NCBI GenBank assembly: GCA_018897155.1 | Contig: JAHILE010000040.1 | Coordinates: 20,157 to 84,156 of the forward strand | Origin: Nanobdellota archaeon | GTDB lineage: Archaea; EX4484-52; LFW-46 | Reading direction: 5' to 3' | DNA: 64,000 nucleotides | Shown: in pieces, positions 1 through 64,000 of the stretch | How the letters are laid out: the number at the start of each line of letters is the position of its first letter | Position numbering within the stretch: position 1 is the stretch's first letter | The notes under the pieces: generated by a model | Told to the model about the DNA's origin: nothing | Database searches by the model: none | What the model saw: the letters and a program-made list of their open reading frames with translations, nothing else | Translations under genes and position numbers: made by a program

Positions 1-44
1 GGACATGAATAAAACGCAAAAAAATGTAATAATATATACTTCAA

Positions 45-698
45 ATGTACATCAATGAACATATGGTCTTAAGCAGAATTCGTTTAAAAAACAGCGCCTT
101 GCTCGTCATCGATGTCATCAACTCCTGCTGTAGCTCCAAATGCGAAAGCAGAGAGCCAAAAATTACATTCAAGAAAATCAGAAAAATGGTTCCGGAATTG
201 GTCGCATTTATCAAAAAGTACAAAGAGTGCTCAGAAAACCCTGTTATCTATATCAATTGCACGCAATGGGATAAAGAGCATTTAGCCGCGAATATTAGTG
301 AATTATACAAAGACCCGAATTGCCGCTATTATTCTAAAGATAAAACAGGATTCCGCAATACGTTTTATAAGGTGAAACCGGATAGCTGCGACATCATCGT
401 TACAAAGAATGGCTATGATGCGTTTACAAATCCAGAATTAGATAGACTTTTGAAAAAGAGGCAAATAAGATACTTAATAGTGGCAGGTGTGTTCGGGGAT
501 GGGTGCGTGCACTCAACTATTCAAAGCGGTTTTTCCAAGGGATATAATTTCATAATCCTCAAAGACCTGATTGAGACAACCGACGTTAAAATACGGCAAA
601 ACTTGCAGAAACTGCTTAAAAGTTATACTTGGCCAGTAATGTTTGGGAAAACTATTAGTTCTGAAGAATTTCTAAATAGAAGTAGTAATCACTCATAA
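45..698 (+). CDS. isochorismatase-family cysteine hydrolase (nicotinamidase-like)
   Basis: The 'ALLVIDVINS' strand and 'VAGVFGDGCVHSTIQSG' catalytic-Cys region are typical of the isochorismatase family. Confidence 0.5.
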   Translation: MYINEHMVLSRIRLKNSALLVIDVINSCCSSKCESREPKITFKKIRKMVPELVAFIKKYKECSENPVIYINCTQWDKEHLAANISELYKDPNCRYYSKDKTGFRNTFYKVKPDSCDIIVTKNGYDAFTNPELDRLLKKRQIRYLIVAGVFGDGCVHSTIQSGFSKGYNFIILKDLIETTDVKIRQNLQKLLKSYTWPVMFGKTISSEEFLNRSSNHS

Positions 699-746
699 AT
701 GACGAAATATAGAAAGATTAATAAATACCTGAAACTAAAATAGATT

Positions 747-1358
747 ATGGTTGATTTATTCGTTTACGATGGAAGCCCGATTGTCAGGGATATGCATTTG
801 AAGAGTAACCAAAAGGATGAGGAACTCCAGAATGTATTTCGTGAGGTAATACGTTCGTTAAAGCCTAATATACCACAAGATCTATTGCTAAGAACAGTAG
901 TAGATTATAACCGCGATAATTTCGGAGGAGTTAACAGACTATTACTAAATTGTATGTCGAATGGTCATGACCGTATAAGCGATTCGAATTGGGGATCTAT
1001 CAATGATGAGGCGAAGAAAGAACTCATAATAAAAGGATACTCTTCTAAGGATGTTATCTATGCTAAGCCAGAAATAAGAGATGGAGACCCTAAACCATAT
1101 AATTGGTCAGGGGCTTCACACGGCGTAAATGTCGGTCTGCTTATTATTGATAAAGGCGCCTACAATGAAGAATTCTATACGATTTACGCACAAAATAATG
1201 TTAATGTACGAAAAAAGGGTCTTCGGGGGATTCTTCTTTTCGATATGGATAAAGAGCAAACCGAACCAAGAGCTAATCTACATGTGCCGTATGTGTCATT
1301 AGAGTATGTCGGAGAGGCCATGGATAAAATCCATCGTGCAGGATATTTTACCAAATAG
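747..1358 (+). CDS. hypothetical protein
   Basis: A 203-aa ORF with no recognisable motifs. It ends convergently with the DP2 gene. Confidence 0.35.
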   Translation: MVDLFVYDGSPIVRDMHLKSNQKDEELQNVFREVIRSLKPNIPQDLLLRTVVDYNRDNFGGVNRLLLNCMSNGHDRISDSNWGSINDEAKKELIIKGYSSKDVIYAKPEIRDGDPKPYNWSGASHGVNVGLLIIDKGAYNEEFYTIYAQNNVNVRKKGLRGILLFDMDKEQTEPRANLHVPYVSLEYVGEAMDKIHRAGYFTK

Positions 1359-1374
1359 TGCGTGTAAACTTCAA

Positions 1375-4300
1375 TTACTTCGCATTAAACCTTTCCAGCC
1401 CCAACTGCCTTGCTTTTTTTCCAAACAGGCTGTCAATATCTTTCTCAAGAAGCGAGAACTGCTGAAACAAATATGGCGATATCTTGTACTTTTCAATAAT
1501 ATGCTTTGTAGGCTCAACATATTTCCTTATCGCGCCTTCAGACACCGAAAGCATAAGCTTTCCTCCACAGTAGCACTTCCCGATTAAAGGTACTCTGCGG
1601 TACTTTGCATTACAGGTTGCGCACCGAACTTTCTGCTCTGAAAACGTGCGCAAATTCCCCTTTATGTCGCGAAGAAAATGCTTTGAAATAACCAACTCAG
1701 CCACAGAATCCTTATTCACGGCAACTATCTTCTCTGCAAGACCGAGTTGTGCAGTAACTTTGTCCTTCATGCTGCCAAGCTCCACATACTTTGTCTTAAT
1801 CGGCGCATCATTAACGTCGGCTGTGCCATGAGTGAACTTTATATGAAAGACCTCGGAAGTCTTTATTACATCTGCAACAAGGCGCGGCTTTTTTGTAAGT
1901 TCTGATATTGTTTTATAGTTCATGGTGTCTTCATAGAATTCAAGCGGGTATTCTGAAGAGATATCAACCCGCCATGCCTCATCATCCACTTCCTCAGGAT
2001 TAAGCTTGCTTGTAAGGACGAGTGGCGCATCCATTGTCCTCCCCCCGCGCGTGTCCGGCAAAAACTTACGAGAGAAATTAAGCAATGCATCCATCAAAAG
2101 CATTATTGAGTCTTCGTCGCCATCACAGTTTCCTGCAACAATGCCCGAGCAAATAAGGTTGTGATGCATATCAACAGTTACATCGTAAACATATTTTTCC
2201 CTGTTTTCAATAAACTTCTTGCCCACTATCTTGTCAACAAACGAATCCCCTTCAAGAACTGCTCGCGCAGTGCCTTTCTTTGTGAGCCACTGCTCCAAAA
2301 GTGCTTTGGCGCGAACTTGCTTATCTTCGACAAACCCTATTGTCTCAATATATTTTCTGGCGTCATCACCATATAATCTTATTTTATACGAATGCAAAAA
2401 TTTGGGCTTTCCGTAGAATTTTAAGATTAATTCGCTTTTTATTTCGCGGTTTTCTTCATAAATTGAATGTTTGATGCCCAAAAACATCAAAATTACTGAA
2501 ACAGAATCAATGAGCCACTTATTAACCGAGGTAACATTGACTTCAAGAGTGCTTTGAATGGCGCAGGAGCCATCGCCTGAAAAATATCCTCTTAAAAGTG
2601 CGGCAAGTTTTTCTTTTGGCAAAGAATAAACAAAATTTGGAACTCGTTTGCTTCGCGCGTCCTTTCCAACTTCGAGATAATTAAATAATTCATAAACAAA
2701 CCGCGAGCATATAGTAACTGCATTTCCGGACGTGTTTGGCGTCAAGCCAAAAACATCCTTTATTTTCGTTTCAAGATACGCTTTCACCCGCGCCTTAGTG
2801 GCAGTTATTGAAATCTGATGCGTATTTTTTTGATTTTTCTTTGTATATCCTTCGGCAAGATAAAAGCCCAGAATGCATAAAAAATCCTCGTTAAGAAGAA
2901 TCTCGGGCTTTATAGATATAGAATCCCTTTTGCTTCCAAGAAAATATTTTTTGTTTTCGAATAGATTCTGGCTAAAATGCTCAACAATATCAAGCGGATA
3001 AAACTTTCGATAAACATAATTAGTGAGTGTTTTATAATTCATCCCAAGATTAGCGCTGATTTGCGACAAAATTGTTCCGTTGCCAAAAATCTGCTCTTCG
3101 GTTCTTACCATAACATTTCTGTTATTAACGACATCAAGCAAATCTATTTTCTCAACATCAGATGTAATCGGGTTTTCTATTTGCCACGGTATTAGGACTT
3201 CGGTCGCATCTTCGGCGCGTATTTTTTCACCGCATTTGTTCAATAACAGATGGTCTGGGGTAACAACTATTTTTCTTCCGCACTTAGTTTTAATCTCTAA
3301 CAGGATTTGTGGAGCGGGATGTTTTGAAACATGCGTCATATCCGAAAGCTCGAATTTTTTGGTGAGTTTATTAAAAGCAAATGTTTTCAATCCAGCAATC
3401 GTTTTATATTCTGTTCCAAAAGCGTCTGTTTCAACCCCATCCGTAAGATTCGTCTCCACTAATTCGCGAATAGTTGATAATCTAAACTCTTTTCCATCAT
3501 GTACAATAATTTTTTCGTTGCCAAAAAAACAATTCCTTCTTTTGCCAGCATGCCAGAATGGATGCGCATAACATACTTTTGAACGAGTAAAGCCTACAAT
3601 TCTGCCCACTATGCCTGCAGATGTGTGTGGAGCAAGCCCTACAACCAGCTGACCCACCAAATCCTCTCTTGAGTTCATATTATAATACGGCGGAAGGCTG
3701 TAAAACTTTACAAGAAGCTCGTCGATAAACCTGCTGACATTCAGCATGTAATTTACTGATGAGAACTCTTCATTGTCGGATATGACAATATCCTGTACGC
3801 TCAGCTCAAGAATCTGATTCTCATTTTCAAGCGGTCTGCCCAAATAATCATTCACATAGCCTATGGATTTCAACTTTGCAACAGAAACGCCAAGCTCAGA
3901 TGGCTTGAAGTGTGTCATTGAGATATCAGAAGCATCATATCGTGTAGTGCCGTCCTTATTCACGTAAAGCTCGTATTTTGTACGAAGAACGCCTTTTTCA
4001 AGATATTCCATGCTTCTCTCAGGGCCTGAAACTCCCCTAACGCCTTTGAATAGCTTTGGCAATTGAACAACTGAAATGTTTTTGAACGCCTCATCAAGTA
4101 GCTCTTTCAATTTAATAGTCATCTTACGATATTTTTTTGTAGGCTGGTTGCAGTGCATAGTTGCTTCAACAATGGAATTACATGACTGACAAATATTTCT
4201 CGGAGTTCCGCGCACATTGCATTTTGGGCACATAGAAAATACATTCTCAGCACCGCATGAAGTGCATTTAAAGACCGGAAATTCTGCAGTTACTTTTCCG

Positions 4301-6249
4301 GAGGAATACGCCTCCATGAGATTGCGCATTTTTCCGCCTTCAATGCCGCAGGGAAAAAGTATCTGAGGCTTGCCTTTCAAAAGTCGTTTTTCCGCCTTTT
4401 CTGGTCTGCCCATTCTTATGCCTATGCGCGTCAATCCCCGTTCACGCACCCTTATTCCTGCAAGTTTTGATACTGCAGACATGGCTGATGTTTCCTGCGC
4501 AATAGATGCTAAAATATCTGCAACATTCTCTTTTGTCGGCTTTCCAAGCGAATAATATGCTCCAAGCGATTTTCCGGACAATATTACTTTTTCATCTTTT
4601 ACCGTACAAGGAGTACAAAGGATTTCAAGAATCCGAAATGATTCTGCCTTTGCAAGCGCAGCACGTTCGCCTTCAGCATCATTCTCGATTGTAGCTGTTG
4701 AAAACCATTGAATGAGTTCTTTCAATTCTCCGATTGACAAATCATGCCAAAAGAAATTGTACTCCGGATGAAGCGGTATTCCAAGCTCGCGCGCAATGTC
4801 GAAAGCCTCCGAAATCGTCGGCGGCTTTAAAGCATATTTTTCATAAGAATACTCTGAATTCTTTTCAGAAATTGCTTTTTTCAATTCCAGCAGCCACCAT
4901 TCTTTGCAATAAGCCGAGGGCATCAACATATGATTGTTTGACACAAACTCGCCATATGGAACAACAATATCCCCTAAAGAAAGAATGGACTCAACAGATG
5001 TTTTGTGCTGTTTCACTTCCTCGCGCGTCCTTAGTTCAAGAATGGTTCCATTTCGAAGTTTTACTATCGGAGGATCTATTGTATCGCAAGGCGCACAAAC
5101 AGTGGCCTTTCCAGGAAACTCTGTTGCAAGCTGAGTGCCTACTGCAATGAATTCTGTAAGCCACATCGTAGCAGGGTGCAAAGAAGTTGCTGCAAGCCCT
5201 CCTGTTCTTGAGCGGCCGTATCGTAATCTGAAACCGCCGCGTTTTGAAGGATGTGAGAATATCGGCCTTCCTGCAAGCACTTTTGAAAGATATGTGTCTT
5301 TAGGGGTATATTTTGCCGCATTCGGATTGTCTTTTAGCTCAACCTTTTTTGCAGCATGAATGCTGTTTTTCAGCTTTACAAAATCTGCAAGCCACAGCCA
5401 GTTTTTAAGATCGTATTCTTCAGGATATTTCTTCACCCTGCCAAGAACTTTCTCTGCCTTAAGCGGGATTCCGTCAAGAAGAATCAGGCACATCCCCCCA
5501 CGAATTTTATTTGTTTCAACTCTTGGAAGATCCTTGCAGGTTGAGACTTCAAGCTCTTCTGTAGGGTCTCCAGTAATTTCTACAGGAACGTTTTTTATTA
5601 TTGCGGTCATTTCCTCTTTTGTCGGATGATATTGCTTTGCAGTGACGCGCGTGTAATAATCCTCGACCTCGACAAAATACCGATTTATCTCTGCTTCTGT
5701 GGGCTTGTAAGCACCTATTTTCAGCGCCTTTCTTATGAAATCCGCTGCAAGAACAGAAACTGCTGAGGCGGTTCCTCCTGCAGACCTTATCGGGCCTGCG
5801 TAATAGACTGCAAGATAATCTGTTCCGTCATCATTCTTTTTGATAAGAACTTTTGAAATCCCCTCAAGAGGCGCAGTCACAACACCGAGTGTAAGATAGG
5901 CTACTGCAATGCGCAAACCGACCTCTGCGAATTTTTCTGCGGTTCCAAAATCTCCGTATTTTCCTATTGCAACATTCCTGCCGATAAGAAGCGCCACTCG
6001 CTCGTCATTTTTGCCGTACTTCCCCTCAAGCACCCGTATTCCTTCCTTCAACCCTGAACCAAAAAGCGTTGGAAAAAACGTAGAAACAAGGCCTTCGACT
6101 CTTGCCGCAAGGTCCTCTGCAAGAAGGATTTCAACAGTTGTCTCGGGATCTTTACCTTTTGCGCGAGCAGCTGTTGCAATAGAATATGCATTGTCAACCT
6201 CTTTTTGTATTGAGTCAAAATATTTTTGAGTCTGTGCATCAGTCTGCAT
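1375..6249 (-). CDS. DNA polymerase II (PolD) large subunit DP2, intein-containing
   Basis: The N-terminus is DP2-like ('YFDSIQKEVDNAYSIATAARAKGKDPE'). The conserved 'HPFWHAGKRRN|CDGDED' catalytic block is split by an insertion. The C-terminal Zn finger reads 'CATCNAKYRRVPLIGKCYCGG'. At 1624 aa it is larger than the ~1150 aa expected for DP2. Confidence 0.9.
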   Translation of the reverse strand: MQTDAQTQKYFDSIQKEVDNAYSIATAARAKGKDPETTVEILLAEDLAARVEGLVSTFFPTLFGSGLKEGIRVLEGKYGKNDERVALLIGRNVAIGKYGDFGTAEKFAEVGLRIAVAYLTLGVVTAPLEGISKVLIKKNDDGTDYLAVYYAGPIRSAGGTASAVSVLAADFIRKALKIGAYKPTEAEINRYFVEVEDYYTRVTAKQYHPTKEEMTAIIKNVPVEITGDPTEELEVSTCKDLPRVETNKIRGGMCLILLDGIPLKAEKVLGRVKKYPEEYDLKNWLWLADFVKLKNSIHAAKKVELKDNPNAAKYTPKDTYLSKVLAGRPIFSHPSKRGGFRLRYGRSRTGGLAATSLHPATMWLTEFIAVGTQLATEFPGKATVCAPCDTIDPPIVKLRNGTILELRTREEVKQHKTSVESILSLGDIVVPYGEFVSNNHMLMPSAYCKEWWLLELKKAISEKNSEYSYEKYALKPPTISEAFDIARELGIPLHPEYNFFWHDLSIGELKELIQWFSTATIENDAEGERAALAKAESFRILEILCTPCTVKDEKVILSGKSLGAYYSLGKPTKENVADILASIAQETSAMSAVSKLAGIRVRERGLTRIGIRMGRPEKAEKRLLKGKPQILFPCGIEGGKMRNLMEAYSSGKVTAEFPVFKCTSCGAENVFSMCPKCNVRGTPRNICQSCNSIVEATMHCNQPTKKYRKMTIKLKELLDEAFKNISVVQLPKLFKGVRGVSGPERSMEYLEKGVLRTKYELYVNKDGTTRYDASDISMTHFKPSELGVSVAKLKSIGYVNDYLGRPLENENQILELSVQDIVISDNEEFSSVNYMLNVSRFIDELLVKFYSLPPYYNMNSREDLVGQLVVGLAPHTSAGIVGRIVGFTRSKVCYAHPFWHAGKRRNCFFGNEKIIVHDGKEFRLSTIRELVETNLTDGVETDAFGTEYKTIAGLKTFAFNKLTKKFELSDMTHVSKHPAPQILLEIKTKCGRKIVVTPDHLLLNKCGEKIRAEDATEVLIPWQIENPITSDVEKIDLLDVVNNRNVMVRTEEQIFGNGTILSQISANLGMNYKTLTNYVYRKFYPLDIVEHFSQNLFENKKYFLGSKRDSISIKPEILLNEDFLCILGFYLAEGYTKKNQKNTHQISITATKARVKAYLETKIKDVFGLTPNTSGNAVTICSRFVYELFNYLEVGKDARSKRVPNFVYSLPKEKLAALLRGYFSGDGSCAIQSTLEVNVTSVNKWLIDSVSVILMFLGIKHSIYEENREIKSELILKFYGKPKFLHSYKIRLYGDDARKYIETIGFVEDKQVRAKALLEQWLTKKGTARAVLEGDSFVDKIVGKKFIENREKYVYDVTVDMHHNLICSGIVAGNCDGDEDSIMLLMDALLNFSRKFLPDTRGGRTMDAPLVLTSKLNPEEVDDEAWRVDISSEYPLEFYEDTMNYKTISELTKKPRLVADVIKTSEVFHIKFTHGTADVNDAPIKTKYVELGSMKDKVTAQLGLAEKIVAVNKDSVAELVISKHFLRDIKGNLRTFSEQKVRCATCNAKYRRVPLIGKCYCGGKLMLSVSEGAIRKYVEPTKHIIEKYKISPYLFQQFSLLEKDIDSLFGKKARQLGLERFNAK
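2128..3531 (-). other. intein (468 aa) with LAGLIDADG homing-endonuclease domain inside DP2
   Basis: It begins 'CFFGNEKIIVHDG' directly after 'AGKRRN' and ends 'ICSGIVAGN' directly before extein 'CDGDEDS'. Two LAGLIDADG motifs are present: 'LCILGFYLAEGYT' and 'LLRGYFSGDGS'. Confidence 0.75.
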
Positions 6250-6323
6250 AAGTGTATTGTGCAGATGAGATTTTTAAAAGAAAGGCTTGTAAGGATTATT
6301 AATTAATACTCCTTAGTGATGCA

Positions 6324-7061
6324 ATGATAAATCATATTTATGAATCCGTTGGATCTTCGTATTCTAATTCGGGCATATCATACAATCTACCCAGCTCTAT
6401 CGAAAATCTGAAAAAGGAATATCATTTTAAAAAAATCGGTGCGTCGATAAATCTCCAGAAGGTGGGATCTGTTAAAATCGGATCATCTGCTAACAATCTA
6501 TACGCAATATTGCTTGAATTTTCAGACACAATTCCTTTTTCAATAACTAAAAAGGATGAAGTAACGTTGGACGCGTTTATGGATCTTAGAGGTAATGAAA
6601 ACGTTATTGATGAATTAAAAAGAATATCGGAAGAAGAAATACATCAGAAAAGAATGGAACTTCAAGATAGTCTTGAAAAAAGATTTCAAAAAGTAGGTAG
6701 TATTCATGTCTCAAAACCTGAAGAAATATTAAAAAAACATATAGACGCTCATCTAACCGTCCCCTACTCTGTTTTAGGTGTTATAAGTGGCGTAATAATG
6801 ATATATGGCGGCGAAACATTAGCTGAAAAAATACTTGGCGGTACTCTTGCCATTGGATCCCCCACAGCCACTACTTTGCTTGGAGAGGGCATATACAGTA
6901 GTGATAAAACGGTCATTCAAGTAGCATTGAACAATAAAGCCGATTCAGAAATAGAGTGCTTATTCAAATCCGCATACCCTGAAATGACACTATCTCTCTC
7001 GAAAAGAGAAATTGCCGCGCTTATCATTAAGGAAAGCGTTAGTGAAGGGAAAAAAATTTGA
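6324..7061 (+). CDS. hypothetical protein (C-terminal hydrophobic segment)
   Basis: A 245-aa ORF with no recognisable motifs. Confidence 0.35.
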   Translation: MINHIYESVGSSYSNSGISYNLPSSIENLKKEYHFKKIGASINLQKVGSVKIGSSANNLYAILLEFSDTIPFSITKKDEVTLDAFMDLRGNENVIDELKRISEEEIHQKRMELQDSLEKRFQKVGSIHVSKPEEILKKHIDAHLTVPYSVLGVISGVIMIYGGETLAEKILGGTLAIGSPTATTLLGEGIYSSDKTVIQVALNNKADSEIECLFKSAYPEMTLSLSKREIAALIIKESVSEGKKI

Positions 7062-7132
7062 AAACACATACCAATCCATAAAACATATAAGGGCTAAAGA
7101 CGCTTTCCACGATAAAGATATCTAAAATATGA

Positions 7133-7318
7133 AGCCCTGGGCGCGAATTTCACCGGTTCTGGGCAGACATGCGACCTCAACGAAGTTGAAGTCGCTCCTT
7201 CTTTCTTTTCCACCCGGACTTGTCTATTCTTTCTTGAAAAGAAAGAAAAGAAACCATGTTTTGAACGCACGACCTTTACCTTACCAAGGTAACGCTCCAC
7301 CAGCTGAGCTACCAGGGC
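7133..7318 (-). tRNA. tRNA-Thr(GGU) with ~115-nt intron in the T-loop region
   Basis: Minus-strand read: GCCCTGG-TA-GCTC AGCTGGTG GAGC-G-TTACC TTGGTAA GGTAA-AGGTC-GTGCG TTCAA[...]-CGCGC-CCAGGGC. The acceptor, D, anticodon and T stems all pair. The T-loop is interrupted after TTCAAA by an insert with long CT/GA-rich complementary arms. Confidence 0.6.
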
Positions 7319-7378
7319 ACTGACATAACTAGAGAATGAATCTTTTTATTAGTTTAAAAATTCACCCATAAGCCGCTG

Positions 7379-7393
7379 TTTAAATTATATATA
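7379..7393 (+). promoter_or_regulatory. putative archaeal TATA/BRE element upstream of ORF 7420
   Basis: The motif 'tttaaattatatata' lies ~30 bp upstream of the ORF start. Confidence 0.3.
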
Positions 7394-7419
7394 CTCGCGC
7401 ATCGAATAGTAATGTATAT

Positions 7420-7971
7420 TTGCAATTTGGTGATTTTCTGGGGAAAAAAGATGAGGTTGAAATTAAAGGCGATGATGACTATGAAATTGTAGCTCTTTCA
7501 CCCATAAGGCGTCTTGAAAAACGGCTTGAAACAATGGAAAACACAAAGACTACAAACAATCTTGAAAAATTCATCGACAAAATGATGGACATGGTGGAAC
7601 TAAACCAAAAGATCATTGAAGATATTGTCAGATCCAACCAGGCAACGCGCGAAGATATTGGAATACTTGTGGGAAAACTTGATTCTTTGCAGGCAAAAAT
7701 ATCGAGCTTTGTAGAGATGGTTCAAAGCGCTGCGGAGTCAGATGTTGCCCAGACCGCTGCCGAAAGTACAACAGAAACAATAAAGCCGCTAATAGACCGC
7801 CTCGAAACAATGAGCGACCAGACAAAGGAAACAAACGCCCAGCTAGTCGAAAGCCTCGGAAACATAGAAAAGCTTCTAAGAAAACAGCCTCAATCAACAC
7901 TACCTACATCGCCGTCCAGCCAGACTGCTCGTGACATTCTTGCAAGGCGAGGCATAAGACCTCAAGAATAA
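7420..7971 (+). CDS. hypothetical coiled-coil protein
   Basis: A 183-aa ORF with an apparent TTG start, predicted helical and charged. Confidence 0.4.
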   Translation: MQFGDFLGKKDEVEIKGDDDYEIVALSPIRRLEKRLETMENTKTTNNLEKFIDKMMDMVELNQKIIEDIVRSNQATREDIGILVGKLDSLQAKISSFVEMVQSAAESDVAQTAAESTTETIKPLIDRLETMSDQTKETNAQLVESLGNIEKLLRKQPQSTLPTSPSSQTARDILARRGIRPQE

Positions 7972-7987
7972 TTGGAGAATGAATTAA

Positions 7988-8224
7988 ATGAGATCCGATC
8001 CAAAACATATGGAGCTCGTATTAATCGCTGCAATAATAACAGTAACCATTGTAACATTCGTGCTAATTTTAGCAGGCACTCTTTCAAATACGCCGCAAAC
8101 AACTCTAATAAATGTGAGTCTGCTTATGATATTTGGCGGATTGCTGCTATTAAGCATCATAAGCCTTCAGATATATGACAAACTGATAGAAATTAATGAA
8201 ACACTGAAAACGAGACATAAATGA
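7988..8224 (+). CDS. small membrane protein (2 TM)
   Basis: Two hydrophobic segments: 'LVLIAAIITVTIVTFVLILAG' and 'LLMIFGGLLLLSIISL'. Confidence 0.3.
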   Translation: MRSDPKHMELVLIAAIITVTIVTFVLILAGTLSNTPQTTLINVSLLMIFGGLLLLSIISLQIYDKLIEINETLKTRHK

Positions 8225-8263
8225 ATTCAGAAACAGTGCCTTTTAAGATTTATTAAGTTCTAG

Positions 8264-8275
8264 AAAAATATAAAA
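8264..8275 (+). promoter_or_regulatory. putative TATA box for tRNA-Leu
   Basis: The motif 'aaaaatataaaa' lies ~20-25 bp upstream of the tRNA 5' end. Confidence 0.25.
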
Positions 8276-8289
8276 CTGTGCCGCACAAT

Positions 8290-8447
8290 GCAGGGGTAGC
8301 CAAGCGGTCAACGGCGGTGGACTCAAAAATATTGAGTTATAGACCAACACAGGCAATAACTTTAGGAAATCCACTCTCTTAGTGAGTTCGAGGGTTCAAA
8401 ACAGTTTTCAGATAAATGAAAAAACTGTGAAAATCCCTTCTCCTGCA
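8290..8447 (+). tRNA. tRNA-Leu(CAA), long variable arm, two introns (anticodon loop and T-loop)
   Basis: GCAGGGG-TA-GCC..GGC D arm, anticodon stem GTGGA/TCCAC and loop CTCAAA|intron(~41 nt)|A. A long variable arm 'TCTCTTAGTGAGTTC' follows. The T-stem GAGGG...CCCTT is interrupted after TTCAAAA by ~33 nt. The acceptor 3' strand is CTCCTGC. Confidence 0.55.
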
Positions 8448-8562
8448 TCACATTCTTGCATATAAAATAAAGAAATTACCTAAAATTTGCGCATCTCAAC
8501 CGCAGTAAAGCTGCTGGGTATTAACCCAAACTGAAAAATAAAGACACAAAAGAGCCTAAGAA

Positions 8563-9093
8563 TTATTTCTTTATTCCGCCAAGCTCGCTTTTTAATGAAT
8601 CTAATTCACTGCGAAGGTCAATAAATTCGTCAGATGCTATAGATCCAGATATCTCAGGAACATGAAGCCCTTCAGGCGCAACAAGTTTCGATTCTATTTC
8701 TTCAATTTCTGCATCAATTTTGTCGAGCGCCACTTCCATGCGGGTAATAGCTTCAGACTTAAGCTTTTCTGCTTTTGCAAGTAAAGAAACCGTATCTGCT
8801 ATGACCTTCATATCTCCTTTCGCTTCGGCAAGTTTTTTGCCGATTGCTGCATGCTCTTCAACCTTTACAAAAAGCTCGGTATCTATAGCGGATGATGCTC
8901 GTTCCTCAGGCTTTTTATATGGATTTACAGATACATAGGACCGTGGTTTTTCTGGAATCTGTGTATTTTTAACGGGCTTAGTTTCTTCAATTGGCTTTTC
9001 ATCACTAAATGATTCTGTTTCCGAATCAAGGCCGACAATTGCGCGAAGTTTCTCTATTTCCATGTCGCTTAGCTTTTCATCCATAAACGTCAA
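8563..9093 (-). CDS. hypothetical acidic coiled-coil protein
   Basis: A 176-aa Glu/Lys-rich ORF. Confidence 0.4.
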   Translation of the reverse strand: MTFMDEKLSDMEIEKLRAIVGLDSETESFSDEKPIEETKPVKNTQIPEKPRSYVSVNPYKKPEERASSAIDTELFVKVEEHAAIGKKLAEAKGDMKVIADTVSLLAKAEKLKSEAITRMEVALDKIDAEIEEIESKLVAPEGLHVPEISGSIASDEFIDLRSELDSLKSELGGIKK

Positions 9094-9206
9094 TATAAAT
9101 ATTTATTCACGTTACTATATATCCTTTATTCGCGACAGCCCCAAAATCATCCAAACTTTTGAAACATTTTGGCTTTAAATTTTTGAAAAATAAAATTAGT
9201 TTTGAT

Positions 9207-9278
9207 GGACCTGTAGTCTAACGGATAGGACACGGCCTTGCGGAGGCTGAGATCCGGGTTCGATTCCCGGTGGGTTCG
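9207..9278 (+). tRNA. tRNA-Arg(GCG), no intron
   Basis: The T arm CCGGG TTCGATT CCCGG is canonical. The anticodon stem is CGGCC/GGCTG with loop TTGCGGA. The D stem is GTCT/GGAC. The acceptor GGACCTG/TGGGTTC carries three G-U pairs. Confidence 0.6.
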
Positions 9279-9303
9279 TTTTTAATCATCATGCAAGTTG
9301 TGT

Positions 9304-10194
9304 TTATTTTGTCGTCACAATCGGCTCGTCCGCTACAATTACTGTATGCTCTGCCTGAGATATGCAGCCACCAACAACTTCTTTTAACGGAGGATATGTG
9401 TGAAGCCCCCCTAAAGAAACAAGCTCACGAAGTCCGTTTTCTCGCAGCATTCCTTTGACACAAATTATGCTTCTCGATGAAAATGGCAAACCATTCAGCT
9501 TTTTTGCAAACAATTGTATGTTCCTTGCACTATCAGAACGGGGAGAAACATCCCGGATAAAACTAAAAATCATTGCGCGCGAAGTGTCCTTAACCTCGCC
9601 GGAGCCATCTGTTGCAAAGGGTTCTATTGCGATTACATCACCTTCATTCAGAATGGCTTTTGAAGTATTCATGACATTGGGGATGCTGGGCGCTCCATGA
9701 ATTATGTATTTTCCAAGATAATGCCCTGTAAGGTTTGCTATCGGAAAGAACCCTGATTTTCGTATTGTGGCCTCAATAATTCCTGAAAGTTCAAATATTT
9801 TTGCGCCAGGGCGCACGACAGAAATAGCAGCCTGGAGCGCAGATTTTGATGCATCAACAAGATCAAGTTTCTTTTTATCGCTGCCAAGGTAAATTGTTAC
9901 AGCAGTGTCTGCGATATATCCCTCAACATGCACTCCGAGGTCTATCTTCACCATGTCGCCTTCTTGAAAAACTTTTGAATCATTGTCTATTGGAGTGTAA
10001 TGCGCTGCGATTTCATTCAATGAGATATTTGCAGGAAACGCCAGTTCCCCGCCAAGTGCCGTTATTTCCGATTCTATTTTTTCTGCAGCATCAAGCAATT
10101 TTGCGCCGGAAACAATCCATTTTTTTGATTTTTCACGGACTTGGGAGGCTATTTTTCCGGCGCGCATATAACAATCAAGAGTCTGTGTATCCAT
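9304..10194 (-). CDS. map: methionine aminopeptidase, type 2 (archaeal/eukaryotic)
   Basis: Pita-bread fold motifs; 'GHYLGKYIIHGAPSIPNV' and 'GDVIAIEPFATDG' are MAP2-like. Confidence 0.8.
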   Translation of the reverse strand: MDTQTLDCYMRAGKIASQVREKSKKWIVSGAKLLDAAEKIESEITALGGELAFPANISLNEIAAHYTPIDNDSKVFQEGDMVKIDLGVHVEGYIADTAVTIYLGSDKKKLDLVDASKSALQAAISVVRPGAKIFELSGIIEATIRKSGFFPIANLTGHYLGKYIIHGAPSIPNVMNTSKAILNEGDVIAIEPFATDGSGEVKDTSRAMIFSFIRDVSPRSDSARNIQLFAKKLNGLPFSSRSIICVKGMLRENGLRELVSLGGLHTYPPLKEVVGGCISQAEHTVIVADEPIVTTK

Positions 10195-10238
10195 ACAATC
10201 ACTAAAGGTATATAATATTATATGACACTATAACTTTT

Positions 10239-11852
10239 ATGAGCTTTAAATTTCTGTTATTCATACTCATTCTTCTTTCTCCGATTACAAATGCCGAAAT
10301 AACCATAAACGAAATAATGTACGCGCCAAACAGCAACTGGGGTGGAGAAAATAATGAGTGGATAGAATTGTTTAATAACGGCATAGAAGATGCAAGCATC
10401 GCAAACTGGACAATCGATGAAAAAACAATACCTTACGCCATCGTTCCGGCGCAAGGATATTTAATCCTTGCAAAAAACACAACAAAATTCATAGAAGTAT
10501 ACGGCCGATCGTCTGTCCGCGTACCGTTTACGCTTTCAAACAGTGGAAAGGCGCTGTACTTAAAAACAGCTGGCGGCTCAACAATAGATTCCTTCGAGTA
10601 TACAGAATACGCCACTAGCGAGATGGCCAAAAACAACAACCGCACACTTGAACGAAATACAACAATCTGGCTTGAAAGCGCTGGGGTTGGTGGAACTCCG
10701 GGAGAGCAAAACAGCATATCATTCAACGCGCCTCCGGTTCAAACTCCAATGAATGAAACGAAAAACACAACAAATACAACACCATCCACAAATACTCAAG
10801 AAAATGACAGTGATATCCCGAACACGCAACAAAATCAGGAATCAGAAAATCCAATGAGCCTCGAAATACTTGTCGCGCCGGATACAATGAACTTCGGCGG
10901 ATATTCCACGATTCGTGCAAAATTCAATTCAGGAAACCGAGACTTCGAAACAGTGCGCTTTGTAGCATACATCTATAAGCCGTCGTGGATTTTGCGCGAC
11001 CTGAATGGCAACGGAACAACGCTGCGAAATTCGCCATATAATTCAAATGCTGCTGCAGAAGTTCGAGAAATTTCCGCAGACGAAACATATTATCTCGTAC
11101 TCCCGATTTTTCTAAAATGCAACACAGAAGGATATGCTGATGCCACCTATACAGCCCGGCTGCGCGCTTATACTTATGAAAACGACGAATGGAAGGCGCT
11201 AACAGAAAGCGACATAAATATTTTTGTCAGTGGAGAAAGCGAATCTTGCAAAAAAGAAATTGGAAAAGAAACCTCGTGCATAAATAAAACAATTGAAAAA
11301 AACTGCACTGAAAAAACAAAAATATTGCGCGAATATGCGCTTGAAATCAACATCACTCACCCGGAAATTATTTTTGCCGGCGAAAATTTCACTACAACGG
11401 TTTTTCTAAAAAACAATGGCGAAAAATTGCGCGACATTGAAATATACTCATACATGTACGAGCATAGCACAATAATATCAAGCGGATTTGATGGCACAAA
11501 ATGGGGCAATACAAGAACTGCGAACTCGAGAAAAGTAACGCTTTCAGCAAACGATTCCATAACAATTGAACTTTTGAATCGGGCAAAAGAAAATGCAAGC
11601 ACGGAAAAGTACACCTATAAGGTAGTTTTTGCTGATTTGGCGGACGATAAAAAATCAGAGGAACGAATATCTCTGATTGAGCTTGATGCGCGCAATGCAT
11701 CTGAAACTAACGGCTTAAAAAACGAAACGCTTTCAAACATGACCGAAATAGAAAATAAAATTACCGGGAATATGCTTGCGAAAAACGCAGTACCGAAAAA
11801 GCTTTCGCTTTTTGACAGAATAATATATAAAATAAAAAGCTGGCTAATTTAA
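10239..11852 (+). CDS. secreted lamin-tail-domain (LTD) protein with many N-glycosylation sequons
   Basis: An N-terminal signal peptide is present. The LTD signature reads 'INEIMYAPNS...NEWIELFNNG...ANWTIDEK'. There are more than 15 N-x-S/T sequons. Confidence 0.55.
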   Translation: MSFKFLLFILILLSPITNAEITINEIMYAPNSNWGGENNEWIELFNNGIEDASIANWTIDEKTIPYAIVPAQGYLILAKNTTKFIEVYGRSSVRVPFTLSNSGKALYLKTAGGSTIDSFEYTEYATSEMAKNNNRTLERNTTIWLESAGVGGTPGEQNSISFNAPPVQTPMNETKNTTNTTPSTNTQENDSDIPNTQQNQESENPMSLEILVAPDTMNFGGYSTIRAKFNSGNRDFETVRFVAYIYKPSWILRDLNGNGTTLRNSPYNSNAAAEVREISADETYYLVLPIFLKCNTEGYADATYTARLRAYTYENDEWKALTESDINIFVSGESESCKKEIGKETSCINKTIEKNCTEKTKILREYALEINITHPEIIFAGENFTTTVFLKNNGEKLRDIEIYSYMYEHSTIISSGFDGTKWGNTRTANSRKVTLSANDSITIELLNRAKENASTEKYTYKVVFADLADDKKSEERISLIELDARNASETNGLKNETLSNMTEIENKITGNMLAKNAVPKKLSLFDRIIYKIKSWLI

Positions 11853-11876
11853 CAAATTATTAAAGTATCTCTAAAG

Positions 11877-12134
11877 ATGATTATGGCAACTCTGCAAAAT
11901 TTGGAAAAAGAAATAGAAAAACTAAAGGAACGAAACATCCGTGTTGAAGCCGACAAAGCATGGGAAACAAGCTATTCGCGGCGAATGCTTCTTATGGTGT
12001 ATACGTATCTTGCAGTTGGTTTTTATCTAAGCGCGACGTATCTTGCAGTTGGTTTTTATCTAAGCGCGATAAAAATCGCTAGTCCCTGGATGAATGCGAT
12101 AGTCCCTACAGTCGGATTATGCTTTCAACGCTGA
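11877..12134 (+). CDS. small hypothetical protein carrying an internal tandem duplication
   Basis: An 85-aa ORF; 'TYLAVGFYLSA' occurs twice because of a 33-bp DNA tandem repeat. Confidence 0.3.
   Translation: MIMATLQNLEKEIEKLKERNIRVEADKAWETSYSRRMLLMVYTYLAVGFYLSATYLAVGFYLSAIKIASPWMNAIVPTVGLCFQR
12003..12068. repeat. perfect 33-bp tandem duplication (2 copies)
   Basis: The unit 'acgtatcttgcagttggtttttatctaagcgcg' occurs twice back-to-back. Confidence 0.8.
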
Positions 12135-12347
12135 CGATGCCGTTTTTCAAGAAATTGTGGTTAAAACACAAATACGAGAGATAATAGCCCTTTTTAAAGA
12201 TGGAAAAACAATAAGAATTATCGAGCGAGTTCAAAAACATTTGATAAATATATACATAAAAAATATATACGTATTCTAGTGTCTTTTGGATTCCCGTATC
12301 CTCGCGCGTTCGTGCCCGGATATATGAAAACAAAAAAGGCGTAATTA

Positions 12348-13595
12348 ATGAAATTCGAAGAATTGAACCTTAAACCCCTTATTCTGAAAAAGATTAAAGA
12401 AGAAGGGTTTTTGGAACCGACAGAAATACAAGAAAAATGCATTCCCGAAATAAAAAAAGGACGGGATGTTGTAGGCCAGGCAATGACTGGATCGGGCAAA
12501 ACAGTAGCGTTCTGCATACCGATTATAGAGGCCGTATCTCCCGGAAGAGGAGTTCAGGCGCTTATTCTTACACCTACAAGAGAATTGTGCGTGCAGGTAT
12601 CCGACACATTCCATAAATTCGGCCGCGAGATGAACGTACACACAACCGCAATATATGGCGGCGTCGGGATGGAGCCGCAATATCATGCGCTGAAGCGCGC
12701 TGATGTTGTCATAGCAACTCCTGGAAGGCTGATGGACCATATGCGCAGAAATTCGATAAAATTAGCCGGTCTGAGATATCTTGTGCTTGATGAAATGGAC
12801 AAAATGCTCGATATGGGTTTTGTCGATGATGTTGACACCATTGTCAGAAATATTCCGAAAAATAGGCAGACTATGCTTTTCAGCGCGACAATGCCGCAAA
12901 GCATAAATTCGCTGATTCACAAATATCTGAATTCACCGCAAATTCTGCGGGCGCAGACAAAGGTTGACAAAAGCCTCCTGAAGCAGATATATTATGTTGT
13001 CGAGCAACATGAAAAATTCTCGCTTCTTGTGCATTTATTGAAGCACAAAACAAGCGGTTTTGCAATGGTCTTCTGCGGAACAAGGCATCAGGTTGATGCG
13101 ATTACCCGGAATCTGCAGAAAAACAGCATAAATTCAATGGCAATACATGGCGGCCTGACTCAAAACAGGCGAATGCATGCGCTTGAATCTCTGAAAAAAG
13201 CCAGCATTGATGTTCTTGTCGCAACAGATGTTGCTGCACGAGGGCTTGACATACAGAACGTAACGCACGTTTACAATTTCGACGCCCCGAAAACTCCTGA
13301 TGAATACACGCACCGCGTCGGAAGAACTGCAAGAGCTGGAAAAGCAGGCGATGCAATAACGCTTTTATCTCATCGGGATTTTGAAAATTTCGACCGAGTC
13401 CTGCGCGATAAAACCCTTGAAGTCAGAAAAGAAGAGCTGCCGAAATTCGAGCGCATCCATTTCAAAGCGCGCGAAGATACTTTTGTAAGAAGCGGTGGAC
13501 GAGATTTTCGTGGCGGAGGGCGTGAAAGCCAAGGCCCGAGAAAAAGCTTTGGCGCGCCCAAATTCCAGAAAAGAGTAAGATGGAAAGACGGATAA
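12348..13595 (+). CDS. DEAD-box ATP-dependent RNA helicase
   Basis: Q-motif, Walker A 'AMTGSGKT', 'DEMD' (DEAD variant), 'SAT' and motif VI 'HRVGRTARAG'. The C-terminal tail is RGG-like. Confidence 0.85.
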   Translation: MKFEELNLKPLILKKIKEEGFLEPTEIQEKCIPEIKKGRDVVGQAMTGSGKTVAFCIPIIEAVSPGRGVQALILTPTRELCVQVSDTFHKFGREMNVHTTAIYGGVGMEPQYHALKRADVVIATPGRLMDHMRRNSIKLAGLRYLVLDEMDKMLDMGFVDDVDTIVRNIPKNRQTMLFSATMPQSINSLIHKYLNSPQILRAQTKVDKSLLKQIYYVVEQHEKFSLLVHLLKHKTSGFAMVFCGTRHQVDAITRNLQKNSINSMAIHGGLTQNRRMHALESLKKASIDVLVATDVAARGLDIQNVTHVYNFDAPKTPDEYTHRVGRTARAGKAGDAITLLSHRDFENFDRVLRDKTLEVRKEELPKFERIHFKAREDTFVRSGGRDFRGGGRESQGPRKSFGAPKFQKRVRWKDG

Positions 13596-14507
13596 TCACC
13601 ATCTATGATTCGGATTTCTTGGTATTATCAGCCATGCGATTAAATACAATAATACGCCCGATCCGCCTGCAAACGTCAAAATAACCCATATCAGACGGAT
13701 AGGAACCGGATCCACGCCCAAATATTCTGCAAGCCCGCCGCAAACGCCGCCGATAATCCTGTCGTTGCCGGAGCGATAAAGCCTTTTTACCCCATTGCTT
13801 GGAATATGATGCAATTCCGTTTCTGCACTTCTGCGATGGGGTTTTGTAATGTACTCCTGAATAATGAGCTGCATCAAAAGAAGAAAATACCCTAAAAGCA
13901 AAAAGAACCAAAAGATTCCTACCAGATTCACTTTCACATATTGCGCGAGCACATAAATCACAGGGCTTACGATCATCCCGCCATCAACGAGCATTATGCT
14001 TGAAGCAATCCAGAAAAACACAGCTATTCCGAATGCAGCAGAAAGCGGAGAGACAAGCAGATGCCCGGTTCTACAGCATCTTGAAAAATATGTAAGAAGT
14101 GATGAAAAAATCAAAATAAGAATGAATATACCGATGTTCAAAAGAAAAAAATCATGCATCGCATAAAGTATTGCACTCCCTGTTCGTTGCGCAAGAAATT
14201 CAAGTGCCCAGATGCAGACTGCCAATCCCACGATGCCAATGATTATTGAAAAAATGAGCTCGATAGCGCCAAAGGGGTGATAATCCCTGCCGCAGCATTC
14301 ATTACTATGTTTCTCTATTCTTTCCCCGAATGCTTTGCCATGTTTTTCGAATCGTTTCCCAAACTCTTCGCCGCGTTCACCTAATTTTTTTCCAAGAGCT
14401 TCAGCCTCTTCGCCGAAATGCTTTACCTGCTTCTCGAATTTCTTTTTGCGGGATTCGCGCGACATGGCTGCTTTTTGTTTTGCCTTGCGCGGCTTCTTTT
14501 TTGGCAT
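13596..14507 (-). CDS. PspC-domain membrane protein
   Basis: The C-terminal 'LYRSGNDRIIGGVCGGLAEYLGVDPVPIRLIWVILTFAGGSGVLLYLIAWLIIP' is a PspC domain. The N-terminus is Lys-rich with FG(E/K) repeats. Confidence 0.6.
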   Translation of the reverse strand: MPKKKPRKAKQKAAMSRESRKKKFEKQVKHFGEEAEALGKKLGERGEEFGKRFEKHGKAFGERIEKHSNECCGRDYHPFGAIELIFSIIIGIVGLAVCIWALEFLAQRTGSAILYAMHDFFLLNIGIFILILIFSSLLTYFSRCCRTGHLLVSPLSAAFGIAVFFWIASSIMLVDGGMIVSPVIYVLAQYVKVNLVGIFWFFLLLGYFLLLMQLIIQEYITKPHRRSAETELHHIPSNGVKRLYRSGNDRIIGGVCGGLAEYLGVDPVPIRLIWVILTFAGGSGVLLYLIAWLIIPRNPNHRW

Positions 14508-14631
14508 ATGGTTTATTTTGCGCGCGGGAACTTATATAGAAAAATCATATAAAATGTTCGGCAGGAGACGACACTATTAAAACATTTGCAATTCTGACGA
14601 ATTAATGAATTAATAAATATCTCATCCATAG

Positions 14632-15513
14632 ATGATTATGGGGATTTTAGAAAAAATCAAAGAGATCTGGAAAAATATAGGCACATCTAAAAAATCTGTA
14701 AGGATATTGGATTTGATAACAATAGTGAGTTTTATTTTGATTTTCTACGGATTTAATGAAAGCAAAAAATCAGAGGAAAACATAATCAATAATGTTAATT
14801 CATCAACATCAACAATTACTTTAGGGCAGAAAGAGATTAAAGAACTAATGCTTACCGATAAGATATCCGACTGGAATGTAAATAGTTGTCCCGACATCGT
14901 CGATAATCTTAAAACAAAATTTCCGGAATTAACTTGTTTATCTCCGATAAAGACGGAATATTGCGCATCCCAGCCCACCATTGAAAATAGTACCCTTCTT
15001 ATCGATGGTTGTGATATAGCATATAAAAAAATAGATCTTCCGGATTCGGGATATGCGATTAGGATTCGCTTCAAATCATCATGGAACGCAAATATCGACT
15101 CAATACATTATCTATTTGATAATATTGGCGGGGATAATCCTGAGAGGAACAGAATCTCACTATATGTTCAAAATGGTTATTTGAAGTATTCTATTCTTAA
15201 TGAATACGGAACTGAAGAACATATGATGAAACTGAAGTTAGAAAATAACTCTGCATGGAACGAAAAGGAGTTTAATACCATTGAAATTGGATGGGTTAAA
15301 GATCAAAACCGAATGTTTTTAGAAGTAAATGGAAATGAATACAATAAGGTAGTTGGAAATATTAGCCTAAATACATCAAATTCTATTATGTTCCTAGGTT
15401 CTGCTATTTTTGGAAACTATCAAGCAGATGGGTATTTCGATTACTGGTTTGTGAGAAAGTACATTTATCCAGAACCGACAGTTTCAATAGGTGCAGAGCA
15501 AAGAATATCGTAA
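14632..15513 (+). CDS. membrane-anchored extracellular protein, possible LamG/concanavalin-like C-terminal domain (tentative)
   Basis: An N-terminal TM is followed by a beta-rich region ending 'GYFDYWFVRKYIYPEPTVSIGAEQ'. Confidence 0.3.
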   Translation: MIMGILEKIKEIWKNIGTSKKSVRILDLITIVSFILIFYGFNESKKSEENIINNVNSSTSTITLGQKEIKELMLTDKISDWNVNSCPDIVDNLKTKFPELTCLSPIKTEYCASQPTIENSTLLIDGCDIAYKKIDLPDSGYAIRIRFKSSWNANIDSIHYLFDNIGGDNPERNRISLYVQNGYLKYSILNEYGTEEHMMKLKLENNSAWNEKEFNTIEIGWVKDQNRMFLEVNGNEYNKVVGNISLNTSNSIMFLGSAIFGNYQADGYFDYWFVRKYIYPEPTVSIGAEQRIS

Positions 15514-15660
15514 ATCTACAGAATTATTATTGCCCGCGAACATCAATGTAATAATAACGTCGTTATTGTTTTGACAGCTTGTATCTAACTGTCATACACA
15601 CACCAACTTATTTCGCCCCCCCCCCAACTTCCCATCCCCTCCTGCTTTGCGCGCCCACCT

Positions 15661-16251
15661 TCAAACCAGCCGTATGCCGTCGCGCTTTACCTGCTCCACT
15701 ACGCCGCCTGTGGTTTTTTCAAATTCAATTTCTGTGAAAAAATGCGGCTGTATCTCGCGCCCGAATCTAATCTCTGCGCGCTCGCCTATTTTTTCAAGCA
15801 GTATTCTTTCTTTTGCCGAAAGCTCCTTTTCAGTAATTATCGCCATATCCACATCAGAATCCGCCCTGTACGAGCTTTTTACAATCGAGCCGAACACATA
15901 TATTGCGGATATCTCGACGGAATCCGTTGCCTGCCGCACATACTCCCTAAGAATCATTGCGATTTTCGGGCTCATGTTGTTCAGGTCTTTTCGCTCGCTC
16001 TGGATTATTTCAGCGGCCATGCGCGCGTATTTATTTGCCATATTCATGCGGTAATATGTTTTATTTCCTGATTTTTCATAATCAACTATGCTGTTATGAA
16101 GAAGGATTTCCATCGACCGGAAAATGGCGTTTCCGCCAAGCTTTGTTATTTCTTTTATCTCTTCTTTTGTAACGCCCTGTCCCGGAGCTTGCGCAAGAAC
16201 AACTAGCGCGCGCCACACCGCCTTTGACCCGAAAACAATATCAACCAGCAT
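15661..16251 (-). CDS. minimal nucleotidyltransferase (MNT) with N-terminal wHTH; antitoxin-like
   Basis: 'IYVFGSIVKSSYRADSDVDMAII' matches the GS...DxD polymerase-beta-type NTase motif. Confidence 0.65.
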   Translation of the reverse strand: MLVDIVFGSKAVWRALVVLAQAPGQGVTKEEIKEITKLGGNAIFRSMEILLHNSIVDYEKSGNKTYYRMNMANKYARMAAEIIQSERKDLNNMSPKIAMILREYVRQATDSVEISAIYVFGSIVKSSYRADSDVDMAIITEKELSAKERILLEKIGERAEIRFGREIQPHFFTEIEFEKTTGGVVEQVKRDGIRLV

Positions 16252-16726
16252 TGAGCAGCCCCTCCATGATTTTTATGAACGGCTCTGCGATATTTGCAAT
16301 GAACCAAAGCGCTTTCTTTGAATAATCGATATTTTTAGACGATGTCTGCTCGGAATAATATTGCGCTTTCCCGCGCTCCTTTTTTCCAGTTATGAGCAGA
16401 TACGGCACCGAATCGGGTTCAACGCCGGCTATTTCATCCTCTGCTTTTTCAAGAAGTTTTATGACTTTTTCTTTCTCCTCTTTTTGCTCAAAAACATTTT
16501 TCAGTTCATCAATAGTTTGCCTGTGGGTTTCGGATCCGGAAATCTTGAGGTTATGAATATTTCCAAGATAAAGCTTTGCAATATCATGCATCGCATAGTA
16601 ACTGCAAATTATCGCCCAGCGCGGATGTTCTTTAATAATTTTTTCTGCCAGCCGAAAATCATCCTTATACGCAAATTCATGAAACTCAAGCCATATCTTT
16701 CGCTCAACTTCTGTAAGATTTGTCAT
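16241..16726 (-). CDS. HEPN-domain protein (toxin-like partner of MNT)
   Basis: An alpha-helical protein with an R-x4-6-H-like 'ETHRQT' motif. It overlaps the MNT gene by 11 nt, the classic HEPN/MNT arrangement. Confidence 0.5.
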   Translation of the reverse strand: MTNLTEVERKIWLEFHEFAYKDDFRLAEKIIKEHPRWAIICSYYAMHDIAKLYLGNIHNLKISGSETHRQTIDELKNVFEQKEEKEKVIKLLEKAEDEIAGVEPDSVPYLLITGKKERGKAQYYSEQTSSKNIDYSKKALWFIANIAEPFIKIMEGLLNAG

Positions 16727-16939
16727 TTTTAATCATTCCTCCATTACAATGGATTAAAATCATCTCGCTTTGCTCGAAGCTTTTAAACCTTCGTTCAAAA
16801 AGCTTGAAATTGGCCTTTATGCCATGCAATTTCATGAGTATATCACTTTTATGATATTATATTCGCTTATTTATATAGTTTATCACTTTTATGATGAATT
16901 TGCATCACTTTTTGTGCAGACGTGCGTTCCAATAATCGC

Positions 16940-17386
16940 TTATATTTCTTTTCGCAGTATAATAATTTCGCCGATATTTTTATCGCGCTTTTTTTCAATC
17001 TCCTTATAGCCGAGCTTTTTGTAAAACTTGTCTGCGGTTATACTTGACGGCAGCTCGACAAAGGAATATCCTCTGTTCTTAACTATTTTTTCGGCATGTG
17101 CCATCAGTCTTGTGCCGATTCCAATTCCATGAAAGGTTGGATTGACAAAAAGATTAAAGACGTGGTTATTTTCTATGCCGACAATCCCGAAAATTTTCGC
17201 GTTTTCCGCTGCTACAAAGATTGCTCTTTTTTTAGAAGCATCAATTAATCTTTTTGGAGAATACTCATCACACAGATATTGAATTGCTGATGGGGGATAA
17301 TCTTTGCTGTTGACTTCAACCAACGCTTTTCTGATAAGATTTGAAACTTTTCGCGCGTCTTCTTTTTTGAATTTCCTAATCATCAC
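16940..17386 (-). CDS. GNAT family N-acetyltransferase
   Basis: Acetyl-CoA binding motif 'VNPTFHGIGIGTRLMAHAE'. Confidence 0.7.
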   Translation of the reverse strand: MMIRKFKKEDARKVSNLIRKALVEVNSKDYPPSAIQYLCDEYSPKRLIDASKKRAIFVAAENAKIFGIVGIENNHVFNLFVNPTFHGIGIGTRLMAHAEKIVKNRGYSFVELPSSITADKFYKKLGYKEIEKKRDKNIGEIIILRKEI

Positions 17387-19926
17387 TTCTTCCCCCAGCT
17401 TCCAAGCCCCTTCTGCTTTGCGCGCCCGAGTAAATCGTCTTCTGTCACGCCGAAAATGTGCAAGACGCGCAATGCTGCAGGCACAATCTGGTTGTTGATG
17501 TAATACTCCGGGTCGTAATTCTTTGCGTATTCAGTCAATTCCGCGCGATCGCTGATAGAACCGCTTCCTTTTGTAATGACGTATTCGATTGTCTCGCCGA
17601 CCCGAATTTCTTTGCCGCGCGCGTTTGCCTTCTCAACCGCTGCAACATGCGGGCCGCGCTGGACATAATGCTTGAGTTGCCGCGTAAGCTGCGTATAGAC
17701 GCGCAACTCAGTCAAAGGCACTTTCTCAAGCTTTACTTCCTGCACGATTTTTTTAACATACTCGACAGCTTCTTTCTGCCGTTTATTCAGAACCAAGTCA
17801 AGCACTTTTTCTTGAGTATCTTTTGCAAGCCTTGACCAGTCCCTGCGCACTTTTTCAAATCCGCGAATTGTGATATTGCCGTCTTTGTCTATCAGAGCAT
17901 ATCGCTTTTTCGCCCCACCCTCGCCGGCTTTCTTTGAAACAAAAATTCCGCGCACATAAATTCCCTGCAAATCAAGCTCCATTATTCCAGGAAGTGTTGC
18001 ATTCACTTTCTGCAAAAAATTATGCGCCTCAACTTCTGTATTTTTGTCGATGCGCAAAAATAAAGAATCCGTATCGCCATATAGCGCTTCAAAACCCTGC
18101 TCCTCTGCCATTGCAATGACATTCTGTATATAGTTTCTGCCGAATGCAGTGACTGCTGACGCACATTCCCTATTATACCATCGCGAGCCGGCAAAGCCAA
18201 GATACCCGTACATTGCGTTGCTGACTGTCTTTACCGCGAACTGGCGCGCATTCAGTTCGGCATAATCGCGGCTTTTCTTATCATGGAATTTCATCTTTTC
18301 CTTTATGTGCTTTCTTTCCTGGAAAAGGTCTAAAAGAATTTCCGGAATAAACCCTTTTGTATTTGTACAAAAATGGCTTCTGCTTCCAGGAATTTTATTT
18401 TCCTGCCGGTCCTTACAGCACGAACAATTCAGCGTCTCAGGATCTATGTTGTGTGAGACAATTATGCTTGGATACAATCCCCGAAAGTCAAACACGGCAA
18501 TATTTTCATGCATCCCTGCTTTCGGCTCTTTGACAAAGCCGCCGGCAAACTGCTCCATATCCTTTCGGTCTCCGATTTCCTCTGACGATGGCCGATTCGG
18601 CACAACCACATTCATCTGCGATGCTTTTTTTATTGCATAGCTTTCAACAAGCTGGCCGTAAGTCATTCGTGACGCATCGCTTGGCAATTGAGCAGTGAGA
18701 TTTGACAGCTCAAAAATATTCGGCATTATCCGGTCTGCAAGCTTTAATGTAAGCAGTGAATCCTGCATGCAATAATCCGCAAGCTCGTGAAGCCGCGTCT
18801 TCTGTGTCCAGGCATCTTTCAGCTCATCCCAGGTGAATCCTTTTTTCCCTTCACCGACTAATTCCATTGCCACACTATCAAGGGATAGCGTTTCAGAACT
18901 CATTGCCGGGGACATCACCCGGGAGATGAAATTGAAAAGGTCTATATGCGGCATGCCTTTAAGAGTTGCGGCCTTTATTCTTCCTTTTTTCTGAAAGGAG
19001 AGTGGATTACCGTTCCTGCCGGAAATGATTTTCTCCTTAAGGTCTTTTGCTCTGGAATCAAGCACAACAAAATCAAACCCGTCGCCATTATACGTAACTA
19101 TGAAGTCGGGGTCAATAGATTTTATCTCTGAAAAAAGCGTTGACATAAGCTCTTTTTCTGATTTGACAAAAATTTCTTTTTCAAATCCGTTTTTCTCATA
19201 GCTTATGACCTTTGCGCGCCCGGCAGATGATGCAAAACTCGCCATGATTATCTTCTGTTTTTTATCCTCGTCAATTGTTTCAAGATCAAATGCAACTGTC
19301 TTTAATCCATTATGAAATGATTCTGTTTTTGATGCAGAAACGTTTTTTGCTAGAATAACAATATCTGCAGAATATCCAAAACGTTCTGCATTTTCCTTCT
19401 GCAATACCTCTGTTCCTTCTGCACAAACCCATGTAAGTGGCGCTATTTTTTTGTCAAGAAAATACCGCTTGTAAAAGGATATATCATATTCGCGCACTTC
19501 TGCTATTTTTTTTGACACTATCGGATTAGTTTTTACAATAGATTTCAGATGCGGTATGTGTGCGGGAATGTTTGCAAAAACTTTCAAGATATGGCGCTTG
19601 TCAAGACCAACAGTTTTCTCAGAAACATCAACAGATTTTACAGAAATGTCCCCGCCAGAAACAGCAGTTTCATCGCCGCCATTTGCGGTTTCATCAAACA
19701 CTCTTTCAGGAGTTCCTTTCACAATTATTTTTTCAATAGCTGATTTCAACAAAAGCAAATCCTCGGTCGTTAGCCCCGGCCTTGGCACAACATAAAAATA
19801 AGGATAGAATGAGTTGTCAAGAACTATTGCAGACTTTCCTTCATGCGTCCTTCCGTAAAGCCTGACATGCGGCTTTCCATCTAGCACAACATAATCTGCG
19901 TCGATTACGAAAATATCAAATACCAT
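17383..19926 (-). CDS. polB: DNA polymerase, family B
   Basis: An exonuclease domain plus the 'YGDTDSLFL' polymerase motif. The likely start is 'MVFDIFVID' at 19926, because the ORF track's upstream extension overlaps the neighbouring gene. Confidence 0.85.
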   Translation of the reverse strand: MVFDIFVIDADYVVLDGKPHVRLYGRTHEGKSAIVLDNSFYPYFYVVPRPGLTTEDLLLLKSAIEKIIVKGTPERVFDETANGGDETAVSGGDISVKSVDVSEKTVGLDKRHILKVFANIPAHIPHLKSIVKTNPIVSKKIAEVREYDISFYKRYFLDKKIAPLTWVCAEGTEVLQKENAERFGYSADIVILAKNVSASKTESFHNGLKTVAFDLETIDEDKKQKIIMASFASSAGRAKVISYEKNGFEKEIFVKSEKELMSTLFSEIKSIDPDFIVTYNGDGFDFVVLDSRAKDLKEKIISGRNGNPLSFQKKGRIKAATLKGMPHIDLFNFISRVMSPAMSSETLSLDSVAMELVGEGKKGFTWDELKDAWTQKTRLHELADYCMQDSLLTLKLADRIMPNIFELSNLTAQLPSDASRMTYGQLVESYAIKKASQMNVVVPNRPSSEEIGDRKDMEQFAGGFVKEPKAGMHENIAVFDFRGLYPSIIVSHNIDPETLNCSCCKDRQENKIPGSRSHFCTNTKGFIPEILLDLFQERKHIKEKMKFHDKKSRDYAELNARQFAVKTVSNAMYGYLGFAGSRWYNRECASAVTAFGRNYIQNVIAMAEEQGFEALYGDTDSLFLRIDKNTEVEAHNFLQKVNATLPGIMELDLQGIYVRGIFVSKKAGEGGAKKRYALIDKDGNITIRGFEKVRRDWSRLAKDTQEKVLDLVLNKRQKEAVEYVKKIVQEVKLEKVPLTELRVYTQLTRQLKHYVQRGPHVAAVEKANARGKEIRVGETIEYVITKGSGSISDRAELTEYAKNYDPEYYINNQIVPAALRVLHIFGVTEDDLLGRAKQKGLGSWGKK

Positions 19927-19961
19927 ACATATATTTGCACTCAAAGAATTAAATGCCTGAT

Positions 19962-20738
19962 TCATTCTTTTTCGCCATGTATTGCCTTTGCAAATTCCAT
20001 TGTTCTTGCAAGCGGATCTGCCGCATCCTCTATTTTTGTCCCAATGTGAATGCAATCGGCACCGACCTCAATCAACGCCTTTGCCTGTTCTGGTGTTTTG
20101 ACGCCACCAGCAATCACTATTACAAGATCCGTCGCCTTTCGTATTGCGGTCACAACCTCAAGCGGAACATGAACCGAGGCACCTGAACCTGATTCCAGAA
20201 TCACAAAACGCATACCCATGCACTCTGCTGCCAAAGCATATGCAACAGCCACATCCGGCTTGTCGCGCGGAATAAGGTTTGCCTCACTCACCCAGCCGAC
20301 GGTCTGGCCAGGCTCAAATATCAGGTATGCTGTCGGAATCGCCTCTACATTATGCTTTCTGATGAATGGCGCACCCACGGCCTGCACTCCGGAAATCCAG
20401 TACGGATTCTCCGAATTCAAAACAGTCATAAAATATATCGAATCGGCATGCTTTGTAAGCGCTGTCGCATTACCTGTAAAAAGATGAAGCGGCAAAGAAC
20501 AAGTTTCCTTTATTCCCTTTCCGCAGAGATCTATCAGCGCCTCGGTTCCCATAGACCCCCCAAGCATTAGTATATCCGCTCCGCCTTTTTGAAGCATCTT
20601 GGCAAGTTCAACTGTTTTTTCGGGCGCGTATTTGCCGGGATCAAGAAGACCCATGAACACTCCCCTGCCTTTGGCGCGTATGTCTCTGATATGCTGCTCA
20701 ACGCTGCCTTTAAAAGTATGTGATTTATTGCCATTCAT
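19962..20738 (-). CDS. geranylgeranylglyceryl phosphate synthase (PcrB/GGGPS family)
   Basis: A TIM-barrel PcrB-like fold with 'GGADILMLGGSMG' and a C-terminal 'IAGGVKTPEQA' phosphate-binding motif. Confidence 0.7.
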   Translation of the reverse strand: MNGNKSHTFKGSVEQHIRDIRAKGRGVFMGLLDPGKYAPEKTVELAKMLQKGGADILMLGGSMGTEALIDLCGKGIKETCSLPLHLFTGNATALTKHADSIYFMTVLNSENPYWISGVQAVGAPFIRKHNVEAIPTAYLIFEPGQTVGWVSEANLIPRDKPDVAVAYALAAECMGMRFVILESGSGASVHVPLEVVTAIRKATDLVIVIAGGVKTPEQAKALIEVGADCIHIGTKIEDAADPLARTMEFAKAIHGEKE

Positions 20739-20925
20739 AAGTTTTTGTTGTAGCCGAAGGTTTAAAAACGCAAAGATTCAATATTTTGTATGCGAAACTT
20801 GGCATTGATTATGCCAAGCTTTTCATTTTGAGGCCGTAGAGCCCTCAAAAGCTTGACACGAAGTCCTCTCGTTTTCCCTTGAGGCTTTACAATCATCAAA
20901 TTGTAAATGGCATGATTTTTTCGAT

Positions 20926-21882
20926 ATGTATGGTGGCTCAAAAATGAAAATTCTGATAACCGGAGGCGCGGGTTTCCTTGGAAGGCGGATTGCAAAAGAG
21001 GCAAAAAGGCGCGGCGCAGATGTTGCTGTTTTTACCCGAAATTCCGATAAAGAGCTTGAATCTCTTGGCATAAAGATAATTGCCGGAGATATCATGAGCC
21101 GCGAACAATTAAAGCGCGCGTTTGCCGGCTATGATGTCGTATACCACCTTGCTGCAGAAATTGATGAATCATCTAAGGATTTGTGGAACATTAATGTTGA
21201 AGGCACGCGAAACGTGGTCCGGGCATGCAAAGCGTCCGGAATAAAGCGGCTGATTTTCGCATCATCTATTGGCGTTCTTGGAGGATCGCAGGTGCAGCTT
21301 ACAGAAGATTCGCCTCATGCTCCTGAAACCGCATACGAAAAAACAAAAGCTGCTGCGGAAAAACTAGTTGTTGCTTCCGGAATTCCATACACTATTGTAC
21401 GCATGCCGCCGATTGTCGGCCCAAACAAGACGTGGCAAAAAATATTTGATGCTGCAAAAAAAGAATATCCAATTATCGGCTCCGGAGAAAATTACTGGGC
21501 TCTAGTATATATCGATGATGCTATTGAAGCGCTTCTCAAAATGCTTCGCCAGATAGCAAAAAACCAGGTATACAATATTGCGGAAGCAGAACCTCATAAA
21601 TACAACGAAGTCTATTTCACAATCACGCGCGTACTTGTTTGCCCTGCGCCCGAGAAGCACATGCCCGTATGGATTGCAATAATTGGGGCTTTTTTCTACG
21701 AATTAAAATGCAAACTCGCGCATAAAAAACCAAGCGTCACACTAATGATGGCAAGCATCAAGCGGCTTACAAGCAACCGCATCGTTAGCATAGAAAAGGC
21801 TAAGCGCGACCTTGATTATTCGCCGAAATACACGCTTAAGGATGCGATGAGTAAAACTGCGGAAGGGCTGGAAAAAATATAA
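20926..21882 (+). CDS. NAD-dependent epimerase/dehydratase (extended SDR)
   Basis: Rossmann motif 'ILITGGAGFLGRRI' and a YxxxK catalytic motif. Confidence 0.75.
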   Translation: MYGGSKMKILITGGAGFLGRRIAKEAKRRGADVAVFTRNSDKELESLGIKIIAGDIMSREQLKRAFAGYDVVYHLAAEIDESSKDLWNINVEGTRNVVRACKASGIKRLIFASSIGVLGGSQVQLTEDSPHAPETAYEKTKAAAEKLVVASGIPYTIVRMPPIVGPNKTWQKIFDAAKKEYPIIGSGENYWALVYIDDAIEALLKMLRQIAKNQVYNIAEAEPHKYNEVYFTITRVLVCPAPEKHMPVWIAIIGAFFYELKCKLAHKKPSVTLMMASIKRLTSNRIVSIEKAKRDLDYSPKYTLKDAMSKTAEGLEKI

Positions 21883-21907
21883 GAAGCAAAATAAATCTCC
21901 AAAAAGA

Positions 21908-23251
21908 TTATTGGCATAAATAATCGCTGCCACGCAATTCTTGCATGTTCAAAATTGCCTTTGAAATATGTTCCTGAGTGCCGATGTCGGGTCGGTGATA
22001 TATTGCTCCTCGGACTCCTGAAAAACCGGCCTCTGCATTTTTTTCTGCCGCACCAAGATTGTCTCCCACACCCAAAAATCCAAATGCCCTTGATTTTGTC
22101 AGATATAAGTTTTCGCCGCTTTCATAGACATTTGCATAAATTAATTGCGAATTGCCGGGCTTCTGGATGATTATAGCCCGATCAACAACTGGGTTTCCCG
22201 GATATCCTTCGGGAACGCCATATTTGAAAACAGTTGCCTGTTTTTTGAATTTTACGTTTTCTTTATTGAGCTTTCCATTCACAATCGCATTGAAAACATC
22301 AAGAATATCATTTTTAAGAAGCGGAAGAACATTGATAATTTCGGAATCTCCGCCGCGGGCATTGAATTCGATGACTGAAATCCCTTTTGCAGCGGCCATG
22401 AACTGACCGTATAGAATCCCCTGATACGGAATGCTTGTTTCTTTCTTTATCGCACCGGCAGTATCAGCCATTATTTTTTTGGCACCATCATAATCCGCTT
22501 GCGTCATGAACGGCAAAATGTCTTTTGAATCATTATATGAACCCATGCCGCCGGTGTTCGGGCCTTTTTCCCGGGCACGCTTCTCATCCTGAACCGCAGG
22601 CCCAAAAGCAAGAGTATCCCCGTCGACAAATGCCTGAAGAGTAAATTCCTCGCCGCGCAGCCTTTCTTCAATCACCAGATCAGATTTTTTCAAAACTTCC
22701 GCGGCATACTTTTTTGCGCCGCCAATATCAAAATGATCCGGAAAAAGGCGAACGCCTTTGCCGCCTGTCAAGCCTGCCGGTTTTATGACCGGGTCAATAT
22801 CCTGCGAAATCAATTCATCGATGTACGCTCCAACATCAAATGCGGTGTTTTCATTTTTTCTGAAAATGCAATACTGCGGATTTCCCGGAATGTGGTGCTT
22901 CTCCATTATGGATTCTCTGGCCCATGGCTTGTTTGTTTCAATCTGCGCAGCAAGCTTTTTCGGCCCCACTGTCGGAATGCCTGCATCCCAAAGCAAATCA
23001 GATATGCTTGCTGCAAGCGAAGTTTCGCCGCCAATGACTGCAAGCTCAATTTTTTTCTTCTCTGCATAATCAACAATTCCGCAATCATCTTCAGAAATAA
23101 TCTTAAAGCCTTTGCATAATTTCGAAATGCCCGGATTCCTTTTGCTCATCGCTGCATAAAGTTCCGGTTCATTATAACTGCTAGAAATCACTTTGGCAAA
23201 TTCGTGCTCCCGCCCTCCGCTTCCAACCAGGAGAACTTTCATGCATATCAC
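21908..23251 (-). CDS. purD: phosphoribosylamine--glycine ligase
   Basis: N-terminal 'KVLLVGSGGREHEFAKVI' plus an ATP-grasp domain. Confidence 0.8.
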   Translation of the reverse strand: MICMKVLLVGSGGREHEFAKVISSSYNEPELYAAMSKRNPGISKLCKGFKIISEDDCGIVDYAEKKKIELAVIGGETSLAASISDLLWDAGIPTVGPKKLAAQIETNKPWARESIMEKHHIPGNPQYCIFRKNENTAFDVGAYIDELISQDIDPVIKPAGLTGGKGVRLFPDHFDIGGAKKYAAEVLKKSDLVIEERLRGEEFTLQAFVDGDTLAFGPAVQDEKRAREKGPNTGGMGSYNDSKDILPFMTQADYDGAKKIMADTAGAIKKETSIPYQGILYGQFMAAAKGISVIEFNARGGDSEIINVLPLLKNDILDVFNAIVNGKLNKENVKFKKQATVFKYGVPEGYPGNPVVDRAIIIQKPGNSQLIYANVYESGENLYLTKSRAFGFLGVGDNLGAAEKNAEAGFSGVRGAIYHRPDIGTQEHISKAILNMQELRGSDYLCQ

Positions 23252-23257
23252 CTCAGA

Positions 23258-23896
23258 TCATTTCATCTTCCCAACCATAAAGCAATGGTCCTTTTCAAGA
23301 GGATCAAGTTCTATCTGTTCAAGAATATTAAACATCTTTGAAAGCTTCGCGCGCTCTTCTGCATAAATCTGCTGCGGCTTTTTTGCGACATTTATGCTTC
23401 GCGCCTTTACTGCAATCATCATCCAGCCCTGCGGCTTAAGGAAGACTTTTGCATTGCGCATAATGATTTCAGACTGGTCCGGCTGGGCAACGTCGCAGTA
23501 AACCAGATCGACTTTCTCAACAATCTGCGCGTAATTCTCAGGCATCCTTGCATCATCAAGAATCGGCGCGATATTTTTCCTCTGCCTTGCAAGCGGAATT
23601 AAATCGCGCATAGAGCGGCCTGAAAATTCTACGGCATAAATTATTCCGTTGCGCTCAACAATGTCAGAAATATGACTCGGCGTTGTTCCTGTGCTTGCGC
23701 CAAGATAAAGTATCTTCATTCCTTTTTTTATCGGAAAGTTCTTCAGGCCCTTGACAAGCGCCGCCCCGAGCTTTGAGCTAGTGGGGTCCCAGACGCGCCA
23801 TTCCTCCTTTCCCTTTCGCATAATGCGCTCTCCGTAGACTTTTTTTCCGTTCACAAGATTTTTTGTCGCATAGTCGCGCCCGAATTTTTGCATCAT
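23258..23896 (-). CDS. flpA: fibrillarin-like rRNA/tRNA 2'-O-methyltransferase
   Basis: 'ILYLGASTGTTPSHISDIV' and 'VYCDVAQPDQ' motifs. Confidence 0.85.
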   Translation of the reverse strand: MMQKFGRDYATKNLVNGKKVYGERIMRKGKEEWRVWDPTSSKLGAALVKGLKNFPIKKGMKILYLGASTGTTPSHISDIVERNGIIYAVEFSGRSMRDLIPLARQRKNIAPILDDARMPENYAQIVEKVDLVYCDVAQPDQSEIIMRNAKVFLKPQGWMMIAVKARSINVAKKPQQIYAEERAKLSKMFNILEQIELDPLEKDHCFMVGKMK

Positions 23897-23900
23897 AAAA

Positions 23901-24950
23901 TCATTTCCCTCGCTTCATTTTCGAAAGTTCTGCATCAAGCTCTCTTTTGTATTCCGCACCCACTGGCTTGCCTTTGTAAAAATCAACTTTTATCGCCATC
24001 GACAGCTTTGATGCAAGAAGGCGCGCCATTTTCCCTTTCCTCTCAAACGGCGCCTGCTGAACATAATTTGTCTGGAACAGTATGCCGTATTTCGGCGACT
24101 TTCCGCCGGTTACGAGATGGCGGAACAGCGCTTTTTCCGCGCCAAGAATCTGAATTGTAGATGACGGGAATTTGGCAAGCTTAACAAGCGAGCCGGCAAT
24201 AGCCAGGAGCCTTGCCGCAATCACGCTTCCAATAATAGCCGTTGTATTCGGCATGATTTCTTTTAATCGCGACTCGACATATCCCTCTATTGATTTTCTC
24301 TGTGCATACATTGCCTGAAGCGACTTCGCAAGGCTTTGCATCTGCAGAAGGTCTTTCTTTTCTATATCCGCGCCTATAGTCTCTGAAACATCAATTCCTT
24401 TGACATCTTTGCGGTAAAGCTCATCAGCAACATAACTTACCATTTGCTCGCTGTCCTGCATCTTTTCAAGAAGCTCAGGAAAGTAATATCCATACCACTC
24501 GCGCAGGCGTATTGAAAGCAGATTAGTGGTTTTATCCAGCTCGTCAATCGCATTCACTGCCTGTATGACCAGCTTGTCGTTTGAGAAGTCCGAAACCATC
24601 TTTTTTGCGGATAATTCGAGCGCAATAGAAGAAACAAATTCGAAAAGCATATCCCTTGACGCGATTCCGCTTTTTGATGCTATTGTTTCAAGGTTCCTGC
24701 GCAGGTATTCGCCGGCAGGATTCGGAAATTCGTGCTCATATCCTTCCTTTCTCTGCTCAAAAACGATTTTATCTGCCGCAATTTGCGAAAGAAGCTTTTT
24801 TTCGGCGTCGGTTACCGCGTATTCTGAGCATGCGTGCATGCTTTCAGCGGCTTTTGCGCGGTCAAAAAGGACGTGCCCAATCTCCTTGCCAGATGCATCA
24901 ACTACAAATACGCCAAGCGCGCAATACGAAACAAAAATCATGAAAACCAC
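23901..24950 (-). CDS. C/D box sRNP protein Nop5 (Nop56/58)
   Basis: It carries a NOP domain ('GAEKALFRHLVTGGKSPKYGILFQ'), a coiled-coil middle region and a short KK tail. It sits adjacent to fibrillarin as in most archaea. Confidence 0.8.
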   Translation of the reverse strand: MVFMIFVSYCALGVFVVDASGKEIGHVLFDRAKAAESMHACSEYAVTDAEKKLLSQIAADKIVFEQRKEGYEHEFPNPAGEYLRRNLETIASKSGIASRDMLFEFVSSIALELSAKKMVSDFSNDKLVIQAVNAIDELDKTTNLLSIRLREWYGYYFPELLEKMQDSEQMVSYVADELYRKDVKGIDVSETIGADIEKKDLLQMQSLAKSLQAMYAQRKSIEGYVESRLKEIMPNTTAIIGSVIAARLLAIAGSLVKLAKFPSSTIQILGAEKALFRHLVTGGKSPKYGILFQTNYVQQAPFERKGKMARLLASKLSMAIKVDFYKGKPVGAEYKRELDAELSKMKRGK

Positions 24951-25077
24951 AATACCTTAATACACTCCATATATAACTATTTTCAAGTTTTTAATGCAGT
25001 GCCTAAAAACTATCACACACCATTAGTGCTTTAAATAGCTTTAAAAATGTATTAGTCAATAAATATGAGAGATACTT

Positions 25078-25269
25078 ATGGGAAGAATCAAGCAAAAATT
25101 CATAAAAAACAGGGCCTTTGAGCTTGTCTGCGAACACGAGAAATTCACCACGGATTTCAAAAAGAACAAGGAAATCCTGCCTGAATTCGCGGATGTAAAG
25201 AACAAAAAAACAAAGAACAAGCTCGTGGGTTACATAACTAGGCTTGAAAAACAGAAAAAAAGGTATTGA
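25078..25269 (+). CDS. rps17e: ribosomal protein S17e
   Basis: 'MGRIKQKFIKNRAFELV...NKLVGYITRL' matches the conserved eS17 N-terminus. Confidence 0.7.
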   Translation: MGRIKQKFIKNRAFELVCEHEKFTTDFKKNKEILPEFADVKNKKTKNKLVGYITRLEKQKKRY

Positions 25270-25320
25270 TTCTTGTCAGTGGCATAAGCGCCATACCGCA
25301 CAGATTAAAGTATTTAACTT

Positions 25321-25986
25321 TTGAAGGGTAAAATAATCTGTGAATTGATGATACCTGAAGAATCCAAAAATCTGGTTCTTGACGAAAGCGCAAAAACAGT
25401 AAAAATCACGCTGAATCCGCGGCTTTATCCGCAGACTGTTGTGATGCGCGCAGCCTACCGTTTCACCGATGATTTCGACGTTATTGTTGACGGAGATCCT
25501 CTGTCAAGCATATTCGTAACGCTAAAGGTCAAGGCAGAAGATGTGGAAAGCACAACGCGTAAAGATTTGGAACAGCTTGAAAATGCTTTTTTCTCCGAGC
25601 TCATCCATGCAAATGTCGAAGAGACTCAGTCGCGCAGGTATGCTGATACAAGAAACGCGCTGATAGGGGCTGCGCTGAGGAACTTAATGGTCCAGGCAAC
25701 ACCGGAAAAGATTGAGAATATCGGAAAAAAACAAAAAACAACTGACGAAGAAAGTGCTTTTGATAAAATTTACAAATACATGCCAAAACAGAATTGTGGA
25801 AAATGCGGCGCAGATTGTGAAAAAACCGCAAAAAAAATACTTACAGGTGCTGCGAATCCAAATACATGTTTTCATCTGAAAAGGGCAGAATTTTCTGTGG
25901 TGCGAGAAGGGCTTGAAAATGCGCTTATTGCGCTAAAAAACAATAATGATTGCTATGAGCTTAATAAGAAAGACGAAAAATGCTGA
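25321..25986 (+). CDS. hypothetical protein with C-terminal CGxCGx3C...C Fe-S-like cysteine cluster; first gene of rSAM cluster
   Basis: The C-terminal 'NCGKCGADCEKT...NTCFH' cysteine cluster. Its 3' end overlaps the first rSAM gene by ~40 nt. Confidence 0.4.
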   Translation: MKGKIICELMIPEESKNLVLDESAKTVKITLNPRLYPQTVVMRAAYRFTDDFDVIVDGDPLSSIFVTLKVKAEDVESTTRKDLEQLENAFFSELIHANVEETQSRRYADTRNALIGAALRNLMVQATPEKIENIGKKQKTTDEESAFDKIYKYMPKQNCGKCGADCEKTAKKILTGAANPNTCFHLKRAEFSVVREGLENALIALKNNNDCYELNKKDEKC

Positions 25987-26911
25987 TTCCATTCTGGCAA
26001 ATGGTGCCTGTCAAACCGCAGAGCATGGCAAAACAGATTATATTCTTATAGGCATCAACAGAATTTGCGATAATGACTGCCTATTCTGCACAGATAACGA
26101 AAGCCATCCGGAATTAAACACAGATGCTAATGGCGTTATCAAAAGAATCGATTCACTAAATATTAAAAAATACCGCACAATAATACTCTCTGGCGGAGAG
26201 CCTGCAGAACAAGAAGGAATATCGGGAATAATATCACACTTAACTAGAGAGGGTCATACGGTTCAGATAATCACAAACGCAAGAAAATTTTCAGATAATA
26301 TATTTTCAAAAAATGTTGCGGATTCTGGCCTGAAAACCGCAATTACTGAAATACATTCTTCGATTCCCGAGGTACATGACTACATCACGCAAAGGCCCGG
26401 AAGCTTCAACGAAACCGTACTCGGAATAAGAAATCTAATTAATCTGAATGTAAACGTGCAAATAAAAATCATACTGAACCGCATAAATTACAAGACTTTG
26501 CCGCAGATTATAAAATATATTTGCAGGACATTCCCGGAATCAAAAATCAATATCACAACAACAAACATTAGTGGAAACGCACTAAAAAATAAGGAATTAC
26601 TCGCGGTCCGATTCTCTGAGGCTGCTGAGTACATAGAAAAAGGAATAAATGTTGCAAACCGATTTAATGCGCGAGTTTCTATCTCATGTTTGCCGCTTTG
26701 CGTGCTTCGTCCGCAGTATCGCACGTACATATTATCGAATGTACAATACCAGTATCTTGATGTTGGAAGCGATAAGATGCACACGCCAAAAAGGCACTTT
26801 GCACCATCATGCGAACGCTGTATTGATTCATGCAGATGCATGGGATTTTGGCGCAGCTACCTGGACTTATTCGGAGAAAGCGAAATACCCCCCATATTTG
26901 CGAAAGATTAG
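25946..26911 (+). CDS. radical SAM enzyme (paired paralog A)
   Basis: 'CDNDCLFC' is a CxxxCxxC motif. It also carries 'LSGGEP' and 'GNALKNKELLAVRFSE', plus a C-terminal 'SCERCIDSCRC' auxiliary Cys cluster. Confidence 0.7.
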   Translation: MIAMSLIRKTKNADSILANGACQTAEHGKTDYILIGINRICDNDCLFCTDNESHPELNTDANGVIKRIDSLNIKKYRTIILSGGEPAEQEGISGIISHLTREGHTVQIITNARKFSDNIFSKNVADSGLKTAITEIHSSIPEVHDYITQRPGSFNETVLGIRNLINLNVNVQIKIILNRINYKTLPQIIKYICRTFPESKINITTTNISGNALKNKELLAVRFSEAAEYIEKGINVANRFNARVSISCLPLCVLRPQYRTYILSNVQYQYLDVGSDKMHTPKRHFAPSCERCIDSCRCMGFWRSYLDLFGESEIPPIFAKD

Positions 26912-26989
26912 CAAACGCGTTTTTATAATTTGGCTGACAATTTAGTATATGCCCAGTAGATGCGTTAGCGTATGTAATAAGGTGCTTCA

Positions 26990-27340
26990 ATGAGTTTAAA
27001 GGAAAAACTGGAAAGAATAAAAAACCAGAACATAAAAAAAGCGTTTGAACTCCCGGAAAATGAAAAAACCGGAGTTGTAAACGGGCTCCTGATTCTTGGC
27101 GCGGCCATCGGAGCGCTAATAAGCCAGCAGCAAACCGCACATAGCACTCCGACGCCGACAAGCTGCGCAGATACATTAAACGACAAAGTAACGGAAACAG
27201 AAATACCTGCAAATAATCTGGATTTGGGTTTTGTTGAAAACTCCTGGCAGGACCACTGTTGGTGGGATCATTGCTGGTGGGATCATTGGGACCATTGGGA
27301 TCATTGGGATTTTACATTGTTTGCAAATGGTGGTAATTAG
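26990..27340 (+). CDS. repeat-containing small protein: hydrophobic N-region plus C-terminal WQ(DHCWW)2(DHW)3DF tract; candidate rSAM substrate peptide
   Basis: The C-terminus reads 'SWQDHCWWDHCWWDHWDHWDHWDFTLFANGGN'. It is encoded by 15-bp and 9-bp DNA tandem repeats and lies between the two paralogous rSAM genes. Confidence 0.5.
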   Translation: MSLKEKLERIKNQNIKKAFELPENEKTGVVNGLLILGAAIGALISQQQTAHSTPTPTSCADTLNDKVTETEIPANNLDLGFVENSWQDHCWWDHCWWDHWDHWDHWDFTLFANGGN

Positions 27341-27351
27341 GTGACGCACGT

Positions 27352-28248
27352 ATGACGAATAGATTATACTGTGCATTTAGCTACGAGTGCAACAACAATT
27401 GCCTGCATTGCGCAGCTGATTCGGAAAAACAAAGAAATCTTTCACTGTCTATTGAAGATATTGAACGGCTGCTTAAAAAAATAGACGAAATGAAAGACGT
27501 TGAAGTGGAACTTTCCGGAGGCGAGCCGACGCTAAAGCCAGAATTATATTATTTCCTTGCGCGCCTGACTGAAAGCCATCCGGAAATAAAGCACGTACTG
27601 CTTACAAACGGGCGCACATTTTCAAATCCCAACAACGCCGCAAAACTGAGTGAATATAATCCATACAGCATTTTTGTGCCGCTTCATGCTGACACGCGAG
27701 AACTTCACGACAAAATTTCCGGCGCAAAAAACAGTTTTGATGAAACAATGCTCGGCTTAAAAAATATGTATGAGTATCGCCTTCCGGTAAATATAAAAAC
27801 AGTTGTCAATAAGCTGAATTATCAGCGCATGCCGAATCTCGTTGAAATGGTTGCGCAGACACTTCCAGAATGCAAATGGATTACGCTGAATGGCCTAGAA
27901 CTTTCCGGAAGGGCGCTAAAAAACAAAGATATGCTTGGAATAAGAATAAGCGACACCAAAACACATATAGAGAAAGCCATAGACATGGCAAATAAATACG
28001 GACTTAGAATCGCCACTTACTCCATCCCGCCTTGCATCTTAAGCAAAGATTATTGGAAATATGTCGGAAGAAAGCGGCGCAACGTCATAATTACAAAAAC
28101 GCCGACAACAGACATGAAACGCGTTGAATTAACGTACGGAACCGTGCCTGAGTGCAAAGAATGCCGCTTTTTTAACGGCTGTACGGGTGCGTGGTATAGT
28201 TACTTTGAGGTTTATGGAAAAGACGAACTGAAACCGGTGATAAAATGA
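27352..28248 (+). CDS. radical SAM enzyme (paired paralog B)
   Basis: 'CNNNCLHC' is a CxxxCxxC motif. 'LSGGEP' and 'GRALKNKDMLGIRISD' match ORF 25946, and there is a C-terminal 'ECKECRFFNGC' cluster. Confidence 0.7.
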   Translation: MTNRLYCAFSYECNNNCLHCAADSEKQRNLSLSIEDIERLLKKIDEMKDVEVELSGGEPTLKPELYYFLARLTESHPEIKHVLLTNGRTFSNPNNAAKLSEYNPYSIFVPLHADTRELHDKISGAKNSFDETMLGLKNMYEYRLPVNIKTVVNKLNYQRMPNLVEMVAQTLPECKWITLNGLELSGRALKNKDMLGIRISDTKTHIEKAIDMANKYGLRIATYSIPPCILSKDYWKYVGRKRRNVIITKTPTTDMKRVELTYGTVPECKECRFFNGCTGAWYSYFEVYGKDELKPVIK

Positions 28249-29645
28249 CTGAAAATAAATCCGATGCTATGTGCAGCACGGTTTGTGCGCCAAACGAATA
28301 TTTTACAAAAAAACTATCAACTGGAAAGTATCTTGTGACTACGCGGCACAGACAGTATGCATTTCTTGACGCCAAGGAATATGACTTGCTTTATAGAGAA
28401 CAATTTCAAGAAAATAAAGAGCTTTTTGAAAAACTGGAAAAAACAGGCATCATATTCACTGAAAAAAACATTAAAAAAATAGTGGGCTCGTTTGAGAAAC
28501 AATACATATTTCTTTTCTTTCCAAAATCGTTCCGAATTAATTTGTCAAATGAGTGCAATCTCATGTGCAGTTACTGCCTGTCAAATGCGACCCCCACCCA
28601 GCACGAAACAATGTCAGACGAATTAGTGGATGCAACAATCAAATTCATGCTTTCTGCGCCCGGAAAAAAGTTTTATATGGAATTTCAGGGAGGCGAACCG
28701 CTTGTAAAATTCAATGAAATAAAAAAATTCGTAGCGAAAATAAAACTTGCTGCTGAGGTGGGAAAAAAAGAAATAGAAAAAATAGTTATTGTAACAAATA
28801 TGACTCTCATGACTGAAGAAATAGCAGAATATCTGCTCGAAAACAACATAGGGTTATGCTCTTCCCTTGATGGGCCTGAAGAGCTTCACGATATCCATCG
28901 CAAGTTTGGCGGCGGCGGCGGAACTTACAAAACAGTTACAAAATGGCTTTCGTACTTTCGGGAGCGAGGTAAGACAATAAATACGCTGCCCACAATAACT
29001 GCACACAGCATAAAATTTGGCGCGCGAAAAATAATTGACGAATATCTCAAACAGGGATGCATTCGAATCCCCATTAGGGCAGTAATTCCGGTTGGGCGGG
29101 CAAAACAAAATGACAACCACACATATTCTGCAGAAGAGTTCATTGCGTTTTGGAAAGATGCTGTCGAATACCTGGTGGAAATAACGCTGAATGGCAACCC
29201 CGTATTTGACCCTAACACGCAAGCAATGCTAAGAAACATAATGGATGGCCCGGTATCCTATATGTGCATGCGAAAACCATGCGGAGGTGCAATATCGCAC
29301 ATGTCGATATCCTGTGACGGAACAATCATGCCTTGCGACCTTTCAAAAACACTGCCTGAAATGGCTATCGGAAACGTGCGCGAAAGCCATATTGATGTTG
29401 CTCTAAGGACAATTAACATGAATGCGCGAACTTCTGATTTCCAACCGCTCTGCAACACCTGCGCGTTCGGGCCGTACTGCGGAAACTGCTACACCAGAAC
29501 GCGTGCCGTTTTTTCCGATGAAACCCCGAGAACTCCGCGCGACTTTGAATGTAAAGTAAACAAGGCAATGTTTACATATCTTTTTGAAAAAATGCAGGAC
29601 GCAAAATACGTAAAAGTTTTCCGCATTTGGATAAATGGCAGGTGA
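28245..29645 (+). CDS. radical SAM enzyme with C-terminal SPASM/twitch-like Cys-rich domain (peptide-modifying type)
   Basis: 'CNLMCSYC' and 'FQGGEP' motifs. The C-terminal tract 'CMRKPCGGAIS...CDGTIMPC...CNTCAFGPYCGNC' is SPASM-like. Confidence 0.75.
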   Translation: MTENKSDAMCSTVCAPNEYFTKKLSTGKYLVTTRHRQYAFLDAKEYDLLYREQFQENKELFEKLEKTGIIFTEKNIKKIVGSFEKQYIFLFFPKSFRINLSNECNLMCSYCLSNATPTQHETMSDELVDATIKFMLSAPGKKFYMEFQGGEPLVKFNEIKKFVAKIKLAAEVGKKEIEKIVIVTNMTLMTEEIAEYLLENNIGLCSSLDGPEELHDIHRKFGGGGGTYKTVTKWLSYFRERGKTINTLPTITAHSIKFGARKIIDEYLKQGCIRIPIRAVIPVGRAKQNDNHTYSAEEFIAFWKDAVEYLVEITLNGNPVFDPNTQAMLRNIMDGPVSYMCMRKPCGGAISHMSISCDGTIMPCDLSKTLPEMAIGNVRESHIDVALRTINMNARTSDFQPLCNTCAFGPYCGNCYTRTRAVFSDETPRTPRDFECKVNKAMFTYLFEKMQDAKYVKVFRIWINGR

Positions 29646-29649
29646 TTAA

Positions 29650-30498
29650 TTGTATTCGCTCATATTAAAGGCAGCAATAGTTGCAGCAATCTTGAAAGCG
29701 ACAAACGCGTTTAAATGGCGCGCAGTTATTGTATATTTCTTGCTGTCAGTTTTTATGATATACTTCTCCGGCGCACAATATGCTCCGGAAAGAATCCTAG
29801 TATACACATTTGAATTTTTTGCAGCATATGTCGCAATCGGCATCATTAAGTACCGCATAAATCGCGCAAAAACAAAAACCCCCGTATACGGAGGAGTTAC
29901 TCTTTCGCTGAATTCGCTTCTGTTAATGTTTTCAATGGGCTACATGTTTGCGCTTAGTGAAATAAATAAATATGCTTCGTTTTTTGTTACAATGCTTCTT
30001 TTTTTTATTCTCAATAAAAACGCTTACCGAAAAAAAATGATTTTGTTTTGGAAGGCCGTATTTATGTTGTCAATAATTCATTCGCTAATAATTTCCGGCG
30101 GCAGAACGCTAATAACCCCGACGTATTTTGTTGCGACATACGCGGTAATAACACATCTTTTTTTCGCTGCAAAAGATGCGTTCAGTTATGCACATTCGCC
30201 TGAAGAATTAACCGAGGGTATGATGCCGGCAGAAAGTATTGTTCAAGACAATAAAAAATATATTTTCGGAAGCACGCTGTTCCCGAGTGCGTTTGGGCTT
30301 ATTAGATATGTCGCAGGCGACATTCTGCTGAAAAGACGTGTTGTGGCTTCATTTTTTGTTCCGCTAACAAAGAAAAACATTCTTGAGATAAGAAAAATCG
30401 CAAAGGAACATAAACGTCCTTTTTTTCTTGTGCAAAAAGAAATAGACTTTTTGCCATTCATTGTTTTGGGCGCAATTGTTGCACTTTTAACAATGTAG
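29650..30498 (+). CDS. polytopic membrane protein (unknown; candidate exporter/processing component of the rSAM cluster)
   Basis: Six to eight hydrophobic segments. It lies immediately downstream of the rSAM/SPASM gene on the same strand. Confidence 0.4.
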   Translation: MYSLILKAAIVAAILKATNAFKWRAVIVYFLLSVFMIYFSGAQYAPERILVYTFEFFAAYVAIGIIKYRINRAKTKTPVYGGVTLSLNSLLLMFSMGYMFALSEINKYASFFVTMLLFFILNKNAYRKKMILFWKAVFMLSIIHSLIISGGRTLITPTYFVATYAVITHLFFAAKDAFSYAHSPEELTEGMMPAESIVQDNKKYIFGSTLFPSAFGLIRYVAGDILLKRRVVASFFVPLTKKNILEIRKIAKEHKRPFFLVQKEIDFLPFIVLGAIVALLTM

Positions 30499-30526
30499 CT
30501 TTTTATCGCGTTGCCAAAAATCGATT

Positions 30527-32620
30527 CTATGCAGCAATACAACACACCTTACTTAAAAGAGGCATATCAACACAGCCATCACTACATGCCTCCATACCCG
30601 GTGGACAGCCGCCCATAAACTCAAATACAAGGTCACATGTTGGTGGTGGTGGCAATCCTACTTTGCAGCAGATTTTAGTTATTTCCTGGCAATCTGAAAT
30701 AGTTATTTTAGGAACTTCATTTTCTCCTTCCAGACACGCACCCAAAAAATAGCACGTTCCGCCGTTATCGGCGCACGTTAATCCAGCTGGTGCGTCTTTG
30801 CAGCAAAGTTCACCTGCATCACAAGTTCCTGAAGCGACGATCTTGCCAACAGGACATCCCGCTCCTGCTTCACATGTCTGGCCTGCTGTATTTTCACATG
30901 TGTATAATAGCGGCGAGGGCACTTCAATTGGAGGTACTGTTTGAGGCCCAAAAGCACCGCCGCTTTGCGTAGAACAAACATGGCCGAAATCATCGCATGC
31001 ATTGTCATCCACTATATCTATTTCGACAAAAAAGGTAAACTGGTACGGCACCCATTTCTTTTCAACGCTGTCAAAAACATTATATTTTTCATCGATAATC
31101 GTCACATTTATTGGAACGTTTTTTAAAACATATCTACTGTCATAATGCATGTAACAAGTATTTGAAGTATCACAACCGCCAGTACAACCAGATGTTGATG
31201 AGCATTTGCCCGTATTCACAGCCAATCCGCTTTTGTATCTATAATATTCCAAATTTTGGCCGCTGCACCATTCGTTTTCATCGGCGGATGGTTGAGAATT
31301 TATGGGGCATATTTGAAAATCTGGTGCAATGCTAAGTTTCAATTTTATATCCGCCCCCACATTATCAAACTGATTTGATATATCACCGGCGATAATATCC
31401 AAGCCGCTGTTAAGGACAATCCGAAAATCAACTGCAGTATATTGTGGCGTAGGGTCTGAAGGGCATCCGTTCGCATAACTCAATCTTCCAGAATTGCATC
31501 CAAGTGTGTTTGATGGTATTTGATGATCTACCAACGTATTAAGTTGATTATACCATCTCGGCTTCACCCACGCCTCATAATTATCAACAAAAAACTTCGC
31601 GACCCCGTACATTCTCCAGTACCTGATTTGAGCGTCTTCTTCTACAAGGTTCCAGTTTTTCAGATTGGCGTCTGCGCTCAAGGAGCTTATTTTGTCGGGC
31701 CCATAAGCACTTCCTCTCAAAAAGCCTTCGCCGTTATTGAGCGTCTCGTAAACGCCTTTCCCTGCCGGCACAAAAAAAGCATTTAACGGTTCTATCTCAA
31801 AGCGTTGTAATTTGAGTTTTTGTCGGTAGCTTTCTATACTTGCGTTAAGTGCTGCATTAAGATTATTCACAACATCTTTGTCATATATTGAAACCGCCAT
31901 AACACGAATATGCGCAACATCAACGGCAGAGCCAGTAAATATGAGTGTAATATCCTCAACAGAATTTTGCACAATGCTGTTTCCAATTGGAAGGATTGTC
32001 GTGCCTGAGGTTGTGATTGTTGTAACACCATTACAATTTGCATTCTGGCAAATCTGGACATCAACAGATTCTTCTTTCAGCATAATCACATTAAACATTA
32101 TGTTCAGCTGATAGTCTCCTCGCACAACATCCTTCATAGTCTCGACATACTCCGCGGCGGAAACTACTGTGTATGTCTTGGCATCTGTTCCAAGCTTAAA
32201 ATTGGCATCAATATAAGACAAATACGGCATTCGTTTTCGTATTGTGCTCTCGGAAGTTCCAACTGTCTTGCATCGGGAAACCGCAAAATTCAGAACGCCG
32301 TCGGTAATGTCCATTTTCGGCACAGGATCATTTCCAGGATCTCCATCAGTAGCTGCAGTAATTACTGCCGCGCTTACTCCGCCATGCACTCCAAGCTCCT
32401 TTGCAGTATTCATGAGCCCAAAAAAAAGCGCGGTTTTTTCAAACGACTGCTTTATTCCGTGAAGCGCAAGATTAGCATCAGATATTGCGTCAGCACTTCT
32501 TGAAGATGTGCCCTGCGCAGCAGAAAATCTAAAAAGATCATATAATAAGGCACTGCCCAAAGCAATAACTAAAAAGAAGACCCCGAACAAAACAAAATGC
32601 CTTGACAATGCTTTTTTCAT
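30527..32620 (-). CDS. large secreted/anchored protein with Cys-rich C-terminal repeats
   Basis: An N-terminal signal anchor is followed by a C-terminal ~200 aa with more than 30 Cys in repeated '...C....CC...' units. Confidence 0.5.
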   Translation of the reverse strand: MKKALSRHFVLFGVFFLVIALGSALLYDLFRFSAAQGTSSRSADAISDANLALHGIKQSFEKTALFFGLMNTAKELGVHGGVSAAVITAATDGDPGNDPVPKMDITDGVLNFAVSRCKTVGTSESTIRKRMPYLSYIDANFKLGTDAKTYTVVSAAEYVETMKDVVRGDYQLNIMFNVIMLKEESVDVQICQNANCNGVTTITTSGTTILPIGNSIVQNSVEDITLIFTGSAVDVAHIRVMAVSIYDKDVVNNLNAALNASIESYRQKLKLQRFEIEPLNAFFVPAGKGVYETLNNGEGFLRGSAYGPDKISSLSADANLKNWNLVEEDAQIRYWRMYGVAKFFVDNYEAWVKPRWYNQLNTLVDHQIPSNTLGCNSGRLSYANGCPSDPTPQYTAVDFRIVLNSGLDIIAGDISNQFDNVGADIKLKLSIAPDFQICPINSQPSADENEWCSGQNLEYYRYKSGLAVNTGKCSSTSGCTGGCDTSNTCYMHYDSRYVLKNVPINVTIIDEKYNVFDSVEKKWVPYQFTFFVEIDIVDDNACDDFGHVCSTQSGGAFGPQTVPPIEVPSPLLYTCENTAGQTCEAGAGCPVGKIVASGTCDAGELCCKDAPAGLTCADNGGTCYFLGACLEGENEVPKITISDCQEITKICCKVGLPPPPTCDLVFEFMGGCPPGMEACSDGCVDMPLLSKVCCIAA

Positions 32621-32624
32621 AAAA

Positions 32625-33143
32625 TCATCCCCTTGTTTTCAATACCACTTTGGCAACGTCGCCGTTTGGAAGAGCGATGTACTCAAAGGACAAAACATTG
32701 AAACCGGTAGGGCCCATACTGGGCATTCCATAACATCCCGAAACCCCGAGAAGTGGTGGGCAGAGTACGGAATGTTCTACATAAAAATCATATGTTGTAA
32801 TAGATAGTTCCATTAACCACCCAAAACAATCCACAGGTTTCACAGAGTCTGTTTTCCCTCCGTACTCTATTTGAACCACGTCGCCTAAAAAGCTGTTTGT
32901 TTTCCCTTCGCCAATACCTATTGCTAACACATCCCTTAAAGGCAGTTTTGTATTCGGTGCGCAATCCGTGCTTTCAAGTATGCTGTGAAGCGCATATTGT
33001 GTAGTTTTGCTCTTATCATCATATAATAGTGACGTTACTTTCAGATAAGCCACAATTGCTATTATCACTATGAATATCAGCATTATAACCAAAAGCCATG
33101 GCGCAAGAGGCTCAGTCTGTCCGCACCTTTTTTTGTTATTCAT
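32625..33143 (-). CDS. membrane-anchored extracellular protein (class III-like N-terminus)
   Basis: The likely start is 'MNNKKRCGQTEPLAPWLLVIMLIFIVIIAIV'. The ORF-track N-extension overlaps the upstream gene. Confidence 0.35.
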   Translation of the reverse strand: MNNKKRCGQTEPLAPWLLVIMLIFIVIIAIVAYLKVTSLLYDDKSKTTQYALHSILESTDCAPNTKLPLRDVLAIGIGEGKTNSFLGDVVQIEYGGKTDSVKPVDCFGWLMELSITTYDFYVEHSVLCPPLLGVSGCYGMPSMGPTGFNVLSFEYIALPNGDVAKVVLKTRG

Positions 33144-33156
33144 ATAATCATCTAAC

Positions 33157-33864
33157 TTAGCTACAGGCATCATCAAACCCCACTGTTTGAAGCGATTTAT
33201 CACATATTTTTGAACAAAAACATTTTGTATAAGGGCATTGAATGTCGCAAAGGCATAGCGGATATCCATCTGCGTAAAAATCAGTTCCTGAATCCGCGTC
33301 CAATATTACTTTTATTGATGCAAGAGCCATTTTATCATCGCTATTTACGACGCCGGAAAATCTTAAAAAATTTCCATCACTGCCGTAATTATAAGGGGAT
33401 GGCATAAGCGTTTCGAACCCGAGCGGCCCTCCAACAGTCGAATATAAAAAAAAACCGCGATCCGAAATGCAACGTTTAGTTATTCCGCGAGCATGCGTAT
33501 TATATGCATAATCAATATTGTTGTTGTTCTGAAAATACCACGTATCGGTCCCGCTTTTGACTTCAATATAATACAGAGAGCCGGGCAGGTCCAGCGGTTC
33601 CGATGTTCCGGCGCAAACAATGCTATTGTTGTACTTGTCGAGAGCAGTCTTGTTAAATACAAATTTTTCTGTTGATCCTTTTACGTCATTCAAATTTATG
33701 CACGGAGCTGACAAAAGCTTTTCTGAAAGCGCTATTGAAGATCCGCGAGTTTCTATATCTCCTATAACCGTCTTTGCCCATACAAATATTACAATAAGCG
33801 CAACTGCGCAAGCAGTGCCTATGATGACGTAAATTGCAGACATTAAATTATCAACAAATTCCAT
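33157..33864 (-). CDS. membrane-anchored extracellular protein
   Basis: It has an N-terminal TM 'AIYVIIGTACAVALIVIFVWA' and a Cys-containing C-terminus. Confidence 0.4.
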   Translation of the reverse strand: MEFVDNLMSAIYVIIGTACAVALIVIFVWAKTVIGDIETRGSSIALSEKLLSAPCINLNDVKGSTEKFVFNKTALDKYNNSIVCAGTSEPLDLPGSLYYIEVKSGTDTWYFQNNNNIDYAYNTHARGITKRCISDRGFFLYSTVGGPLGFETLMPSPYNYGSDGNFLRFSGVVNSDDKMALASIKVILDADSGTDFYADGYPLCLCDIQCPYTKCFCSKICDKSLQTVGFDDACS

Positions 33865-33873
33865 TATATCCCT

Positions 33874-34341
33874 CTAGCAAAAAGATTCTTGAAATACTGC
33901 ATTGCAGCAGGCAGTACCTTGGACACAAACTTCGACAAACGGCCGGCATGAATCAGCCGGATCTTTTTTCTTAATAACGCAAAATGCACGGGCTTCAATT
34001 GGCGTAATTATCTGCTTTAGCTCCGCTGTGTAGTGGCTCATTTTAAGCTTCGGCGTTAATGCTTCAATAGTGATGGCATCGCCGGAGTACTGAACTTGTA
34101 TTGAATCTTCATCAATTTCCACAGTATAATTTTCATCATTCGGCAGTTTATATATCGCAATGCCGTTTTCAGCCACAGATATTTGGACGATGGTGTTTCT
34201 TAGCCCCATTATGGCAAGCTCTGTTTCGCCCCGCTTGTCTGCAAAAACATTGGCTGTTGTGGAAAGGGCAAATACCAATATGACAACCACTATAAGAAGC
34301 GCTCCGATACCGTTTATAACATTTCCAACAATGCCTTTCAA
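33874..34341 (-). CDS. type IV pilin-like protein (class III signal peptide)
   Basis: N-terminus 'MKG|IVGNVINGIGALLIVVVILVFAL'; C-terminus 'CVQGTACCNAVFQESFC'. Confidence 0.45.
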   Translation of the reverse strand: MKGIVGNVINGIGALLIVVVILVFALSTTANVFADKRGETELAIMGLRNTIVQISVAENGIAIYKLPNDENYTVEIDEDSIQVQYSGDAITIEALTPKLKMSHYTAELKQIITPIEARAFCVIKKKDPADSCRPFVEVCVQGTACCNAVFQESFC

Positions 34342-34345
34342 AAAA

Positions 34346-34555
34346 TCACCAAAAGCTCAAAAGACCGGCGCATGCAGACCAGTCCCATCTCAGGCAATCC
34401 AAAATTTTTGCCGTTCTTTCAGCAACAGGAATTGCCGGACCCATTGCTGCGCTGATAAAGTAAAAAACAATCACTAAAAGTATTATAAATATAAGCAGCT
34501 GCCGGATACCGTCTATAGAAAATACAAACGCGCCCTTCCGCCTTGAAAAAATCAT
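34346..34555 (-). CDS. small pilin-like protein
   Basis: 'RRKG|AFVFSIDGIRQLLIFIILLVIVF', with a Cys/Trp-containing tail. Confidence 0.4.
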   Translation of the reverse strand: MIFSRRKGAFVFSIDGIRQLLIFIILLVIVFYFISAAMGPAIPVAERTAKILDCLRWDWSACAGLLSFW

Positions 34556-34593
34556 ACTATTATATTATATCAAAGGCTATTAATATAAGTTCT

Positions 34594-34815
34594 CTATAGC
34601 AGCCAGCAGAGCGGCAGGCACTTGACAAGGCCATTCTCAGGAATACATTTGCCGCAGTCTGAAAGAGACTTGAACATGCCTGTTGATTTTGTCAAAAAGC
34701 CGGAATTCGTATTTACAAAAAACAAAATTACTAAAACCGCCATAATCAGGCCCAGAATTATGATTATGGTTGTTGAATTCACCTCTACCTGGCCTTTAGG
34801 TGATTTTGAGTTCAT
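34594..34815 (-). CDS. small pilin-like protein
   Basis: 'SPKG|QVEVNSTTIIIILGLIMAVLVILFF'; tail 'CGKCIPENGLVKCLPLC'. Confidence 0.45.
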   Translation of the reverse strand: MNSKSPKGQVEVNSTTIIIILGLIMAVLVILFFVNTNSGFLTKSTGMFKSLSDCGKCIPENGLVKCLPLCWLL

Positions 34816-34833
34816 AGAAGTCCTCGATTGCGT

Positions 34834-36795
34834 TCAGGCTTTTGGCTGACATACCGCTAAGACATTATTCCAGATACATGCAGAACATTTCGGGCAATTT
34901 GTCTTGGTATTGTATGTCGGAGTTCCGCACAGATCGCCGCATTTGCTTACACAGGTTTCTAAAACCCATTTACATAGGCTTGAACAAACATCACAATATG
35001 TCTGGCTAGTGCCCGCATATTCCGCACAATTATATCCGCAGGAAAAGAACGCCACGCTCTTTGACCATGTAACCGGAGTTGCCAAATTATCTGCGCTTGC
35101 AGATGTTGCTAATGTGGCGCTGACCGATGTTTCAAGCAGAGGCACTGTCGGCGAATCCTCTTTAAGGAGAACAAATGAGTAATTCCTTGACGCACTTACC
35201 GGAATATTTATATTATCGCCGCCCAAAAGAGCCAAATCCTTTGCCCCTAACTTTGCGCTAATATGATCGCTAACTTTTATCGCTGCCATGGTACCCGTAT
35301 TTTTTACAGTGACGTTAACAATGCGATCACTGACGAGGTCTTCATAAATTCTTGAAACACCGATTTTTTTGTCTTGAATATATACATTCGTTATCTCAAG
35401 CTTTGGCGCTTTGCAGCTTCCATCTGCGCATCCTGTTAAGCAGGAATCATCTGCCTTAGTAGTATATTTACAGCCCGTCACAGTATCAGAATATCCAGAA
35501 TCGCTCGGGCCTGAAAGGACATAATCACCGTCACATCCACCAGTTTGCGATGAACACGACCAGGTAAAATCTTTTTCAATATAATTTATTATGTATGGCT
35601 TCGTATCAAATGTTTTTATGCAAAGAACGTTTTTGCCATCCCCTTGGCGCTCAACACGCAGCGTATTTTTTCCATCATTAAAGCCGCCAACTCCGACCTT
35701 AGGCAGATCAAACAGAATTTCTTTAGGATTTGCGGGATTAATTTTCTTCCCTGCAATAACTTCCACAGTATTCAGCTTAACCACAACATGCGCGGGATTC
35801 CAAATATCGCTTTCAAATATCGCGCCCATTTGCTTTCCAGGCCCAAACGGCAGATCTGCGTCAAAAGTGACTGCCGGGCAAGTCCATGAAAAACTAACAT
35901 CACGATCTGCTGTTTCAATTCCGCGTTTTACGTGAATTTTCAAAGTATACCCGCCATTATACAAAGCTGCCACAGGCACTCTAAAACTATAAGACGCCAT
36001 ATTTTCGATGCAAGCAACAAGAGGACCTAGATTGCATTTTTGTTCAACCCCTCCTTTCCGTAATATAACTGTTAGACCGTCCACGGGGTTTTCAAGTGGT
36101 CCCATACCCACTTTAATTTTAACATATACTTGTTCTCCTGCTTTTACTGAAGATATTTTAATGTCACAATTCACATCTGAACAAAGAATAACGCGATTTA
36201 CGCCCGTTTCTTCTTCCGCTTCTTCTTCATCTTCCTGAATTGGTTTCGCGCCTTTGTCAACCAACATCGTAATCGGCTTTGACGGGTAATTATCTGCGCT
36301 GACAGTTAGCGTCACATACCCCTGCTGAATGTTTGTGGTGCTTATTGTACCTTGATAAACTCCAGGAGTTGTGGTTTCATCGAACGCGTCCGTTATGTAT
36401 GGCCCTGTTATTGTTCCGCCGGTAATCGGAGCGCCATTATATGTCAGTGCGATGTTTATTATATTCTCCCCCTCGCCTAGTTTCTCCGGATAAGTTGCTT
36501 CAATTGTCTTTGCCAGATGATCTAAAAATTCCCTGCAGGTCTGATCATTCATCTGCGGGTCTTTTACCGTCAAACATGCGGCGCCTGTCGGATTATCATT
36601 GCACACTTTTGTGCAATAATCTATTTTTGAAGAATTGCTTCCAAGTGAGGGATCTGTGCCTTTTATTATTTCTTCCGTTCCTGTTGCTCGCCCGTTTAGG
36701 ATAATATAAATAATTGCAGAAATTGCCAAGAGCACGATTATGTAAATCACCATATTCATTGAAACTTCAAACGTGCCTTTGCGTTTCATAAACAC
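34834..36795 (-). CDS. large pilin-like/adhesin-like protein (class III signal peptide, Cys-rich C-terminus)
   Basis: 'KRKG|TFEVSMNMVIYIIVLLAISAII' followed by a 600-aa extracellular region. The last 70 aa carry ~14 Cys. Confidence 0.5.
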   Translation of the reverse strand: MFMKRKGTFEVSMNMVIYIIVLLAISAIIYIILNGRATGTEEIIKGTDPSLGSNSSKIDYCTKVCNDNPTGAACLTVKDPQMNDQTCREFLDHLAKTIEATYPEKLGEGENIINIALTYNGAPITGGTITGPYITDAFDETTTPGVYQGTISTTNIQQGYVTLTVSADNYPSKPITMLVDKGAKPIQEDEEEAEEETGVNRVILCSDVNCDIKISSVKAGEQVYVKIKVGMGPLENPVDGLTVILRKGGVEQKCNLGPLVACIENMASYSFRVPVAALYNGGYTLKIHVKRGIETADRDVSFSWTCPAVTFDADLPFGPGKQMGAIFESDIWNPAHVVVKLNTVEVIAGKKINPANPKEILFDLPKVGVGGFNDGKNTLRVERQGDGKNVLCIKTFDTKPYIINYIEKDFTWSCSSQTGGCDGDYVLSGPSDSGYSDTVTGCKYTTKADDSCLTGCADGSCKAPKLEITNVYIQDKKIGVSRIYEDLVSDRIVNVTVKNTGTMAAIKVSDHISAKLGAKDLALLGGDNINIPVSASRNYSFVLLKEDSPTVPLLETSVSATLATSASADNLATPVTWSKSVAFFSCGYNCAEYAGTSQTYCDVCSSLCKWVLETCVSKCGDLCGTPTYNTKTNCPKCSACIWNNVLAVCQPKA

Positions 36796-36799
36796 ACCA

Positions 36800-37072
36800 T
36801 CAACATACCGTCATAATCCCTTTAGTTACGCAGTCGCCTCCAAAATCGTCCCAAACACAGCCGTCTCCATAAATCTGCTTGCAAGTGTTGCATCTTTCCT
36901 GGCATATCTGGGCTTGAATCACATTGTTCGCATTATCTGAAGTGGCTTGATTTCTTTCATCTGCCTTATTTGTAGAACTGCTGAAAACCAGAAGGATTAC
37001 CACGGCAACTGCCAGCGCAATCACTATTGCAATAATAATCCACATAGCCTGGCTTGTTCCTTTTTTAAACAT
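36800..37072 (-). CDS. small pilin-like Cys-rich protein
   Basis: 'KKG|TSQAMWIIIAIVIALAVAVVIL'; tail 'CQERCNTCKQIYGDGCVWDDFGGDCVTKGIMTVC'. Confidence 0.45.
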   Translation of the reverse strand: MFKKGTSQAMWIIIAIVIALAVAVVILLVFSSSTNKADERNQATSDNANNVIQAQICQERCNTCKQIYGDGCVWDDFGGDCVTKGIMTVC

Positions 37073-37073
37073 G

Positions 37074-37262
37074 TCATACCCCCGGAATATGGATGGTTTT
37101 CAAAACCATTATAATTGACCTGTCGCGCATAAAAAATAACATATACACCAACACAAGAAGCACAATCAAAGCAAGAACCCATTTTATAATGGTTTCTATA
37201 GGCATGCTGAAACCCTTTTTCATAATTAATTTATGTGCGAGCTTATTTAAATAAGCATTCAC
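37074..37262 (-). CDS. small pilin-like protein
   Basis: 'KKG|FSMPIETIIKWVLALIVLLVLVYML'. Confidence 0.4.
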   Translation of the reverse strand: MNAYLNKLAHKLIMKKGFSMPIETIIKWVLALIVLLVLVYMLFFMRDRSIIMVLKTIHIPGV

Positions 37263-37272
37263 AATAATTTAT

Positions 37273-37383
37273 ATGCGAAAGGGAATTGAGACCGAACGGC
37301 TCACAAATGTTGGAATTGCCATTGCATTGGTTTCGCTGGTACTTATTTTTGCATACACTTTGATGAAAAAACATCTTGGGTGA
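37273..37383 (+). CDS. mini pilin-like ORF (36 aa, below ORF-track cutoff)
   Basis: 'MRKG|IETERLTNVGIAIALVSLVLIFAYTLMKKHLG*'. It follows the cluster-wide KG-plus-hydrophobic-helix pattern. Confidence 0.25.
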   Translation: MRKGIETERLTNVGIAIALVSLVLIFAYTLMKKHLG

Positions 37384-37536
37384 TTGAATTCGAAGTAAAG
37401 GGCTTTCAGATATTTTCAAGACGCTAGTATTCGTAATACTTGCACTGATAGTCTTTGTTATTGTTTTATATCTGAGCGGAAATCTTGGAAATATGATGAG
37501 TGATGGATCAAAAAGTTTAATAGAGGGGCTGCCCGG

Positions 37537-37743
37537 ATGAAAAAGCATTTAATAAAAGGAAGTATTGATTGGGGAATGATTATAAAAATAATACTTGCAT
37601 TGATTGTATTCGTGGTTTTTTTCACAATCATGACACAAACCCAAACAGGATCCAAGGATAGCGCGTGTGGTGGTTTGCTGGAATCCTTTAAAGCATACGT
37701 TTATGAGCCGCTGGGAATACCTCCCCCGACAAAATTGTGTTAA
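37537..37743 (+). CDS. small pilin-like Cys-containing protein
   Basis: 'MKKHLIKG|SIDWGMIIKIILALIVFVVFF'; tail 'CGGLLESF...PPPTKLC'. Confidence 0.45.
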   Translation: MKKHLIKGSIDWGMIIKIILALIVFVVFFTIMTQTQTGSKDSACGGLLESFKAYVYEPLGIPPPTKLC

Positions 37744-37783
37744 TACTTGAAGTCTATAAAAATCTTCTTCAACAATTATTCGC

Positions 37784-40036
37784 ATGCCTGAAAATAATAA
37801 AGAAATCACACTGCGCGTCGCAGAACTGCCGTCAAGCCAGCAGTCAGATATCGGGATAGGTATTGCAAGAATGGACTTGCGCAGGATGGCTGAACTCGGC
37901 GTAAGAGAAGGTGAAGTCATAGAAATTGAAGGCTCTCGCAAAACAGGCGCCATTGCTTACAGGCCATATCCTTCTGATTCTGGCCTTGACATAATCCGTA
38001 TGGACCCTTACCTTCGAAAAAACGCAGGGACTTCAGCTGGAGAAAAAGTGACGGTAAAAAAAGGAGAGTACAAAGAAGCAAAAAAAGCAGTCATCTGTCC
38101 TGCGGAAAATGTTTCTCTTGTTCCTGTGCCTCAATTAAATGACCGCGTCAAGCTCCGCTTAATCGGGCGCGTCCTTACAAGGGGGGATATTATTTCTTTA
38201 GTCACGCGAAAAATGCAGCTGCCCGGCTCAACCGCAGAAGTTGCAGTTGACATTCCGCTTCCTTTTGAAACAAAATTTGTGATTGCGAATACAGAGCCCA
38301 AAGGAGGTATTGTAAAAATAACCGAAATTACAGAAATCGAAGTACTTTCAAAAGCAGTTGAAGTAAAGGATGAAGCAGAAGTGCCTTCAACAAGCTATGA
38401 AGATGTCGGAGGATTAAAAGAGGAGCTGAAAAAAGTCAGGGAAATGATAGAGCATCCGCTCAAGCATCCGGAAATATTTGAGCGCGTCGGCGTAAGCCCT
38501 CCAAAAGGCATACTCCTGTACGGCCCACCCGGAACCGGAAAAACGTTGCTTGCGCGCGCAATCGCAAGCGAATGCGGCGTAAATTTCATATCTCTTGTAG
38601 GCTCTGAACTTGTGGAAAAATTTCTCGGCGATACTGAAAAAAAGATACGCGACCTGTTCGATCAGGCTGCAGAAAAGGCACCAACAATAATATTTGTTGA
38701 TGAAATCGATGCAATAGCGCCAAAGCGCGGCGAAGTCAACAACTACGACCGCTTCGTCACTCAGCTTCTTGCATGCATGGACGGCATGGAAGACCGCGGA
38801 CAGGTTGTAGTAATTGCCGCAACAAATCAGATATCTGCCATAGATCCTGCCCTGCGAAGGCCCGGGCGTTTTGACCGCGAAATAGAAATCGGAGTCCCTA
38901 ACAAAGACGGCAGAAAAGAAATTCTGCAGATCCATACAAGAAATATGCCGCTTGCAAAAAATGTTGATGTTGAAAAAATAGCAAATATAACCCATGGTTA
39001 TGTTGGGGCTGATTTATCTGCGCTTGTCAGGGAGGCTGCCATGGCCGCGCTTAGAAAAAAGGTTTTCCCGAAAATAGATGCAAGCCAAAAAGAAATAGAT
39101 ATGAAAGTTCTTGACGCGCTGGATGTTGACATGGCTGATTTTGAAGACGCTTTAAAAATTGTAGAGCCAAGCGCAATGCGCGAGGTGTCTATAGACATTC
39201 CAAACGTTTCTTGGAATGATGTGGGCGGCCTTGACAAAATCAAGCAATATTTGAATGAAATGGTGGAGTGGCCGCTGAAGCATCCGGAAGCATTTACAAA
39301 AATGGGAATAACACCTCCAAAAGGCATACTTCTTTACGGACTGCCCGGAACCGGAAAAACATTAATTGCAAAGGCCGTTGCGCATGAAGGCGGCCTAAAT
39401 TTCATATCTGTCAAAGGCCCGGAGTTGCACTCGAAATGGGTAAATGAATCAGAAAAACATATACGAGATCTTTTCAAACGTGCAAAGCAGGTGGCCCCAG
39501 TCATTATTTTCTTTGATGAAATCGACGCCCTCGCCCCAAGAAGAGATGCGCATGGAAATGAAATGTTTAACAAGCCGGTTGCACAGCTCTTGACAGAACT
39601 TGATGGTCTTGAGGGATTAAAAGGTGTCATAGTTATTGGTGCAACAAACCGGCCGGACATGCTTGATCCTGCACTTTTGCGCCCGGGAAGATTTGACAGG
39701 CATGTCGAAGTGCCTCTTCCTGACAAAGCTTCAAGAAAGAAAATATTTGAAGTCCATCTTAAAGGCGTACCTATTGACAAATCTGTTAAGACAGATGCAC
39801 TTGTTGCAAAAACAGACGGTTTTGTCGGTGCAGACATCGAAGCCCTTTGTAGGGAAGCCGCAATTGTCGCCCTTCGCGAGGACATAAACGCAAAAGCAGT
39901 TACTGAAAAGCACTTTAAAGAAGCTCTATCTGTTATGAAACCATCAACTACAAAAGAAGATGCTGAAAAGTTCAAAAAACGCGTTGAAAAAACATCAAAG
40001 ATAAAAGCTCCAGAAGACATAGCATACTTAGGGTAG
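37784..40036 (+). CDS. cdc48: CDC48/VCP-like AAA+ ATPase (two AAA domains)
   Basis: An N-terminal double-psi barrel region is followed by Walker A 'GPPGTGKT' twice and Walker B 'IIFVDEID'/'IIFFDEID'. Confidence 0.9.
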   Translation: MPENNKEITLRVAELPSSQQSDIGIGIARMDLRRMAELGVREGEVIEIEGSRKTGAIAYRPYPSDSGLDIIRMDPYLRKNAGTSAGEKVTVKKGEYKEAKKAVICPAENVSLVPVPQLNDRVKLRLIGRVLTRGDIISLVTRKMQLPGSTAEVAVDIPLPFETKFVIANTEPKGGIVKITEITEIEVLSKAVEVKDEAEVPSTSYEDVGGLKEELKKVREMIEHPLKHPEIFERVGVSPPKGILLYGPPGTGKTLLARAIASECGVNFISLVGSELVEKFLGDTEKKIRDLFDQAAEKAPTIIFVDEIDAIAPKRGEVNNYDRFVTQLLACMDGMEDRGQVVVIAATNQISAIDPALRRPGRFDREIEIGVPNKDGRKEILQIHTRNMPLAKNVDVEKIANITHGYVGADLSALVREAAMAALRKKVFPKIDASQKEIDMKVLDALDVDMADFEDALKIVEPSAMREVSIDIPNVSWNDVGGLDKIKQYLNEMVEWPLKHPEAFTKMGITPPKGILLYGLPGTGKTLIAKAVAHEGGLNFISVKGPELHSKWVNESEKHIRDLFKRAKQVAPVIIFFDEIDALAPRRDAHGNEMFNKPVAQLLTELDGLEGLKGVIVIGATNRPDMLDPALLRPGRFDRHVEVPLPDKASRKKIFEVHLKGVPIDKSVKTDALVAKTDGFVGADIEALCREAAIVALREDINAKAVTEKHFKEALSVMKPSTTKEDAEKFKKRVEKTSKIKAPEDIAYLG

Positions 40037-40042
40037 TTTCCG

Positions 40043-40471
40043 ATGGAATTAAAAAGCAGCCATATTGCGCTTGCCGGAGTAATTATTCGATTTGGAGATC
40101 AGTTAATTATTACGCCATCGCATTTCTTAGTGGCCGCATCAAAAGACAAATGGCTTGTTTGGTCAAACAACCTTACAGCCAACATATCCACAACCATTAT
40201 TATGGTCGCGCTCTTCGCGATGCTATGTATTAACAATAAGACAAAGATAGCTGGCGCAATACTGAGCATTCTTTTTGGCACCTGGTTCATAACAAGCGGC
40301 CTTGTTGGTGTCGGCCTTAGTGCAGTTCTTTTTTTGCTGGCATATCCGATGCAATTCACATTCACGTTTACGCCAGCAATCCTTTTTATTGTGGCTGGCT
40401 GGCGATATTTGAATAATGAAAACGCAGAAACTACAAAAAAGATTGCGGAATTAAAGTCAAAAATCTTCTAA
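40043..40471 (+). CDS. small membrane protein (4 TM)
   Basis: Hydrophobic segments only; no recognisable motifs. Confidence 0.35.
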   Translation: MELKSSHIALAGVIIRFGDQLIITPSHFLVAASKDKWLVWSNNLTANISTTIIMVALFAMLCINNKTKIAGAILSILFGTWFITSGLVGVGLSAVLFLLAYPMQFTFTFTPAILFIVAGWRYLNNENAETTKKIAELKSKIF

Positions 40472-40504
40472 AAAGCATAAATACTTTGGAGGTTCATAAA
40501 CAGT

Positions 40505-40774
40505 ATGGCAGAATACCCGAACATTACGGAAACGAATTACTTTACAAATCGTGCGCTTGAGAATGAAAGTGGTGAAAAAAACGGCAAAATCATTATGTGG
40601 CGCGTTAAAGGCAAAGAAAAATTTCATTATGCTCTTAAATGCCCGTATTGTGGCGAAACAACAGAACGTGATGAACTTTTTGAAAAAAAACCATATAGGC
40701 CGTGGTGCGACAAATGCGGTAAGAAAGTAATGGTTGAGAAGATTAAGGCAAAAAAGGAGAAACATAAAAAATAA
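40505..40774 (+). CDS. small zinc-ribbon protein
   Basis: 'CPYCG...17 aa...CDKCG' (CxxC...CxxC) with a Lys-rich tail. Confidence 0.45.
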   Translation: MAEYPNITETNYFTNRALENESGEKNGKIIMWRVKGKEKFHYALKCPYCGETTERDELFEKKPYRPWCDKCGKKVMVEKIKAKKEKHKK

Positions 40775-40923
40775 TATTTGGCTATTAAAGGTTTATTTTT
40801 CAAGCTTTGCTTGAAAATCGTCTCACTACGTTCGAAGCTTTCCATGCTTCGCCTGTAAAAGATAGAAATCGCGAATTGAGCGATTTCTTTATAAATTTTT
40901 TTCAATACTATATTGAGAGTTAG

Positions 40924-41101
40924 GCCTCGGTAGCTCAGCTCGGTGGAGCGCGTGACTTGTACGTTAATACAAACGCGAGACTCGTACGCTCGTGATATGT
41001 CTTCAAAGCAAAGATATCACGCGGTCGAGGGTTCAAAAACAGGATTTTGTTTAAAGTGGATAACATCTCAGCATTTCCTGTGGAACTTCCCTCCCGAGGC
41101 T
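40924..41101 (+). tRNA. tRNA-Thr(UGU) with two introns (anticodon loop and T-loop)
   Basis: GCCTCGG-TA-GCTC AGCTCGGTG GAGC. The anticodon stem is CGTGA/TCACG with loop CTTGTA|intron(~55 nt)|A. The T-stem GAGGG...CCCTC is interrupted after TTCAAAA by ~50 nt. The acceptor 3' strand CCGAGGC is perfectly complementary. Confidence 0.55.
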
Positions 41102-41412
41102 TAAACTATTTTTTAAGCTTTTTTTGTAATTGTAAAGCACATTTGAATAATAAAATTACTTGAAAACCTGAAGAATTTACTTAATTTTTCATTATTTTTT
41201 ATAAAATCGTGGGCAGAATACCCACAAATTTATTTGTGGGATGAATGCCGTGCCTCTTTTCAGTTTTTGTGCGAGAGGCAGAAACAGTAAAAACATTTAA
41301 TAGAGTTTTCTGTTCATTCTGGCTCATTAGAGCAATTGGGACTAAGTATCAAGGGGACAATTTTAATTCGTAGGGGAGGGAGCGACCTGTTTTGTTCTTT
41401 TACAAAAGCAAA

Positions 41413-43593
41413 TTATAGTTTTAAGAATTTCCAGTCCGATAAGTTATTCTCATCATAATTGTATCTTTCATTATCGTTATATCTACAACTCTCATCTTTA
41501 AAGATAATAATCCCGCCAAATAGCTTTTTATTATGCTTTTGATTTTGTGTTTTAATGTATTTGCTTAGTGCTTCTGCTTTTTCTTTAGCGACTTTTGCGG
41601 TTATTCCACTTTTAGTATCAAAAATACCTATTCTTCCATCATCAAGCATAATTACAAAATCAACATAAAATCCTCTTTCCACACCTGCATCGTCTTTATA
41701 TTTTACTGCAAGGTATTTTTTATCTGATTCTCCGTTTTTGAACCACCATTTAACAGAATTTTTTGGATTTTCAAGTAGTTTTATGAAATCTTTTTCTGGC
41801 ACACTTTCGGCAGAAATAAAATAAGGTTTCATAATTGCTTTTTTATGTGGCAATTCTTTGTATTTGCTGTTATAAGTTATTAGTTTGGGAACATTCCAGA
41901 CAAGATGCTCTGTTTCTCTTTGTTCTGGCAATCCTCCAACAATCTTGAGTTTGTATTCCTCTTTTGCTTCATTAATGCAATCAGTAAATAACTGATTATT
42001 TTCTTCTCCTAAAATTATCTTTTGAGCAAAAGTTTCATCTTCGATTTTTATTACTTTTTCAAAAAACTTATAGAGTGCTGTTCTTATTCTTCCTTGTGAA
42101 TCAGCAGGAGCAAAAGGAGTACAGCTTCCTCTTACAAATAAGTCAAATCTATGTTGTAATTCAACAGCACTTAACTTAAATTGCATTTCTCCTTTATGTT
42201 CTACTGTTTGAACTTTATCTAAAACCAATATTTTTCCATCAACCATTATTTTAGTTACGAGAGATTTTGGCTTTAGATTTATTTTCTTTGCAAGTTCGCT
42301 TTTTTGTGCAATTTCTAAGAATAATTTTGTAAATTCTCCAGAAAGTCTTGTCTTTTCTCTTTGTCTTATGAGATAGATTGAATTAAGATCAATATTGCTA
42401 TATAATTCTTCTCTTCTTTTTGCTTCGTAAATTGTGATATAATCTTTAGCGACTTCTTCAGTTATGTTAATGTCAGCAAGATTTGTGAATACATAACCTT
42501 TATTCAATTCTTCAGTTTCATAATGCTTAAACTCTGGCATTCTCATTATTCTGCCTACTGTCTGAATGGTAAAGTCCATACTTTGCATATCTCTGAACAT
42601 TACCAGAATGTATGCTCTTGGACAATCCCAACCTAATGCTATAGCTTGTTTGAAAATAAGAACTTGAACATCGTTATCAGGCATTTCAATATTCTCAAGG
42701 TTGGTTTTTTCTTCTGATAAATAAATCCCTAATTTTCCGTTTTCTGTTGTTATTTTGAATTTATCTCTTAAAATTCCCGTAATCTGTTCTTGCCTGTCAA
42801 TAACTCCTGTCTTTTTATCAGGAAGCTGAATTAAAATTAATGGATTGATATCGGATTTTTCTTTTTCTAATAGTTTAAGCATTTCCTGTCTTTTCTTTAA
42901 AGCACATTCAATAACTAATTCATCAGGAGATTTGTCAGAAACTTTTCCTTTGTCTAATTCTGGATTTATGGCAATTTCTTTCTTTATCATTCCCTCTTTT
43001 CTTACATCTTCAAATTCTACAAGAACATTATAAAAAGAATGAATGTGCGGAGTAGCTGAAACTTCCAAAATTACATCGGGATCAATATCATTTATTAAAT
43101 TTCTTGAAGTTTCTGTTTTAGCAGTAAAGTGACTTTCGTCTATAATTAAAACTATTTTTGTGCCGTCTTCTTTCGTGTTTTCAATAATTTTAGATAAATT
43201 TCTTTCCTGTTCATTTTCTCTAATATAAACATTATCTGTTTTGTTTATGCTTTCCCAATTCAAGAACAAAATTTCATCTGGCTCAATTTTATTACCTACT
43301 AAATCTTCAAAAAATTTACACTCTATCGCTCTTGTCGTAGAATAATATTTATCTAATTTTTCTTTACTTTGTGTATGTAATTGTCTTGGAGCTGTCCAAA
43401 TAAAAGCGATTTGCTTTCCATCGTCTCTTCTATCAACAAGTCTTTTAATAAATTCGGCCACCATTAAAGTTTTACCAGAGCCTGTCGGAGATTTAAAAAC
43501 TAAAGTTTCTCTTGAATCTCGATTTAGTAATTCGTTAATCTGTTCTTTTAGTTTTAAAATTGCTTTCTCTTGATAATCTTTAATTTCAATCAT
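41413..43593 (-). CDS. Type III restriction enzyme Res subunit (SF2 helicase + PD-(D/E)xK nuclease)
   Basis: Walker A 'SPTGSGKT', DEAH-like 'LIIDESH' and a C-terminal 'VDFVIMLDDGRIGIFDTK' nuclease motif. Confidence 0.75.
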   Translation of the reverse strand: MIEIKDYQEKAILKLKEQINELLNRDSRETLVFKSPTGSGKTLMVAEFIKRLVDRRDDGKQIAFIWTAPRQLHTQSKEKLDKYYSTTRAIECKFFEDLVGNKIEPDEILFLNWESINKTDNVYIRENEQERNLSKIIENTKEDGTKIVLIIDESHFTAKTETSRNLINDIDPDVILEVSATPHIHSFYNVLVEFEDVRKEGMIKKEIAINPELDKGKVSDKSPDELVIECALKKRQEMLKLLEKEKSDINPLILIQLPDKKTGVIDRQEQITGILRDKFKITTENGKLGIYLSEEKTNLENIEMPDNDVQVLIFKQAIALGWDCPRAYILVMFRDMQSMDFTIQTVGRIMRMPEFKHYETEELNKGYVFTNLADINITEEVAKDYITIYEAKRREELYSNIDLNSIYLIRQREKTRLSGEFTKLFLEIAQKSELAKKINLKPKSLVTKIMVDGKILVLDKVQTVEHKGEMQFKLSAVELQHRFDLFVRGSCTPFAPADSQGRIRTALYKFFEKVIKIEDETFAQKIILGEENNQLFTDCINEAKEEYKLKIVGGLPEQRETEHLVWNVPKLITYNSKYKELPHKKAIMKPYFISAESVPEKDFIKLLENPKNSVKWWFKNGESDKKYLAVKYKDDAGVERGFYVDFVIMLDDGRIGIFDTKSGITAKVAKEKAEALSKYIKTQNQKHNKKLFGGIIIFKDESCRYNDNERYNYDENNLSDWKFLKL

Positions 43594-45337
43594 TCTTGAA
43601 AACCTTCCTATAAACTTTTAAGATTGTTTCTGGAATAGGACATAAAGTAACTTTGTTTTTAATGGTTTTAAATTCCTTTGTCGGCACAGAATCATCATGC
43701 GAGAATACATATACATGGATTTTTCCGTTTATTTTTTCTGCTTCTTTGACAAATTCATCAATATACTCGTCATCAAATACTATTCCTAAATGCAGTTTAT
43801 CATTTTTGAAAATCTTGAATTTCTTTGTGTCTTTGACTTTTTCAAAAGTATTTTCCTTAATGCAAAGCATTTCTGTGCAGTTATCAACCAGTTTACGCTT
43901 GTTTTTATCTGTTTGCTCTGCTTCAACAAAATCTGTTTTATAATATTTGAGATTACCGCCAAGACCTTCGATTTTTTCGTTAGATGCGTTAGTATATCCT
44001 TTAATTATTTTTTGTATTCTTGGATAACATACATCTGAGCAAATATTGCCTTCATTATTAGTGCATAAAATAAATGATAAATCTTGATTGAGTTCATCGT
44101 TTAGTTCCATTACTGCATGGCCTGTAGTTCCTGAACCTGCCATGAAATCTAAGACAACGCCTTTTTCTGGACAAGAATATTTAATTAGTTCTTTAAGTAA
44201 TTTCTTAGGTTTTGGATAATTAAATAATTGTTTACCAAATATATTTCTAAGCTCCTTTGTCGCAGCTTGATTTAAATCAGATTGCATTATTTTTATTCCA
44301 TTTTCGTCTTCTTCAGAATCAATGGCGACTTTTTTTATAACCGATGCTTCTATCCATGTTGATAAAGGTTTAAAGTTAGATTTTAACTCGTTTGCAAACC
44401 GTTTATATTGTGGTGTTCCGTTCTCTTTTTTTGGAAAGATTACTTTACCTGCTTTAATCTCATTTAACATTCTAACTCTCTCAAAACGCCAAACCCTGCT
44501 TGGATTAGCAGGATAAACCTTTCCTGTTTTAGGGTCGGTTATATCATAATATAAATTAGGTCTTTCATCTTTTGTTTTACCGCAAGTAAGATCTCCTGCT
44601 GTCCAAGGGCCCCTAGGGTCGTTATTAGGATTCTTATAGTTGCTTAAATCTTTCTCTATACCAAAAAGAGAGGCTTTTTCTGATTTTTTATAGCAAAAAA
44701 TATATTCATGGTCAGTTGATACTAAATTTTTTGGATCATTTGCTCCACTTCTTCTTTTCCAAACAAAATTAGCTACAAAATTGGTCTCTCCAAATATATC
44801 CTCACAGAGTAGTTTTAATTGTGCATTTTCATTATCATCAATCGAGATAAAAATAATTCCTGTATCTTTTAGTAGATTTTTAGCAAGAGCTAAACGCTTA
44901 CTCATAAAAGAAAGCCATTTACTATGTCTATATCCATCTTCTTTATCTACAAATTTATCATTATACTTAAAATCCTTATTTCCTGTGTTATACGGTGGAT
45001 CTATATAGATAACATCCACAGAATTTTTATGTGTGAAATTAAGAACAGCAAGTGAATGGTAATTATCTCCTTCAATTAAAAGATTAACTGGCTTGTCTTT
45101 ATCTGAATTTATCTCTTTATCTTTTACTTCTGCTAAAACTGGAAACTTATCTTTACTTTCTGGGCTAAATTCTTCTTTAGTCTTTTCGCCTTCCCAGTTA
45201 ATGAATAAGTCAAAATCTTCTTTAGTTTTCTCTCGTTCCCAAACTAAACCGTAAGTTTTTTGCTTCTTTAAAGCCAAAATTTCTCTTATGAGCTCCTCTT
45301 TTGACCATTCAATGTAATTTCTTTTTCCATTAACCAT
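43586..45337 (-). CDS. Type III restriction-modification Mod subunit (N6-adenine DNA methyltransferase, beta class)
   Basis: Motif IV 'IYIDPPYN' precedes motif I 'LDFMAGSGTTGHA'. The gene overlaps res by 8 nt. Confidence 0.8.
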   Translation of the reverse strand: MVNGKRNYIEWSKEELIREILALKKQKTYGLVWEREKTKEDFDLFINWEGEKTKEEFSPESKDKFPVLAEVKDKEINSDKDKPVNLLIEGDNYHSLAVLNFTHKNSVDVIYIDPPYNTGNKDFKYNDKFVDKEDGYRHSKWLSFMSKRLALAKNLLKDTGIIFISIDDNENAQLKLLCEDIFGETNFVANFVWKRRSGANDPKNLVSTDHEYIFCYKKSEKASLFGIEKDLSNYKNPNNDPRGPWTAGDLTCGKTKDERPNLYYDITDPKTGKVYPANPSRVWRFERVRMLNEIKAGKVIFPKKENGTPQYKRFANELKSNFKPLSTWIEASVIKKVAIDSEEDENGIKIMQSDLNQAATKELRNIFGKQLFNYPKPKKLLKELIKYSCPEKGVVLDFMAGSGTTGHAVMELNDELNQDLSFILCTNNEGNICSDVCYPRIQKIIKGYTNASNEKIEGLGGNLKYYKTDFVEAEQTDKNKRKLVDNCTEMLCIKENTFEKVKDTKKFKIFKNDKLHLGIVFDDEYIDEFVKEAEKINGKIHVYVFSHDDSVPTKEFKTIKNKVTLCPIPETILKVYRKVFKND

Positions 45338-45391
45338 TTATTTGTTCCCCTTTATTCTCAATATAACCTATGATGTTTATTAATGTTTTTC

Positions 45392-46030
45392 TTATTTAAC
45401 CATTGTGTTGCATTCTTCTAATCTTTCACAAAGCAAACTGGCAAAACTCAGATATTTTAATGCCCTGTTTTTATCTTTTTGGATAATATTCTCATGTCCC
45501 TTTGGGTTTCTTATACCCATTATTGCACCTGCATAAAGATGCATAAATCCTTCTTGTTCATCTTTATCTGATTGGGATACAAGTCCATTCATTTTTAGTA
45601 GAGGGCTATTTACACTAAAAGCAGTTAGCATAAGACTTTTACCATCCAAGTCTTTGCGACAAGATTTCTCTTTAACAAGATTATTTATTTTCTTAAAAGC
45701 CTCAAAAATTGCTTGAGCATAATGTTTATCATAAAATAATTTTTTACTGACGGATTCTATTTCAGGATGGATATTTAATAATCTAAAATATTCCACTTCT
45801 GTTTTTTTCCCTTCATAGAAATCCGCATTATTTTTTTGAATCCAACCTTTATCCTCTAAACGTAAGAATTTTTTACAGGATTTAAGTTGCATTAAAATAT
45901 TTGAGCAGGTTATTTGATATTCGTCAAAAAGTTTGTTTTTTACGTCGCTTGGCCTTCTATGTTCTAGAAAGTATCCATTTTTCCATAATTCGCTTATTGC
46001 AGTATTTATTTTCATGTTAATCAGATACAT
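45392..46030 (-). CDS. hypothetical protein in RM island
   Basis: A 212-aa ORF with no catalytic motif recognised. It lies on the same strand immediately upstream of mod. Confidence 0.35.
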   Translation of the reverse strand: MYLINMKINTAISELWKNGYFLEHRRPSDVKNKLFDEYQITCSNILMQLKSCKKFLRLEDKGWIQKNNADFYEGKKTEVEYFRLLNIHPEIESVSKKLFYDKHYAQAIFEAFKKINNLVKEKSCRKDLDGKSLMLTAFSVNSPLLKMNGLVSQSDKDEQEGFMHLYAGAIMGIRNPKGHENIIQKDKNRALKYLSFASLLCERLEECNTMVK

Positions 46031-46394
46031 AAGCCCATTTCTTTAATTTTGTCCCATTATTTAGCGTCTTGGTCTTTTTAAGAGAGCCATTCCTAACAAT
46101 ATTCCTTAGTGGGAGCGTAATGTCTGATGCTTTAAAATGGTAGTCTTTTTCTTTTAACTTATCCAACATTTCTTTTACAGTTCTAGGTTGATTAAAAAAG
46201 TTTCCTAAAGAAAGAATCTTCTCAGTAGTGCTTCCTTTTCTGTACCAGTTAGCTAATTTCTCACTTTTCACTTCTTTGGATTTAGACGCTGGCTCTTTGC
46301 GTTCTAAAAGGGTAATTCTTCTTTCATGGTCATCAAGAATTGCCTTAAACTCTTTTTCTGTTATCATCTTTATCATCTCCGAACATAAACCCAC
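46017..46394 (-). CDS. small winged-helix-like protein, paralog 1
   Basis: Its C-terminal half aligns with ORF 46373..46741 (ILxxGFFNxPxxxxE...KKWxYV). Confidence 0.4.
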   Translation of the reverse strand: MGLCSEMIKMITEKEFKAILDDHERRITLLERKEPASKSKEVKSEKLANWYRKGSTTEKILSLGNFFNQPRTVKEMLDKLKEKDYHFKASDITLPLRNIVRNGSLKKTKTLNNGTKLKKWAYVSD

Positions 46395-46741
46395 TTTTTC
46401 TCTTGTTTAATTCTTCTTAATTCCTTACCTTTTACCAATCCTAGAACTATTGCAGATAAGGTGGTAATTGGGATAAATGTTCCTTGTTCTTCAAGCCCTT
46501 GTTTCAATTCAGCCAGACTTTTTGGCTTGTTAAAAAATCCTTCTGCAAGAATCTTTCTGATAGTATCTGTTATAGTTGGTTTTGAATTAGCCTTAGCTTT
46601 GATAAATTTTTTAAATTCTTTTGCAGGAGTTTCAGGAGTTTTTTCATCTTTATATAGATTCATAACTTTTGAAATCTCTTCTGGAGTACCCTCTATAACA
46701 ATTTTAGTCCCATCTTTTGTTTCAATATTTGCTTTAGTCAT
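46373..46741 (-). CDS. small winged-helix-like protein, paralog 2
   Basis: 'TITDTIRKILAEGFFNKPKSLAELKQGLEE...KKWVYVRR'. Confidence 0.4.
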   Translation of the reverse strand: MTKANIETKDGTKIVIEGTPEEISKVMNLYKDEKTPETPAKEFKKFIKAKANSKPTITDTIRKILAEGFFNKPKSLAELKQGLEEQGTFIPITTLSAIVLGLVKGKELRRIKQEKKWVYVRR

Positions 46742-46799
46742 TTTTAATCGCCCTTAATAACATAATAGTGTAATAATGCAATAGTATTTAAATCTTTCG

Positions 46800-47600
46800 C
46801 CTATTTGTCCAGTGGTTCGTAGTTTCGTCGCCCCCTCCCCTGTTCGTCGTTTTTCGTTTAAATTTGTCCCCCTTCTTGAGATTTCACTTTGTGAAATCTC
46901 CTATTGTTAGCTGTCCTTTCAATTCTGTAGGGCATCCATAAATATCATATTCAAAGACATCTTTGCCTTGCTGTTCTTGAATGTATCTCTTAACTTGCTC
47001 TTGTGAAACGTGTCCAGCAGAGCCACAGTAATAACCTCTTGCCCAGAGGTTATCAAAACCTTTGCCGAAGTGCTGTTTATATCCAAGATACCTTAATTCA
47101 GGAAAGCATCGCCTTAATTGTATTGAAGTATTGCCTTTCAGCTTATGAATTATCTTGAAAGGAGTTACTGTCGGCTTTGCACCTACGAATAGATGCAAGT
47201 GGTCAGGCATAATCTCGAATGCCAGATTGCTAATGCTCATTTCTTGGCATTGCCCTTCAATGATTGCTTTCAGAACTTCAACAACCTTTCCAGTCAATAC
47301 TGGCTTCCTGTATTTTGGAATCCAAATAATGTGGTAATTGATGTTGTATTTGCAATGGTGAGATGTCCTCACAGTTGCGATTTTACTCTCGATTTTGTGC
47401 ACTTCTGGATTGAAGTGCGGATATAGTTTTTTAGTCATAGCGACCACCTCATGCTGAAGGTGGTTGCTTGTATCGTTAGGGGGTTCTCGTTTAGCGAACC
47501 ATACATTAAACTTTTAGCGTAGCGACCTCTGCAAGAGGGAAAAGTTTAAGTTAAATGGTTTGCGTGAGAAACCCCCAGCTTTAGCTGGATTTATTTTGGG
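46800..47600 (-). mobile_element. IS200-like insertion (TnpA only) with subterminal hairpins
   Basis: A perfect hairpin GAGATTTCAC-TTT-GTGAAATCTC (46878-46900) overlaps the tnpA stop. Imperfect palindromes GGGGGTTCTC/GAGAAACCCCC lie at 47474-47582. No tnpB was found, and the boundaries are approximate. Confidence 0.45.
46884..47447 (-). CDS. tnpA: IS200/IS605-family transposase TnpA (HUH Y1)
   Basis: 'YHIIWIPKYRKPVL', 'DHLHLFV' (HuH), 'LKGNTSIQLRRCFPEL' and 'WARGYYCGSAGHVSQEQVKRYIQEQ'. Confidence 0.85.
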   Translation of the reverse strand: MVAMTKKLYPHFNPEVHKIESKIATVRTSHHCKYNINYHIIWIPKYRKPVLTGKVVEVLKAIIEGQCQEMSISNLAFEIMPDHLHLFVGAKPTVTPFKIIHKLKGNTSIQLRRCFPELRYLGYKQHFGKGFDNLWARGYYCGSAGHVSQEQVKRYIQEQQGKDVFEYDIYGCPTELKGQLTIGDFTK

Positions 47601-47632
47601 AGTATGTTATTTCTAAAAATAAATATTATTTA

Positions 47633-47764
47633 TCTCCCACCCCATCATTTCCCTTAGAGATGTTTTTTGATTTTTCAATATGTTGCTATTGTTATAACAA
47701 TGTTATATTCGGTTCTATATAGGTATAGTATATAGTTCCATACGAAATGATGGGGTGGGGGTGT
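47633..47764. promoter_or_regulatory. predicted replication origin core: 16-bp perfect inverted ORB-like repeats flanking ~90-bp AT-rich DUE, upstream of orc1/cdc6
   Basis: 'GGGAAATGATGGGGTGGG' (antisense at 47633-47653) and 'GAAATGATGGGGTGGGGGTG' (47745-47764) face each other across AT-rich DNA. The GGAAATGA...GGGGT core resembles archaeal ORB elements. Confidence 0.5.
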
Positions 47765-47922
47765 TTAAAATCGAAAAATATTTTCATTTTTTATTTTTCA
47801 AAAAATCTTAAAAATTTCTATTGGAACTTTAAGAGGGGTTGGGTTCTTATGGAAACCCCAGAAAGAAAAAGATATAAGCTTTTTAAGCAAATAAAGCATA
47901 CCTTTGTTTCTCATGGAGGGCG

Positions 47923-49143
47923 TTGATGCAAATGGCTCAAACAACAATTCAGCAAATATTCTCTAATTATATGACAAAGCAACCGCTTTTTTTAGATAAA
48001 CGAGCACTTACTACATCATACACACCGGAAAATGTTCCGCATAGGGAAGAACAGATATCACAACTTGCATCGATTGTCACTCCTGTTCTGAAAAAAGAGA
48101 GGCCTTCAAATGTTTTTATATACGGTCCAACAGGAAGTGGCAAAACACTTGTTACGCAATATGTTGCATCAGAGCTAAAAACGGCGGCAAAAAACAACAA
48201 CATACCATTTCATATTGTTTATGTGAATTGTAAAATGAAACGCGTGGCTGATACAGAGTACCGCCTCCTTGCGCACCTTGCAAATCTGCTCGGAAAAACC
48301 GTACCGCCCACAGGCTTGCCCACAGATCAGGTATATAAGATATTTTACAGCGCGCTTGATGAGCGTGAAGGCGTGGTTATATTTATCATTGACGAAATAG
48401 ACGCGCTTATTAAAAAAGTCGGTGACGAACTGCTTTACAATTTTACAAGAATGAATCAAGATATAAAAAATGTAAAGGTGTCTATAATCGGTATTTCAAA
48501 CGACATTGCATTTACAGAAAATCTTGATGCGCGTGTCCGATCATCCCTTTCAGAAGAGGAACTTCTCTTTCCACCATATAACGCACTTCAGCTTCAAAGA
48601 ATACTTTCAGAGCGCGCAAGCATAGCATTCAATAAATCAAAAGTATCCGATGGCGTGATTTCAAAATGTGCGGCTCTTGCAGCCCAGGAACATGGCGATG
48701 CAAGGCGCGCATTGGATTTATTGAGGGTTGCAGGAGAGCTTGCAGAGCGTGAAAACGCGCCAATGGTTGAGGAAAAGCATGTTGATGCCGCAGAATCAAA
48801 GGTTGACCTGGACCGGGTAATAGAAACAGTAAAAATGCAGCCCAAACAGTCAAAAGCAATACTTTACAGCATAATTTATCTTACGCGCGGTGATGAAAAG
48901 ACCTGCCTTTCAGGCGATGTTTATGAGGAATATGTGCGCATCACAAAGGTCCTTGGCCTTAAGCCCCTGACACAGAGGCGTGTTTCTGACATAATTTCAG
49001 AGCTTGACATAATGGGTGTAATAACGTCAAAAGTCATAAGCAAGGGGAGGTATGGGAGAATGCGTGATATTGGCCTTGCTATATCGACGGAGATTTACCA
49101 AAAACTGCTGAATTTTTTAAAGAGCGATTTTGGATTTGATTAA
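47923..49143 (+). CDS. orc1: Orc1/Cdc6 replication initiator
   Basis: An AAA+ domain ('IYGPTGSGKT', 'IIDEIDAL') plus a C-terminal winged helix. Confidence 0.85.
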   Translation: MMQMAQTTIQQIFSNYMTKQPLFLDKRALTTSYTPENVPHREEQISQLASIVTPVLKKERPSNVFIYGPTGSGKTLVTQYVASELKTAAKNNNIPFHIVYVNCKMKRVADTEYRLLAHLANLLGKTVPPTGLPTDQVYKIFYSALDEREGVVIFIIDEIDALIKKVGDELLYNFTRMNQDIKNVKVSIIGISNDIAFTENLDARVRSSLSEEELLFPPYNALQLQRILSERASIAFNKSKVSDGVISKCAALAAQEHGDARRALDLLRVAGELAERENAPMVEEKHVDAAESKVDLDRVIETVKMQPKQSKAILYSIIYLTRGDEKTCLSGDVYEEYVRITKVLGLKPLTQRRVSDIISELDIMGVITSKVISKGRYGRMRDIGLAISTEIYQKLLNFLKSDFGFD

Positions 49144-49157
49144 GACCTGGTGGCGTT

Positions 49158-49596
49158 ATGACTGAAAAACAAAAAAAGTTTTACCTTCTTGATATGGGGT
49201 GTGGTGACAATCCCTACGATGAGAAAGGCAAAAACAACAATAGGTATCGATTCTTTACAATATCCGCTTAAACGAGCTAAAACCAACGGGCATGAGGTAC
49301 TTATGTGTGAGGCAGAACATCTTCCATTCAAGGAAGGTGTATTTGAAAAAGTAGTGGGAAGACGAGCGTTTGGATTTATGGATGATTATCTTAACAAAGC
49401 AGTTGATGAGGCTATGCGTGTCCATAAAAACGGCGGTTCTGTTGTAATTGACGACGATAAACAAGTAGTTAGCAATATAGAGAAACACATCAAAGCAGAG
49501 GGTTATACACCTCGTAAAATGATGAATTATTTATTGAAAAAGAACAAGAATACGAAAAAATACGTACGAAAACGCGGTGAAATAATCATCGAATAA
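49158..49596 (+). pseudogene. class I SAM-dependent methyltransferase disrupted by a frameshift
   Basis: Motif I 'LLDMGCGD' is in frame 0 from ATG 49158, which reaches a stop at 49270. The remainder ('KAKTTIGIDSL...AEHLPFKEGVFEKVV') is in another frame (ORF 49189..49596). A +/-1 indel near 49205-49215 is implied. Confidence 0.45.
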
Positions 49597-49647
49597 AGAA
49601 CGTTATCGTTAACAAGTTATTTAAAATCGCGCGAACATCCATTTTCT

Positions 49648-50925
49648 ATGAAACTCTGCGTCATAGGCACAGGATATGCCGGCATAGTCAATGCAGTTGG
49701 GTTTGCCGCGCTTGGAAACGATGTTTTATGCGTTGATATTGATGAAAAAAAAGTCGCGCTGATAAATTCCGGAAAGTCGCCGATTTTTGAGCCCGAGCTT
49801 GAGGAAAAGCTTGTCGCAGCGTTTAAACAGAAAAAAATACACGCGACAACAGACCTAAGCGCAGGTATAAAGGATGCTGAAATTATTTTTGTCTCTGTGG
49901 GCACGCCGTCAAAAGACGACGGAAGCATAGACCTTAAATACATCGAATCTTCGGCAAAAAGTCTTGGAAGCGCGATGAAAAACAGAAGCTACTGCGTAAT
50001 CATCATGAAGAGCACAGTTGTTCCCGGAACAACCGAAGGCGCGTTTCTTAAAATTCTTGAGGAAGAATCCGGCAAAAAAGCAGGCAAGAGTTTTGGGCTT
50101 TCAATGTGCCCGGAATTTTTGCGCGAGGGCCACGCAGTTTATGATTTTTTCAATCCGGACCGCGTTGTAATCGGAGTATCTGATAAAAAAGCCGAAGCAC
50201 TTGTTGTTGAGTTGCATAATCCGCTGAAATCAAAAACCTTGATTACTGATATCAAGACCGCGGAAATGATAAAATACGCATCAAACGCATTTCTTGCTGT
50301 GAAAGTTTCGTTTTCAAACGAAATCGGAAATATTTGCAAAAAACTCGGGATAGATGTTTATGATGTGATGAAAGGTGTTGGCATGGACGCGCGCATTTCT
50401 CCTCATTTTCTTAATGCCGGCGCAGGATTCGGGGGGTCATGCTTTCCAAAAGACGTAAAGGCGCTTGTTGCAAAATCAAAAGAGCTTGGATATGAGCCGA
50501 AACTTCTTGACAGCGCGCTTGAATTAAACAAGACTCAGCCGCTAAAACTCATCGAGCTTTTGAAAAAGCATCTGAAGAATTTGCGAGGCCAGAAAATAAC
50601 AATACTCGGCCTTGCGTTTAAGCCAGAAACAGATGACATCCGCGAGGCTCCGTCATTGAAAATAATTTTTGAGATGATAAAAGAAGGTGCAGATGTGATT
50701 GTATACGATCCAGTTGCCAAAAACAACGTCCGTCAGATTTTTGGCGACAAGATAAAATATGCCGAAACTTTGAAAGACGCGCTTGATTTCTCAAAACATA
50801 TTCTTATTGTTACAGAATGGAACGAATTTCGTGATGAAAAATTATATCGCGGCAAGATTGTTATTGACGGAAGAAAGGCCCTGAACAAAAAGACTGGCGG
50901 AGATTATGAAGGCCTTTGCTGGTGA
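49648..50925 (+). CDS. UDP-glucose/GDP-mannose 6-dehydrogenase family
   Basis: 'KLCVIGTGYAGIVNAVGFA' NAD-binding motif and a catalytic Cys in 'GGSCFPKD'. Confidence 0.85.
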   Translation: MKLCVIGTGYAGIVNAVGFAALGNDVLCVDIDEKKVALINSGKSPIFEPELEEKLVAAFKQKKIHATTDLSAGIKDAEIIFVSVGTPSKDDGSIDLKYIESSAKSLGSAMKNRSYCVIIMKSTVVPGTTEGAFLKILEEESGKKAGKSFGLSMCPEFLREGHAVYDFFNPDRVVIGVSDKKAEALVVELHNPLKSKTLITDIKTAEMIKYASNAFLAVKVSFSNEIGNICKKLGIDVYDVMKGVGMDARISPHFLNAGAGFGGSCFPKDVKALVAKSKELGYEPKLLDSALELNKTQPLKLIELLKKHLKNLRGQKITILGLAFKPETDDIREAPSLKIIFEMIKEGADVIVYDPVAKNNVRQIFGDKIKYAETLKDALDFSKHILIVTEWNEFRDEKLYRGKIVIDGRKALNKKTGGDYEGLCW

Positions 50926-51496
50926 TTTTATTTTGATTGAGAAATACGCGCAAGTTTGGGATTTGGCGCTTCCATACCTTGAAGCTGGAAAGAAAAAAGA
51001 TTTTGTTCTGCACACAAAATGCGTTATCAAATCAATGCAGATGCTGCTTGAAAATGAAAAAGGCGATGCGGATATTCTGATGCCTGCGGCAATTCTTCAC
51101 GACACGGGCTGGTCAAAGGTTCCTGCAGCTCTTCAAAAAAGCCTTGACAAAGCCGAAGCAAAAAAGGCCATGCAGATGCATTTGGAATGCGGCGCGTTAA
51201 TAGCCGAAGAACTTTTGGCAAAACTTAATTATGGTAAGGACAAAATAAAGCGTATTGCTGCCATTGTTTTTGCGCATAAGTTTCAAAGCCCGCAAGACTC
51301 TGAAAAGCAGATAATGATTGATGCGGATAACCTTACTGATGTTTTTTATGAACAATTTTATGGTGATTGCAAAGACTATAAATTGACGCCGGAAGAGCTT
51401 TTTAATATACGAAAGAACAATACGTACTATACAAAAACTGCGCGCAAAATATTTGCATCTGAATTGGATGCGCGAAAAAAAGAAATTTGGAATTGA
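50906..51496 (+). CDS. HD-domain phosphohydrolase
   Basis: 'AAILHDTGW' H...HD motif. Its start overlaps the dehydrogenase stop by 20 nt. Confidence 0.55.
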   Translation: MKAFAGDFILIEKYAQVWDLALPYLEAGKKKDFVLHTKCVIKSMQMLLENEKGDADILMPAAILHDTGWSKVPAALQKSLDKAEAKKAMQMHLECGALIAEELLAKLNYGKDKIKRIAAIVFAHKFQSPQDSEKQIMIDADNLTDVFYEQFYGDCKDYKLTPEELFNIRKNNTYYTKTARKIFASELDARKKEIWN

Positions 51497-51500
51497 TTGT

Positions 51501-52412
51501 ATGAAAGTTTCCATAATCGGCGCAGGAAGGCTTGGCAGCTTAATCGGCTTTTTGATAGCTGACAGAGGGCTTGCGGATGAAATTGTTTTTGTCGATATAA
51601 ACAAAGCCGGAGCAGAAGGGCAGGCACTTGACATAAATCACGCATTCCTAAAATCCGGCAAAGCGCCGAAAATTTCAGCAGGAGATTATTCAGCAACGTC
51701 TGGTTCTAACATAGTTATAATTACTGCAGGAAAGCCGCGCACCGCGGCAATGACCTCACGCGCCGAGCTTCTGGCAGACAATGCAAAAATCATCAAAGGA
51801 ATTGCTGACGAGATAAAAGCGCATAGCAAAGGCGCGATTTTAATCACAACAACGAATCCCATAGATGCCATCAACTACGTTCTTTGGAAAGAAACCGGAT
51901 TTGCGCGCGAGAAAATCATAGGTTTCGGAGGGCTTTTAGATTCATCGAGGTTTAAGGCAATGGTGTCGGAAGAGCTTAACATTCCTGCAAATTCGATAGT
52001 ATGTGAAGTTTTAGGAGAGCACGGCGAGAACATGACGCCGCTTTTCAGCAGGATGACTATTGATGGAAAATCAACCGCGCTTTCAAGCGAACAGACGGAA
52101 AAAATTAGAATCCAACTTCTTGGCACAGCAAAAACAGTGATAGAAAAAAAAGGCGCTACAGAATACGGACCGACAAGCCAGCTTTTGCGCATTGTCGATG
52201 CAATTGTAAATAATAAAAAAGAGGTTCTTTTGTGCTCCTGTGTTTTGCAAGGCGAATACGGGTTGAGCGATGTTTCAATAGGCGCGCCGGCAGTAATCGG
52301 TGCGCGCGGCATAGAAAAAATTGAAGTTTGGCAGATTGATTCTGACGAACTGGAAAGATTAAGGCGCGCAGGAGAAAAAATCAAAGCGGATGTTGGCGCG
52401 GCGATGAAGTGA
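51501..52412 (+). CDS. mdh: malate dehydrogenase (LDH-like MDH family)
   Basis: 'MKVSIIGAGRLGS' Rossmann motif and 'ITTTNPID'. The likely start is ATG 51501; the ORF-track N-extension is an artefact. Confidence 0.8.
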   Translation: MKVSIIGAGRLGSLIGFLIADRGLADEIVFVDINKAGAEGQALDINHAFLKSGKAPKISAGDYSATSGSNIVIITAGKPRTAAMTSRAELLADNAKIIKGIADEIKAHSKGAILITTTNPIDAINYVLWKETGFAREKIIGFGGLLDSSRFKAMVSEELNIPANSIVCEVLGEHGENMTPLFSRMTIDGKSTALSSEQTEKIRIQLLGTAKTVIEKKGATEYGPTSQLLRIVDAIVNNKKEVLLCSCVLQGEYGLSDVSIGAPAVIGARGIEKIEVWQIDSDELERLRRAGEKIKADVGAAMK

Positions 52413-52548
52413 ATTGCAGTCGATTGAGTTTAACGTTTTGCGGATGAAAGAAGTTTTCGAAGGAAATTTGGGCGGGGTGAAACGAAGCCTTTTAGCTGCT
52501 GTTAAGTGAATGTATGGCGCAAGGCAGTTCAATAATAAAACAATAAGT

Positions 52549-53055
52549 TTAAACCAATATCAACATGAATGTCAAAGATAAAAAATTATTGGAATAATGT
52601 GATAACAGACTTCCTTTAAATTGATATTTCTTGTAGACTAACCCAAAAACGATACCTATTAACATCATGTCAATTGCTTTAAGTATGCCCCACCCAAATA
52701 AAATGTGCCAAAAACCAAATAGAGTACTTGAAATAAACAATCCTAATCTAAACCGTTCATTTAAAATAAACCAATTAAGTAATCCTCTTCTAAAAATTAC
52801 TTCCTCAAAAAAGGGTGCAAAAATACCCACATACAAAATTTTAACGAGAGGAGATTGACTTAACCACCAAGAACCTTTACCAACCGTTAGTGCTATAGTG
52901 GCAGGATATAAATAAAAAATTAATTTCAAAAGATGATAATTGATTAAATAAAGAGAAAAACCAATCAAAATCGGGCAGAATAATCTACCATGTTTATTAT
53001 CTATAAAACTATTATCTATAAAACTGTTTAATTTTGAGAAAGTTATACGGGACAT
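52549..53055 (-). CDS. CPBP-family (CAAX) intramembrane metalloprotease
   Basis: 'EEVIFRRGLLNWF' and 'FGFWHILFG' motifs in a polytopic membrane protein. Confidence 0.65.
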   Translation of the reverse strand: MSRITFSKLNSFIDNSFIDNKHGRLFCPILIGFSLYLINYHLLKLIFYLYPATIALTVGKGSWWLSQSPLVKILYVGIFAPFFEEVIFRRGLLNWFILNERFRLGLFISSTLFGFWHILFGWGILKAIDMMLIGIVFGLVYKKYQFKGSLLSHYSNNFLSLTFMLILV

Positions 53056-53321
53056 AGTATATTTTTTAAATCAAATAATTTAAAGTTTCCTTCTGAGTCC
53101 AACTGAGTAATATTTCACTTAACTCCGAGGTTTAAAGAACTTCGCGAAGCGAAATTGGACGGAGAAACCTGTAATGTTTCGGAGCCGTTAAAGCGCCGAG
53201 TTAGTTTCGCCCCACATGGATTGATTTTTAGCGCAGCGTTCCCGAAGAAAAAAATCAAAGTCGCGAGGGCGCTTTATGTGCGAAAAGAATTTATTTGAAT
53301 GAAATCTTCGATGTTAATATT

Positions 53322-53522
53322 TTATTTTTGCTTTAATACCAACCAGTACCAGAAATTAACTACTATTGGAATAATGGTTATGATAATAACAAGAATAACG
53401 AACTGCCACGTCAAAGAGTTCAAGTCTGTGCCATGCTTTTTAAGTGCATAGAAGATTATTGAATCTGTTGCTGCTACAACAATAGTAACTATAATAACTA
53501 ATCTTGTGAAGAGGCTCATCAT
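53322..53522 (-). CDS. small 2-TM membrane protein
   Basis: A 66-aa protein with two hydrophobic helices. Confidence 0.3.
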   Translation of the reverse strand: MMSLFTRLVIIVTIVVAATDSIIFYALKKHGTDLNSLTWQFVILVIIITIIPIVVNFWYWLVLKQK

Positions 53523-54161
53523 ATTATTAATAAGATTCTGGATTTAATAACTATGTTGTTTTTTTGGCGCCCTCTCGATTTGGAGTAAATTCCGCTTTTC
53601 GCGCCATTAGTGGATAAAAGCGGAATCCCGCAGAGAAGTGGCGATTATTACGCGCTTAAAAGAACCAGCTCTTGCTGCGCAATTAAATTATAAAGAAAAA
53701 TTGGCGATGCGAGAAGAACATCAATTAATTCCCGCACCGAGAGTATTTCATGTCCCTGTTTACGTCTGTCTTAATCAAAATCGTCTTGGAGCCTTCATAG
53801 GCGATCGCGTATGAAATTCGATCATTTTGTTAATCCTTTTGACCTCTTTCCAGTTGCCGCGTAAAGCCATTTGAGCTTTCATTTCCTTTAGTGTTAATAC
53901 GTCCATATCTATCACCTATATTGTTTTAAGGTTTTATGCCGCTTGAAACAAACACGAACCCGTGGAGTTTAAACCGTTTAACCTACCTTACAGTATTTGT
54001 TTCATCTCCTAAAACAACTGCAATTAAAGAACTCCCCTTTGCAACCGTTTGTCTTCCATATCTATGGATGAGGTGGTATATAAATCTATCGTAGTCTACT
54101 GCTATCGAAATCTAAAAAATCAGAGCGCGAAAAGCAATTTTTTACGACAGTTGTTGATTTT

Positions 54162-54596
54162 TTAGCTGTTAAAGAACCGCAAAGCGCTGAATTTTTGTTT
54201 TTTATCTCCGTTTTCATCAAATTCTTCGTCTTCTGAATCGTCTTTCGGTTTGTTTTCTTCTAATTCCGCATTATTTGGCGCAACATTAGTAATTTCTTCA
54301 GTCATTACACTTGCCGCATATTCTACAAAGTCATCCTTCTCAGCGGGTTCAAAAGGTCGTGCACCGGGCGCGCTATATGTGGGCGCGACATTTCTTGCGA
54401 CTGGTTTTGTTTCCTCGAAAGAATTTGGCGCAGCTGTGACATACTCAGCCTCTGTTTTTCGTGTTTTGTATTGCAGTACTTCATCCCGGGGGGCATAAAT
54501 TGCTTCGCGCTGACGTGTTTTTGGCTTTTTGCCGTGTTTCATCCAATAGACTGCAAAAAAGCATGCCAACGACACACCCAAAAAGAATTCCCACAT
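54162..54596 (-). CDS. hypothetical N-terminally anchored acidic protein
   Basis: An N-terminal TM segment with an acidic, low-complexity C-terminus. Confidence 0.35.
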   Translation of the reverse strand: MWEFFLGVSLACFFAVYWMKHGKKPKTRQREAIYAPRDEVLQYKTRKTEAEYVTAAPNSFEETKPVARNVAPTYSAPGARPFEPAEKDDFVEYAASVMTEEITNVAPNNAELEENKPKDDSEDEEFDENGDKKQKFSALRFFNS

Positions 54597-54629
54597 GTTT
54601 TATTAATTGTTCGCAGGTATTTATAAGAT

Positions 54630-55691
54630 ATGTTGGAACCGCATAAACTCAAGCAGTATGATATAATAATCGCCGGTGCAGGCCCGGTAGGCGCGCATCT
54701 TGCATATCTTCTTTCAAAAAAAGGGCTTTCTGTTCTTGTTCTTGAGAAAAAGCGCGCGCCAGGAAAATCAGCTTGTTCAGGACTTATCAGCTTGCGACTA
54801 AAAAAACTTATTCCACTCGATAATTCGTTTGTTGAGCATCTGATCTATGGCGCGACATTCCACTCAAAAAACACATATTTGACAGTTGAAAAAAAGAAGC
54901 CGGTGGCATATGTAATAAATCGCGTTCTTTTTGACCGGCATATGATTATGCTGGCAGAAAAGACGGGCGCAAAAATTGTACTCGGCGAGCCGTTTGAATC
55001 ATACTCTATTAAAGAAAATCGCATTGTTGTGAATGAAAAATATCGTGCTGAAATGCTTGTTGGAGCAGATGGCGCGGCAAGCGCGGTGCGCAGGCTTTCA
55101 GGGCTCAAAGGCAAATTATGTTTGATTAACGGCATTATTTCAATATTTAGTGAGCCATCGATTTATAGAACCGTCGATGTTTTTTACGGAAAATCGATAG
55201 CTCCAGGCTTTTTTGCTTGGAGAATTCCGCGCGGGAAATCTATAGAGTATGGACTTGCCTCTAATAAAAACCATATCGCATATTTTGAGAAATTCCTTAA
55301 GCAGCACAACCGAATGCTTGGAAAATATTACACACACCCGATAGTTTTTGGGCAAACAGAAACTGTGGGGGATCGTGTAATTTTGGTCGGCGACGCAGCG
55401 CTTCAAGTTAAGCCATTCTCCGGCGGCGGGGTGATTTATGGCTTAATGTGCGCGAAAATTGCTGATAAAGCGATAACCAATGCATTCAAAAAAGACGATT
55501 TCAGCAAAGCGTTTTTTGAAAAAAATTACGATGGACTATGGAAGGAAAAGCTTATGGAGCCCATAAAAAACGGGAAATTGGTTCGAGAGATGCTGAATTC
55601 CCTTGATGATGAAGAGCTTGACGCGTTTTTTGAGCTTGCTGCAAAGAGAAAAGATGATATAGGATCTTTTGGAGATATGGATTTTTTATAA
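54630..55691 (+). CDS. geranylgeranyl reductase family FAD-dependent oxidoreductase (archaeal lipid saturation)
   Basis: 'YDIIIAGAGPVGAHLAYLLSKKGLSVLVLEKK' FAD motif and 'ILVGDAALQVKPFSGGGV'. Confidence 0.75.
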   Translation: MLEPHKLKQYDIIIAGAGPVGAHLAYLLSKKGLSVLVLEKKRAPGKSACSGLISLRLKKLIPLDNSFVEHLIYGATFHSKNTYLTVEKKKPVAYVINRVLFDRHMIMLAEKTGAKIVLGEPFESYSIKENRIVVNEKYRAEMLVGADGAASAVRRLSGLKGKLCLINGIISIFSEPSIYRTVDVFYGKSIAPGFFAWRIPRGKSIEYGLASNKNHIAYFEKFLKQHNRMLGKYYTHPIVFGQTETVGDRVILVGDAALQVKPFSGGGVIYGLMCAKIADKAITNAFKKDDFSKAFFEKNYDGLWKEKLMEPIKNGKLVREMLNSLDDEELDAFFELAAKRKDDIGSFGDMDFL

Positions 55692-55732
55692 TTCTCGCAA
55701 ATATATATTTTTAAGACACTGCAATAGGTATT

Positions 55733-56785
55733 ATGGTTTCTTTTGATGTCTTTTTTTTAAGCATGATTTACATACTGACTGCAAGTTTTTGTGCGGGCGT
55801 GGCCACATACATTATGACGAAACGAATAATAATTGTTTCTAAAAATATAGGGGCCGTCGGGTATGATATACATAAAAAAAATAAGCCCGAGATCGCAGAA
55901 CTCGGAGGATTTCCAGTTCTTCTTGGGTACCTTACAGGTATTTTATCATATGTGTTCGCACTTACATTTTATCTTAAAATAGATGGAGGTACAACTTCAA
56001 AAATACTTGCGGCAACACTTACCATCGTAATCATAACCCTTTTTGGATTGCTTGATGATTTGACTGCGCTTCTTCAGAAAAGAAAAATCATTGGCGGAAA
56101 AATTAATTCTGAAAAAAAGATCGGATTTAAACAAAGCACAAAATTCTTATTGCCTTTATTTGCTGCAGTTCCTCTTGCAGTTGTTAATTCCGGAGTTTCA
56201 TCAATAACAATTCCTTTTTTAGGAAATGTTGATCTCGGAATTCTTTATCCTATTTTGATGATTCCGCTCGGCATTTTTGGCGCGTCAAACGCAACAAATA
56301 TGCTTGCGGGCATGAATGGGCTTACAGCAGGGCTTGGAGCAGTGCTTATTTCTGCACTCGGAGTATTTGCATTTATGAATGGTGGTGTGGTGGCTGCAGC
56401 TATTGCATTTATTTTTGTTGGCGCGCTTGTCGCGTTTCTTTTTTATAACTGGTGCCCGGCAAAAATATTTCCGGGCGACAGCTTGGATTATACAATCGGT
56501 GCAGTTGCCGCATCAGTTGCAATTCTTGGTAATATAGAGCGCTTCGCAGTTATTGCATTCACACCATGGTTTGTCGAATTTTTGCTAAAGGCACGAAGCC
56601 GTTTCACAGCAGAGTCTTTTGGCGTGCTGCAAGCCGACGGAACATTAAAAGCGCCGTATGAAAAAACATATTCTCTAACGCACATTATTATGAAATCGGG
56701 CAGATTTACAGAAAAACAGGTTGTTTCAATATTGTTGGCCGTAGAGGCTGTTTTTTGCGCAATTGCGTTTGCGGTTTTTCTTTAA
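55733..56785 (+). CDS. MraY/WecA/AglH-family sugar-phosphate:polyprenyl-phosphate transferase (N-glycosylation initiating GT4)
   Basis: A polytopic membrane protein with the 'NATNMLAGMNGL' signature. Confidence 0.7.
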   Translation: MVSFDVFFLSMIYILTASFCAGVATYIMTKRIIIVSKNIGAVGYDIHKKNKPEIAELGGFPVLLGYLTGILSYVFALTFYLKIDGGTTSKILAATLTIVIITLFGLLDDLTALLQKRKIIGGKINSEKKIGFKQSTKFLLPLFAAVPLAVVNSGVSSITIPFLGNVDLGILYPILMIPLGIFGASNATNMLAGMNGLTAGLGAVLISALGVFAFMNGGVVAAAIAFIFVGALVAFLFYNWCPAKIFPGDSLDYTIGAVAASVAILGNIERFAVIAFTPWFVEFLLKARSRFTAESFGVLQADGTLKAPYEKTYSLTHIIMKSGRFTEKQVVSILLAVEAVFCAIAFAVFL

Positions 56786-56849
56786 TCGTTTATATTGATT
56801 ATTCAAACAAAAACTCAAGGTTTATAAAACTACCGTATCAACGTTAGCT

Positions 56850-57728
56850 ATGCTTTCAAAAATGGTGGACTGGAGCCTTTTGCATTATAGGAAAGGGCTT
56901 ATATTTACGGCGATGTTGCTTGTTTTTGTTCTGGGTATTCTTTTTAGCACATATATGAAAACAGGCGATTTTGTCGAGCGCGGCATTGATTTTAAAGGCG
57001 GTACAGAAATTGTTGTTCCAATAACCCCAGGAATCGCCGTTGACCTGCAGAAAATACAGGCAACTGCAAGCAAAGCAGTTTCCGGCGATATAACGCTGAA
57101 AGAAACCAAAGGGTCTGCGACAATGCTTATATTCCAGAGCGATGCATCAATTACAAAAGAAAATATTATTCGCGTTCTTGATTCTGAAGGCGTTTCCTAT
57201 GACTCTGGCGGAATAAGCTCGCAGGCAGTCGGAGCATCTCTTGGCACCGCATTCTGGTCTCAGGCAAAAATGGCGATAGTTGCGGCATTTTTGGTAATGG
57301 CGGGTGTTGTCTTTTACGTTTTTAAAAATCCGATACCTGCGGCCGCAGTTGTTGCTGCAGGACTTTCGGATTTTTTGTTTGCTGCAGCAATGATGGATGT
57401 TGTAGGATTGAAACTTAGCCTTGCAACCCTTGCGGCGCTGCTTATAACATTAGGGTATTCAGTGGATACTGATATATTGCTTACAACGCGTGTCCTAAAG
57501 CGCCACGACGAACAGTCTGTGGATGAGCGCATTAAATCATCGATGAAGACCGGGATGACTATGACTGTTTGTGCAATTGCTGCTATGGCGGTTCTTTATT
57601 TTGTGTCAACCTCGGTCGTGCTTAGCGAAATTGCGCTCGTGATACTATTTGGGCTGGTTGCAGACATTCCGTTTACATGGGTTCAGAATGTCGGCATTTT
57701 AAAGTTATATCTTGAAAAAAGAAAATGA
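56850..57728 (+). CDS. secF: protein-export membrane protein SecF
   Basis: 'GIDFKGGTEIV' followed by a 6-TM region. Confidence 0.75.
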   Translation: MLSKMVDWSLLHYRKGLIFTAMLLVFVLGILFSTYMKTGDFVERGIDFKGGTEIVVPITPGIAVDLQKIQATASKAVSGDITLKETKGSATMLIFQSDASITKENIIRVLDSEGVSYDSGGISSQAVGASLGTAFWSQAKMAIVAAFLVMAGVVFYVFKNPIPAAAVVAAGLSDFLFAAAMMDVVGLKLSLATLAALLITLGYSVDTDILLTTRVLKRHDEQSVDERIKSSMKTGMTMTVCAIAAMAVLYFVSTSVVLSEIALVILFGLVADIPFTWVQNVGILKLYLEKRK

Positions 57729-57748
57729 ATTGTTTTTTGTGTGATTAA

Positions 57749-59221
57749 ATGGACGTTAAAAGATTGCTGAAAGAGCCAAGAATTATATTTCTCGCAGTCC
57801 TGCTCATAGCCTCGCTTGCCGTAATTGGGCCTCATTTTGTGTTTGCTCCGGGAGAGCCTGCGCAGCTTGAGACAAAAATTGTCAAAGGCCTTGATCTTCA
57901 GGGAGGGGTGCGCGCGTTGATTGCCTTAGACAACGCGACAGACGAACAGTTTCAGCAGTCGATTTCAATATTGTCAAATAGGATCAATTATTTCGGCTTA
58001 AAGGAAATGAATATACGCCCGGTGATTATAGATAACACACAATATATACAGCTTGAGCTTGCGGGCGCGAATGAGGCCCAGATGCGCGACCTTCTTGAAA
58101 AGCAGGGGAAATTTGATGCCTATATAGACCGGCATGTTTCTTTATCCGACGGAACCGGCGTTTTGAAAATTGGCGGGATTGATTTTGCAATTTCTGAAAA
58201 TAATGGCACAATAACTGTCGGAAACAGCACGGTTTCAGAAAACCAGTCGTTTGCACTCGATGTTTCAGGGACAAAAATCGACATAAAGTACCAGAACAAA
58301 ACAAACAACATCATCCTTCTTTTTGCAAAGGTGTATGCTGGAGCAGACATCAAGCAGATTTATCATGATGCCCAGCATTCAAATGTTGTGCAAGGTTCGG
58401 GCGGCGCGTGGATTTTTCAGTTCTCGATAGTTACTTCAACCGATTCTGCGGCGCGGTTTTCAAAAATAACGCAGGATGTACCTGTTGATTTTGCAGGAAT
58501 CCAGAGGCAAAATTATCTTTCAAGCAAGATCTATTTATATCTTGATGACAATGAAATGGATTCATTAAGCATATCTTCTGATCTGAAAGGCAATTTCCTC
58601 ACGCAGCCGTCAATTTCAGGACCTGGTGAAAGCAAGCAGGATGCTGTTGATAAAATGAAAAAGCTTCAGGCAATTCTTGAAAGCGGCGCATTGCCTACAA
58701 AAATAGAGCTTGTAAGCGTTGCGGAAGTTTCGCCAACTCTCGGGGCGCAATTCATGAAAATGGCTATAGTGGCGATTTTTGCAGCAATTCTTGTTGTGAG
58801 TGTTATAATTTATTTAAGGTACAGAGACCCTAGAATAGTTATTCCGATAATACTTACATCCGGCGCAGAAGTGATAATTATATTTGGAGTTGCTGTGTTG
58901 ATAAAGTGGACAATAGATCTTGCATCTATTGCAGGCATTCTTGCAGCAATAGGTACCGGTGTTGATGCGCAAATAGTTTTAGTTGACGAGTCGCGAAAAA
59001 AGCATGCTGCTGAGATGAGCCTTAAAAGAAAACTCGATCAGGCGTTCTTTATAATTGTGTCTTCGGGCGCAACTATGATTGGCGCAATGTTGCCGCTTCT
59101 TTTTATCGGTGCAGGTGTGATAAAGGGCTTTGCATTTACAACAATACTCGGCGTGTTTATCGGAATTTTTATAACAAGACCAACATTCTCAAAGATTTTG
59201 GAGTATGTTCGCGCAGAATAG
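57749..59221 (+). CDS. secD: protein-export membrane protein SecD
   Basis: 'GLDLQGG' followed by a periplasmic-like domain and a 6-TM region. Confidence 0.75.
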   Translation: MDVKRLLKEPRIIFLAVLLIASLAVIGPHFVFAPGEPAQLETKIVKGLDLQGGVRALIALDNATDEQFQQSISILSNRINYFGLKEMNIRPVIIDNTQYIQLELAGANEAQMRDLLEKQGKFDAYIDRHVSLSDGTGVLKIGGIDFAISENNGTITVGNSTVSENQSFALDVSGTKIDIKYQNKTNNIILLFAKVYAGADIKQIYHDAQHSNVVQGSGGAWIFQFSIVTSTDSAARFSKITQDVPVDFAGIQRQNYLSSKIYLYLDDNEMDSLSISSDLKGNFLTQPSISGPGESKQDAVDKMKKLQAILESGALPTKIELVSVAEVSPTLGAQFMKMAIVAIFAAILVVSVIIYLRYRDPRIVIPIILTSGAEVIIIFGVAVLIKWTIDLASIAGILAAIGTGVDAQIVLVDESRKKHAAEMSLKRKLDQAFFIIVSSGATMIGAMLPLLFIGAGVIKGFAFTTILGVFIGIFITRPTFSKILEYVRAE

Positions 59222-59251
59222 TCGGCGGTTAGAAATTGGAGTGGCCCCGTT

Positions 59252-59498
59252 GAGATTTATTCATGCCGAATCAGCAGCGGACAGGTGACTGCACCGAAGG
59301 TGCAATCGCCCTAAGCGCCGACCGATTACGCGGCCGTTGAACTCAAGACCTCCGGCTCACTAAAACGCTAAGCGCAAGTAAGCACTTGGATTTGGGCAGG
59401 ACAAACTGTTCGCCCAAACGTCATATAAGACCGGCGCTCCTTCTGGCGGAATTTCGCGAATTTTTGGCAAAACCCGAAACCAGCTGAGCTACGGGACC
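59252..59498 (-). tRNA. multi-intron tRNA (~247 nt), anticodon UAU (Ile) if canonically spliced; introns in D-loop, anticodon loop and T-loop
   Basis: Minus-strand read: GGTCCCG-TA-GCTC AGCTGGT[39 nt]G GAGC-G-CCGGT CTTATA[~65 nt]A GCCGG-AGGTC-TTGAG TTCAA[~85 nt]CTCAA-CGGGGCC-A. All four stems pair once the three inserts are removed. Confidence 0.4.
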
Positions 59499-59577
59499 AC
59501 TAAAACCCTATATTGGCGGAGTTTTAAAAAGGTTTCTTATCTCAGATATATAAAAACCGGCTTCAAATAATCAATCT

Positions 59578-60171
59578 ATGAAAGGAAAATTTATTGTGGT
59601 TGAAGGCCTGGATGGAAGCGGAGCATCTACGCAAGTGGCTATGCTTTCCGAATATCTGGCAAGCAAAGGATATAATGTTCTTGTGACAAAAGAACCGACA
59701 AATAACCTCATCGGCGGGCTTATAAGGGGGCAATTGACGCACGAATGGAAATCAAATCCTGAGTGTTTGCAGCTTCTTTTTGCAGCAGACCGCTCGCACC
59801 ACATTGAAAAAGAAATAATTCCGGCGCTTGAGAAAGGCATGCTTGTCATATCCGACCGCTATATGTATTCCTCACTTGCTTTCGGCTCGATAGATTGTGA
59901 TATGGAATGGCTGAAACATATAAATGCAAAATTCTTAAGGCCTGATGTTTCCATAATACTGAACGTTTCGCCTGAAGTTTCTGTTGAACGGATAGGGCGA
60001 ACGCGCGCAGGTTTTGAGCTTTTTGAGGACAAGTCGAAGCTTGAAAAGGTTCGCACAGCTTTTGATGCGTTGGCAAAAGAAACGAAAGGCATTACAGTTA
60101 TCGATGGCACTATGCCGGTAAATAAGGTTTCCATGGCGATTGTGCGGGAAGTTCAGAAGGTTCTGCAATAG
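59578..60171 (+). CDS. tmk: thymidylate kinase
   Basis: P-loop 'VEGLDGSGAST' plus 'DRY' and LID region motifs. Confidence 0.85.
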   Translation: MKGKFIVVEGLDGSGASTQVAMLSEYLASKGYNVLVTKEPTNNLIGGLIRGQLTHEWKSNPECLQLLFAADRSHHIEKEIIPALEKGMLVISDRYMYSSLAFGSIDCDMEWLKHINAKFLRPDVSIILNVSPEVSVERIGRTRAGFELFEDKSKLEKVRTAFDALAKETKGITVIDGTMPVNKVSMAIVREVQKVLQ

Positions 60172-60682
60172 ATGCGCGTGTGTTGTAGACATATTTAATT
60201 AGTCGTAAAAGAATAAATATGCAATCGAGCCAATTTATTAGTGGTGCTTTGGCGCGCGCAAGATTGATGAAACTGGAATTACTGTTAGCGATTTTTCTTC
60301 CGGAGAAAATTTTGTAGGCTATATGGCTCTTGATTTTATTGCCGATGCGCGCATTCCGCGAAAATATGTGGATTCTATGAGGCGCATGGGCTAATGTTCT
60401 TTACATAAATGAAAGTAATGGCAGGATGCAGTATATTGAAATCATGCGCCTTGGCCAGCGCTTTGAAGTGCCTATTGCCACGCAGAATATTCGCCACTTT
60501 GGCGCGTATTATAAGCTGATTCCGCTGAAGTCAAGAAAAAGCGTGCGCCGATTAATTCAGGAGACTATGAAGCATTTTTCTAAAAGGGGTTGTCTGTCGC
60601 GCCGCTAATGGTGCTGCGATATTTCGCGAATATATTTATTTTGTTTTTTGGAGTATAAATAATCTGGTGTACTAAGTAATTA

Positions 60683-61045
60683 GTGGTGTTCTTGGAGCTT
60701 GCGCAAAAAGAGAAGTATTCTAATGAGATGCCGCCTAATGCGTATTCTTTAACAAAGAAATATATTGACTCTTTTAAAAAAATAGACTGTGTCGTAGACG
60801 CATGCGTTTCTGCAGAACTTGTTAAATTAATGCGCGAAAACGGCAAAAATGTTTTGTATATGGCTGAAATTGATGCACTAACTGGAGGGCATTTATCTGA
60901 TAACGATATAATTAACATAGCAAATAGCCATAATATTCCGGTGATTACTTTTAATATTCCGCATTTTTTGGGTTGTGTTGAACTCATTCCGCTGAAAGCC
61001 ACCAGCGTGAAACGCCAATTTGCGGTGATATCAAGTTACGAATAA
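60683..61045 (+). CDS. PIN-like (DUF5615-type) small protein, tentative
   Basis: A spaced acidic pattern in 'IDCVVDACVS...LYMAEID...DNDIINIANSHNIPVITFN' resembles PIN-like toxin folds. Confidence 0.3.
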   Translation: MVFLELAQKEKYSNEMPPNAYSLTKKYIDSFKKIDCVVDACVSAELVKLMRENGKNVLYMAEIDALTGGHLSDNDIINIANSHNIPVITFNIPHFLGCVELIPLKATSVKRQFAVISSYE

Positions 61046-61117
61046 TATTGTTGCATCAACAAATTCTGAAATGTTTTTTCATGACGTTTTAATAATAAAA
61101 ACATTTGCAATAAATAT

Positions 61118-61750
61118 TTGAGTGGTTGCATTTATGCGCATAGCGATGTTGTAAAAAAACCCTTTTTGTTCTTAGCAGAATTTGCTATATCCGGCAAAGA
61201 TAAAAAAGGAAAACAAGCGGATGAATATAAACGAACACTTATTGATTCAGGACTTTTCGAATATATTGACACGGGCATAGCCTGTGTAATTTCTGGCGGC
61301 GAATTGCGTGCTCGCAATAATTTTGATTTTAGAATATTTGTAAAATGTATTCCCGATTATGTGTTGGGGAATGTAATGTCTTATCTGAAAGAGTCGCACG
61401 CACAAAGCATGCTGGCAGCTAATCTGAAGCTGTTTGACAAAAACACTATTTCGAGTGGAGCTGACATATATCAACTTCTTGTGCTTGATACTGCTCAGCG
61501 CCAAAAAGTGGGCGATGCTGCATTCGGCGATGCACAAGGCCACGCGTTAGAAGGAGCACTTAGAGCGATGCTTACAAAAAAAGAATATCTTCCTGACGGC
61601 GGAGAATATGTTGATTTGCGTCAGCCGCCATACTCTGTAGATGCCGATTTTGGAATTTCTTTTGATTCAGAGAACTGCCTTTTAGAATATTATCGGAATT
61701 TGCGCGATGCCGAGTCTTGTTTTAAACTGCAGACAAAACGCAGATTATGA
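61118..61750 (+). CDS. hypothetical protein
   Basis: A 210-aa ORF, convergent with hisS. Confidence 0.35.
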   Translation: MSGCIYAHSDVVKKPFLFLAEFAISGKDKKGKQADEYKRTLIDSGLFEYIDTGIACVISGGELRARNNFDFRIFVKCIPDYVLGNVMSYLKESHAQSMLAANLKLFDKNTISSGADIYQLLVLDTAQRQKVGDAAFGDAQGHALEGALRAMLTKKEYLPDGGEYVDLRQPPYSVDADFGISFDSENCLLEYYRNLRDAESCFKLQTKRRL

Positions 61751-63022
61751 CGTAAGTTCGCTAACGCGTACTTTCCCTTCTTTTCCGGTCTTCATATTTC
61801 TCACAATAACTGCGCCTTCTGCAAGCTCTTTTGGACCTACAATTATGATTTTTTTTGCGCCGGTTTTATTTGCAAAGTCGAACTGCTCGCGCAGGCTTTT
61901 GTTCATTATGTCGATTTCTGCAGAAATTCCGGATTTGCGCAAGTTCGCAGCGATTTTTATAGTATCCGCGCGCATGGAATCATTTACAGCCGCAACGAAA
62001 TATTCCGCGCCGTTTTTTTTGCCGCCAAAAAGCCCTGCAGCCTCCATTGCTGCAAGAGTGCGCTCTATCCCCCCGGCAACGCCGCATGCAGGCATTTTCC
62101 TGCCGTATATTCCTGCTAGATTGTCATATCTTCCGCCGCCAAAAAGAGAGCCCAGTTCAGGCGTTTTCAAGTCTGCGGCTTCGTAGACAATGCCTGTGTA
62201 ATATCCAAGGCCCCTCACAACTGATAAATCCAGCACGCACTTGTCATAAACTCCGAACGCGCGAAGCAGTTCGCCCAATGTCTTGAATTCGCCAATAATT
62301 TGTTCAAGTCCGCCAAATTCTTTTGATTTTTCAAGCTTTGCAGTGACGTCGGCGATTTTTCCGCGCATAGAAAGGGACGAAAGTATCTTTTCTGCATCTG
62401 CTTTTTTTATTCCGTACTTTTCGAATTCCGACAAAAGCGCATGTTTCTGGAGCTTTGCGATTTTATCTATTGTACGAAGCGCGCCTTCTACATTTTCTTC
62501 TTTTACCCCGCAGCTTTTGATTATGCATTCAACAAGCCTGCGGTCATTTATTCGCACTTCGAAATTTTTCAGGCCAAGAGCATTGAGTATCTCGACAGCA
62601 AGCGCGATTGTTTCTGCATCTGCCTTGATGCCCTTTGCGCCGAAAATCTCGACATCCCACTGCCAGAATGAGCGGAAGCGGCCGAATTGGGGGTTGTCAT
62701 AGCGCCACATATTTGAAATGGCGTATGCTTTAAATGGAAATGTCACCGGTGCGGTTGCAGCCATTCGCGCAAGCCCCACGGTTAAATCAAAGCGCAGCCC
62801 CAGTTCTCGGCCGCCTTTGTCCTTGAGTATGTATATTTCGTTTTTGACATCCTCCCCGGATTTTGCAGTAAGCGTTTTTAAATCTTCGAGTGCTGGCGGC
62901 TCTACTTCAGTATAGTTCCAGCGGTCCAGCACCGAGCGTATCTTTGCATATATTTCCTTTCTTTTCGCCATTTCTTCTGGCATTATGTCCTTCATGCCTT
63001 TCGGCGGCTGGAATTCGGGCAT
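61745..63022 (-). CDS. hisS: histidyl-tRNA synthetase
   Basis: Class II aaRS motifs and 'GGRYD'. The anticodon-binding C-terminus includes 'IIIVGPKELAEG'. Confidence 0.9.
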   Translation of the reverse strand: MPEFQPPKGMKDIMPEEMAKRKEIYAKIRSVLDRWNYTEVEPPALEDLKTLTAKSGEDVKNEIYILKDKGGRELGLRFDLTVGLARMAATAPVTFPFKAYAISNMWRYDNPQFGRFRSFWQWDVEIFGAKGIKADAETIALAVEILNALGLKNFEVRINDRRLVECIIKSCGVKEENVEGALRTIDKIAKLQKHALLSEFEKYGIKKADAEKILSSLSMRGKIADVTAKLEKSKEFGGLEQIIGEFKTLGELLRAFGVYDKCVLDLSVVRGLGYYTGIVYEAADLKTPELGSLFGGGRYDNLAGIYGRKMPACGVAGGIERTLAAMEAAGLFGGKKNGAEYFVAAVNDSMRADTIKIAANLRKSGISAEIDIMNKSLREQFDFANKTGAKKIIIVGPKELAEGAVIVRNMKTGKEGKVRVSELTS

Positions 63023-63262
63023 ATAATCACTTTTGATTTTAACAATATATATTCATCTGCAGATGAATTATTAGTTTATTTAAAAAACACGCGCAAATCA
63101 TTCAAAACAATATAATTGCTTGTTTCAAAGCGCGCGTTTTCTTCCGGATTATTTCCATCTTCTTTTGAAATCAGTGGCGCGAGGTCACTTCCATATTGGT
63201 TTGTCATTTCAAAAGATCGTTGTCTCGTTTTTTCTTCAGAAAACGGCGCATTATCTAGTGGG

Positions 63263-63475
63263 CTATACATTACTCTCACCCCCTTCGGTTTCAGGAACAT
63301 TAATCGCGCTTCCGCTATCGGTAATTTTTTCAATACCTACAAAAACAACCGCGCCAAAGCTAAGTTTAAGCCTTTTTCTGATTGACGCAGGAACGATTAT
63401 TCTTGCGCGCTCATCGAGCTTTGCGGTGAAAAACAGAATTCGAGAATTCGGGCTGTCGCTGATGCCGAAAATCAT
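63263..63475 (-). CDS. AbrB/SpoVT-type (swapped-hairpin) small DNA-binding protein, tentative
   Basis: 'AKLDERARIIVPASIRKRLKL' resembles the AbrB/MazE N-domain. It overlaps ORF 63076..63333 in another frame, so the gene model is uncertain. Confidence 0.35.
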   Translation of the reverse strand: MIFGISDSPNSRILFFTAKLDERARIIVPASIRKRLKLSFGAVVFVGIEKITDSGSAINVPETEGGESNV

Positions 63476-63578
63476 CCTTTCGGATGAAGCAATTCACCTT
63501 TTATGTCCTTTGGCATAGATTTCACCACTTAGTAATTGTAATTAAAAGTATATAAACTTATGTGGGAAATTACCCTTT

Positions 63579-63893
63579 ATGCCCCTTTCTTTTTCAGCAC
63601 GTGTCCTTGAACTTACAAAAAGAATCCCAAAAGGCAAAGTTTCGACTTACGGCGACATTGCAAAGGCGCTCGGAAACCCAAAAGCTGCGCGCGCTGTAGG
63701 AAACGCATTGAATAAAAACCCGCATCCAGTAACTGTTCCGTGCCACAGGGTTGTGCGCTCTGGCGGCGCTGTTGGCGGCTATGTTTCTGGGAAAAAAGAG
63801 AAAATCGCGCTCCTTAAAAGCGAAGGAATCAAAATTAAGCGCGGCAAAGTCGCGGATTTTGATAATATACGATGGATTTTTAGAAAACGTTGA
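63579..63893 (+). CDS. ogt: methylated-DNA--protein-cysteine methyltransferase, C-terminal (DNA-binding/active-site) domain only
   Basis: 'VPCHRVV' active site and 'YGDIAKALGNPKAARAVGNA' HTH. Confidence 0.7.
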   Translation: MPLSFSARVLELTKRIPKGKVSTYGDIAKALGNPKAARAVGNALNKNPHPVTVPCHRVVRSGGAVGGYVSGKKEKIALLKSEGIKIKRGKVADFDNIRWIFRKR

Positions 63894-63967
63894 AGCAGAG
63901 GGTGGGATTTGAACCCACATAAACGGGCTTTGCAGGCCCGCGCCAAACCGGGTTAGGCGACCTCTGC
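63894..63967 (-). tRNA. tRNA-Cys(GCA), no intron
   Basis: Minus-strand read: GCAGAGG...CGGGC CTGCAAA GCCCG...GTGGG TTCAAAT CCCAC CCTCTGC-T. It sits directly after the ogt stop. Confidence 0.7.
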
Positions 63968-64000
63968 GTGTTTTGTCATTTTTATGTGTGCGAGAAGTTA

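Follow-up and report, generated by a model that had tools for sequence, protein, structure and literature searches.

A Type III restriction-modification operon as the probable passenger of an IS200/IS605-family transposon in a Nanoarchaeota/DPANN genome

The window, the whole 64-kb stretch of DNA analyzed here, contains a five-gene operon on the minus strand between a tRNA-Thr gene and a gene for a Y1 transposase. A TATA-like box read from the sequence, ATTTAAATA (46785-46793, minus strand), is located ~45 nt upstream of the first gene and is likely the promoter of the operon; a homologous arrangement, GGCG…AAGATTTA(T)AAATA, is present upstream of the cargo operons of two related loci, L114 and L120. 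The first two genes, orf122 (46373-46741; hypothetical in the NCBI annotation) and orf125 (46017-46394; start codon uncertain), encode small proteins, the former with no family match and the latter with no significant one. The third (45392-46030) encodes a 212-aa Hypoth_Ymh/TIGR02391 protein (PF09509, E = 4.6e-34; TIGR02391, E = 2.2e-23). Thus, of the three small proteins that an earlier note on this DNA had listed as unknown, two indeed lack a significant family match, but the third belongs to a named family.

The last two genes are mod (43586-45337), encoding a 583-aa Type III beta-class N6-adenine methyltransferase (PF01555), and res (41413-43593), encoding a 726-aa protein with an SF2 helicase and a PD-(D/E)xK nuclease (PF04851). 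The motif order of Mod, DPPY and then FxGSG, is that of the beta class, and the protein matches the Mod of PDB 6k0w (1.7e-67) and EcoP15I Mod, 4zcf (1.1e-42). Res contains PTGSGKT, DESH, QxxGRxxR, and a C-terminal D645…D659-T-K661, invariant in 20 homologues; a search of its sequence against the PDB returned no matches, and the nuclease is assigned from its motifs. The genes overlap by 8 nt (43586-43593). The previous description of a Res helicase-nuclease and a beta-class N6A Mod with an 8-nt overlap therefore agrees with the family matches, motif order, and ORF coordinates, and by these predictions mod and res are a Type III restriction-modification (R-M) system. EcoP15I and EcoP1I have the same overlapping mod-res operon, the same class of Mod, and a Res that likewise combines an SF2 helicase with a C-terminal PD-(D/E)xK motif; the system in the window differs from them in its short Res and in its three extra upstream small genes, which include that of the TIGR02391 protein. 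The central TRD of Mod is replaced between the window and a related locus, L081: DNA homology is absent from 43962-44752. When Res and Cdc6 of the window were looked up as exact proteins, no contigs were retrieved.

The operon lies in DNA of foreign composition. The GC content of 41102-46874 is 0.307, as opposed to 0.414 ± 0.012 in 460 segments of the same size elsewhere in the 64 kb, and GC3 is 0.20-0.24 in res, mod, and ymh versus 0.29-0.51 in all remaining long ORFs. The impression that the island is AT-rich relative to both flanks is thus confirmed by quantitative GC and GC3, and instead of vanishing in a GC plot, the difference places the island below the minimum (0.39) of the 460 segments. 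Cargo, host, and tnpA have GC contents of 0.31, 0.41, and 0.40, respectively. The AT-rich Type III R-M operon is read as horizontally acquired, and the earlier view of the island as foreign, mobile DNA is supported.

The transposase gene, tnpA (46884-47447, minus strand; PF01797, E = 1.8e-34), probably starts at the ATG at 47438, giving a Y1 HUH protein of 184 aa. TnpA matches the solved TnpA structures of IS200, ISHp608, and ISDra2, and both the HLH motif and the catalytic Tyr within KRYIQEQ are conserved in an alignment to 2ec2, 2f4f, 2a6m, and 2xm3; tnpA is thus predicted to encode an intact Y1 transposase. Homologues at 97% identity are abundant in metagenomes. The junction between tnpA and the cargo is matched with 100% identity in an independent ENA assembly (L199).

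The ends of the element were located by comparing IS copies in different contexts. In four contexts, homology starts exactly at CATACTCCC after AAT(G/A)A and stops at the tnpA stop codon, indicating that the window tnpA has no right end (RE) of its own beside it. An IS that simply ends at the tnpA stop (…TCAA) was considered and rejected, as full-length copies revealed the real RE. These copies (L188, L189-L197), which are 1.5-1.9 kb long and are found on 13 contigs with at least three types of flank, terminate in a hairpin and TAT(T/C)C…GCCACGATTTTAT, a sequence homologous to the reverse complement of window positions 41201-41245. In the window, this RE is downstream of tnpA and on the correct strand.

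The left end (LE; 47448-47606, minus strand) begins with CATACTCCCAAAATAAAT, followed by the hairpin CCAGCTaaAGCTGG (47575-47588). In eight contexts, the LE starts exactly at the position corresponding to 47606 and has AAT(G/A)A immediately 5' of it; the pentanucleotide in the window (47607-47611) is AATAA on the top strand, which is the minus strand, and is AATGA in other copies. The LE hairpin covaries, with CCAGCT/AGCTGG in the window and CACACT/AGTGTG in L189/L190. The RE (41201-41320, minus strand) contains the hairpins H1 (41221-41240), H2 (41252-41279), and H3 (~41283-41316), which appear in DNA folds and include four compensatory pairs among three sequences. Its signature is a hairpin plus TATTCTGCCCACGATTTTAT, and its 20-nt tail terminates …CGATTTTAT at 41201. 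This terminus is exact in seven contexts (the window, L120, L177, L178, L188, L189, and L190), each with an unrelated flank. The two palindromes at 41221-41240 and 41252-41279, previously noted as lying just downstream of the res stop, are present as described, but they are in fact RE hairpins of the element.

Several properties of these ends are those of the IS200/IS605 family. The LE and RE are distinct sequences with subterminal hairpins, 18 nt from the 5' end and 20 nt from the 3' end, respectively, and the element has no terminal inverted repeats. Flanks of the RE show no relation to those of the LE, and a comparison of the eight LE contexts with the RE flanks found no target-site duplication at the element ends. 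The sequence lying outside the IS LE shares no extended inverted repeat with the RE region, and no Rfam family matches the RE region or the internal repeats discussed below. IS608/ISHp608, ISDra2, and Sulfolobus IS200-like elements share with the window element a Y1 HUH transposase, subterminal hairpins in place of terminal inverted repeats, and insertion 3' of a short fixed target that is not duplicated.

Because the same LE and RE are the ends of full-length copies elsewhere, 41201-47606 (6,406 bp, delimited by where homology stops in eight LE and seven RE contexts) is best read as one element: a single IS200/IS605-family (Y1 HUH) transposon whose top strand carries, in order, the LE, tnpA, a passenger region, and the RE, and whose passenger is the Type III R-M operon. 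A probability of roughly three in four is assigned to this reading. Two other loci, L177 and L178, have the matching LE-tnpA…RE layout with different passengers, and the usual small passengers of the IS are replaced in the window by orf122, orf125, the TIGR02391 protein, mod, and res. The IS200 copy is therefore not the outer boundary of the island, as had been proposed, but the element's own transposase module.

Counted against a single element is the distance between its ends, which at 6.4 kb is about four times the usual length. In work with IS608, excision declines with length. The juxtaposition of LE and RE could be secondary, with a truncated IS lying beside a solo RE. Neither a second complete copy of the 6.4-kb element nor an empty site was found, and R-M-bearing variants elsewhere (L120 and L091) are only partial; continued transposition of the 6.4-kb unit as an intact whole is inferred. 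The outer module of B type in L081, L114, and L090 has an exact terminus, yet it is unalignable to the window RE and is at most a candidate Y1 end.

A more radical form of this objection is that the R-M island arrived by some other route, for instance with a tRNA-targeting integrase since lost, and came to lie between a truncated IS200 and a miniature element derived from an RE. The island does adjoin a tRNA gene, and related R-M systems do ride integrase islands, one with two integrases (L085) and one in which a 15-nt att sequence repeats a tRNA 3' end (L147). However, 41102-47606 contains neither an integrase nor a remnant of one, and the tRNA 3' end is not directly repeated at the far side; an integrase/att model was rejected on these grounds. 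Furthermore, tnpA has no other RE, the RE that is present has the right orientation, and the layout of LE, cargo, and RE is found again in L177 and in L091, where a decayed LE and cargo lie beside EF-2. Chance juxtaposition is therefore very doubtful, and the single IS200/IS605-family transposon remains the preferred reading.

The tRNA gene itself, tRNA-Thr(UGU) (40924-41101), goes undetected by ARAGORN and Rfam. ARAGORN calls it once two introns, 54 nt at 37/38 and 50 nt in the T-loop, are removed by hand. Of 80 genome loci that encode Cdc6 relatives (≤66% identity), none has CDC48 or tRNA-Thr synteny, and none provides an empty site. For a fork that departs from the adjacent origin-like site, the top strand of the transposon serves as lagging-strand template, in agreement with the orientation preference reported for the IS200/IS605 family (PMC5027513).

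Within the transposon, the passenger region is bracketed by a pair of G-rich inverted repeats. The sequence AGGGGAGGGRGCGAC has exactly two matches in the 64 kb, even when two mismatches are allowed, at 41372-41386 (plus strand) and 46827-46841 (minus strand); the chance expectation is 0.01, and two matches occurred in 0 of 100 shuffles. The earlier note had recognized this inverted pair near the island edges and had given its sequence correctly, but its coordinates (41377-41391 and 46816-46832) are off by 5-11 nt. The repeat is also longer than it had appeared, consisting of GGGGACAA(T/A)TTTA, a spacer, and the G-rich core. The tnpA-proximal arm (46827-46872, minus strand), which is included in the identity with the independent assembly, is composed of GGGGGACAAATTTA, a 17-nt ACGA-rich spacer, and AGGGGAGGGGGCGAC, with its core at 46827-46841. 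The RE-proximal arm (41353-41386, plus strand) is composed of GGGGACAATTTTA, a 6-nt spacer, and AGGGGAGGGAGCGAC, with its core at 41372-41386. The arms, of 34 and 46 nt, are thus imperfect, their spacers differing by an 11-nt indel. A small hairpin, GTTCTTTTACAAAAGC (41394-41409), lies between res and the G-rich core and stays with the RE-side arm regardless of cargo orientation. A linker (…gagcaattgggactaagtatcaa; 41321-41352), restricted to R-M-bearing variants, separates the RE from the RE-proximal arm; homology with cargo-less IS copies (L177) ends near 41315.

The repeats recur in six metagenomic loci, where the R-M cargos that they flank differ and lie in either orientation. Cargo-less IS copies lack them, and no repeats bracket the passenger region of short IS copies. 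Across the 2.08 Mb of loci retrieved, the core GGGGAGGGGGCG (with at most one mismatch) is found almost exclusively beside related R-M cassettes, so the motif does have positional specificity. Taken together, the alignments indicate that the repeats are conserved, non-random, and internal to the transposon, bracketing its cargo rather than forming its ends. Their proposed role as the termini of the mobile unit does not hold, since conserved sequence continues beyond both G-rich cores and the exact breakpoints are at the IS ends, 47606 and 41201. Comparison with other organisms and contexts shows the repeats conserved on either side of related Type III R-M cassettes, but the demonstrable ends of the unit lie elsewhere. 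Two other roles for the motif were considered and rejected. L091 joins the IS LE to the motif, suggesting an IS200 right end or target, but the multi-context alignment ruled this out; in L091 the LE is decayed, and the junction lies at a GGGGG microhomology. A likeness of the motif to origin recognition boxes was also considered, but its orientation is wrong for such a box, and the real ORB-like pair was located elsewhere. Y1 transposition offers no explanation for the role of the inverted repeats.

Two roles may be envisaged for the repeats, as termini of a nested cassette or as sites of exchange or inversion. In the first case, the G-rich/GGGACAATTTTA repeats would be the terminal inverted repeats (TIRs) of a non-autonomous DDE-type cassette, a mobile insertion cassette (MIC), moved in trans by a transposase encoded elsewhere and nested in the passenger region of the IS. 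Such a cassette, with ends GGGGACAATTTTA…GGGGAGGGGGCGAC, is compatible with a single IS as the outer unit. Both ends of four different cargo sets carry the conserved repeats, which are missing from IS copies without cargo, as a nested cassette would predict. In addition, L081 and L114 share a 9-nt sequence, CGAAACGAC, directly outside both cores and in direct orientation, resembling a target duplication. However, this repeat lies in a low-complexity ACGA tract, and L081 and L114 have identical flanks, so it counts as a single event; in the window there is no convincing duplication at the G-rich repeats (ACGACGAAC versus ACGAATTAA). A homologous Type III system is present on a genuine DDE transposon in L152, and R-M units that lack a transposase but have TIRs and 8-bp duplications have been described in bacteria (PMC2853133). 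Yet no transposase with such ends was found in the 64 kb or in 2 Mb of loci, and a search of viral contigs for the repeats yielded one chance match and no autonomous element. Finally, the spacer, GGGACAATTTTA, and ~30 nt more on the RE side, all outside the cores, are conserved in all contexts, so the cores are not the ends. A nested cassette is thus a tentative possibility.

In the second case, the repeats would be functional sites of the carrier itself, either points of recombination or inversion or arms that pair in a single-stranded intermediate and so bring the LE and RE of an over-long element close to each other. Sister elements have constant repeat arms around cargo that is both different and inverted (L081 versus L114, and the window versus L120), and the repeats are confined to the long R-M-bearing variants, with none in the 1.5-2.6-kb copies. 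If juxtaposed, the arms form a DNA duplex of -27 kcal/mol (z = -8.2). However, the element encodes no recombinase, homologous recombination in the shared backbone suffices for cargo exchange, and the oppositely oriented cargos are only ~54% identical, giving no sign of recent flipping. Pairing over 5.4 kb would also require both arms to be single-stranded simultaneously, which is the very limitation to be solved. A function of this kind for the carrier is thus improbable. The leading guess is that the repeats are what is left of a nested cassette, or its ends, and now serve as points of recombination or exchange.

Relatives of the R-M operon are found on other vehicles and in other chromosomal contexts. 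L120 has an RE with a different Type III system, and in short relatives of the element the place of tnpB is taken by a 206-aa protein with a DPPF motif and a zinc-ribbon protein of 50 aa. The L152 transposon carries the same R-M family (Res 52% identical) as cargo, but differs from the window element in having 100-bp TIRs, an 8-bp duplication (TAAGTTCT), and its own IS240-like DDE transposase. Thus, this one Type III family is found on at least four kinds of vehicle: a Y1 IS, a DDE transposon, tRNA/integrase islands, and transposase-less inverted-repeat units.

By analogy with IS608 and ISDra2, the top-strand hairpins located subterminally in LE and RE would be recognized by TnpA, and this strand would be excised as a single-stranded circle and pasted 3' of AAT(G/A)A in single-stranded DNA at a replication fork, a process that would use no terminal inverted repeats and leave no target duplication. 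The element would have landed in this way between the replication origin beside cdc6 and tRNA-Thr. A more speculative extension, for which the odds are long, is that a DPANN IS200/IS605 lineage acts as a defence-gene carrier. In such a lineage the LE-tnpA…RE backbone would stay constant and conserved inverted repeats of ~40 nt would delimit a 'cargo bay', in which R-M modules (Type III alone or with Type II) would be exchanged or flipped; pairing of the arms in the single-stranded intermediate would loop out the cargo, enabling a peel-and-paste transposase to move an element of four times the usual length.

The transposase-less R-M units of Furuta, Abe & Kobayashi 2010 (PMC2853133) and MICs resemble the window's cargo in having R-M genes within imperfect inverted repeats, no transposase between the repeats, and foreign composition. 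In the bacterial units, however, the repeats form the actual termini, the target duplication is 8 bp, and an empty site has been documented (PMC2853133), whereas in the window they are internal to a Y1 element and a duplication is doubtful. Classical IS200/IS605 elements are 0.7-2 kb with tnpA and with or without tnpB, in contrast to 6.4 kb and a five-gene defence operon here, and a search of the literature found no description of a member of this family with R-M cargo.

IS200/IS605 elements are usually described as minimal, consisting of tnpA with or without tnpB. A member with a full R-M operon would therefore give defence systems a new means of transport, in which DNA moves by a single-strand route. 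DPANN archaea have tiny genomes and depend heavily on horizontal acquisition, and the element in the window immediately adjoins a replication origin, a site at which single-stranded DNA is available. The four kinds of vehicle for one Type III family give a compact picture of how R-M systems spread, and the conserved inverted repeats around interchangeable cargo may provide a tractable model of cargo capture by single-strand transposons.

The cargo discussed here forms an AT-rich island. GC content is 0.307 over positions 41102-46874 versus 0.414 ± 0.012 elsewhere in the 64 kb, where none of 460 windows of equal length falls below 0.39, and GC3 is 0.20-0.24 in res, mod, and the ymh-like gene versus 0.29-0.51 in all other long ORFs. 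The compositional contrast that the earlier note described is genuine and large. Its gene assignments also stand. Res contains a PF04851 helicase and a C-terminal nuclease motif, D645…D659-T-K661, which, together with PTGSGKT, DESH, and QxxGRxxR, is invariant among 20 homologues; Mod (PF01555, beta order) has matches among solved structures of Type III Mod proteins, 6k0w and 4zcf; and the mod and res genes share 8 nt. The three small proteins had all been called unknown, but one is a member of Hypoth_Ymh/TIGR02391. The cargo passes sequence-level tests for a Type III restriction-modification (R-M) system. Identical Res and Mod proteins are present in NCBI under 'Nanoarchaeota archaeon', and Cdc6, encoded beside the element, shows at most 66% identity to anything in species-representative genomes; the host is a DPANN archaeon. 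The center of mod (43962-44752) has no DNA-level similarity to the allele in locus L081, which elsewhere is 88% identical; the target-recognition domain has been exchanged, and the two near-identical systems therefore probably recognize different sequences.

The IS200 copy was aligned with close relatives (TnpA 86-95% identical) in four unrelated contexts. Homology begins sharply at CATACTCCC (window 47606) and ends at the tnpA stop codon, and so the transposase gene has no right end (RE) of its own adjoining it. The outermost 125 nt past res (41201-41320) recur without R-M genes in contigs L177 and L178, where the same IS200 lies 1.8 kb upstream with its orientation relative to this segment unchanged, and the outer edge of this homologue is the exact point at which the two contigs diverge. 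This region contains three conserved hairpins with four compensatory pairs. The two palindromes noted earlier downstream of res are indeed present here, and L177/L178 and the full-length copies identify them as RE hairpins of the element. L177 and L178, otherwise identical, part exactly at the IS right end, position 5465, past which one has a DsbA-like gene and the other a YjbQ / PIN-MazE block, suggesting an IS-end-associated rearrangement or an adjacent insertion.

Full-length IS copies of 1.5-1.9 kb (L188 and L189-L197; 13 contigs with several different flanks) terminate in [CCCAACAATaaATTGTTGGG]TATCCTTGCCACGATTTTAT, a sequence homologous to [CCCACAAATaaATTTGTGGG]TATTCTGCCCACGATTTTAT, the reverse complement of window 41201-41245. 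Seven unrelated flanks follow the RE, which stops at the identical nucleotide each time; in eight contexts the left end (LE) likewise has one fixed first nucleotide, immediately preceded by AAT(G/A)A. Both end hairpins covary, that of the LE as CCAGCT/AGCTGG versus CACACT/AGTGTG. The defining features of IS200/IS605 are present, namely a Y1 transposase, subterminal hairpins, and a fixed short target, and, as in that family, there are neither terminal inverted repeats nor a duplication. Together, the shared ends and family features argue that 41201-47606 is one 6,406-bp element with the minus strand as its top strand, composed of LE, tnpA, passenger region, and RE, and this outer unit passes sequence-level tests of IS200/IS605 membership. 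The tnpA/cargo junction is identical in an independent ENA assembly. No second complete 6.4-kb copy and no empty site were found. R-M-bearing variants do occur in other contexts: in L120 the RE adjoins a different flank, and L091, which has lost tnpA, has a decayed LE beside an EF-2 gene, joined to the G-rich core through a GGGGG microhomology.

The contents of the passenger region vary. In the short relatives, a 206-aa DPPF-motif protein and a 50-aa zinc-ribbon protein (L189 10548-11168 and 11168-11320; also in L188 and L190-L197) take the place of tnpB. The 206-aa protein matches N6_N4_Mtase below threshold (E = 5e-5), and its gene shares 11 nt with tnpA; IS200/IS605 elements are not known to carry such an accessory pair. 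L177 encodes a 444-aa protein and a DUF4364 protein, and the window has the five-gene R-M operon.

The element is flanked on one side by a tRNA-Thr(UGU) gene (40924-41101) with introns at position 37/38 (40962-41015) and in the T-loop (41038-41087). It was missed by ARAGORN and Rfam, and ARAGORN recognizes it only once the introns are spliced out manually. On the other side, only 30 nt from the LE, lies a perfect 16-bp inverted pair, CCCACCCCATCATTTC / GAAATGATGGGGTGGG (47636-47651 and 47744-47759), separated by a 92-bp AT-rich stretch (47652-47743) about 165 nt upstream of orc1/cdc6 (47923-49143). GC skew changes sign at the pair, from negative on the left to positive on the right. The pair and AT-rich stretch are very probably a replication origin with ORB-like boxes. 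By analogy with IS608 and ISDra2, the most likely mode of transposition is the Y1 single-strand route, in which TnpA would bind the top-strand hairpins of both ends and excise the top strand as a circle, which would then enter single-stranded DNA 3' of the target. A preference for the lagging-strand template is reported for the family (PMC5027513). The lagging-strand template of a fork moving leftward from the putative origin is the minus strand, and thus the orientation of the element fits.

Within the element, the cargo is bracketed by inverted G-rich repeats, which had been read as terminal inverted repeats of a mobilized cassette. The motif AGGGGAGGGRGCGAC has exactly two matches, inverted, at 41372-41386 (+) and 46827-46841 (-), so that the strings first reported were right and their coordinates 5-11 nt off. 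The count stays at two with 2 mismatches allowed (chance expectation 0.01), and among the loci retrieved (2.08 Mb) the core is essentially confined to positions bracketing R-M cassettes; the motif is thus positionally specific across both the 64-kb window and these loci. Each repeat arm (41353-41386 and 46827-46872) is longer than was first seen, consisting of GGGGACAA(T/A)TTTA, a CGA-rich spacer, and the G-rich core, and a small hairpin (41394-41409) always accompanies the arm on the res side. The repeats are absent from all cargo-less IS copies, and nothing comparable brackets the passenger region of the short elements; therefore, the repeats either arrived together with the R-M cargo or were built for it. 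Sequence outward of the cores is also conserved in every context, and so the cores cannot be the ends of a moved unit.

A cassette that ends in these repeats, as first proposed, fails on this point; one nested within the IS may still exist, and a nested non-autonomous cassette is ranked first, with low confidence, among readings of the repeats. In L081 and L114 the same 9-nt CGAAACGAC lies directly outside both cores in direct orientation. Against this reading, sequence beyond the cores is conserved, the 9-mer amounts to one event within a low-complexity tract, no duplication is present in the window, and no cognate transposase was found in the window, 2 Mb of loci, or viral contigs. Transposase-less R-M units with terminal inverted repeats (TIRs) are known in bacteria (PMC2853133), and L152 (134-6247) is a true DDE transposon that has an IS240-like transposase and 100-bp TIRs at 99% identity, is flanked by an 8-bp target duplication (TAAGTTCT), and carries Type III mod and res sharing 52% identity with those of the window. 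Different vehicles of the same R-M family are seen in L147, where a tRNA gene is the integration site of an 11-kb island that contains a related Type III system and is bounded (~1190-1220 and 12175-12203) by a 15-nt direct repeat, CTCGCCCCCTCCGCA, of the 3' end of the tRNA, and in L085, where a Res 88% identical lies beside two tyrosine-integrase genes. A further set consists of L161 (paired positions 1-133 / 6200-6332), L166 (1875-2141 / 8794-9060), and L157 (17-67 / 6331-6381), with an HTH controller accompanied by an AAA_15/AAA_21 ATPase in L161 or by an SMC-like protein in L166.

The cores, again inverted, also flank the cassettes of Res homologues 90-93% identical from groundwater and sediment metagenomes (L081-84/L089, L090, L091), in which a 51-aa ORF upstream of mod replaces orf122, orf125, and ymh, and the Mod target-recognition domain differs from that of the window. 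L114, whose Res is 54% identical, has the same arms as these relatives around a passenger region (1218-8045) containing two systems, Type III and Type II, the latter a Dcm C5-methylase with a BbrUII/HgiDII-family restriction enzyme bearing a HATPase_c_3 domain. Its cargo is in the opposite orientation relative to the arms, and that of L120 (Res 53% identical) is likewise inverted relative to the window. An attractive model is that the repeats may serve as exchange or inversion sites, or as arms that pair in a single-stranded intermediate; the duplex expected from juxtaposed arms has an energy of -27 kcal/mol. A third reading is that RE-proximal sequence was duplicated in inverted orientation and left the repeats as a by-product. 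In L081 (3463-3556 versus 7678-7860) and L114, a patchy inverted repeat ~100-190 nt long, with blocks GTTATACGC, TTAAATTTTAGTGGCA, GGGACAATTTTA, and the G-rich core, flanks the cargo and on the RE side reaches the precisely ending outer module, which the mod-side arm repeats in shortened and inverted form. This res-side terminal module has a precise end (…GCGTATAACAG) in three contexts and covarying hairpins (TCCC/GGGA, TGCC/GGCA, CGG/CCG), and is not alignable to the window RE.

Literature searches found no IS200/IS605 member with R-M cargo, and reviews list only transposition-related genes for the family. An R-M island on a mobile element is in itself ordinary; what is unusual is the vehicle, its size, its position at the probable origin, and a conserved, repeat-bracketed passenger region with interchangeable cargo.

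Follow-up and report, generated by a model that had tools for sequence, protein, structure and literature searches.

HEPN domains beside restriction-modification (R-M) systems are a known theme, and the proposal that HEPN RNases act there as a second line of defence is over a decade old. To our knowledge, how such RNases are silenced and triggered is understood in only a few cases, PrrC being an example. PrrC and RloC have an ABC-type ATPase at the N-terminus, and a specific Type Ic enzyme holds PrrC. In HEPN-MNT systems a minimal nucleotidyltransferase serves as the antitoxin and AMPylates the toxin. The controller (C) proteins of R-M systems are Xre-type HTH dimers, each tied to a particular REase gene. 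The Ymh family of HEPN domains has been reported solo, or fused to paraMORC, AbiJ-NTD1/2 or AbiTii (PMC3710099, Anantharaman et al. 2013). PD-lambda-3 behaves as an abortive-infection system in E. coli (PMC13190303). Beyond CRISPR and R-M, the defence repertoire of DPANN and other uncultured archaea is poorly charted (PMC12988326).

The window considered here is the whole analysed stretch of 64,000 nucleotides. It contains a Ymh protein, ORF C, that resembles several of these systems in part. ORF C is a bona fide member of Ymh (PF09509/TIGR02391) with the Rx4H motif and an R-M neighbourhood as reported (PMC3710099), but it is fused to a winged helix (wHTH) and has two small paralogous wHTH genes, ORFs A and B, upstream. 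These wHTH partners of a HEPN domain and the architecture of the cassette appear to be undescribed. As with PrrC and RloC, a HEPN RNase would be linked to a restriction system, and the proposed logic is again a latent RNase that steps in once restriction has been overcome. However, ORF C (207 aa, wHTH plus HEPN) has no ATPase match. Any type of restriction system can be the neighbour of the cassette, which makes a specific contact between enzyme and RNase unlikely. The regulatory role would fall to the small wHTH proteins instead.

The other candidates do not hold up. The PADLOC model PD-Lambda-3_B matches the HEPN domain of ORF C (E 3e-13), but the match is confined to the Ymh domain (model positions 142-264 of 270). 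PADLOC finds no match to PD-Lambda-3_A in any of the five proteins (ORFs A-C, Mod and Res), and the listed PD-(D/E)XK nuclease partner is absent. Since PD-lambda-3 is called only where its A and B proteins occur together, one B-like part does not make the cassette PD-lambda-3. HEPN-MNT is rejected because ORFs A and B are wHTH proteins with no NTase match in Pfam, NCBIfam or PADLOC. The PADLOC model Aga_HEPN matches ORF C in its HEPN part only (positions 249-380 of 382). A HEPN associated with a short pAgo is rejected since there is no Argonaute-sized unknown among the neighbouring ORFs in 38-52 kb, which are Cdc48, mod, res, tnpA and Orc1. ORFs A and B do resemble C proteins in being small HTH-type proteins at the head of an R-M cluster. 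They differ in being winged helices with extra N-terminal modules, in accompanying a nuclease-type effector, and in occurring also where there is no R-M system. With no Xre match, and with ORF C and mod separating them from res, they do not fit the description of C proteins.

The three genes and their setting

ORFs A, B and C are three co-oriented, closely spaced genes at 45392-46741 on the reverse strand, directly 5' of a Type III mod and res pair (Table 1). Both parts of a Type III system are found at the locus, a Mod (beta-class N6/N4 MTase) and a Res (SF2 helicase-nuclease). A nuclease-like D...D-T-K motif can be read off the C-terminal translation of Res. We treat mod as a neighbour that is outside the cassette proper. 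The mod and res genes overlap by 8 nt, and ORF C is separated from mod by 54 nt. A preliminary description had already recognized three small genes adjoining the R-M operon with tight same-strand spacing, and the order of the ORFs bears this out.

Table 1. Features of the cassette, the adjoining R-M genes and the inverted repeat
Feature	Position in window	Strand	Residues or length	Remarks
ORF A	46373..46741	-	122 aa	
ORF A N-terminal beta-beta-alpha mini-domain	46652-46741	-	res 1-30	
ORF A C-terminal winged helix (wHTH)	46376-46579	-	res 55-122	
ORF B	46017..46376	-	119 aa	counted from ATG 46376; ATGA overlap with ORF A stop
ORF B C-terminal wHTH	46020-46241	-	res 46-119	paralogous to that of ORF A
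ORF C	45392..46015	-	207 aa	counted from ATG 46015
ORF C N-terminal wHTH	45830-46015	-	res 1-62	same family as A and B
ORF C C-terminal Ymh/TIGR02391 HEPN domain	45404-45772	-	res 82-204	
Type III mod	43586..45337	-	583 aa	PF01555 E 3.8e-41; PADLOC MTase_III E 9.6e-93
Type III res	41413..43593	-	726 aa	PF04851 ResIII E 2.3e-21; PADLOC REase_III E 5.6e-17
Inverted repeat, left arm	41353..41386	+		GGGGACAATTTTA-6 nt-AGGGGAGGGAGCGAC; bipartite, imperfect
Inverted repeat, right arm	46827..46871	-		GGGGACAAATTTA-17 nt-AGGGGAGGGGGCGAC; same repeat

The start codons deserve some care. The overlap of about 20 nt between ORFs A and B that was described previously arises because the GTG start of the longest ORF was used (GTG 46394, 125 aa). 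The ORFs are as they were listed, but that overlap is probably not real. For ORF B, the homologues as well as the NCBI gene call start from the MIKM/MITEKE methionines, not from the GTG. A start at ATG 46367 would give 116 aa and a 5-nt gap to ORF A. ORFs A and B are likely to overlap by 4 nt (ATGA) or not at all. The most likely start of ORF C is ATG 46015, 1 nt past the ORF B stop, in agreement with NCBI call P0056; the mechanical start at ATG 46030 gives 212 aa (45392-46030). The ATGA overlap of A and B and the single nucleotide from B to C are spacings of the translational-coupling type. Co-transcription of the cassette with mod and res is possible since the 54-nt spacer has no oligo-T tract. 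TATA-like octamers lie 43-47 nt 5' of the start codons of ORF A and mod, but they are weak in a sequence that is 70% A+T. A sigma-70 promoter scan gave fewer matches than shuffles, the model being uninformative for an archaeon, and an Rfam scan of 40-48 kb had no match.

The A-B-C-mod-res block is bracketed by an inverted repeat whose 15-mer matches twice in the window against 0.01 matches expected. Its right arm sits between the upstream region of ORF A and an IS200 tnpA. The bracketed block coincides with a low-GC zone (about 30% versus about 41% in the flanks), and no convincing direct repeats of the att type were found around the island. Since one inverted repeat brackets both cassette and R-M genes, their adjacency in this genome could be a case of co-mobilisation.

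ORFs A and B are paralogues through their C-terminal domains and have divergent N-termini, as was claimed from the sequence earlier. The part in common is the last 65-70 aa. Their pairwise BLASTP alignment covers 96 aa at 28% identity (E 2e-7), and a profile-profile alignment with hhalign gives E 9.7e-15 over 70 columns. The earlier comparison to a winged helix also agrees with an AF2 model of ORF A, which has a mean pLDDT of 75.8, with 85-92 within the wHTH, and the fold order H-H-H-beta-beta. All Foldseek matches to this model are wHTH proteins (Fur, ArsR, BlaI, Z-alpha), but they are generic matches at E>=0.015, so no specific subfamily can be assigned. The N-terminal mini-domain of ORF A has no structural match. 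It is followed by a Lys/Glu-rich, low-confidence linker, while the N-terminal helix of ORF B carries an ILDDHERRI..LE motif and then a Lys-rich linker. Ten residues of ORF A are invariant across 39 homologues, including the G-F-F and W-x-Y motifs. The recognition helix of its wHTH is largely hydrophobic, which makes DNA binding uncertain.

Both genes are under strong purifying selection. The dN/dS between the window and homologues is 0.07-0.12 for ORF A and 0.05-0.12 for ORF B. A set of 5.8 billion proteins holds 39 homologues of ORF A, 16 of ORF B and 184 of ORF C, and the ORF A profile reaches 387 clusters (50% identity) at E<=1e-10; the A family has roughly 400-1400 members. The preliminary description would fall if the ORFs lacked conservation and a coding signal. 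Given the low dN/dS and the many homologues, this is not the case. Pfam, NCBIfam, PADLOC and PHROG have nothing above noise for ORFs A and B, no HTH_3/Xre match is found at E<=1, and profile searches of the PDB with ORFs A, B and C return nothing at E<0.01. A and B appear to form an undescribed and fairly large family of small wHTH proteins.

ORF C combines a third copy of this wHTH with a HEPN domain, both of which were passed over earlier. The kinship of its wHTH to those of A and B is visible only with profiles; when A or B is compared to C by pairwise BLASTP, no similarity is found. The HEPN domain scores 117.3 bits against PF09509 (cut-off 25; residues 86-204 of the 212-aa form) and 82.7 bits against TIGR02391 (cut-off 39.45), and it is all-alpha as befits the HEPN fold. 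The catalytic-type Rx4-6H motif is GIR169-N-P-K-G-H174. Across 43 full-length homologues, R169, N170 and H174 do not vary. The domain is a predicted RNase, the activity being deduced from the motif here and for the Ymh family itself. A sequence search of the PDB with the ORF C profile retrieved no solved or characterised Ymh member. Only the Ymh part of ORF C, never the N-terminal domain, is matched by tblastn in 72,556 plasmids.

The cassette in other genomes

The cassette is found in Nanoarchaeota, Aenigmatarchaeota, Thermoplasmata, Methanosarcinales, Omnitrophota and other bacteria. Its order is kept: ORF A or a different wHTH protein comes first, one or two small wHTH proteins follow, and a wHTH-effector is last. 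What changes is the effector domain of the third gene. It can be a Ymh-HEPN, a domain with sub-threshold similarity to DUF4145, a PLD-like domain that matches PADLOC PDC-S05/DrmC, or a class with an invariant N-R-G-x-R-H-D. This last class has no match in any family or profile search. The second, the "GDTSAHNP" domain, has only sub-threshold DUF4145 matches (E 0.05-0.08). One can imagine that it is another HEPN. However, hhalign against the Ymh alignment covered only the N-terminal wHTH, so we make no HEPN claim for it. PDB profile searches with the three alternative effector classes were empty.

Restriction genes of five types adjoin the cassette in 13 of 23 annotated non-redundant loci, a rough count since A or C served to find the loci and many of the contigs are short. 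The neighbour is Type I in L033, L042 and L080; Type II in L001, L006, L009, L031, L034, L078 and L081; Type IIG in L012; and McrBC-like (Type IV) in L026. The Type II neighbours include HinfI, NgoPII, EcoRI-MTase, BsaWI, MvaI/BcnI and C5-MTase. The window is the only one of the 23 loci with a Type III system. The remaining 10 loci have no adjacent restriction system, and two cassettes (L077 and L016) sit among housekeeping genes for ribosomal, translation or SUF functions. The link to R-M is therefore statistical and not obligatory. Other neighbours are HicAB, Gp49/HTH, GmrSD, DndB, nSTAND3, a Schlafen-type helicase, an integrase, a serine recombinase and a T4SS coupling protein. The preliminary description had proposed, as one option, an uncharacterised defence add-on of Type III systems. 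These neighbourhoods come close to it as regards a defence module, but the tie to Type III has to be dropped.

Proposed function and rival explanations

On balance we think that A-B-C is an autonomous toxin or abortive-infection-like module that accompanies restriction systems, and that it does not belong to the Type III enzyme as a subunit. ORF C would be the effector, with its HEPN domain a predicted metal-independent endoribonuclease, and active ORF C would arrest translation or growth. ORFs A and B would be built-in regulators or sensors of the cassette. They might silence ORF C by binding it through the common wHTH module, or by repressing the operon. Since they match nothing of known function, this regulator or antitoxin role comes down to gene order, size and the common domain. 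ORF C could be released by phage infection, or when the neighbouring restriction system fails or is lost. The cassette would then be a portable companion that settles beside restriction systems of any type and provides a second line of defence or addiction that acts on RNA. This would parallel proposals for other R-M-linked HEPN proteins.

One can also imagine that the cassette sits beside R-M genes because they travel together on mobile DNA. A HEPN toxin with one or more wHTH antitoxins would then be an addiction (TA) module that stabilises an acquired R-M island. The block is indeed low in GC, a unique inverted repeat brackets it, and it abuts IS200 tnpA. Relatives lie beside the integrases, serine recombinase and T4SS coupling protein mentioned above, and the small genes come before the toxin gene, as they do in type II TA systems. 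Nevertheless, a set of three to four components whose nuclease effectors can be swapped is more typical of defence systems than of simple TA pairs, and tblastn of ORF A found nothing in 72,556 plasmids and 50,697 phage records. We regard pure addiction as unlikely. It must be noted that it is compatible with an autonomous abortive-infection-like module, as many TA modules double as abortive-infection systems. It is harder still to make A and B controller (C-protein-like) or specificity/adaptor factors that are co-transcribed with the adjacent Type III enzyme, the role first suggested for them. The shared strand, the 54-nt gap and the lack of an oligo-T tract before mod would allow this. So would six other loci that have restriction genes 3' of the cassette on the same strand (gaps of 5-160 nt), and DNA binding is common among wHTH domains. 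But the same cassette occurs beside Type I, II, IIG or McrBC-like systems or none at all, and the restriction type differs even among relatives that are 76-82% identical (Type I in L080, NgoPII in L081). The orientation varies too, being divergent or convergent in L001, L012 and L033. A and B have no Xre/HTH_3 signature, and the cassette always brings its own nuclease-type effector, which would be superfluous for a controller. We consider this role very improbable.

The reading to which we give the least credence is that there is no conflict role at all. A and B would be ordinary transcription factors, and C a non-toxic RNA-binding or processing HEPN (of MtlR-type likeness) with a housekeeping or regulatory function. 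Some loci do lie amid housekeeping genes, and non-catalytic HEPN domains exist (PMC3710099). This does not sit well with a catalytic R-N-x3-H that is invariant in 43 homologues, or with relatives that have a PLD-like nuclease domain in place of the HEPN effector. Restriction and defence neighbours are strongly enriched, the setting is a low-GC island, and the distribution is patchy, with only 8 of 185,579 species genomes matching in a pattern scan.

Tentatively, small wHTH proteins with a wHTH-tagged effector could be a new modular immune system, possibly coupled in function to restriction generally, where the wHTH is the assembly or sensing interface and the effector is exchangeable (HEPN RNase, PLD-like nuclease or others). 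If this is true, the system might sense a failure of restriction, or nucleic acid that is unmodified or foreign, and respond by degrading RNA or DNA. The cassette is a compact and conserved case of three to four genes in which the control of a predicted HEPN RNase can be studied. Its control logic is directly testable because the likely regulators and the effector have one domain in common and the effector is swapped among relatives. For two unannotated protein families that are frequent in metagenomes, it also offers a way into their function. Both families have their greatest concentration in DPANN and other uncultured archaea.

Gene layout and domains of the cassette

Five genes are tightly packed on the minus strand of the window in the order A-B-C-mod-res, where ORFs A, B and C are the small genes of the cassette. 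The preliminary description had A and B overlapping by about 20 nt. This is an artefact of the longest-ORF rule, since the starts of B and C can be corrected from sequence and homologue alignments. For ORF B the most likely start is ATG 46376, where an ATGA overlaps the A stop, or else ATG 46367. ORF C most likely starts at ATG 46015, 1 nt past the B stop, which agrees with the NCBI call (207 aa). The tight co-oriented packing is real after this correction.

Features of the cassette, the island and its surroundings
Feature	Coordinates	Strand	Remarks
ORF A	46373-46741	-	122 aa
ORF B	46017-46394	-	125 aa, mechanical GTG start
ORF C	45392-46030	-	212 aa
mod	43586-45337	-	583 aa; Type III methyltransferase (PF01555 E 3.8e-41; PADLOC MTase_III E 9.6e-93)
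res	41413-43593	-	726 aa; Type III-like helicase-nuclease (ResIII E 2.3e-21; REase_III E 5.6e-17)
Bipartite imperfect inverted repeat, left arm	41353-41386	+
Bipartite imperfect inverted repeat, right arm	46827-46871	-
IS200 tnpA	46884-47447	-	IS200/IS605-family Y1 transposase (PF01797 E 1.8e-34; NF033573 E 3.1e-38)
Hairpin	46878-46900		perfect 10-bp stem
GC-richer stretch	40925-41102	-	178 nt
53-aa ORF	40943-41104		strand opposite to GC-richer stretch
Cys-rich ORF	40505-40774		89 aa
19-nt direct repeat	40507-40525 / 41212-41230		84% identical
Perfect 16-nt inverted repeat	47636-47651 / 47744-47759		CCCACCCCATCATTTC / GAAATGATGGGGTGGG; intergenic 47448-47922
orc1/cdc6	47923-49143

The three ORFs are, on sequence grounds, genuine genes. 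Neither a lack of conservation nor a lack of coding signal was found: a large protein set holds 39 homologues of A, 16 of B and 184 of C, and comparison with homologous contigs gives a dN/dS of 0.07-0.12 (A) and 0.05-0.12 (B). The ORF A profile reaches 387 clusters (50% identity) at E<=1e-10; relaxing the cut-off to E<=1e-3 brings this to 1401. Going by names among the A and B homologues, the source of the window is a metagenome-assembled "Nanoarchaeota archaeon".

A and B are paralogous in their C-terminal 65-70 residues, as first claimed (BLASTP E 2e-7, 28% identity; hhalign E 9.7e-15). Their supposed winged-helix-like nature is borne out as well. The ORF A model has a 30-residue N-terminal beta-beta-alpha module, a low-confidence Lys/Glu linker and a winged-helix domain (wHTH) at pLDDT 85-92; Foldseek matches it to generic wHTH proteins only (Fur, Zur, ArsR, BlaI, Z-alpha), and B shares the domain by profile. 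From N- to C-terminus, the homologue alignment of ORF B shows a conserved helix (ILDDHERRI..LE), a basic linker and the wHTH. Neither protein has a match in Pfam, NCBIfam, PADLOC, PHROG or PDB, and both families are without annotation in every library tried.

The third protein exists as a 212-aa ORF (207 aa from its likely start), but its own wHTH copy had been missed. Residues ~82-204, the second of its two domains, match Ymh/TIGR02391 (PF09509 E 4.6e-34; TIGR02391 82.7 bits), and judged by sequence ORF C is a member of this known HEPN family. Anantharaman et al. 2013 (PMC3710099) placed Ymh in the HEPN superfamily with a conserved Rx4-6H motif and noted it "in operon with R-M"; the theme of R-M linkage is known. 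Their list of Ymh architectures does not include wHTH-Ymh, and plasmid records gave no instance of it, the Ymh part alone matching there. The motif in ORF C is R169-N-P-K-G-H174, and R169, N170 and H174 are invariant among 43 full-length homologues. In the AlphaFold2 model (pLDDT 90.8) the first 60 residues form a helix-helix-helix-hairpin. Against the A and B wHTH profiles these residues give in-register alignments (hhalign E 1.6e-5 and 9.8e-7), with a G-[FY]-F...P motif in common. It follows that a single kind of wHTH domain is present in A, B and C alike.

The cassette in other genomes

In total 82 loci were fetched through A, B or C homologues and annotated with alignment-built domain HMMs and Pfam. 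The first gene of the conserved unit encodes a small wHTH protein, usually A-type (a different, TrmB-like one in loci L077, L078 and L081). Next come one or two small wHTH proteins, B-type and/or a 70-100-aa solo wHTH. The last gene encodes a 200-290-aa protein with the same wHTH and an effector-like domain. Two-gene forms occur in L016 and L079. The hosts are Nanoarchaeota/Nanoarchaeia, Aenigmatarchaeota, Thermoplasmata, Methanosarcinales, Omnitrophota and other bacteria; one cassette-bearing contig encodes a sigma-70 factor. The Nanoarchaeia contig of L016 also has a SufB gene split by an intein that carries a LAGLIDADG homing endonuclease (9245-11863).

Restriction genes beside the cassette and effector classes, by locus
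Category	Loci
Type III	window
Type I	L033, L042, L080
Type II	L001 (MTase), L006 (MTase + BsaWI), L009 (MTase + HinfI), L031 (EcoRI-type MTase), L034 (C5 MTase + PD-(D/E)XK), L078 (MTase + MvaI/BcnI), L081 (NgoPII + C5 MTase)
Type IIG	L012 (MmeI-like, with DndB)
McrB/Mrr_N	L026
No adjacent restriction genes	L004, L016, L019, L038, L039, L047, L049, L060, L077, L079
Effector Ymh-HEPN	window, L012, L016, L021, L031, L045, L077-L079, L081
Effector with invariant FLLRKILEK...GDTSAHN (DUF4145 matches sub-threshold only)	L001, L004, L009, L043, L053
Effector with invariant HDR...G.xI...G.K	L006, L026, L038, L049, L052, L060
Effector with invariant N-R-G-x-R-H-D	L033, L036, L039, L042, L057, L059

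The HDR class hits the PADLOC candidate PDC-S05 at E 4e-12; its match to DrmC, the DISARM PLD nuclease, is weak. The N-R-G-x-R-H-D class has no match in any search.

Restriction genes lie at most one or two genes from the cassette in 13 of the 23 non-redundant loci with readable flanks. In seven loci, the window included, they come 3' of it on the same strand, across gaps of 5-160 nt; elsewhere they are upstream, divergent or convergent. Several of the ten loci without them have other genes of defence or mobility nearby (a Schlafen-type helicase, nSTAND3, a serine recombinase, HicAB). The cassette is portable and tends strongly, though not without exception, to adjoin restriction systems of any kind. 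It is not a Type III accessory. Its partners vary even for the closest relatives, and these are decisive: L080 (A 79%, B 76% identical) sits after a Type I hsdS-hsdM pair and L081 (C 82% identical) before NgoPII and a C5 methylase. Conservation beside other Type III systems was also checked, and among the 23 loci Type III occurs in the window only.

The related loci L042, L006 and L012 form dense islands of defence genes. In L042 a Type I system is followed by a second Ymh protein, an unrelated one (9877-10686), L006 has a GmrSD Type IV enzyme (3890-5548), and L012 has DndB and a faint HEPN_RiboL-PSP protein (277-972 and 10830-12431).

Proposed mechanism and alternatives

The best-supported reading is that the cassette is a toxin-type module of the abortive-infection or addiction-like kind. 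ORF C, a predicted HEPN endoribonuclease, would be the effector. A and B, built on the wHTH domain that is also present in C, would be its dedicated regulators or sensors; they would keep C silent, and a trigger would set it off. We argue this from the intact and strongly conserved catalytic motif, the small partner genes coming first with coupling-type overlaps, the defence and mobile neighbourhoods, and the swapping of the effector domain beside wHTH partners that stay in place. Such swapping is typical of conflict systems. The reading also draws on the proposal that R-M-linked HEPN proteins are a suicidal second line upon restriction failure (PMC3710099), and on the abortive-infection behaviour of PD-lambda-3 (PMC13190303), whose B protein has the Ymh domain in common with ORF C.

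PrrC is controlled directly by R-M subunits. This is unlikely for C because the neighbouring restriction enzymes are so diverse, and that is why we give the control role to A and B. That these two are instead R-M controller or specificity factors, as the preliminary description offered, is highly improbable, and least probable is that A, B and C are regulators outside any conflict. A pure addiction module of a mobile island is unlikely. Only tentatively can the toxin-type module be taken further, to a new modular immune system whose three wHTH proteins would detect failed restriction or foreign nucleic acid and whose effector would be exchangeable. As for known systems, the cassette is not a Type III component, an R-M controller C protein, HEPN-MNT, PD-lambda-3, PrrC/RloC or a pAgo-associated HEPN.

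The low-GC island and its borders

The A-B-C-mod-res block is a low-GC island (~30% vs ~41% in the flanks). The bipartite inverted repeat brackets exactly these five genes and is unique in the window, its 15-mer having 2 matches vs 0.01 expected; it is absent from 79 fetched loci. The repeat may delimit a cassette that is mobilised whole; alternatively, it may have to do with the ends of the neighbouring IS200, whose tnpA is found immediately beyond one of the arms. This genome probably acquired the cassette together with the Type III system, as one block, and they may move as one. The tnpA has no tnpB partner, and a hairpin overlaps its stop codon.

Read-through from C into mod is possible since their 54-nt spacer has no oligo-T tract. 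TATA-like octamers lie 43-47 nt 5' of the start codons of both A and mod, which is weak evidence in sequence of 70% A+T.

The GC-richer stretch lies at the island's left edge. Its two ends are complementary (GCCUCGG...CCGAGG), its fold is somewhat more stable than those of shuffled versions (MFE -51.2 kcal/mol, z -2.3), and Rfam has no match to it. This stretch may be a small RNA, or what is left of an integration site; the 53-aa ORF opposite is probably spurious. One copy of the 19-nt direct repeat takes in the 5' end of the Cys-rich ORF. The other is within a terminator-like hairpin just outside the left inverted-repeat arm. On the other side, the 16-nt inverted repeat flanks a 92-nt AT-rich spacer directly upstream of orc1/cdc6. 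The arrangement resembles an archaeal replication origin with its origin-recognition-box pair and unwinding element. Both IS200 and the low-GC R-M island directly adjoin this putative origin.

Follow-up and report, generated by a model that had tools for sequence, protein, structure and literature searches.

The intergenic DNA upstream of the orc1/cdc6 gene in the 64-kb stretch of DNA that we analyzed (the window) is, judging from its sequence, very probably an oriC1-type chromosomal replication origin of a DPANN archaeon. An earlier note had predicted an oriC at this place, and the prediction holds: the locus has full inverted origin recognition boxes (ORBs), an AT-rich spacer and an adjacent Orc1-1-type gene, in a layout that recurs in related loci. 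Our verdict is that of a canonical oriC1-type origin plus a lineage-specific central element.

Origin recognition boxes and mini-ORBs

A perfect inverted repeat of 16 nt, with CCCACCCCATCATTTC at 47636-47651 and GAAATGATGGGGTGGG at 47744-47759, is located ~170 nt upstream of the Orc1/Cdc6 gene. The arms are 100% complementary and 92 nt apart, the repeat measures ~124 bp from end to end, and the 16-mer of the arms has no further copy in the 64-kb window. The perfect 16-bp repeat reported previously 5′ of orc1 is real: when the 343-nt intergenic region was simulated 5000 times under a first-order Markov model, perfect inverted repeats of at least 16 nt appeared in 0.02% of the runs. The positions given previously were off by 1-5 nt. 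The 18-mer that was thought to be present on both strands, GGGAAATGATGGGGTGGG, occurs on the bottom strand only (47636-47653); the top strand reads ACGAAATGATGGGGTGGGGG, thus the shared length is only 16 nt.

The resemblance of the repeat core to ORBs was assessed with a full-ORB matrix built solely from DNA 5′ of orc1 in other archaea, with the window excluded from training. When ~128,000 window positions were scanned, the two arms took the first (36.5 bits) and second (22.6 bits) ranks, with the next best position scoring 13.0, in agreement with the resemblance originally proposed. The right arm, top-ranked, is part of ORB-R (TCCATACGAAATGATGGGGTGGGGG; 47737-47761, plus strand), a full ORB in which a 4-nt spacer separates the mini-ORB from the G-string GGGGT, which is followed by a second, extended G-run (extended G-string GGGGTGGGGG); TTCCA.A.GAAA....GGGGTG.G.G is invariant here among close relatives. 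The left arm is part of ORB-L (47636-47658, minus strand), also a full ORB, whose bottom strand TCTAAGGGAAATGATGGGGTGGG consists of a mini-ORB, a 4-nt spacer and the G-string GGGGTGGG, the latter distal to the unwinding region. The ORB-L mini-ORB is slightly degenerate, with TCTA instead of TCCA; the canonical TCCA is present in the orthologous box of the relatives L081, L164, L082, L166 and L083. ORB-L and ORB-R are inverted relative to each other with their G-strings pointing outward. Their core, TCCA-N3-GAAA-N4-GGGGT, matches the 22-mer TCTCCACAGGAAACGGAGGGGT, which we take to be the A. pernix ORB4 oligonucleotide.

Mini-ORB matches are enriched ~14-fold in this region (five in 343 bp vs. 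0.36 expected, P = 4e-5). Three more of them are located between ORB-R and the orc1 start, flanking a TATA-like box on both sides. The near-palindromic TTTCTATTGGAAC (47815-47827) matches the search pattern on both strands and is found within a second AT-rich tract, while the promoter-proximal TTCTTATGGAAAC (47844-47856, plus strand) is conserved in relatives and has the TATA-like box GATATAAGC (47871-47879) just downstream. The same succession of this mini-ORB and (A)GATATAA(G/A)C is found at -76/-77 in L003/L004 and also in L081, L164 and L082. A half-site noted previously at 47851 turns out to be part of this conserved mini-ORB, and the CCCCAG that follows it is not conserved. The last mini-ORB, CTCCATGAGAAA on the bottom strand (47907-47918; 11.3 bits, rank 5 in the window), overlaps the orc1 leader and ribosome-binding region. 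Its block ACCTTTGTTTCTCATGGAG is almost invariant among close relatives, and comparable minus-strand mini-ORBs are seen 5-36 nt 5′ of the start codon in many related loci. It is likely a site of Orc1 autoregulation.

AT-rich regions

The 78 bp between the ORBs (47659-47736) are presumed to serve as the duplex unwinding element and MCM helicase loading zone, and an inner ORB-to-ORB distance of ~71-80 bp recurs in related loci. The AT-rich element described between the arms is present at 74-77% A+T (73.9% for 47652-47743 and 76.6% for 47659-47735) relative to a window mean of 59.7%, which is below the ~80% given earlier. In duplex stability, the best 60-150-nt segments of 47.6-47.85 kb fall within the lowest 0.03-0.2% of the window. 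The spacer between the ORBs is not itself the window minimum, since 52.9-53.0 kb is less stable and, locally, so is the tract to the right of ORB-R. This second AT-rich tract (47762-47842, 79.5% A+T), which separates ORB-R from the orc1 promoter, contains the least-stable 60-nt segment of the region, which begins at 47762. The length and sequence of the tract vary among relatives, and it is deleted in L165, L166 and L083.

The initiator gene and its conserved surroundings

The ORF 3′ of the repeat was identified as Orc1/Cdc6 by its Pfam domains (Cdc6_lid, 6e-26; Cdc6_C, 9e-26; AAA also found), consistent with the position directly 5′ of orc1 that had been assigned to the repeat. The gene (47932-49143, plus strand) encodes an Orc1-1-type initiator of 403 aa. 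Translation most likely starts at ATG 47932, which gives 403 aa as in homologues, or at ATG 47926, and not at the TTG at 47923 named previously. The best solved relatives of the protein are S. solfataricus Cdc6-1 (2qby_A, 8e-104) and A. pernix ORC1 (2v1u_A, 6e-96), with Cdc6-3 and ORC2 far behind, which places it in the Orc1-1 type. It is 100% identical to database proteins labelled 'Nanoarchaeota archaeon' and 'archaeon'. Scans of genomes and metagenomes returned no Orc1 relatives of >66% identity; close relatives were found only via exact-protein look-ups, and most of the contigs obtained in this way end 260-470 nt upstream of orc1.

Both ORBs, the promoter mini-ORBs and a palindrome between the ORBs are found at the orthologous position in six close relatives. 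The succession of ORB(-), AT-rich spacer, ORB(+) and orc1 is repeated in dozens of related loci, and ORB(-)-palindrome-ORB(+) is seen across dozens of DPANN loci. The gene order tRNA-Thr, origin, orc1 and UDP-glucose dehydrogenase is common to the window and L081. In L083, where the contig begins inside the tRNA 3′ end, the origin and orc1 are kept and the UDP-glucose dehydrogenase gene is one gene further away.

The window differs from L081 by a low-GC insertion of ~6.46 kb (41130-47590; GC ~30% vs. ~40%) between tRNA-Thr and the origin, which is context outside the origin itself. This island contains Type III restriction-modification genes (res, mod), a Hypoth_Ymh gene, small ORFs, an IS200-like tnpA and terminal hairpins. 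Its right end at ~47590 is the left limit of the conserved origin DNA and is ~46 nt from ORB-L, a closeness that could affect origin function. The Zn-ribbon gene and tRNA-Thr at 40505-41128 in the window abut the origin directly in L081. The tRNA-Thr, which has two introns and is located at 40.9-41.1 kb, was found through the lead of a tRNA-like 3′ end in relatives; ARAGORN and Rfam detected no tRNA or known RNA in or beside the origin. The sites at 47474 and 47571, listed previously as further half-sites, are no origin elements but the two arms of a ~100-nt hairpin in the inserted DNA beside the IS200-like transposase gene. The tRNA-Thr/origin border is a place that takes up foreign DNA, here a restriction-modification island and an IS, and this may explain why several related contigs break a few hundred bases 5′ of orc1.

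GC skew

Raw cumulative GC skew was rejected as evidence and replaced by a regression on third-codon positions because the coding strand dominates the raw signal (strand t = 12). With coding strand controlled, third-codon GC skew within the 64-kb window is different to the left and to the right of the locus (coefficient 0.083, t = 4.4). It changes sign at the locus and is best split at 41-47 kb; the raw cumulative minimum moves to 37.2 kb once the island is removed. Since the 64 kb covered are only part of the replicon, the skew minimum is a local one. An ORF-poor segment at 53.06-54.16 kb was also considered as a second origin or RNA gene and rejected, as it has no ORB, no Rfam match and no notable repeats.

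Proposed mechanism and alternative explanations

Drawing on solved Orc1-ORB complexes and on origin genetics in Sulfolobus, Aeropyrum, Pyrococcus and haloarchaea, we propose that Orc1 monomers would occupy ORB-L and ORB-R, placing the winged helix on the mini-ORB and the initiator-specific motif of the AAA+ domain toward the G-string. Binding would distort the DNA and recruit the MCM helicase onto the AT-rich DNA between the boxes; that DNA would melt, and replication would then proceed bidirectionally. Orc1 bound at the promoter-proximal mini-ORBs would feed back on orc1 transcription.

It is improbable that the ORB/mini-ORB cluster is only an operator array for Orc1 autoregulation, with replication beginning elsewhere or independently of an origin. 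Three mini-ORBs do flank or overlap the TATA-like box and leader of orc1, and some archaea can do without a Cdc6-linked origin; Thermococcus kodakarensis is reported to replicate without Cdc6 and the presumed origin (PMC5663688). However, DPANN genomes typically have a single Orc1 (bioRxiv 10.64898/2026.05.13.725050), and the strand-corrected skew flips at the locus within the 64-kb window. Moreover, the full ORBs are located 170-300 nt 5′ of the start codon and are inverted around an AT-rich spacer whose length and centre are conserved, features that would be superfluous for a promoter operator and thus count against this explanation.

It is very unlikely that the origin is non-chromosomal and came, together with its orc1, from an integrated plasmid or virus. 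Archaeal mobile elements often carry orc1/cdc6 genes, and the DNA directly to the left is a foreign low-GC island that harbors restriction-modification genes and an IS. The origin lies between the island and orc1, however, and L081 lacks the island, its tRNA-Thr directly adjoining the same origin. In addition, orc1 has native GC content and is a member of the conserved Orc1-1 lineage, which counts hundreds of DPANN orthologues (50-66% identical), and the downstream neighborhood (UDP-glucose dehydrogenase) is conserved.

A perfect 16-nt inverted repeat of ~124 bp that adjoins an IS200-like transposase gene could also be read as the terminal repeats of a MITE or as part of the neighboring IS, but we consider this highly implausible: the window has only one copy of the repeat, relatives without the IS also have it at the orthologous site, and its arms diverge independently yet keep the ORB consensus. 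IS200/IS605 elements have subterminal hairpins in place of terminal inverted repeats, and the subterminal hairpins of the island are separate, at 47436-47592 (fold z-score -3.97). In the relatives, identity between the arms at non-consensus positions is 4-8/12, with a mean of 5.33 vs. 4.84 for unrelated pairs. Because relatives retain both boxes in place with arms that are not complementary, the arms look like protein-binding sites rather than a hairpin or transposon ends. A functional DNA cruciform or RNA hairpin, such as a non-coding RNA or terminator, is just as implausible even though the single strand folds with z = -4.4, as the fold is due entirely to the 16-nt arms, whose complementarity relatives do not keep, and the window has no Rfam match at gathering thresholds beyond two tRNAs.

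A central palindrome in probable DPANN origins

The element that most distinguishes the proposed origin, and that the earlier note does not mention, is a palindrome in the middle of the unwinding region, TATAACAnTGTTATA (47693-47707), of the form TATAACA-A-TGTTATA (7-1-7), which occurs once in the window. Its centre (47700) is offset by 2.5 bp from the ORB dyad centre (47697.5). The 6-nt core arms ATAACA and TGTTAT are invariant in 7/7 close relatives (Orc1 76-100% identical), with variation seen at the central base and, in L164, also at the last base. Allowing up to two mismatches, the palindrome is present in 74 of 83 DPANN-type orc1 loci (~90%) compared with 3 of 59 euryarchaeal loci, and the core ATAAC-N3-GTTAT is found 1.42 times per kb within 400 nt 5′ of orc1 and 0.015 times per kb elsewhere. 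Measured from the palindrome centre, ORB(-) is at a median distance of 47 nt and ORB(+) at one of 36 nt. The palindrome is reduced to a half-site in the clade of L001, L167 and L168. We found nothing relevant on the palindrome or on DPANN ORBs in the searchable literature, and a 15-bp palindrome conserved across DPANN lineages at fixed ORB spacing would appear to be new here. We know of no such central palindrome reported for the S. solfataricus or A. pernix origins.

A role as a general transcription-factor operator was considered and rejected, given that the 16 non-origin copies of ATAAC-N3-GTTAT are mostly inside genes. The few intergenic ones are near unrelated genes (metallophosphoesterase, TctA and unknowns), thus there is no sign of a replication regulon. 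An HTH_3 protein of ~250 aa is encoded beside the origin in 30 of 71 DPANN loci and is one candidate for binding the palindrome. The HTH_3 and metallophosphoesterase genes that adjoin the origin in other DPANN loci have no homologue in the window, so the palindrome is not linkable to a protein here. Our best guess is that a dimeric accessory origin protein could dock at the palindrome, which may alternatively mark where helicase loading or first melting is positioned.

More generally, we tentatively suggest that DPANN origins may be three-part replicators, ORB-palindrome-ORB, in which the palindrome binds a dimeric origin factor or nucleates helicase double-hexamer assembly and first melting; this possibility, which we hold with less than even confidence, would account for the invariance and precise spacing of the palindrome. 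If true, these host-dependent organisms would have a lineage-specific level of control over initiation that the model archaea are not known to have. As a short, specific DNA bait, the palindrome could also help to isolate a new origin-binding factor or to locate the starting point of helicase loading or melting.

Comparison with known origins

The searchable literature holds no characterized DPANN replication origin, and the sources found there assume an origin beside ORC1 and rotate genomes accordingly. The locus described here, together with ~80 related loci, offers a testable cis-architecture for very small host-dependent archaea, consisting of an outward-facing pair of ORBs, separated by 71-80 bp, and a conserved palindrome in the middle.

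The closest initiators are those of S. solfataricus and A. pernix (2QBY, 2V1U), and their oriC1 shares with the locus the ORB grammar TCCA-N3-GAAA-N4-GGGGT and the inverted ORBs around an AT-rich region beside the initiator gene. The locus differs from them in that it has only two full ORBs, accompanied by mini-ORBs, and in its second, extended G-run and the conserved palindrome at its centre. In Pyrococcus, oriC (ORB1, ORB2 and mini-ORBs) similarly has an ORB/mini-ORB cluster beside cdc6 and the mini-ORB core TTCC...GAA; Cdc6 binding to a single mini-ORB is only weak. However, the distance from mini-ORB to G-run is 9 nt in Pyrococcus ORBs (GGAAATGAAACTCTGGGGGG, the reverse complement of the published oligonucleotides) and 4 nt here.

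Haloarchaeal oriC1 (Haloferax volcanii, Haloarcula hispanica) likewise has two inverted ORBs with outward G-strings around a primary unwinding element, and in the experimentally dissected H. hispanica oriC1 both ORBs and both G-strings are essential. As in the Halo-ORB, each ORB here ends in an extended G-string, with a second G-run after GGGGT in both ORB-R (GGGGTGGGGG) and ORB-L (GGGGTGGG), and GGGGTG.G.G is invariant in close relatives. The host is not an acidic-proteome halophile (median pI 8.4 and (D+E)/(K+R) 0.94 for 18 window proteins); thus, contrary to its description, the extended G-string is not specific to halophiles, and while the element here is Halo-ORB-like, the label 'halophile-specific' does not fit. 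The two origins differ in what lies between the boxes: H. hispanica oriC1 has a G-rich inverted repeat just inside its ORBs, whereas the locus described here has an AT-rich palindrome at the centre.

Initiator gene and inverted repeat

The region upstream of orc1, proposed in the earlier note as a replication origin, is very probably a canonical origin made up of origin recognition boxes (ORBs), unwinding element and orc1, and that interpretation is therefore supported. As also claimed, the ORF downstream of the repeat encodes an Orc1/Cdc6 protein (Cdc6_lid, Cdc6_C and AAA domains), and its start is probably the ATG at 47932 because homologues measure 403 aa. The protein is an Orc1-1-type initiator; among solved structures it is closest to S. 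solfataricus Cdc6-1 (2qby_A, 8e-104) and A. pernix ORC1 (2v1u_A, 6e-96), with weaker matches to Cdc6-3 (1e-45) and ORC2 (4e-11). The identical protein carries the source labels "Nanoarchaeota archaeon" or "archaeon", its next-nearest relatives bear Nanohaloarchaeota, Aenigmatarchaeota or DPANN labels, and the species-representative genome collection contains no Orc1 relative above 66% identity.

The perfect 16-nt inverted repeat reported earlier is present, with arms CCCACCCCATCATTTC at 47636-47651 and GAAATGATGGGGTGGG at 47744-47759 and 92 nt between them. The shared 16 nt of the quoted repeat stand; the claimed 18-mer occurs on the bottom strand only, at coordinates a few bases off. The 16-mer has no other copy in 64 kb, and when the 343-nt intergenic region was simulated 5000 times under a first-order Markov model, 0.02% of the simulations gave a perfect inverted repeat of at least 16 nt. 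The A+T content of the spacer, 73.9% (76.6% for 47659-47735; 59.7% for the window), is somewhat lower than the ~80% first given. Elsewhere in the window, an ORF-poor stretch of ~1.1 kb was observed at 53056-54161, with the window's least stable duplex at 52.9-53.0 kb and a tandem 15-mer pair, TATTATCTATAAAAC, at 52995-53024; no ORB, Rfam match or larger repeat was found in 52900-54161.

Full and mini-ORBs and their conservation

ORB sites matching T[TC]C[ACT]-N3-GAA[AG]-N4-GGGG were collected from the 600 nt upstream of orc1 at 40 related genome loci and used for a 32-column weight matrix (consensus AATTTCCACAGGAAATGAAGGGGTGGGTGTGT), leaving the window out of training. Across both strands of the window, the top score was 36.5 bits at 47733(+), TAGTTCCATACGAAATGATGGGGTGGGGGTGT, and the second 22.6 bits at 47662(-), CATCTCTAAGGGAAATGATGGGGTGGGAGATA; the third-ranked site reached 13.0. 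The claimed ORB likeness of the repeat arms is thus borne out, since they rank first and second, within the full boxes ORB-R (47737-47761, +) and ORB-L (47636-47658, -). The shorter mini-ORB pattern has 5 matches in 47590-47932, compared with 0.36 expected (P = 4e-5): one within ORB-R (+), the near-palindromic TTTCTATTGGAAC at 47815-47827, which fits on both strands, TTCTTATGGAAAC at 47844-47856 directly 5′ of the TATA-like GATATAAGC, and TTTCTCATGGAG at 47907-47918, overlapping the orc1 leader.

Six close relatives (Orc1 76-94% identical) were obtained from exact-protein look-ups, and their alignment shows four conserved blocks: ORB-L (C.CACCCC...TTC...TGGA), ORB-R (TTCCA.A.GAAA....GGGGTG.G.G), the promoter mini-ORBs and, strongest of the four, the exact spacer centre (TTATAACA.TGTTAT). 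The mini-ORBs at 47844-47856 and 47907-47918 are kept in these relatives, and many distant loci have equivalent boxes, which would fit autoregulation of orc1. For five of the six close relatives (L082, L083, L164, L165 and L166) the contig ends 260-470 nt upstream of orc1, in two cases within the tRNA-Thr 3′ end, which suggests population-level variability or assembly-breaking repeats at the tRNA-Thr/origin junction.

A palindrome at the spacer centre

The spacer centre holds a 7-1-7 palindrome, TATAACAATGTTATA (47693-47707), which occurs once in the window and is centred 2.5 bp off the centre of the ORB dyad. Across 168 orc1 loci its core, ATAAC-N3-GTTAT, is enriched 95-fold in the 400 nt upstream of orc1 (1.42 per kb vs 0.015 per kb elsewhere); the few copies outside origins show no tie to replication genes. 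Counting up to 2 mismatches to the 15-mer as presence, the palindrome was found in 26/32 DPANN-labelled genome loci and in 48 of the 51 metagenome loci whose Orc1 is DPANN-like; the rates in loci of Methanosarcinales, Archaeoglobi, Methanocellales and similar groups (1/41 and 2/18) equal those of shuffled controls. Spacing is fixed, with a median distance from its centre to the inner ORB end of 47 nt for ORB(-) and 36 nt for ORB(+) (42 and 37 nt in the window). In the clade of loci L001, L167 and L168 the palindrome is reduced to the half-site TATAACA, spaced similarly from ORB(+). This clade (66% Orc1 identity) also differs in layout: at -240 to -850 upstream of orc1, a far-upstream ORB(-) is followed by ~300 nt of AT-rich DNA and a convergent ORB(+)/ORB(-) pair.

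No description of the palindrome was found in open-access text. As a working hypothesis, it may bind a dimeric accessory protein, or it may set the position at which the helicase is loaded or the duplex melts. One candidate partner is an HTH_3 (Xre-type) protein of ~250 aa, encoded upstream beside the origin in 30/71 DPANN loci; no homologue of it was found in the window. A metallophosphoesterase gene likewise recurs upstream of DPANN origins (21/71 loci); HTH_3/metallophosphoesterase neighbours include L003:3950-4753, L168:1470-2201, L008:4092-4817 and related loci, and at locus L021 such a metallophosphoesterase gene has a second palindrome copy 48 nt upstream.

Left boundary and inserted DNA

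The related contig L081 has the gene order Zn-ribbon gene, intron-containing tRNA-Thr, origin, orc1 and UDP-glucose dehydrogenase. In the window the Zn-ribbon gene and tRNA lie at 40505-41128 and homology to the origin flank resumes at ~47590; between tRNA-Thr and origin is a 6.46-kb island (41130-47590, ~30% GC) encoding a Type III restriction subunit (41413-43593), a DNA methylase (43586-45337), a Hypoth_Ymh protein (45392-46030), two small ORFs and an IS200-like Y1 transposase (tnpA, 46884-47447); no integrase was seen in it. Beside the tnpA start, three stacked hairpins (47436-47592, - strand; fold z = -3.97) probably represent subterminal structures at the left end of the IS. The GGGG half-sites at 47474 and 47571, which had been assigned to the origin, form the arms of the long hairpin (~100 nt, imperfect, 47474-47576); they are part of the inserted DNA and not of the origin.

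The tRNA-Thr(UGU) gene (40924-41100, +) is interrupted twice: a 54-nt intron (40962-41015) occupies the canonical 37/38 position, and a 50-nt intron (41038-41087) lies in the T-loop. The unspliced gene was missed by ARAGORN and Rfam, and ARAGORN calls a clean 76-nt tRNA-Thr after in-silico splicing. The L081 homologue has a longer T-loop insert. A perfect mini-ORB in the T-loop intron, TTTCCTGTGGAAC (41076-41088), has the third-best ORB score (13.0 bits) and no G-string; it is present in L164, absent in L081, and would sit ~90 nt left of ORB-L if the island were removed. This box may be a third site for Orc1, or it may be coincidental.

Strand asymmetry

Within the window, raw cumulative GC skew is lowest at 47308, and coding strand dominates this signal (strand effect t = 12). 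When per-gene third-codon skew, referred to the + strand, was regressed against coding strand and side of the locus, the strand term was not significant (t = 1.0-1.4) and the side term was 0.08 (t = 4.1-4.4), island in or out. The best split point within the 64-kb window lies at 41 to 47 kb, and the + strand has more G than C right of the locus and more C than G left of it. This polarity is expected where leading strands diverge, and within the 64-kb view it supports divergence at the locus. In a single case, a leftward fork from the predicted origin would have the tnpA sense strand as its lagging-strand template, which agrees with the IS200 family insertion bias, taking the "top strand" of that bias to be the tnpA sense strand.

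Alternative explanations

A purely autoregulatory operator would leave unexplained the distal full ORBs in inverted orientation, the conservation of spacer length and centre, and the flip in skew. The neighbouring island might suggest that the locus is the origin of an integrated element. This is unlikely, given that the island lies on the far side and is missing from L081, and that orc1 is the conserved DPANN orthologue with conserved downstream neighbours. A hairpin or RNA is disfavoured by the lack of any Rfam match and of co-variation between arms. In relatives, arms of the same origin match at 4-8 of 12 non-consensus positions (mean 5.33 vs 4.84 for arms from different loci), and perfect 16-nt identity is peculiar to the window's genome. 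Complementarity is not kept, which argues that selection maintains each box as a putative binding site and not hairpin formation. MITE or IS ends are excluded by a repeat that is single-copy in the 64-kb window and conserved at the orthologous site.

Comparison with known origins

Beyond what is routine for the canonical origin proposed here are the precisely positioned, DPANN-wide central palindrome and an extended G-string in a non-halophile. The 22-mer TCTCCACAGGAAACGGAGGGGT, which we take to be A. pernix ORB4 (the source paper gives the oligonucleotide without that name), and the window core TCCA-N3-GAAA-N4-GGGGT have identical grammar, whereas Pyrococcus ORBs have 9 nt between mini-ORB and G-run in place of the N4 spacing. 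The extended G-string of ORB-R, GGGGTGGGGG, is of a kind described in the literature as halophile-specific; it is shared with haloarchaea although the window proteins are not acidic (median pI 8.4). The G-strings of both window ORBs face away from the spacer, as in H. hispanica oriC1, in which mutational dissection showed the C-run at the left ORB and the G-run at the right ORB to be essential.

Follow-up and report, generated by a model that had tools for sequence, protein, structure and literature searches.

In archaea, tRNA genes containing as many as three introns have been documented, chiefly in Thermoproteales (PMC4033280, PMC4090602, PMC8450103), and the non-canonical intron sites on record include 20/21, 56/57 and 59/60 (PMC4090602). 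The multi-intron tRNA genes of Pyrobaculum and Thermofilum were found with SPLITS (Sugahara et al. 2007/2008, as reported in PMC4033280, PMC4090602 and PMC8450103). For DPANN archaea the expected types of tRNA splicing endonuclease are alpha4 with an L3 loop, alpha-beta or epsilon2. The L3-loop endonucleases of DPANN archaea are associated with marked disruption of tRNA genes, and undiscovered disrupted tRNA genes have been anticipated in DPANN genomes (PMC5829648). In the searchable literature, there was no report of a three-intron tRNA in DPANN.

N. equitans and K. cryptofilum use a tRNA-Ile with the anticodon UAU instead of TiaS and tRNA-Ile2(CAU) (PMC6000648, PMC8450103). In three ARMAN lineages UAU is likewise found in place of TiaS and tRNA-Ile2(CAU). 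ARMAN-2 (Micrarchaeum) has a pre-tRNA-Ile(UAU), which bears a 25-nt intron at 37/38, and a pre-tRNA-Cys with an intron at 59/60, both of which are cut by its epsilon2 endonuclease (PMC3239211). Beyond ARMAN and N. equitans, our literature search revealed no report on TiaS or tRNA-Ile(UAU) across DPANN.

Here we describe a tRNA-Ile(UAU) gene with three introns, which is located in a 64,000-nt stretch of DNA (the window) of a DPANN archaeon.

Location and structure of the gene

The locus lies in a gap of 356 nt, with an archaeal-type secD (57749-59221) on one side and the gene for a dTMP kinase (59578-60171) on the other. A sequence-only reading of the window had placed a tRNA gene of 247 nt at 59252-59498, with introns of ~39, ~65 and ~85 nt in the D-loop, the anticodon loop and the T-loop. 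A tRNA gene is indeed present there, and orthologues, junction motifs and in silico splicing agree that all three introns are needed. Its extent had to be corrected to 257 nt, at 59242..59498 on the minus strand; a start at 59252 drops the last 10 nt, AACGGGGCCA, which are the 3' strand of the acceptor stem. The proposed intron sizes were corrected as well: in gene order, the introns measure exactly 37, 66 and 80 nt and the exons around them 21, 17, 21 and 15 nt. Read on the minus strand from 59498 to 59242, the gene starts with GGTCCCG-TA-GCTC-AGCTGG and finishes with TCTCAA-CGGGGCC-A. CCA is not encoded at its 3' end. The features of the locus are as follows:

59521..59535, minus strand: promoter-like element AAACC-TTTTTAAAAC of BRE/TATA type, 23-37 nt upstream of G1
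59242..59498, minus strand: whole tRNA-Ile(UAU) gene, 257 nt, with G1 at 59498 and the discriminator A73 at 59242 (sequence reading, in silico splicing and orthologues)
59478..59498, minus strand: exon 1, 21 nt; 5' strand of the acceptor stem, U8 A9, 5' strand of the D-stem, D-loop AGCUGGUU
59441..59477, minus strand: intron 1, 37 nt, D-loop position 20a/21; bulge-helix-bulge motif of relaxed type (junction comparison)
59424..59440, minus strand: exon 2, 17 nt; G21, 3' strand of the D-stem, G26, 5' strand of the anticodon stem, loop CUUAUA
59427-59425, minus strand: anticodon UAU, within exon 2
59358..59423, minus strand: intron 2, 66 nt, in the anticodon loop at the canonical site 37/38; two internal hairpins (junction comparison)
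59337..59357, minus strand: exon 3, 21 nt; A38, 3' strand of the anticodon stem, variable loop AGGUC, 5' strand of the T-stem, UUCAA
59257..59336, minus strand: intron 3, 80 nt, T-loop position 58/59; long GC-rich hairpin (junction comparison)
59242..59256, minus strand: exon 4, 15 nt; A59 U60, 3' strand of the T-stem, 3' strand of the acceptor stem, A73

The gene is neither a split nor a permuted tRNA gene, as its four exons are colinear on one strand within 257 nt. ARAGORN gave no match on the native locus, with and without the intron option and at several sensitivity options. Rfam likewise gave no match at the gathering threshold or at E <= 10.

Group I and group II introns were rejected as the nature of the inserts, which measure only 30-91 nt and had no Rfam match even at E <= 10. 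On direct reading, no conserved C or D boxes of a C/D-box guide were found in the introns; a CUGA in intron 3 falls inside a species-specific insert. BLAST searches with all eight tRNA introns as queries, run against the window and between the introns themselves, gave chance 7-13-mers only. This lack of sequence similarity ruled out intron transposition or repeats.

Host and upstream region

Proteins identical to the dTMP kinase, SecD and HisRS of the window are present in several NCBI MAGs labelled "Nanoarchaeota archaeon", and the tRNA locus recurs unchanged at four loci from those MAG assemblies. The window has a G+C content of about 41%. It also encodes fibrillarin, Nop5, Orc1/Cdc6, a family-B DNA polymerase (PolB), PcrB, CDC48, geranylgeranyl reductase and an archaeal SecDF. 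Based on the identical proteins labelled Nanoarchaeota and on the archaeal gene content, the host is a DPANN archaeon. The suggestion that the UAU anticodon could serve as a taxonomic clue fits this label.

The element AAACC-TTTTTAAAAC was nearly unchanged and located at the same distance in all 8 of the 8 upstream sequences compared, with varying sequence on its flanks. Downstream of most gene copies T-runs were found. From their sequence, the element looks like an archaeal BRE/TATA promoter and the T-runs look like an oligo-T terminator.

Orthologues and conservation

The orthologue set was assembled from dTMP kinase homologues and their contigs, and from a metagenome scan with the exon-3 21-mer, which recovered 4 metagenome loci. 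The following copies of the tRNA-Ile(UAU) gene were obtained:

L005 (= L006, L014), 2167-2384, minus strand: orthologue, neighbouring kinase with 89% identity
L135, 1173-1386, minus strand: orthologue, neighbouring kinase with 89% identity
L010, 1854-2045, minus strand: orthologue, neighbouring kinase with 73% identity
L012, 1119-1350, minus strand: orthologue
L013, 1034-1250, minus strand: orthologue
L011: 3' fragment of the gene only
L136/L137: copy ending within intron 3 at the end of the locus, neighbouring kinase with 87% identity

Six distinct full-length sequences were compared, i.e. the window and five other species-level relatives (L005, L010, L012, L013 and L135). The four exon blocks and the sites of the three inserts were shared by these six as well as by the fragment L011 and the truncated copy L136/L137. 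The insert lengths ranged from 30 to 40 nt for intron 1, from 52 to 91 nt for intron 2 and from 32 to 80 nt for intron 3. The latter measured 32-41 nt in the other species compared to 80 nt in the window, and its GC-rich hairpin was found only in the window's species.

Pairwise identity of the exons was 93-100%, that of the aligned introns 61-85% with 3-75 gap columns, and that of the neighbouring dTMP kinase across those species 73-89%. This is the pattern of purifying selection on the exons, with the introns free to vary. Exon 2 was invariant. The only change in exon 1 was G7->A in L135, where C66->U restores the pair (G7:C66 -> A7:U66); the only one in exon 3, U50->C in the same sequence, is compensated by A64->G (U50:A64 -> C50:G64). 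In exon 4, the window alone carried G70 (U3.G70); A70 was present in all others (U3:A70). A compensatory change from U:A to C:G was also found in hairpin 1 of intron 2. Every orthologue belongs to a rather close relative; a large part of the structure therefore does not vary and is uninformative either way.

When the invariant exon-3 21-mer was searched in the GTDB species genomes, it gave no match; hence, the clade is absent from those representatives. The synteny was lost in relatives whose dTMP kinase had 87-88% (L007, L138, L136) or 61% (L139) identity.

Junction motifs and folding of the precursor

The three junctions shared a common geometry in the six orthologues. The central helix measures 4 bp, and on either strand the predicted cut follows it at a distance of 2 nt in the 3' direction. 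All belong to the bulge-helix-bulge type, which is near-canonical at 37/38 and relaxed at the D-loop and T-loop junctions.

The motif of intron 2 is composed of the anticodon stem, the central helix C32UUA35/UUAG, the bulges UA↓U and UG↓A (the arrow marks the cut) and the outer helix GACG/CGUU. A U34.U mismatch was present in the central helix of four sequences; L012 and L135 carried a perfect UAAG.

In the motif of intron 1 the D-stem is followed by C16UGG19/CCAG, a 5' bulge UU↓U, a 3' bulge AA↓G and then CGG/CCG. This outer helix was replaced by UGG/CCA in L012/L013 through a compensatory change (C:G -> U:A). The motif counts as relaxed, as its 3' bulge is opposed by the unpaired A14 and G15. 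L012/L013 had a G.A as the last central pair. The exact cut in the D-loop is predicted to be 20a/21, and a shift by one base would keep the product length.

For intron 3, the central helix is formed by G53UUC56 with GAAU or GAAC, and the cut sites are AA↓C (5') and AA↓A (3'). Here, the 5' site sits in a 4x2 internal loop adjoining a conserved intron stem. The helix includes G53 and thereby opens G53:C61; it contains either G.U or G:C, varying among the orthologues. Unconstrained folding recovered it in L010, L012 and L135. The T-loop of the product is robust, since the mature UUCAAAU is identical for any cut pair from 56/57 to 58/59. An alternative register (UUCA/UGAA with a cut at 59/60) was rejected, as it leads to a 9-nt T-loop here and is not conserved in the orthologues.

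The 257-nt precursor folded at -110.1 kcal/mol (z = -4.86 compared to shuffles). In the orthologue alignment 95.3% of the cells of its 53-pair structure were paired, compared to 33-50% when the partners were slid by 1-3 columns, and the covariation score was reached by none of 500 shuffles. Compensatory double changes were seen at five pairs, two of them in the exons, one each in the acceptor stem and the T-stem, and three in intron helices. When all three strict motifs were enforced, the fold was 4.9-12.1 kcal/mol above the minimum-free-energy fold. In the unconstrained fold of the window precursor positions 32-36 pair with GUGAG instead. Cleavage would thus depend on an enzyme that stabilises the conformers to be cut, as is usual for bulge-helix-bulge motifs.

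Predicted spliced product and decoding of AUA

Removal of the three introns in silico resulted in the 74-nt product GGUCCCGUAGCUCAGCUGGUUGGAGCGCCGGUCUUAUAAGCCGGAGGUCUUGAGUUCAAAUCUCAACGGGGCCA. ARAGORN identified such spliced 74-mers as tRNA-Ile(tat) with stems of 7/4/5/5 bp in each of the six distinct orthologue sequences (6/6). By direct reading, the standard tRNA bases U8, A14, G15:C48, G18G19, G26, U33, A37, G46, G53:C61, U54U55C56, A58 and A73 are present. The sole unusual base is a G at the final position of the D-loop (G21). The uninterrupted D-loops of tRNA-Thr(GGU) and tRNA-Thr(UGU) of the window finish likewise (...GGUG-GAGC), which supports the predicted D-loop junction.

The anticodon UAU, as initially proposed from canonical splicing at 37/38, is supported. 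CUUAUA followed by the intron is invariant, and orthologues, junction motifs and in silico splicing are in agreement. According to the canonical position and spacing of intron 2, the anticodon is U34 A35 U36. The isotype Ile was assigned from the anticodon and A73 only. The anticodon arm is the same as in the tRNA(UAU) gene of an Aenigmarchaeota MAG (L116). The product has features of a tRNA-Ile3(UAU), namely an encoded UAU in an Ile-type elongator tRNA with A73, and AUA as a regular sense codon.

In 19 long ORFs of the window, AUA accounted for 347 of 844 Ile codons (41%), corresponding to 32 per 1000 (347/10,745 codons). This share calls for an efficient AUA decoder, and the gene is therefore probably essential for translation. 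It presumably encodes the only AUA decoder of the organism. Neither tiaS nor tRNA-Ile2(CAU) was seen within the 64-kb window, which covers little of the genome. No Pfam/NCBIfam match to a splicing endonuclease, RtcB ligase or TiaS was obtained for the 47 window ORFs examined (>=150 aa).

Other tRNA genes in the window

ARAGORN reported only tRNA-Arg(GCG) and tRNA-Cys(GCA) in the window. Further tRNA genes were obtained by a scan for acceptor/T-stem pairing, which was used in place of an uninformative D-arm regular expression, followed by in silico removal of T-loop inserts:

7318..7134, minus strand: tRNA-Thr(GGU) with a 113-nt intron at 59/60; 25.8 bits in Rfam, below threshold
8290..8446, plus strand: class II tRNA with introns at 37/38 and 59/60
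40924..41100, plus strand: tRNA-Thr(UGU) with introns at 37/38 and 59/60

Of the six tRNA genes in the window, four are therefore split by introns. Each of these four carries a T-loop intron, and none was reported at default thresholds. The register UUCA/UGAA with a cut at 59/60 does fit the other tRNAs of the window.

Comparison with known multi-intron and UAU-decoding tRNAs

A second genome scan was performed with a degenerate pattern (D-arm...CUUAUA). The matches listed were mostly uninterrupted bacterial tRNA(UAU) genes, chiefly of the candidate phyla radiation. Among them, at least five intron-bearing tRNA(UAU) genes of DPANN or unclassified archaea were found (L057, L102, L116, L128 and L130). 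A 37/38 intron was present in the MAGs of Aenigmarchaeota (L116), Nanoarchaeota (L102), Anstonellaceae (L130) and Micrarchaeota (L128) as well as in an unclassified archaeal MAG (L057). The Micrarchaeota gene appears to carry a T-loop intron, too. None of the five intron-bearing archaeal genes among the matches listed contained a D-loop intron. The sequence-only reading had regarded tRNA-Ile(UAU) as confined to a few lineages such as Nanoarchaeum and Korarchaeum. The gene is less rare than assumed, considering ARMAN (PMC3239211) and the further DPANN genes found here.

The gene resembles the tRNA-Ile3(UAU) of N. equitans and K. cryptofilum in its genome-encoded UAU for AUA. Moreover, the Korarchaeum gene also has an intron, and the MAG analyzed here is labelled Nanoarchaeota at NCBI. 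However, a three-intron layout has not been reported for the genes of these two species, and the absence of tiaS was shown in their complete genomes. With ARMAN-2 it shares a DPANN host, a UAU isoacceptor with the canonical intron, and T-loop introns with relaxed motifs in the same genome. The Ile(UAU) gene of ARMAN-2 was described with the canonical intron only, whereas D-loop and T-loop introns are found here in addition.

Like the genes of Thermoproteales, the gene carries up to three endonuclease-type introns at 37/38 and at non-canonical sites, which in Thermoproteales include 20/21 and the T-loop and here are 20a/21 and 58/59. The relaxed bulge-helix-bulge junctions and the fact that ordinary tRNA finders overlook the gene are further common features. 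Whereas the Thermoproteales are crenarchaeotes, the gene belongs here to a DPANN archaeon of mesophilic type (about 41% GC). Similar introns recur across many genes of Thermoproteales, which has been read as transposition; here, the eight introns are unrelated. Thus, the locus does not belong to a Thermoproteales/TACK host with related introns across its tRNA genes. The gene had also been called an extreme multi-intron tRNA. It does reach the known archaeal maximum of three introns, but it does not exceed it (PMC4033280, PMC8450103).

In a eukaryotic nuclear tRNA-Ile(UAU) gene with three introns the same three arms of the same isoacceptor are interrupted, and bulge-helix-bulge-like motifs are needed there as well. 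The introns of that gene were shown to affect pseudouridine formation at positions 34/36/55. As it is eukaryotic and nuclear, the resemblance is certainly convergent. Three-intron tRNAs (Thermoproteales) and UAU decoders (TiaS-lacking archaea) are thus both known.

Proposed processing and alternative explanations

We conclude with a probability of about 0.88 that the locus is a functional AUA-decoding tRNA-Ile(UAU) gene of a DPANN archaeon, which is spliced at three bulge-helix-bulge-type motifs. Transcription from the conserved, putative BRE/TATA-type promoter would lead to a precursor of ~257 nt. The archaeal tRNA splicing endonuclease would then cut the three motifs and remove 37 nt (20a/21), 66 nt (37/38) and 80 nt (58/59). 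Finally, an RNA ligase would join the four exons to the 74-nt tRNA, to which CCA would be added afterwards.

A real three-intron tRNA might still differ from this scheme in its junctions or in its decoded identity. The D-loop cut could be shifted by one base (...GGUUU-GAGC), which on direct reading still yields a 74-nt product, the tRNA could be a redundant decoder beside TiaS and tRNA-Ile2(CAU), or U34 could carry a modification that alters its reading. Differing junctions would be in line with the relaxed D-loop and T-loop motifs and with strict conformers that are not minimum-energy folds. However, the T-loop product is unchanged for cuts from 56/57 to 58/59, the 37/38 spacing is canonical in every orthologue with an invariant CUUAUA, and G21 agrees with other tRNAs of the same genome. 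With regard to identity, the published TiaS-lacking archaea use exactly UAU (PMC3239211, PMC8450103). Departures of this kind are in our view improbable.

There is even less reason to consider the locus a decaying tRNA pseudogene or relic with three insertions that is no longer processed. Standard finders miss it, the window copy has the U3.G70 wobble, and its T-loop insert is twice as long as those of the relatives, all of which could be signs of decay. Nevertheless, the exons are 93-100% identical next to a dTMP kinase of only 73-89% identity while the inserts diverge freely, and those exon changes that occur are compensatory. Furthermore, the universally conserved tRNA bases are all intact, the upstream promoter-like box is conserved like the motifs at the junctions, and AUA is a major codon. 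We consider decay very improbable. Three freely placed deletions can force many sequences into partial cloverleaves, so that the cloverleaf might be taken for a chance construct from unrelated intergenic sequence. However, independent metagenomes contain the same four exon blocks beside the same genes, their stems covary, and the fold z-score is -4.86. The comparative data already refute a chance construct, to which we give virtually no weight.

Possible role of the introns and implications

An intron at 37/38 occurs in every archaeal tRNA-Ile(UAU) gene examined or reported, i.e. in this clade, Aenigmarchaeota, Micrarchaeota, other Nanoarchaeota, ARMAN-2 and Korarchaeum (for the scan, among the matches listed). 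The positions paired with its 3' end, 32-35, include the wobble base U34. It is conceivable, though rather unlikely, that this intron is retained for an intron-dependent modification of U34/U36 that stops UAU from reading AUG, with the D-loop and T-loop introns then ordering the maturation. If true, this would parallel, in archaea, the intron-dependent pseudouridines 34/36 of eukaryotic tRNA-Ile(UAU).

A likelier corollary concerns tRNAs that seem to be missing. In 208 complete Nanobdellota genomes missing tRNAs were explained by split genes or loss (preprint 10.64898/2026.05.13.725050). tRNA-Trp and tRNA-Val are among the tRNAs reported as absent from complete Nanobdellota genomes. The chances are roughly even that overlooked multi-intron genes, rather than split genes or true losses, explain many of the tRNAs reported missing from DPANN/Nanobdellota. 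The presence of four intron-split genes among six in 64 kb is in agreement with the expectation of undiscovered disrupted tRNA genes in DPANN (PMC5829648), and in the case described here a probably essential gene is hidden from ARAGORN and Rfam.

The three-intron layout, so far documented in Thermoproteales and two algae, is extended to a DPANN lineage, and UAU decoding is added to more DPANN groups. Because a single molecule of the 257-nt precursor combines two relaxed motifs with a near-canonical one, it would be a natural substrate for studying the specificity of DPANN endonucleases.

Intron 3 and the upstream spacer of tRNA-Ile(UAU)

The T-loop intron of the tRNA-Ile(UAU) gene (intron 3, 59257-59336) was 80 nt long in the window species and 32-41 nt in all relatives, a twofold difference. 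The extra length was due to a GC-rich extended hairpin (…GCACCUUCGGUGC…), of which no second copy was found elsewhere in the 64-kb window.

In the spacer upstream of the gene, a second conserved AT-rich box, TTTTTATATAT (minus strand), was located at 59545-59555, between the promoter-like box of the tRNA gene and the start codon of the dTMP kinase gene. The box was also present at the equivalent position in the relatives' loci L010, L012 and L013, which carry orthologues of the tRNA gene. Viewed on the plus strand, it is situated ~23-33 nt upstream of the dTMP kinase ATG, the spacing at which a leaderless mRNA would have its promoter. Because of this position, the spacer resembles a divergent promoter pair.

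Hidden tRNA genes in the window

Three further intron-containing tRNA genes were hidden in the window:

7134-7318 (discriminator at 7133), minus strand: tRNA-Thr(GGU), one intron
8290-8446, plus strand: class II tRNA (long variable arm), two introns
40924-41100, plus strand: tRNA-Thr(UGU), two introns

The sole intron of tRNA-Thr(GGU), 113 nt in size, is inserted in the T-loop at 59/60, with UUCA/UGAA as the central helix and a strict 3' bulge (AU|U) adjoining the T-stem. The 5' part of this gene scored 25.8 bits with Rfam, below the gathering score of 29, and ARAGORN recovered the gene only after intron removal.

One intron of the class II tRNA (~41 nt) lies in the anticodon loop, the other (33 nt) at 59/60. 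This tRNA would read as Leu(CAA) if spliced at 37/38 with A73; ARAGORN placed the intron differently and called Ser(cga).

In tRNA-Thr(UGU) the introns are ~54 nt (37/38) and 50 nt (59/60) long. This gene is directly adjoined by a low-GC island (41400-47500; 30-35% GC vs ~41%) with the following genes:

41413-43593: ResIII/SNF2-type helicase
43586-45337: N6/N4 DNA methylase
45392-46030: Hypoth_Ymh protein
46884-47447: IS200-like transposase

The region resembles a mobile restriction-modification/defence island that has integrated next to the tRNA gene.

The window also encodes the C/D-box methylation machinery:

23258-24950, minus strand: side-by-side genes for fibrillarin and Nop5

The tRNA introns contained no recognisable C/D-box guide.

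UAU genes in other genomes

The genome-contig scan for UAU genes yielded at least 120 loci (L015-L134). Among the matches listed, uninterrupted anticodon-UAU tRNA genes turned up very often in bacteria of the candidate phyla radiation (Saccharibacteria, Parcubacteria, Peribacteria, Uhrbacteria and others) and also occurred in some Bifidobacterium, Chloroflexota and Ignavibacteria. The archaeal matches included the following:

L128:3912-4070, Micrarchaeota MAG JAZDDV010000036.1: tRNA-Ile(UAU), judged by eye

By the same visual inspection, it seems to have one intron at 37/38 and another in the T-loop, at 59/60, with a UUCG/CGAA central helix. The micrarchaeotal gene would be a two-intron counterpart of the three-intron tRNA-Ile(UAU) of the window.
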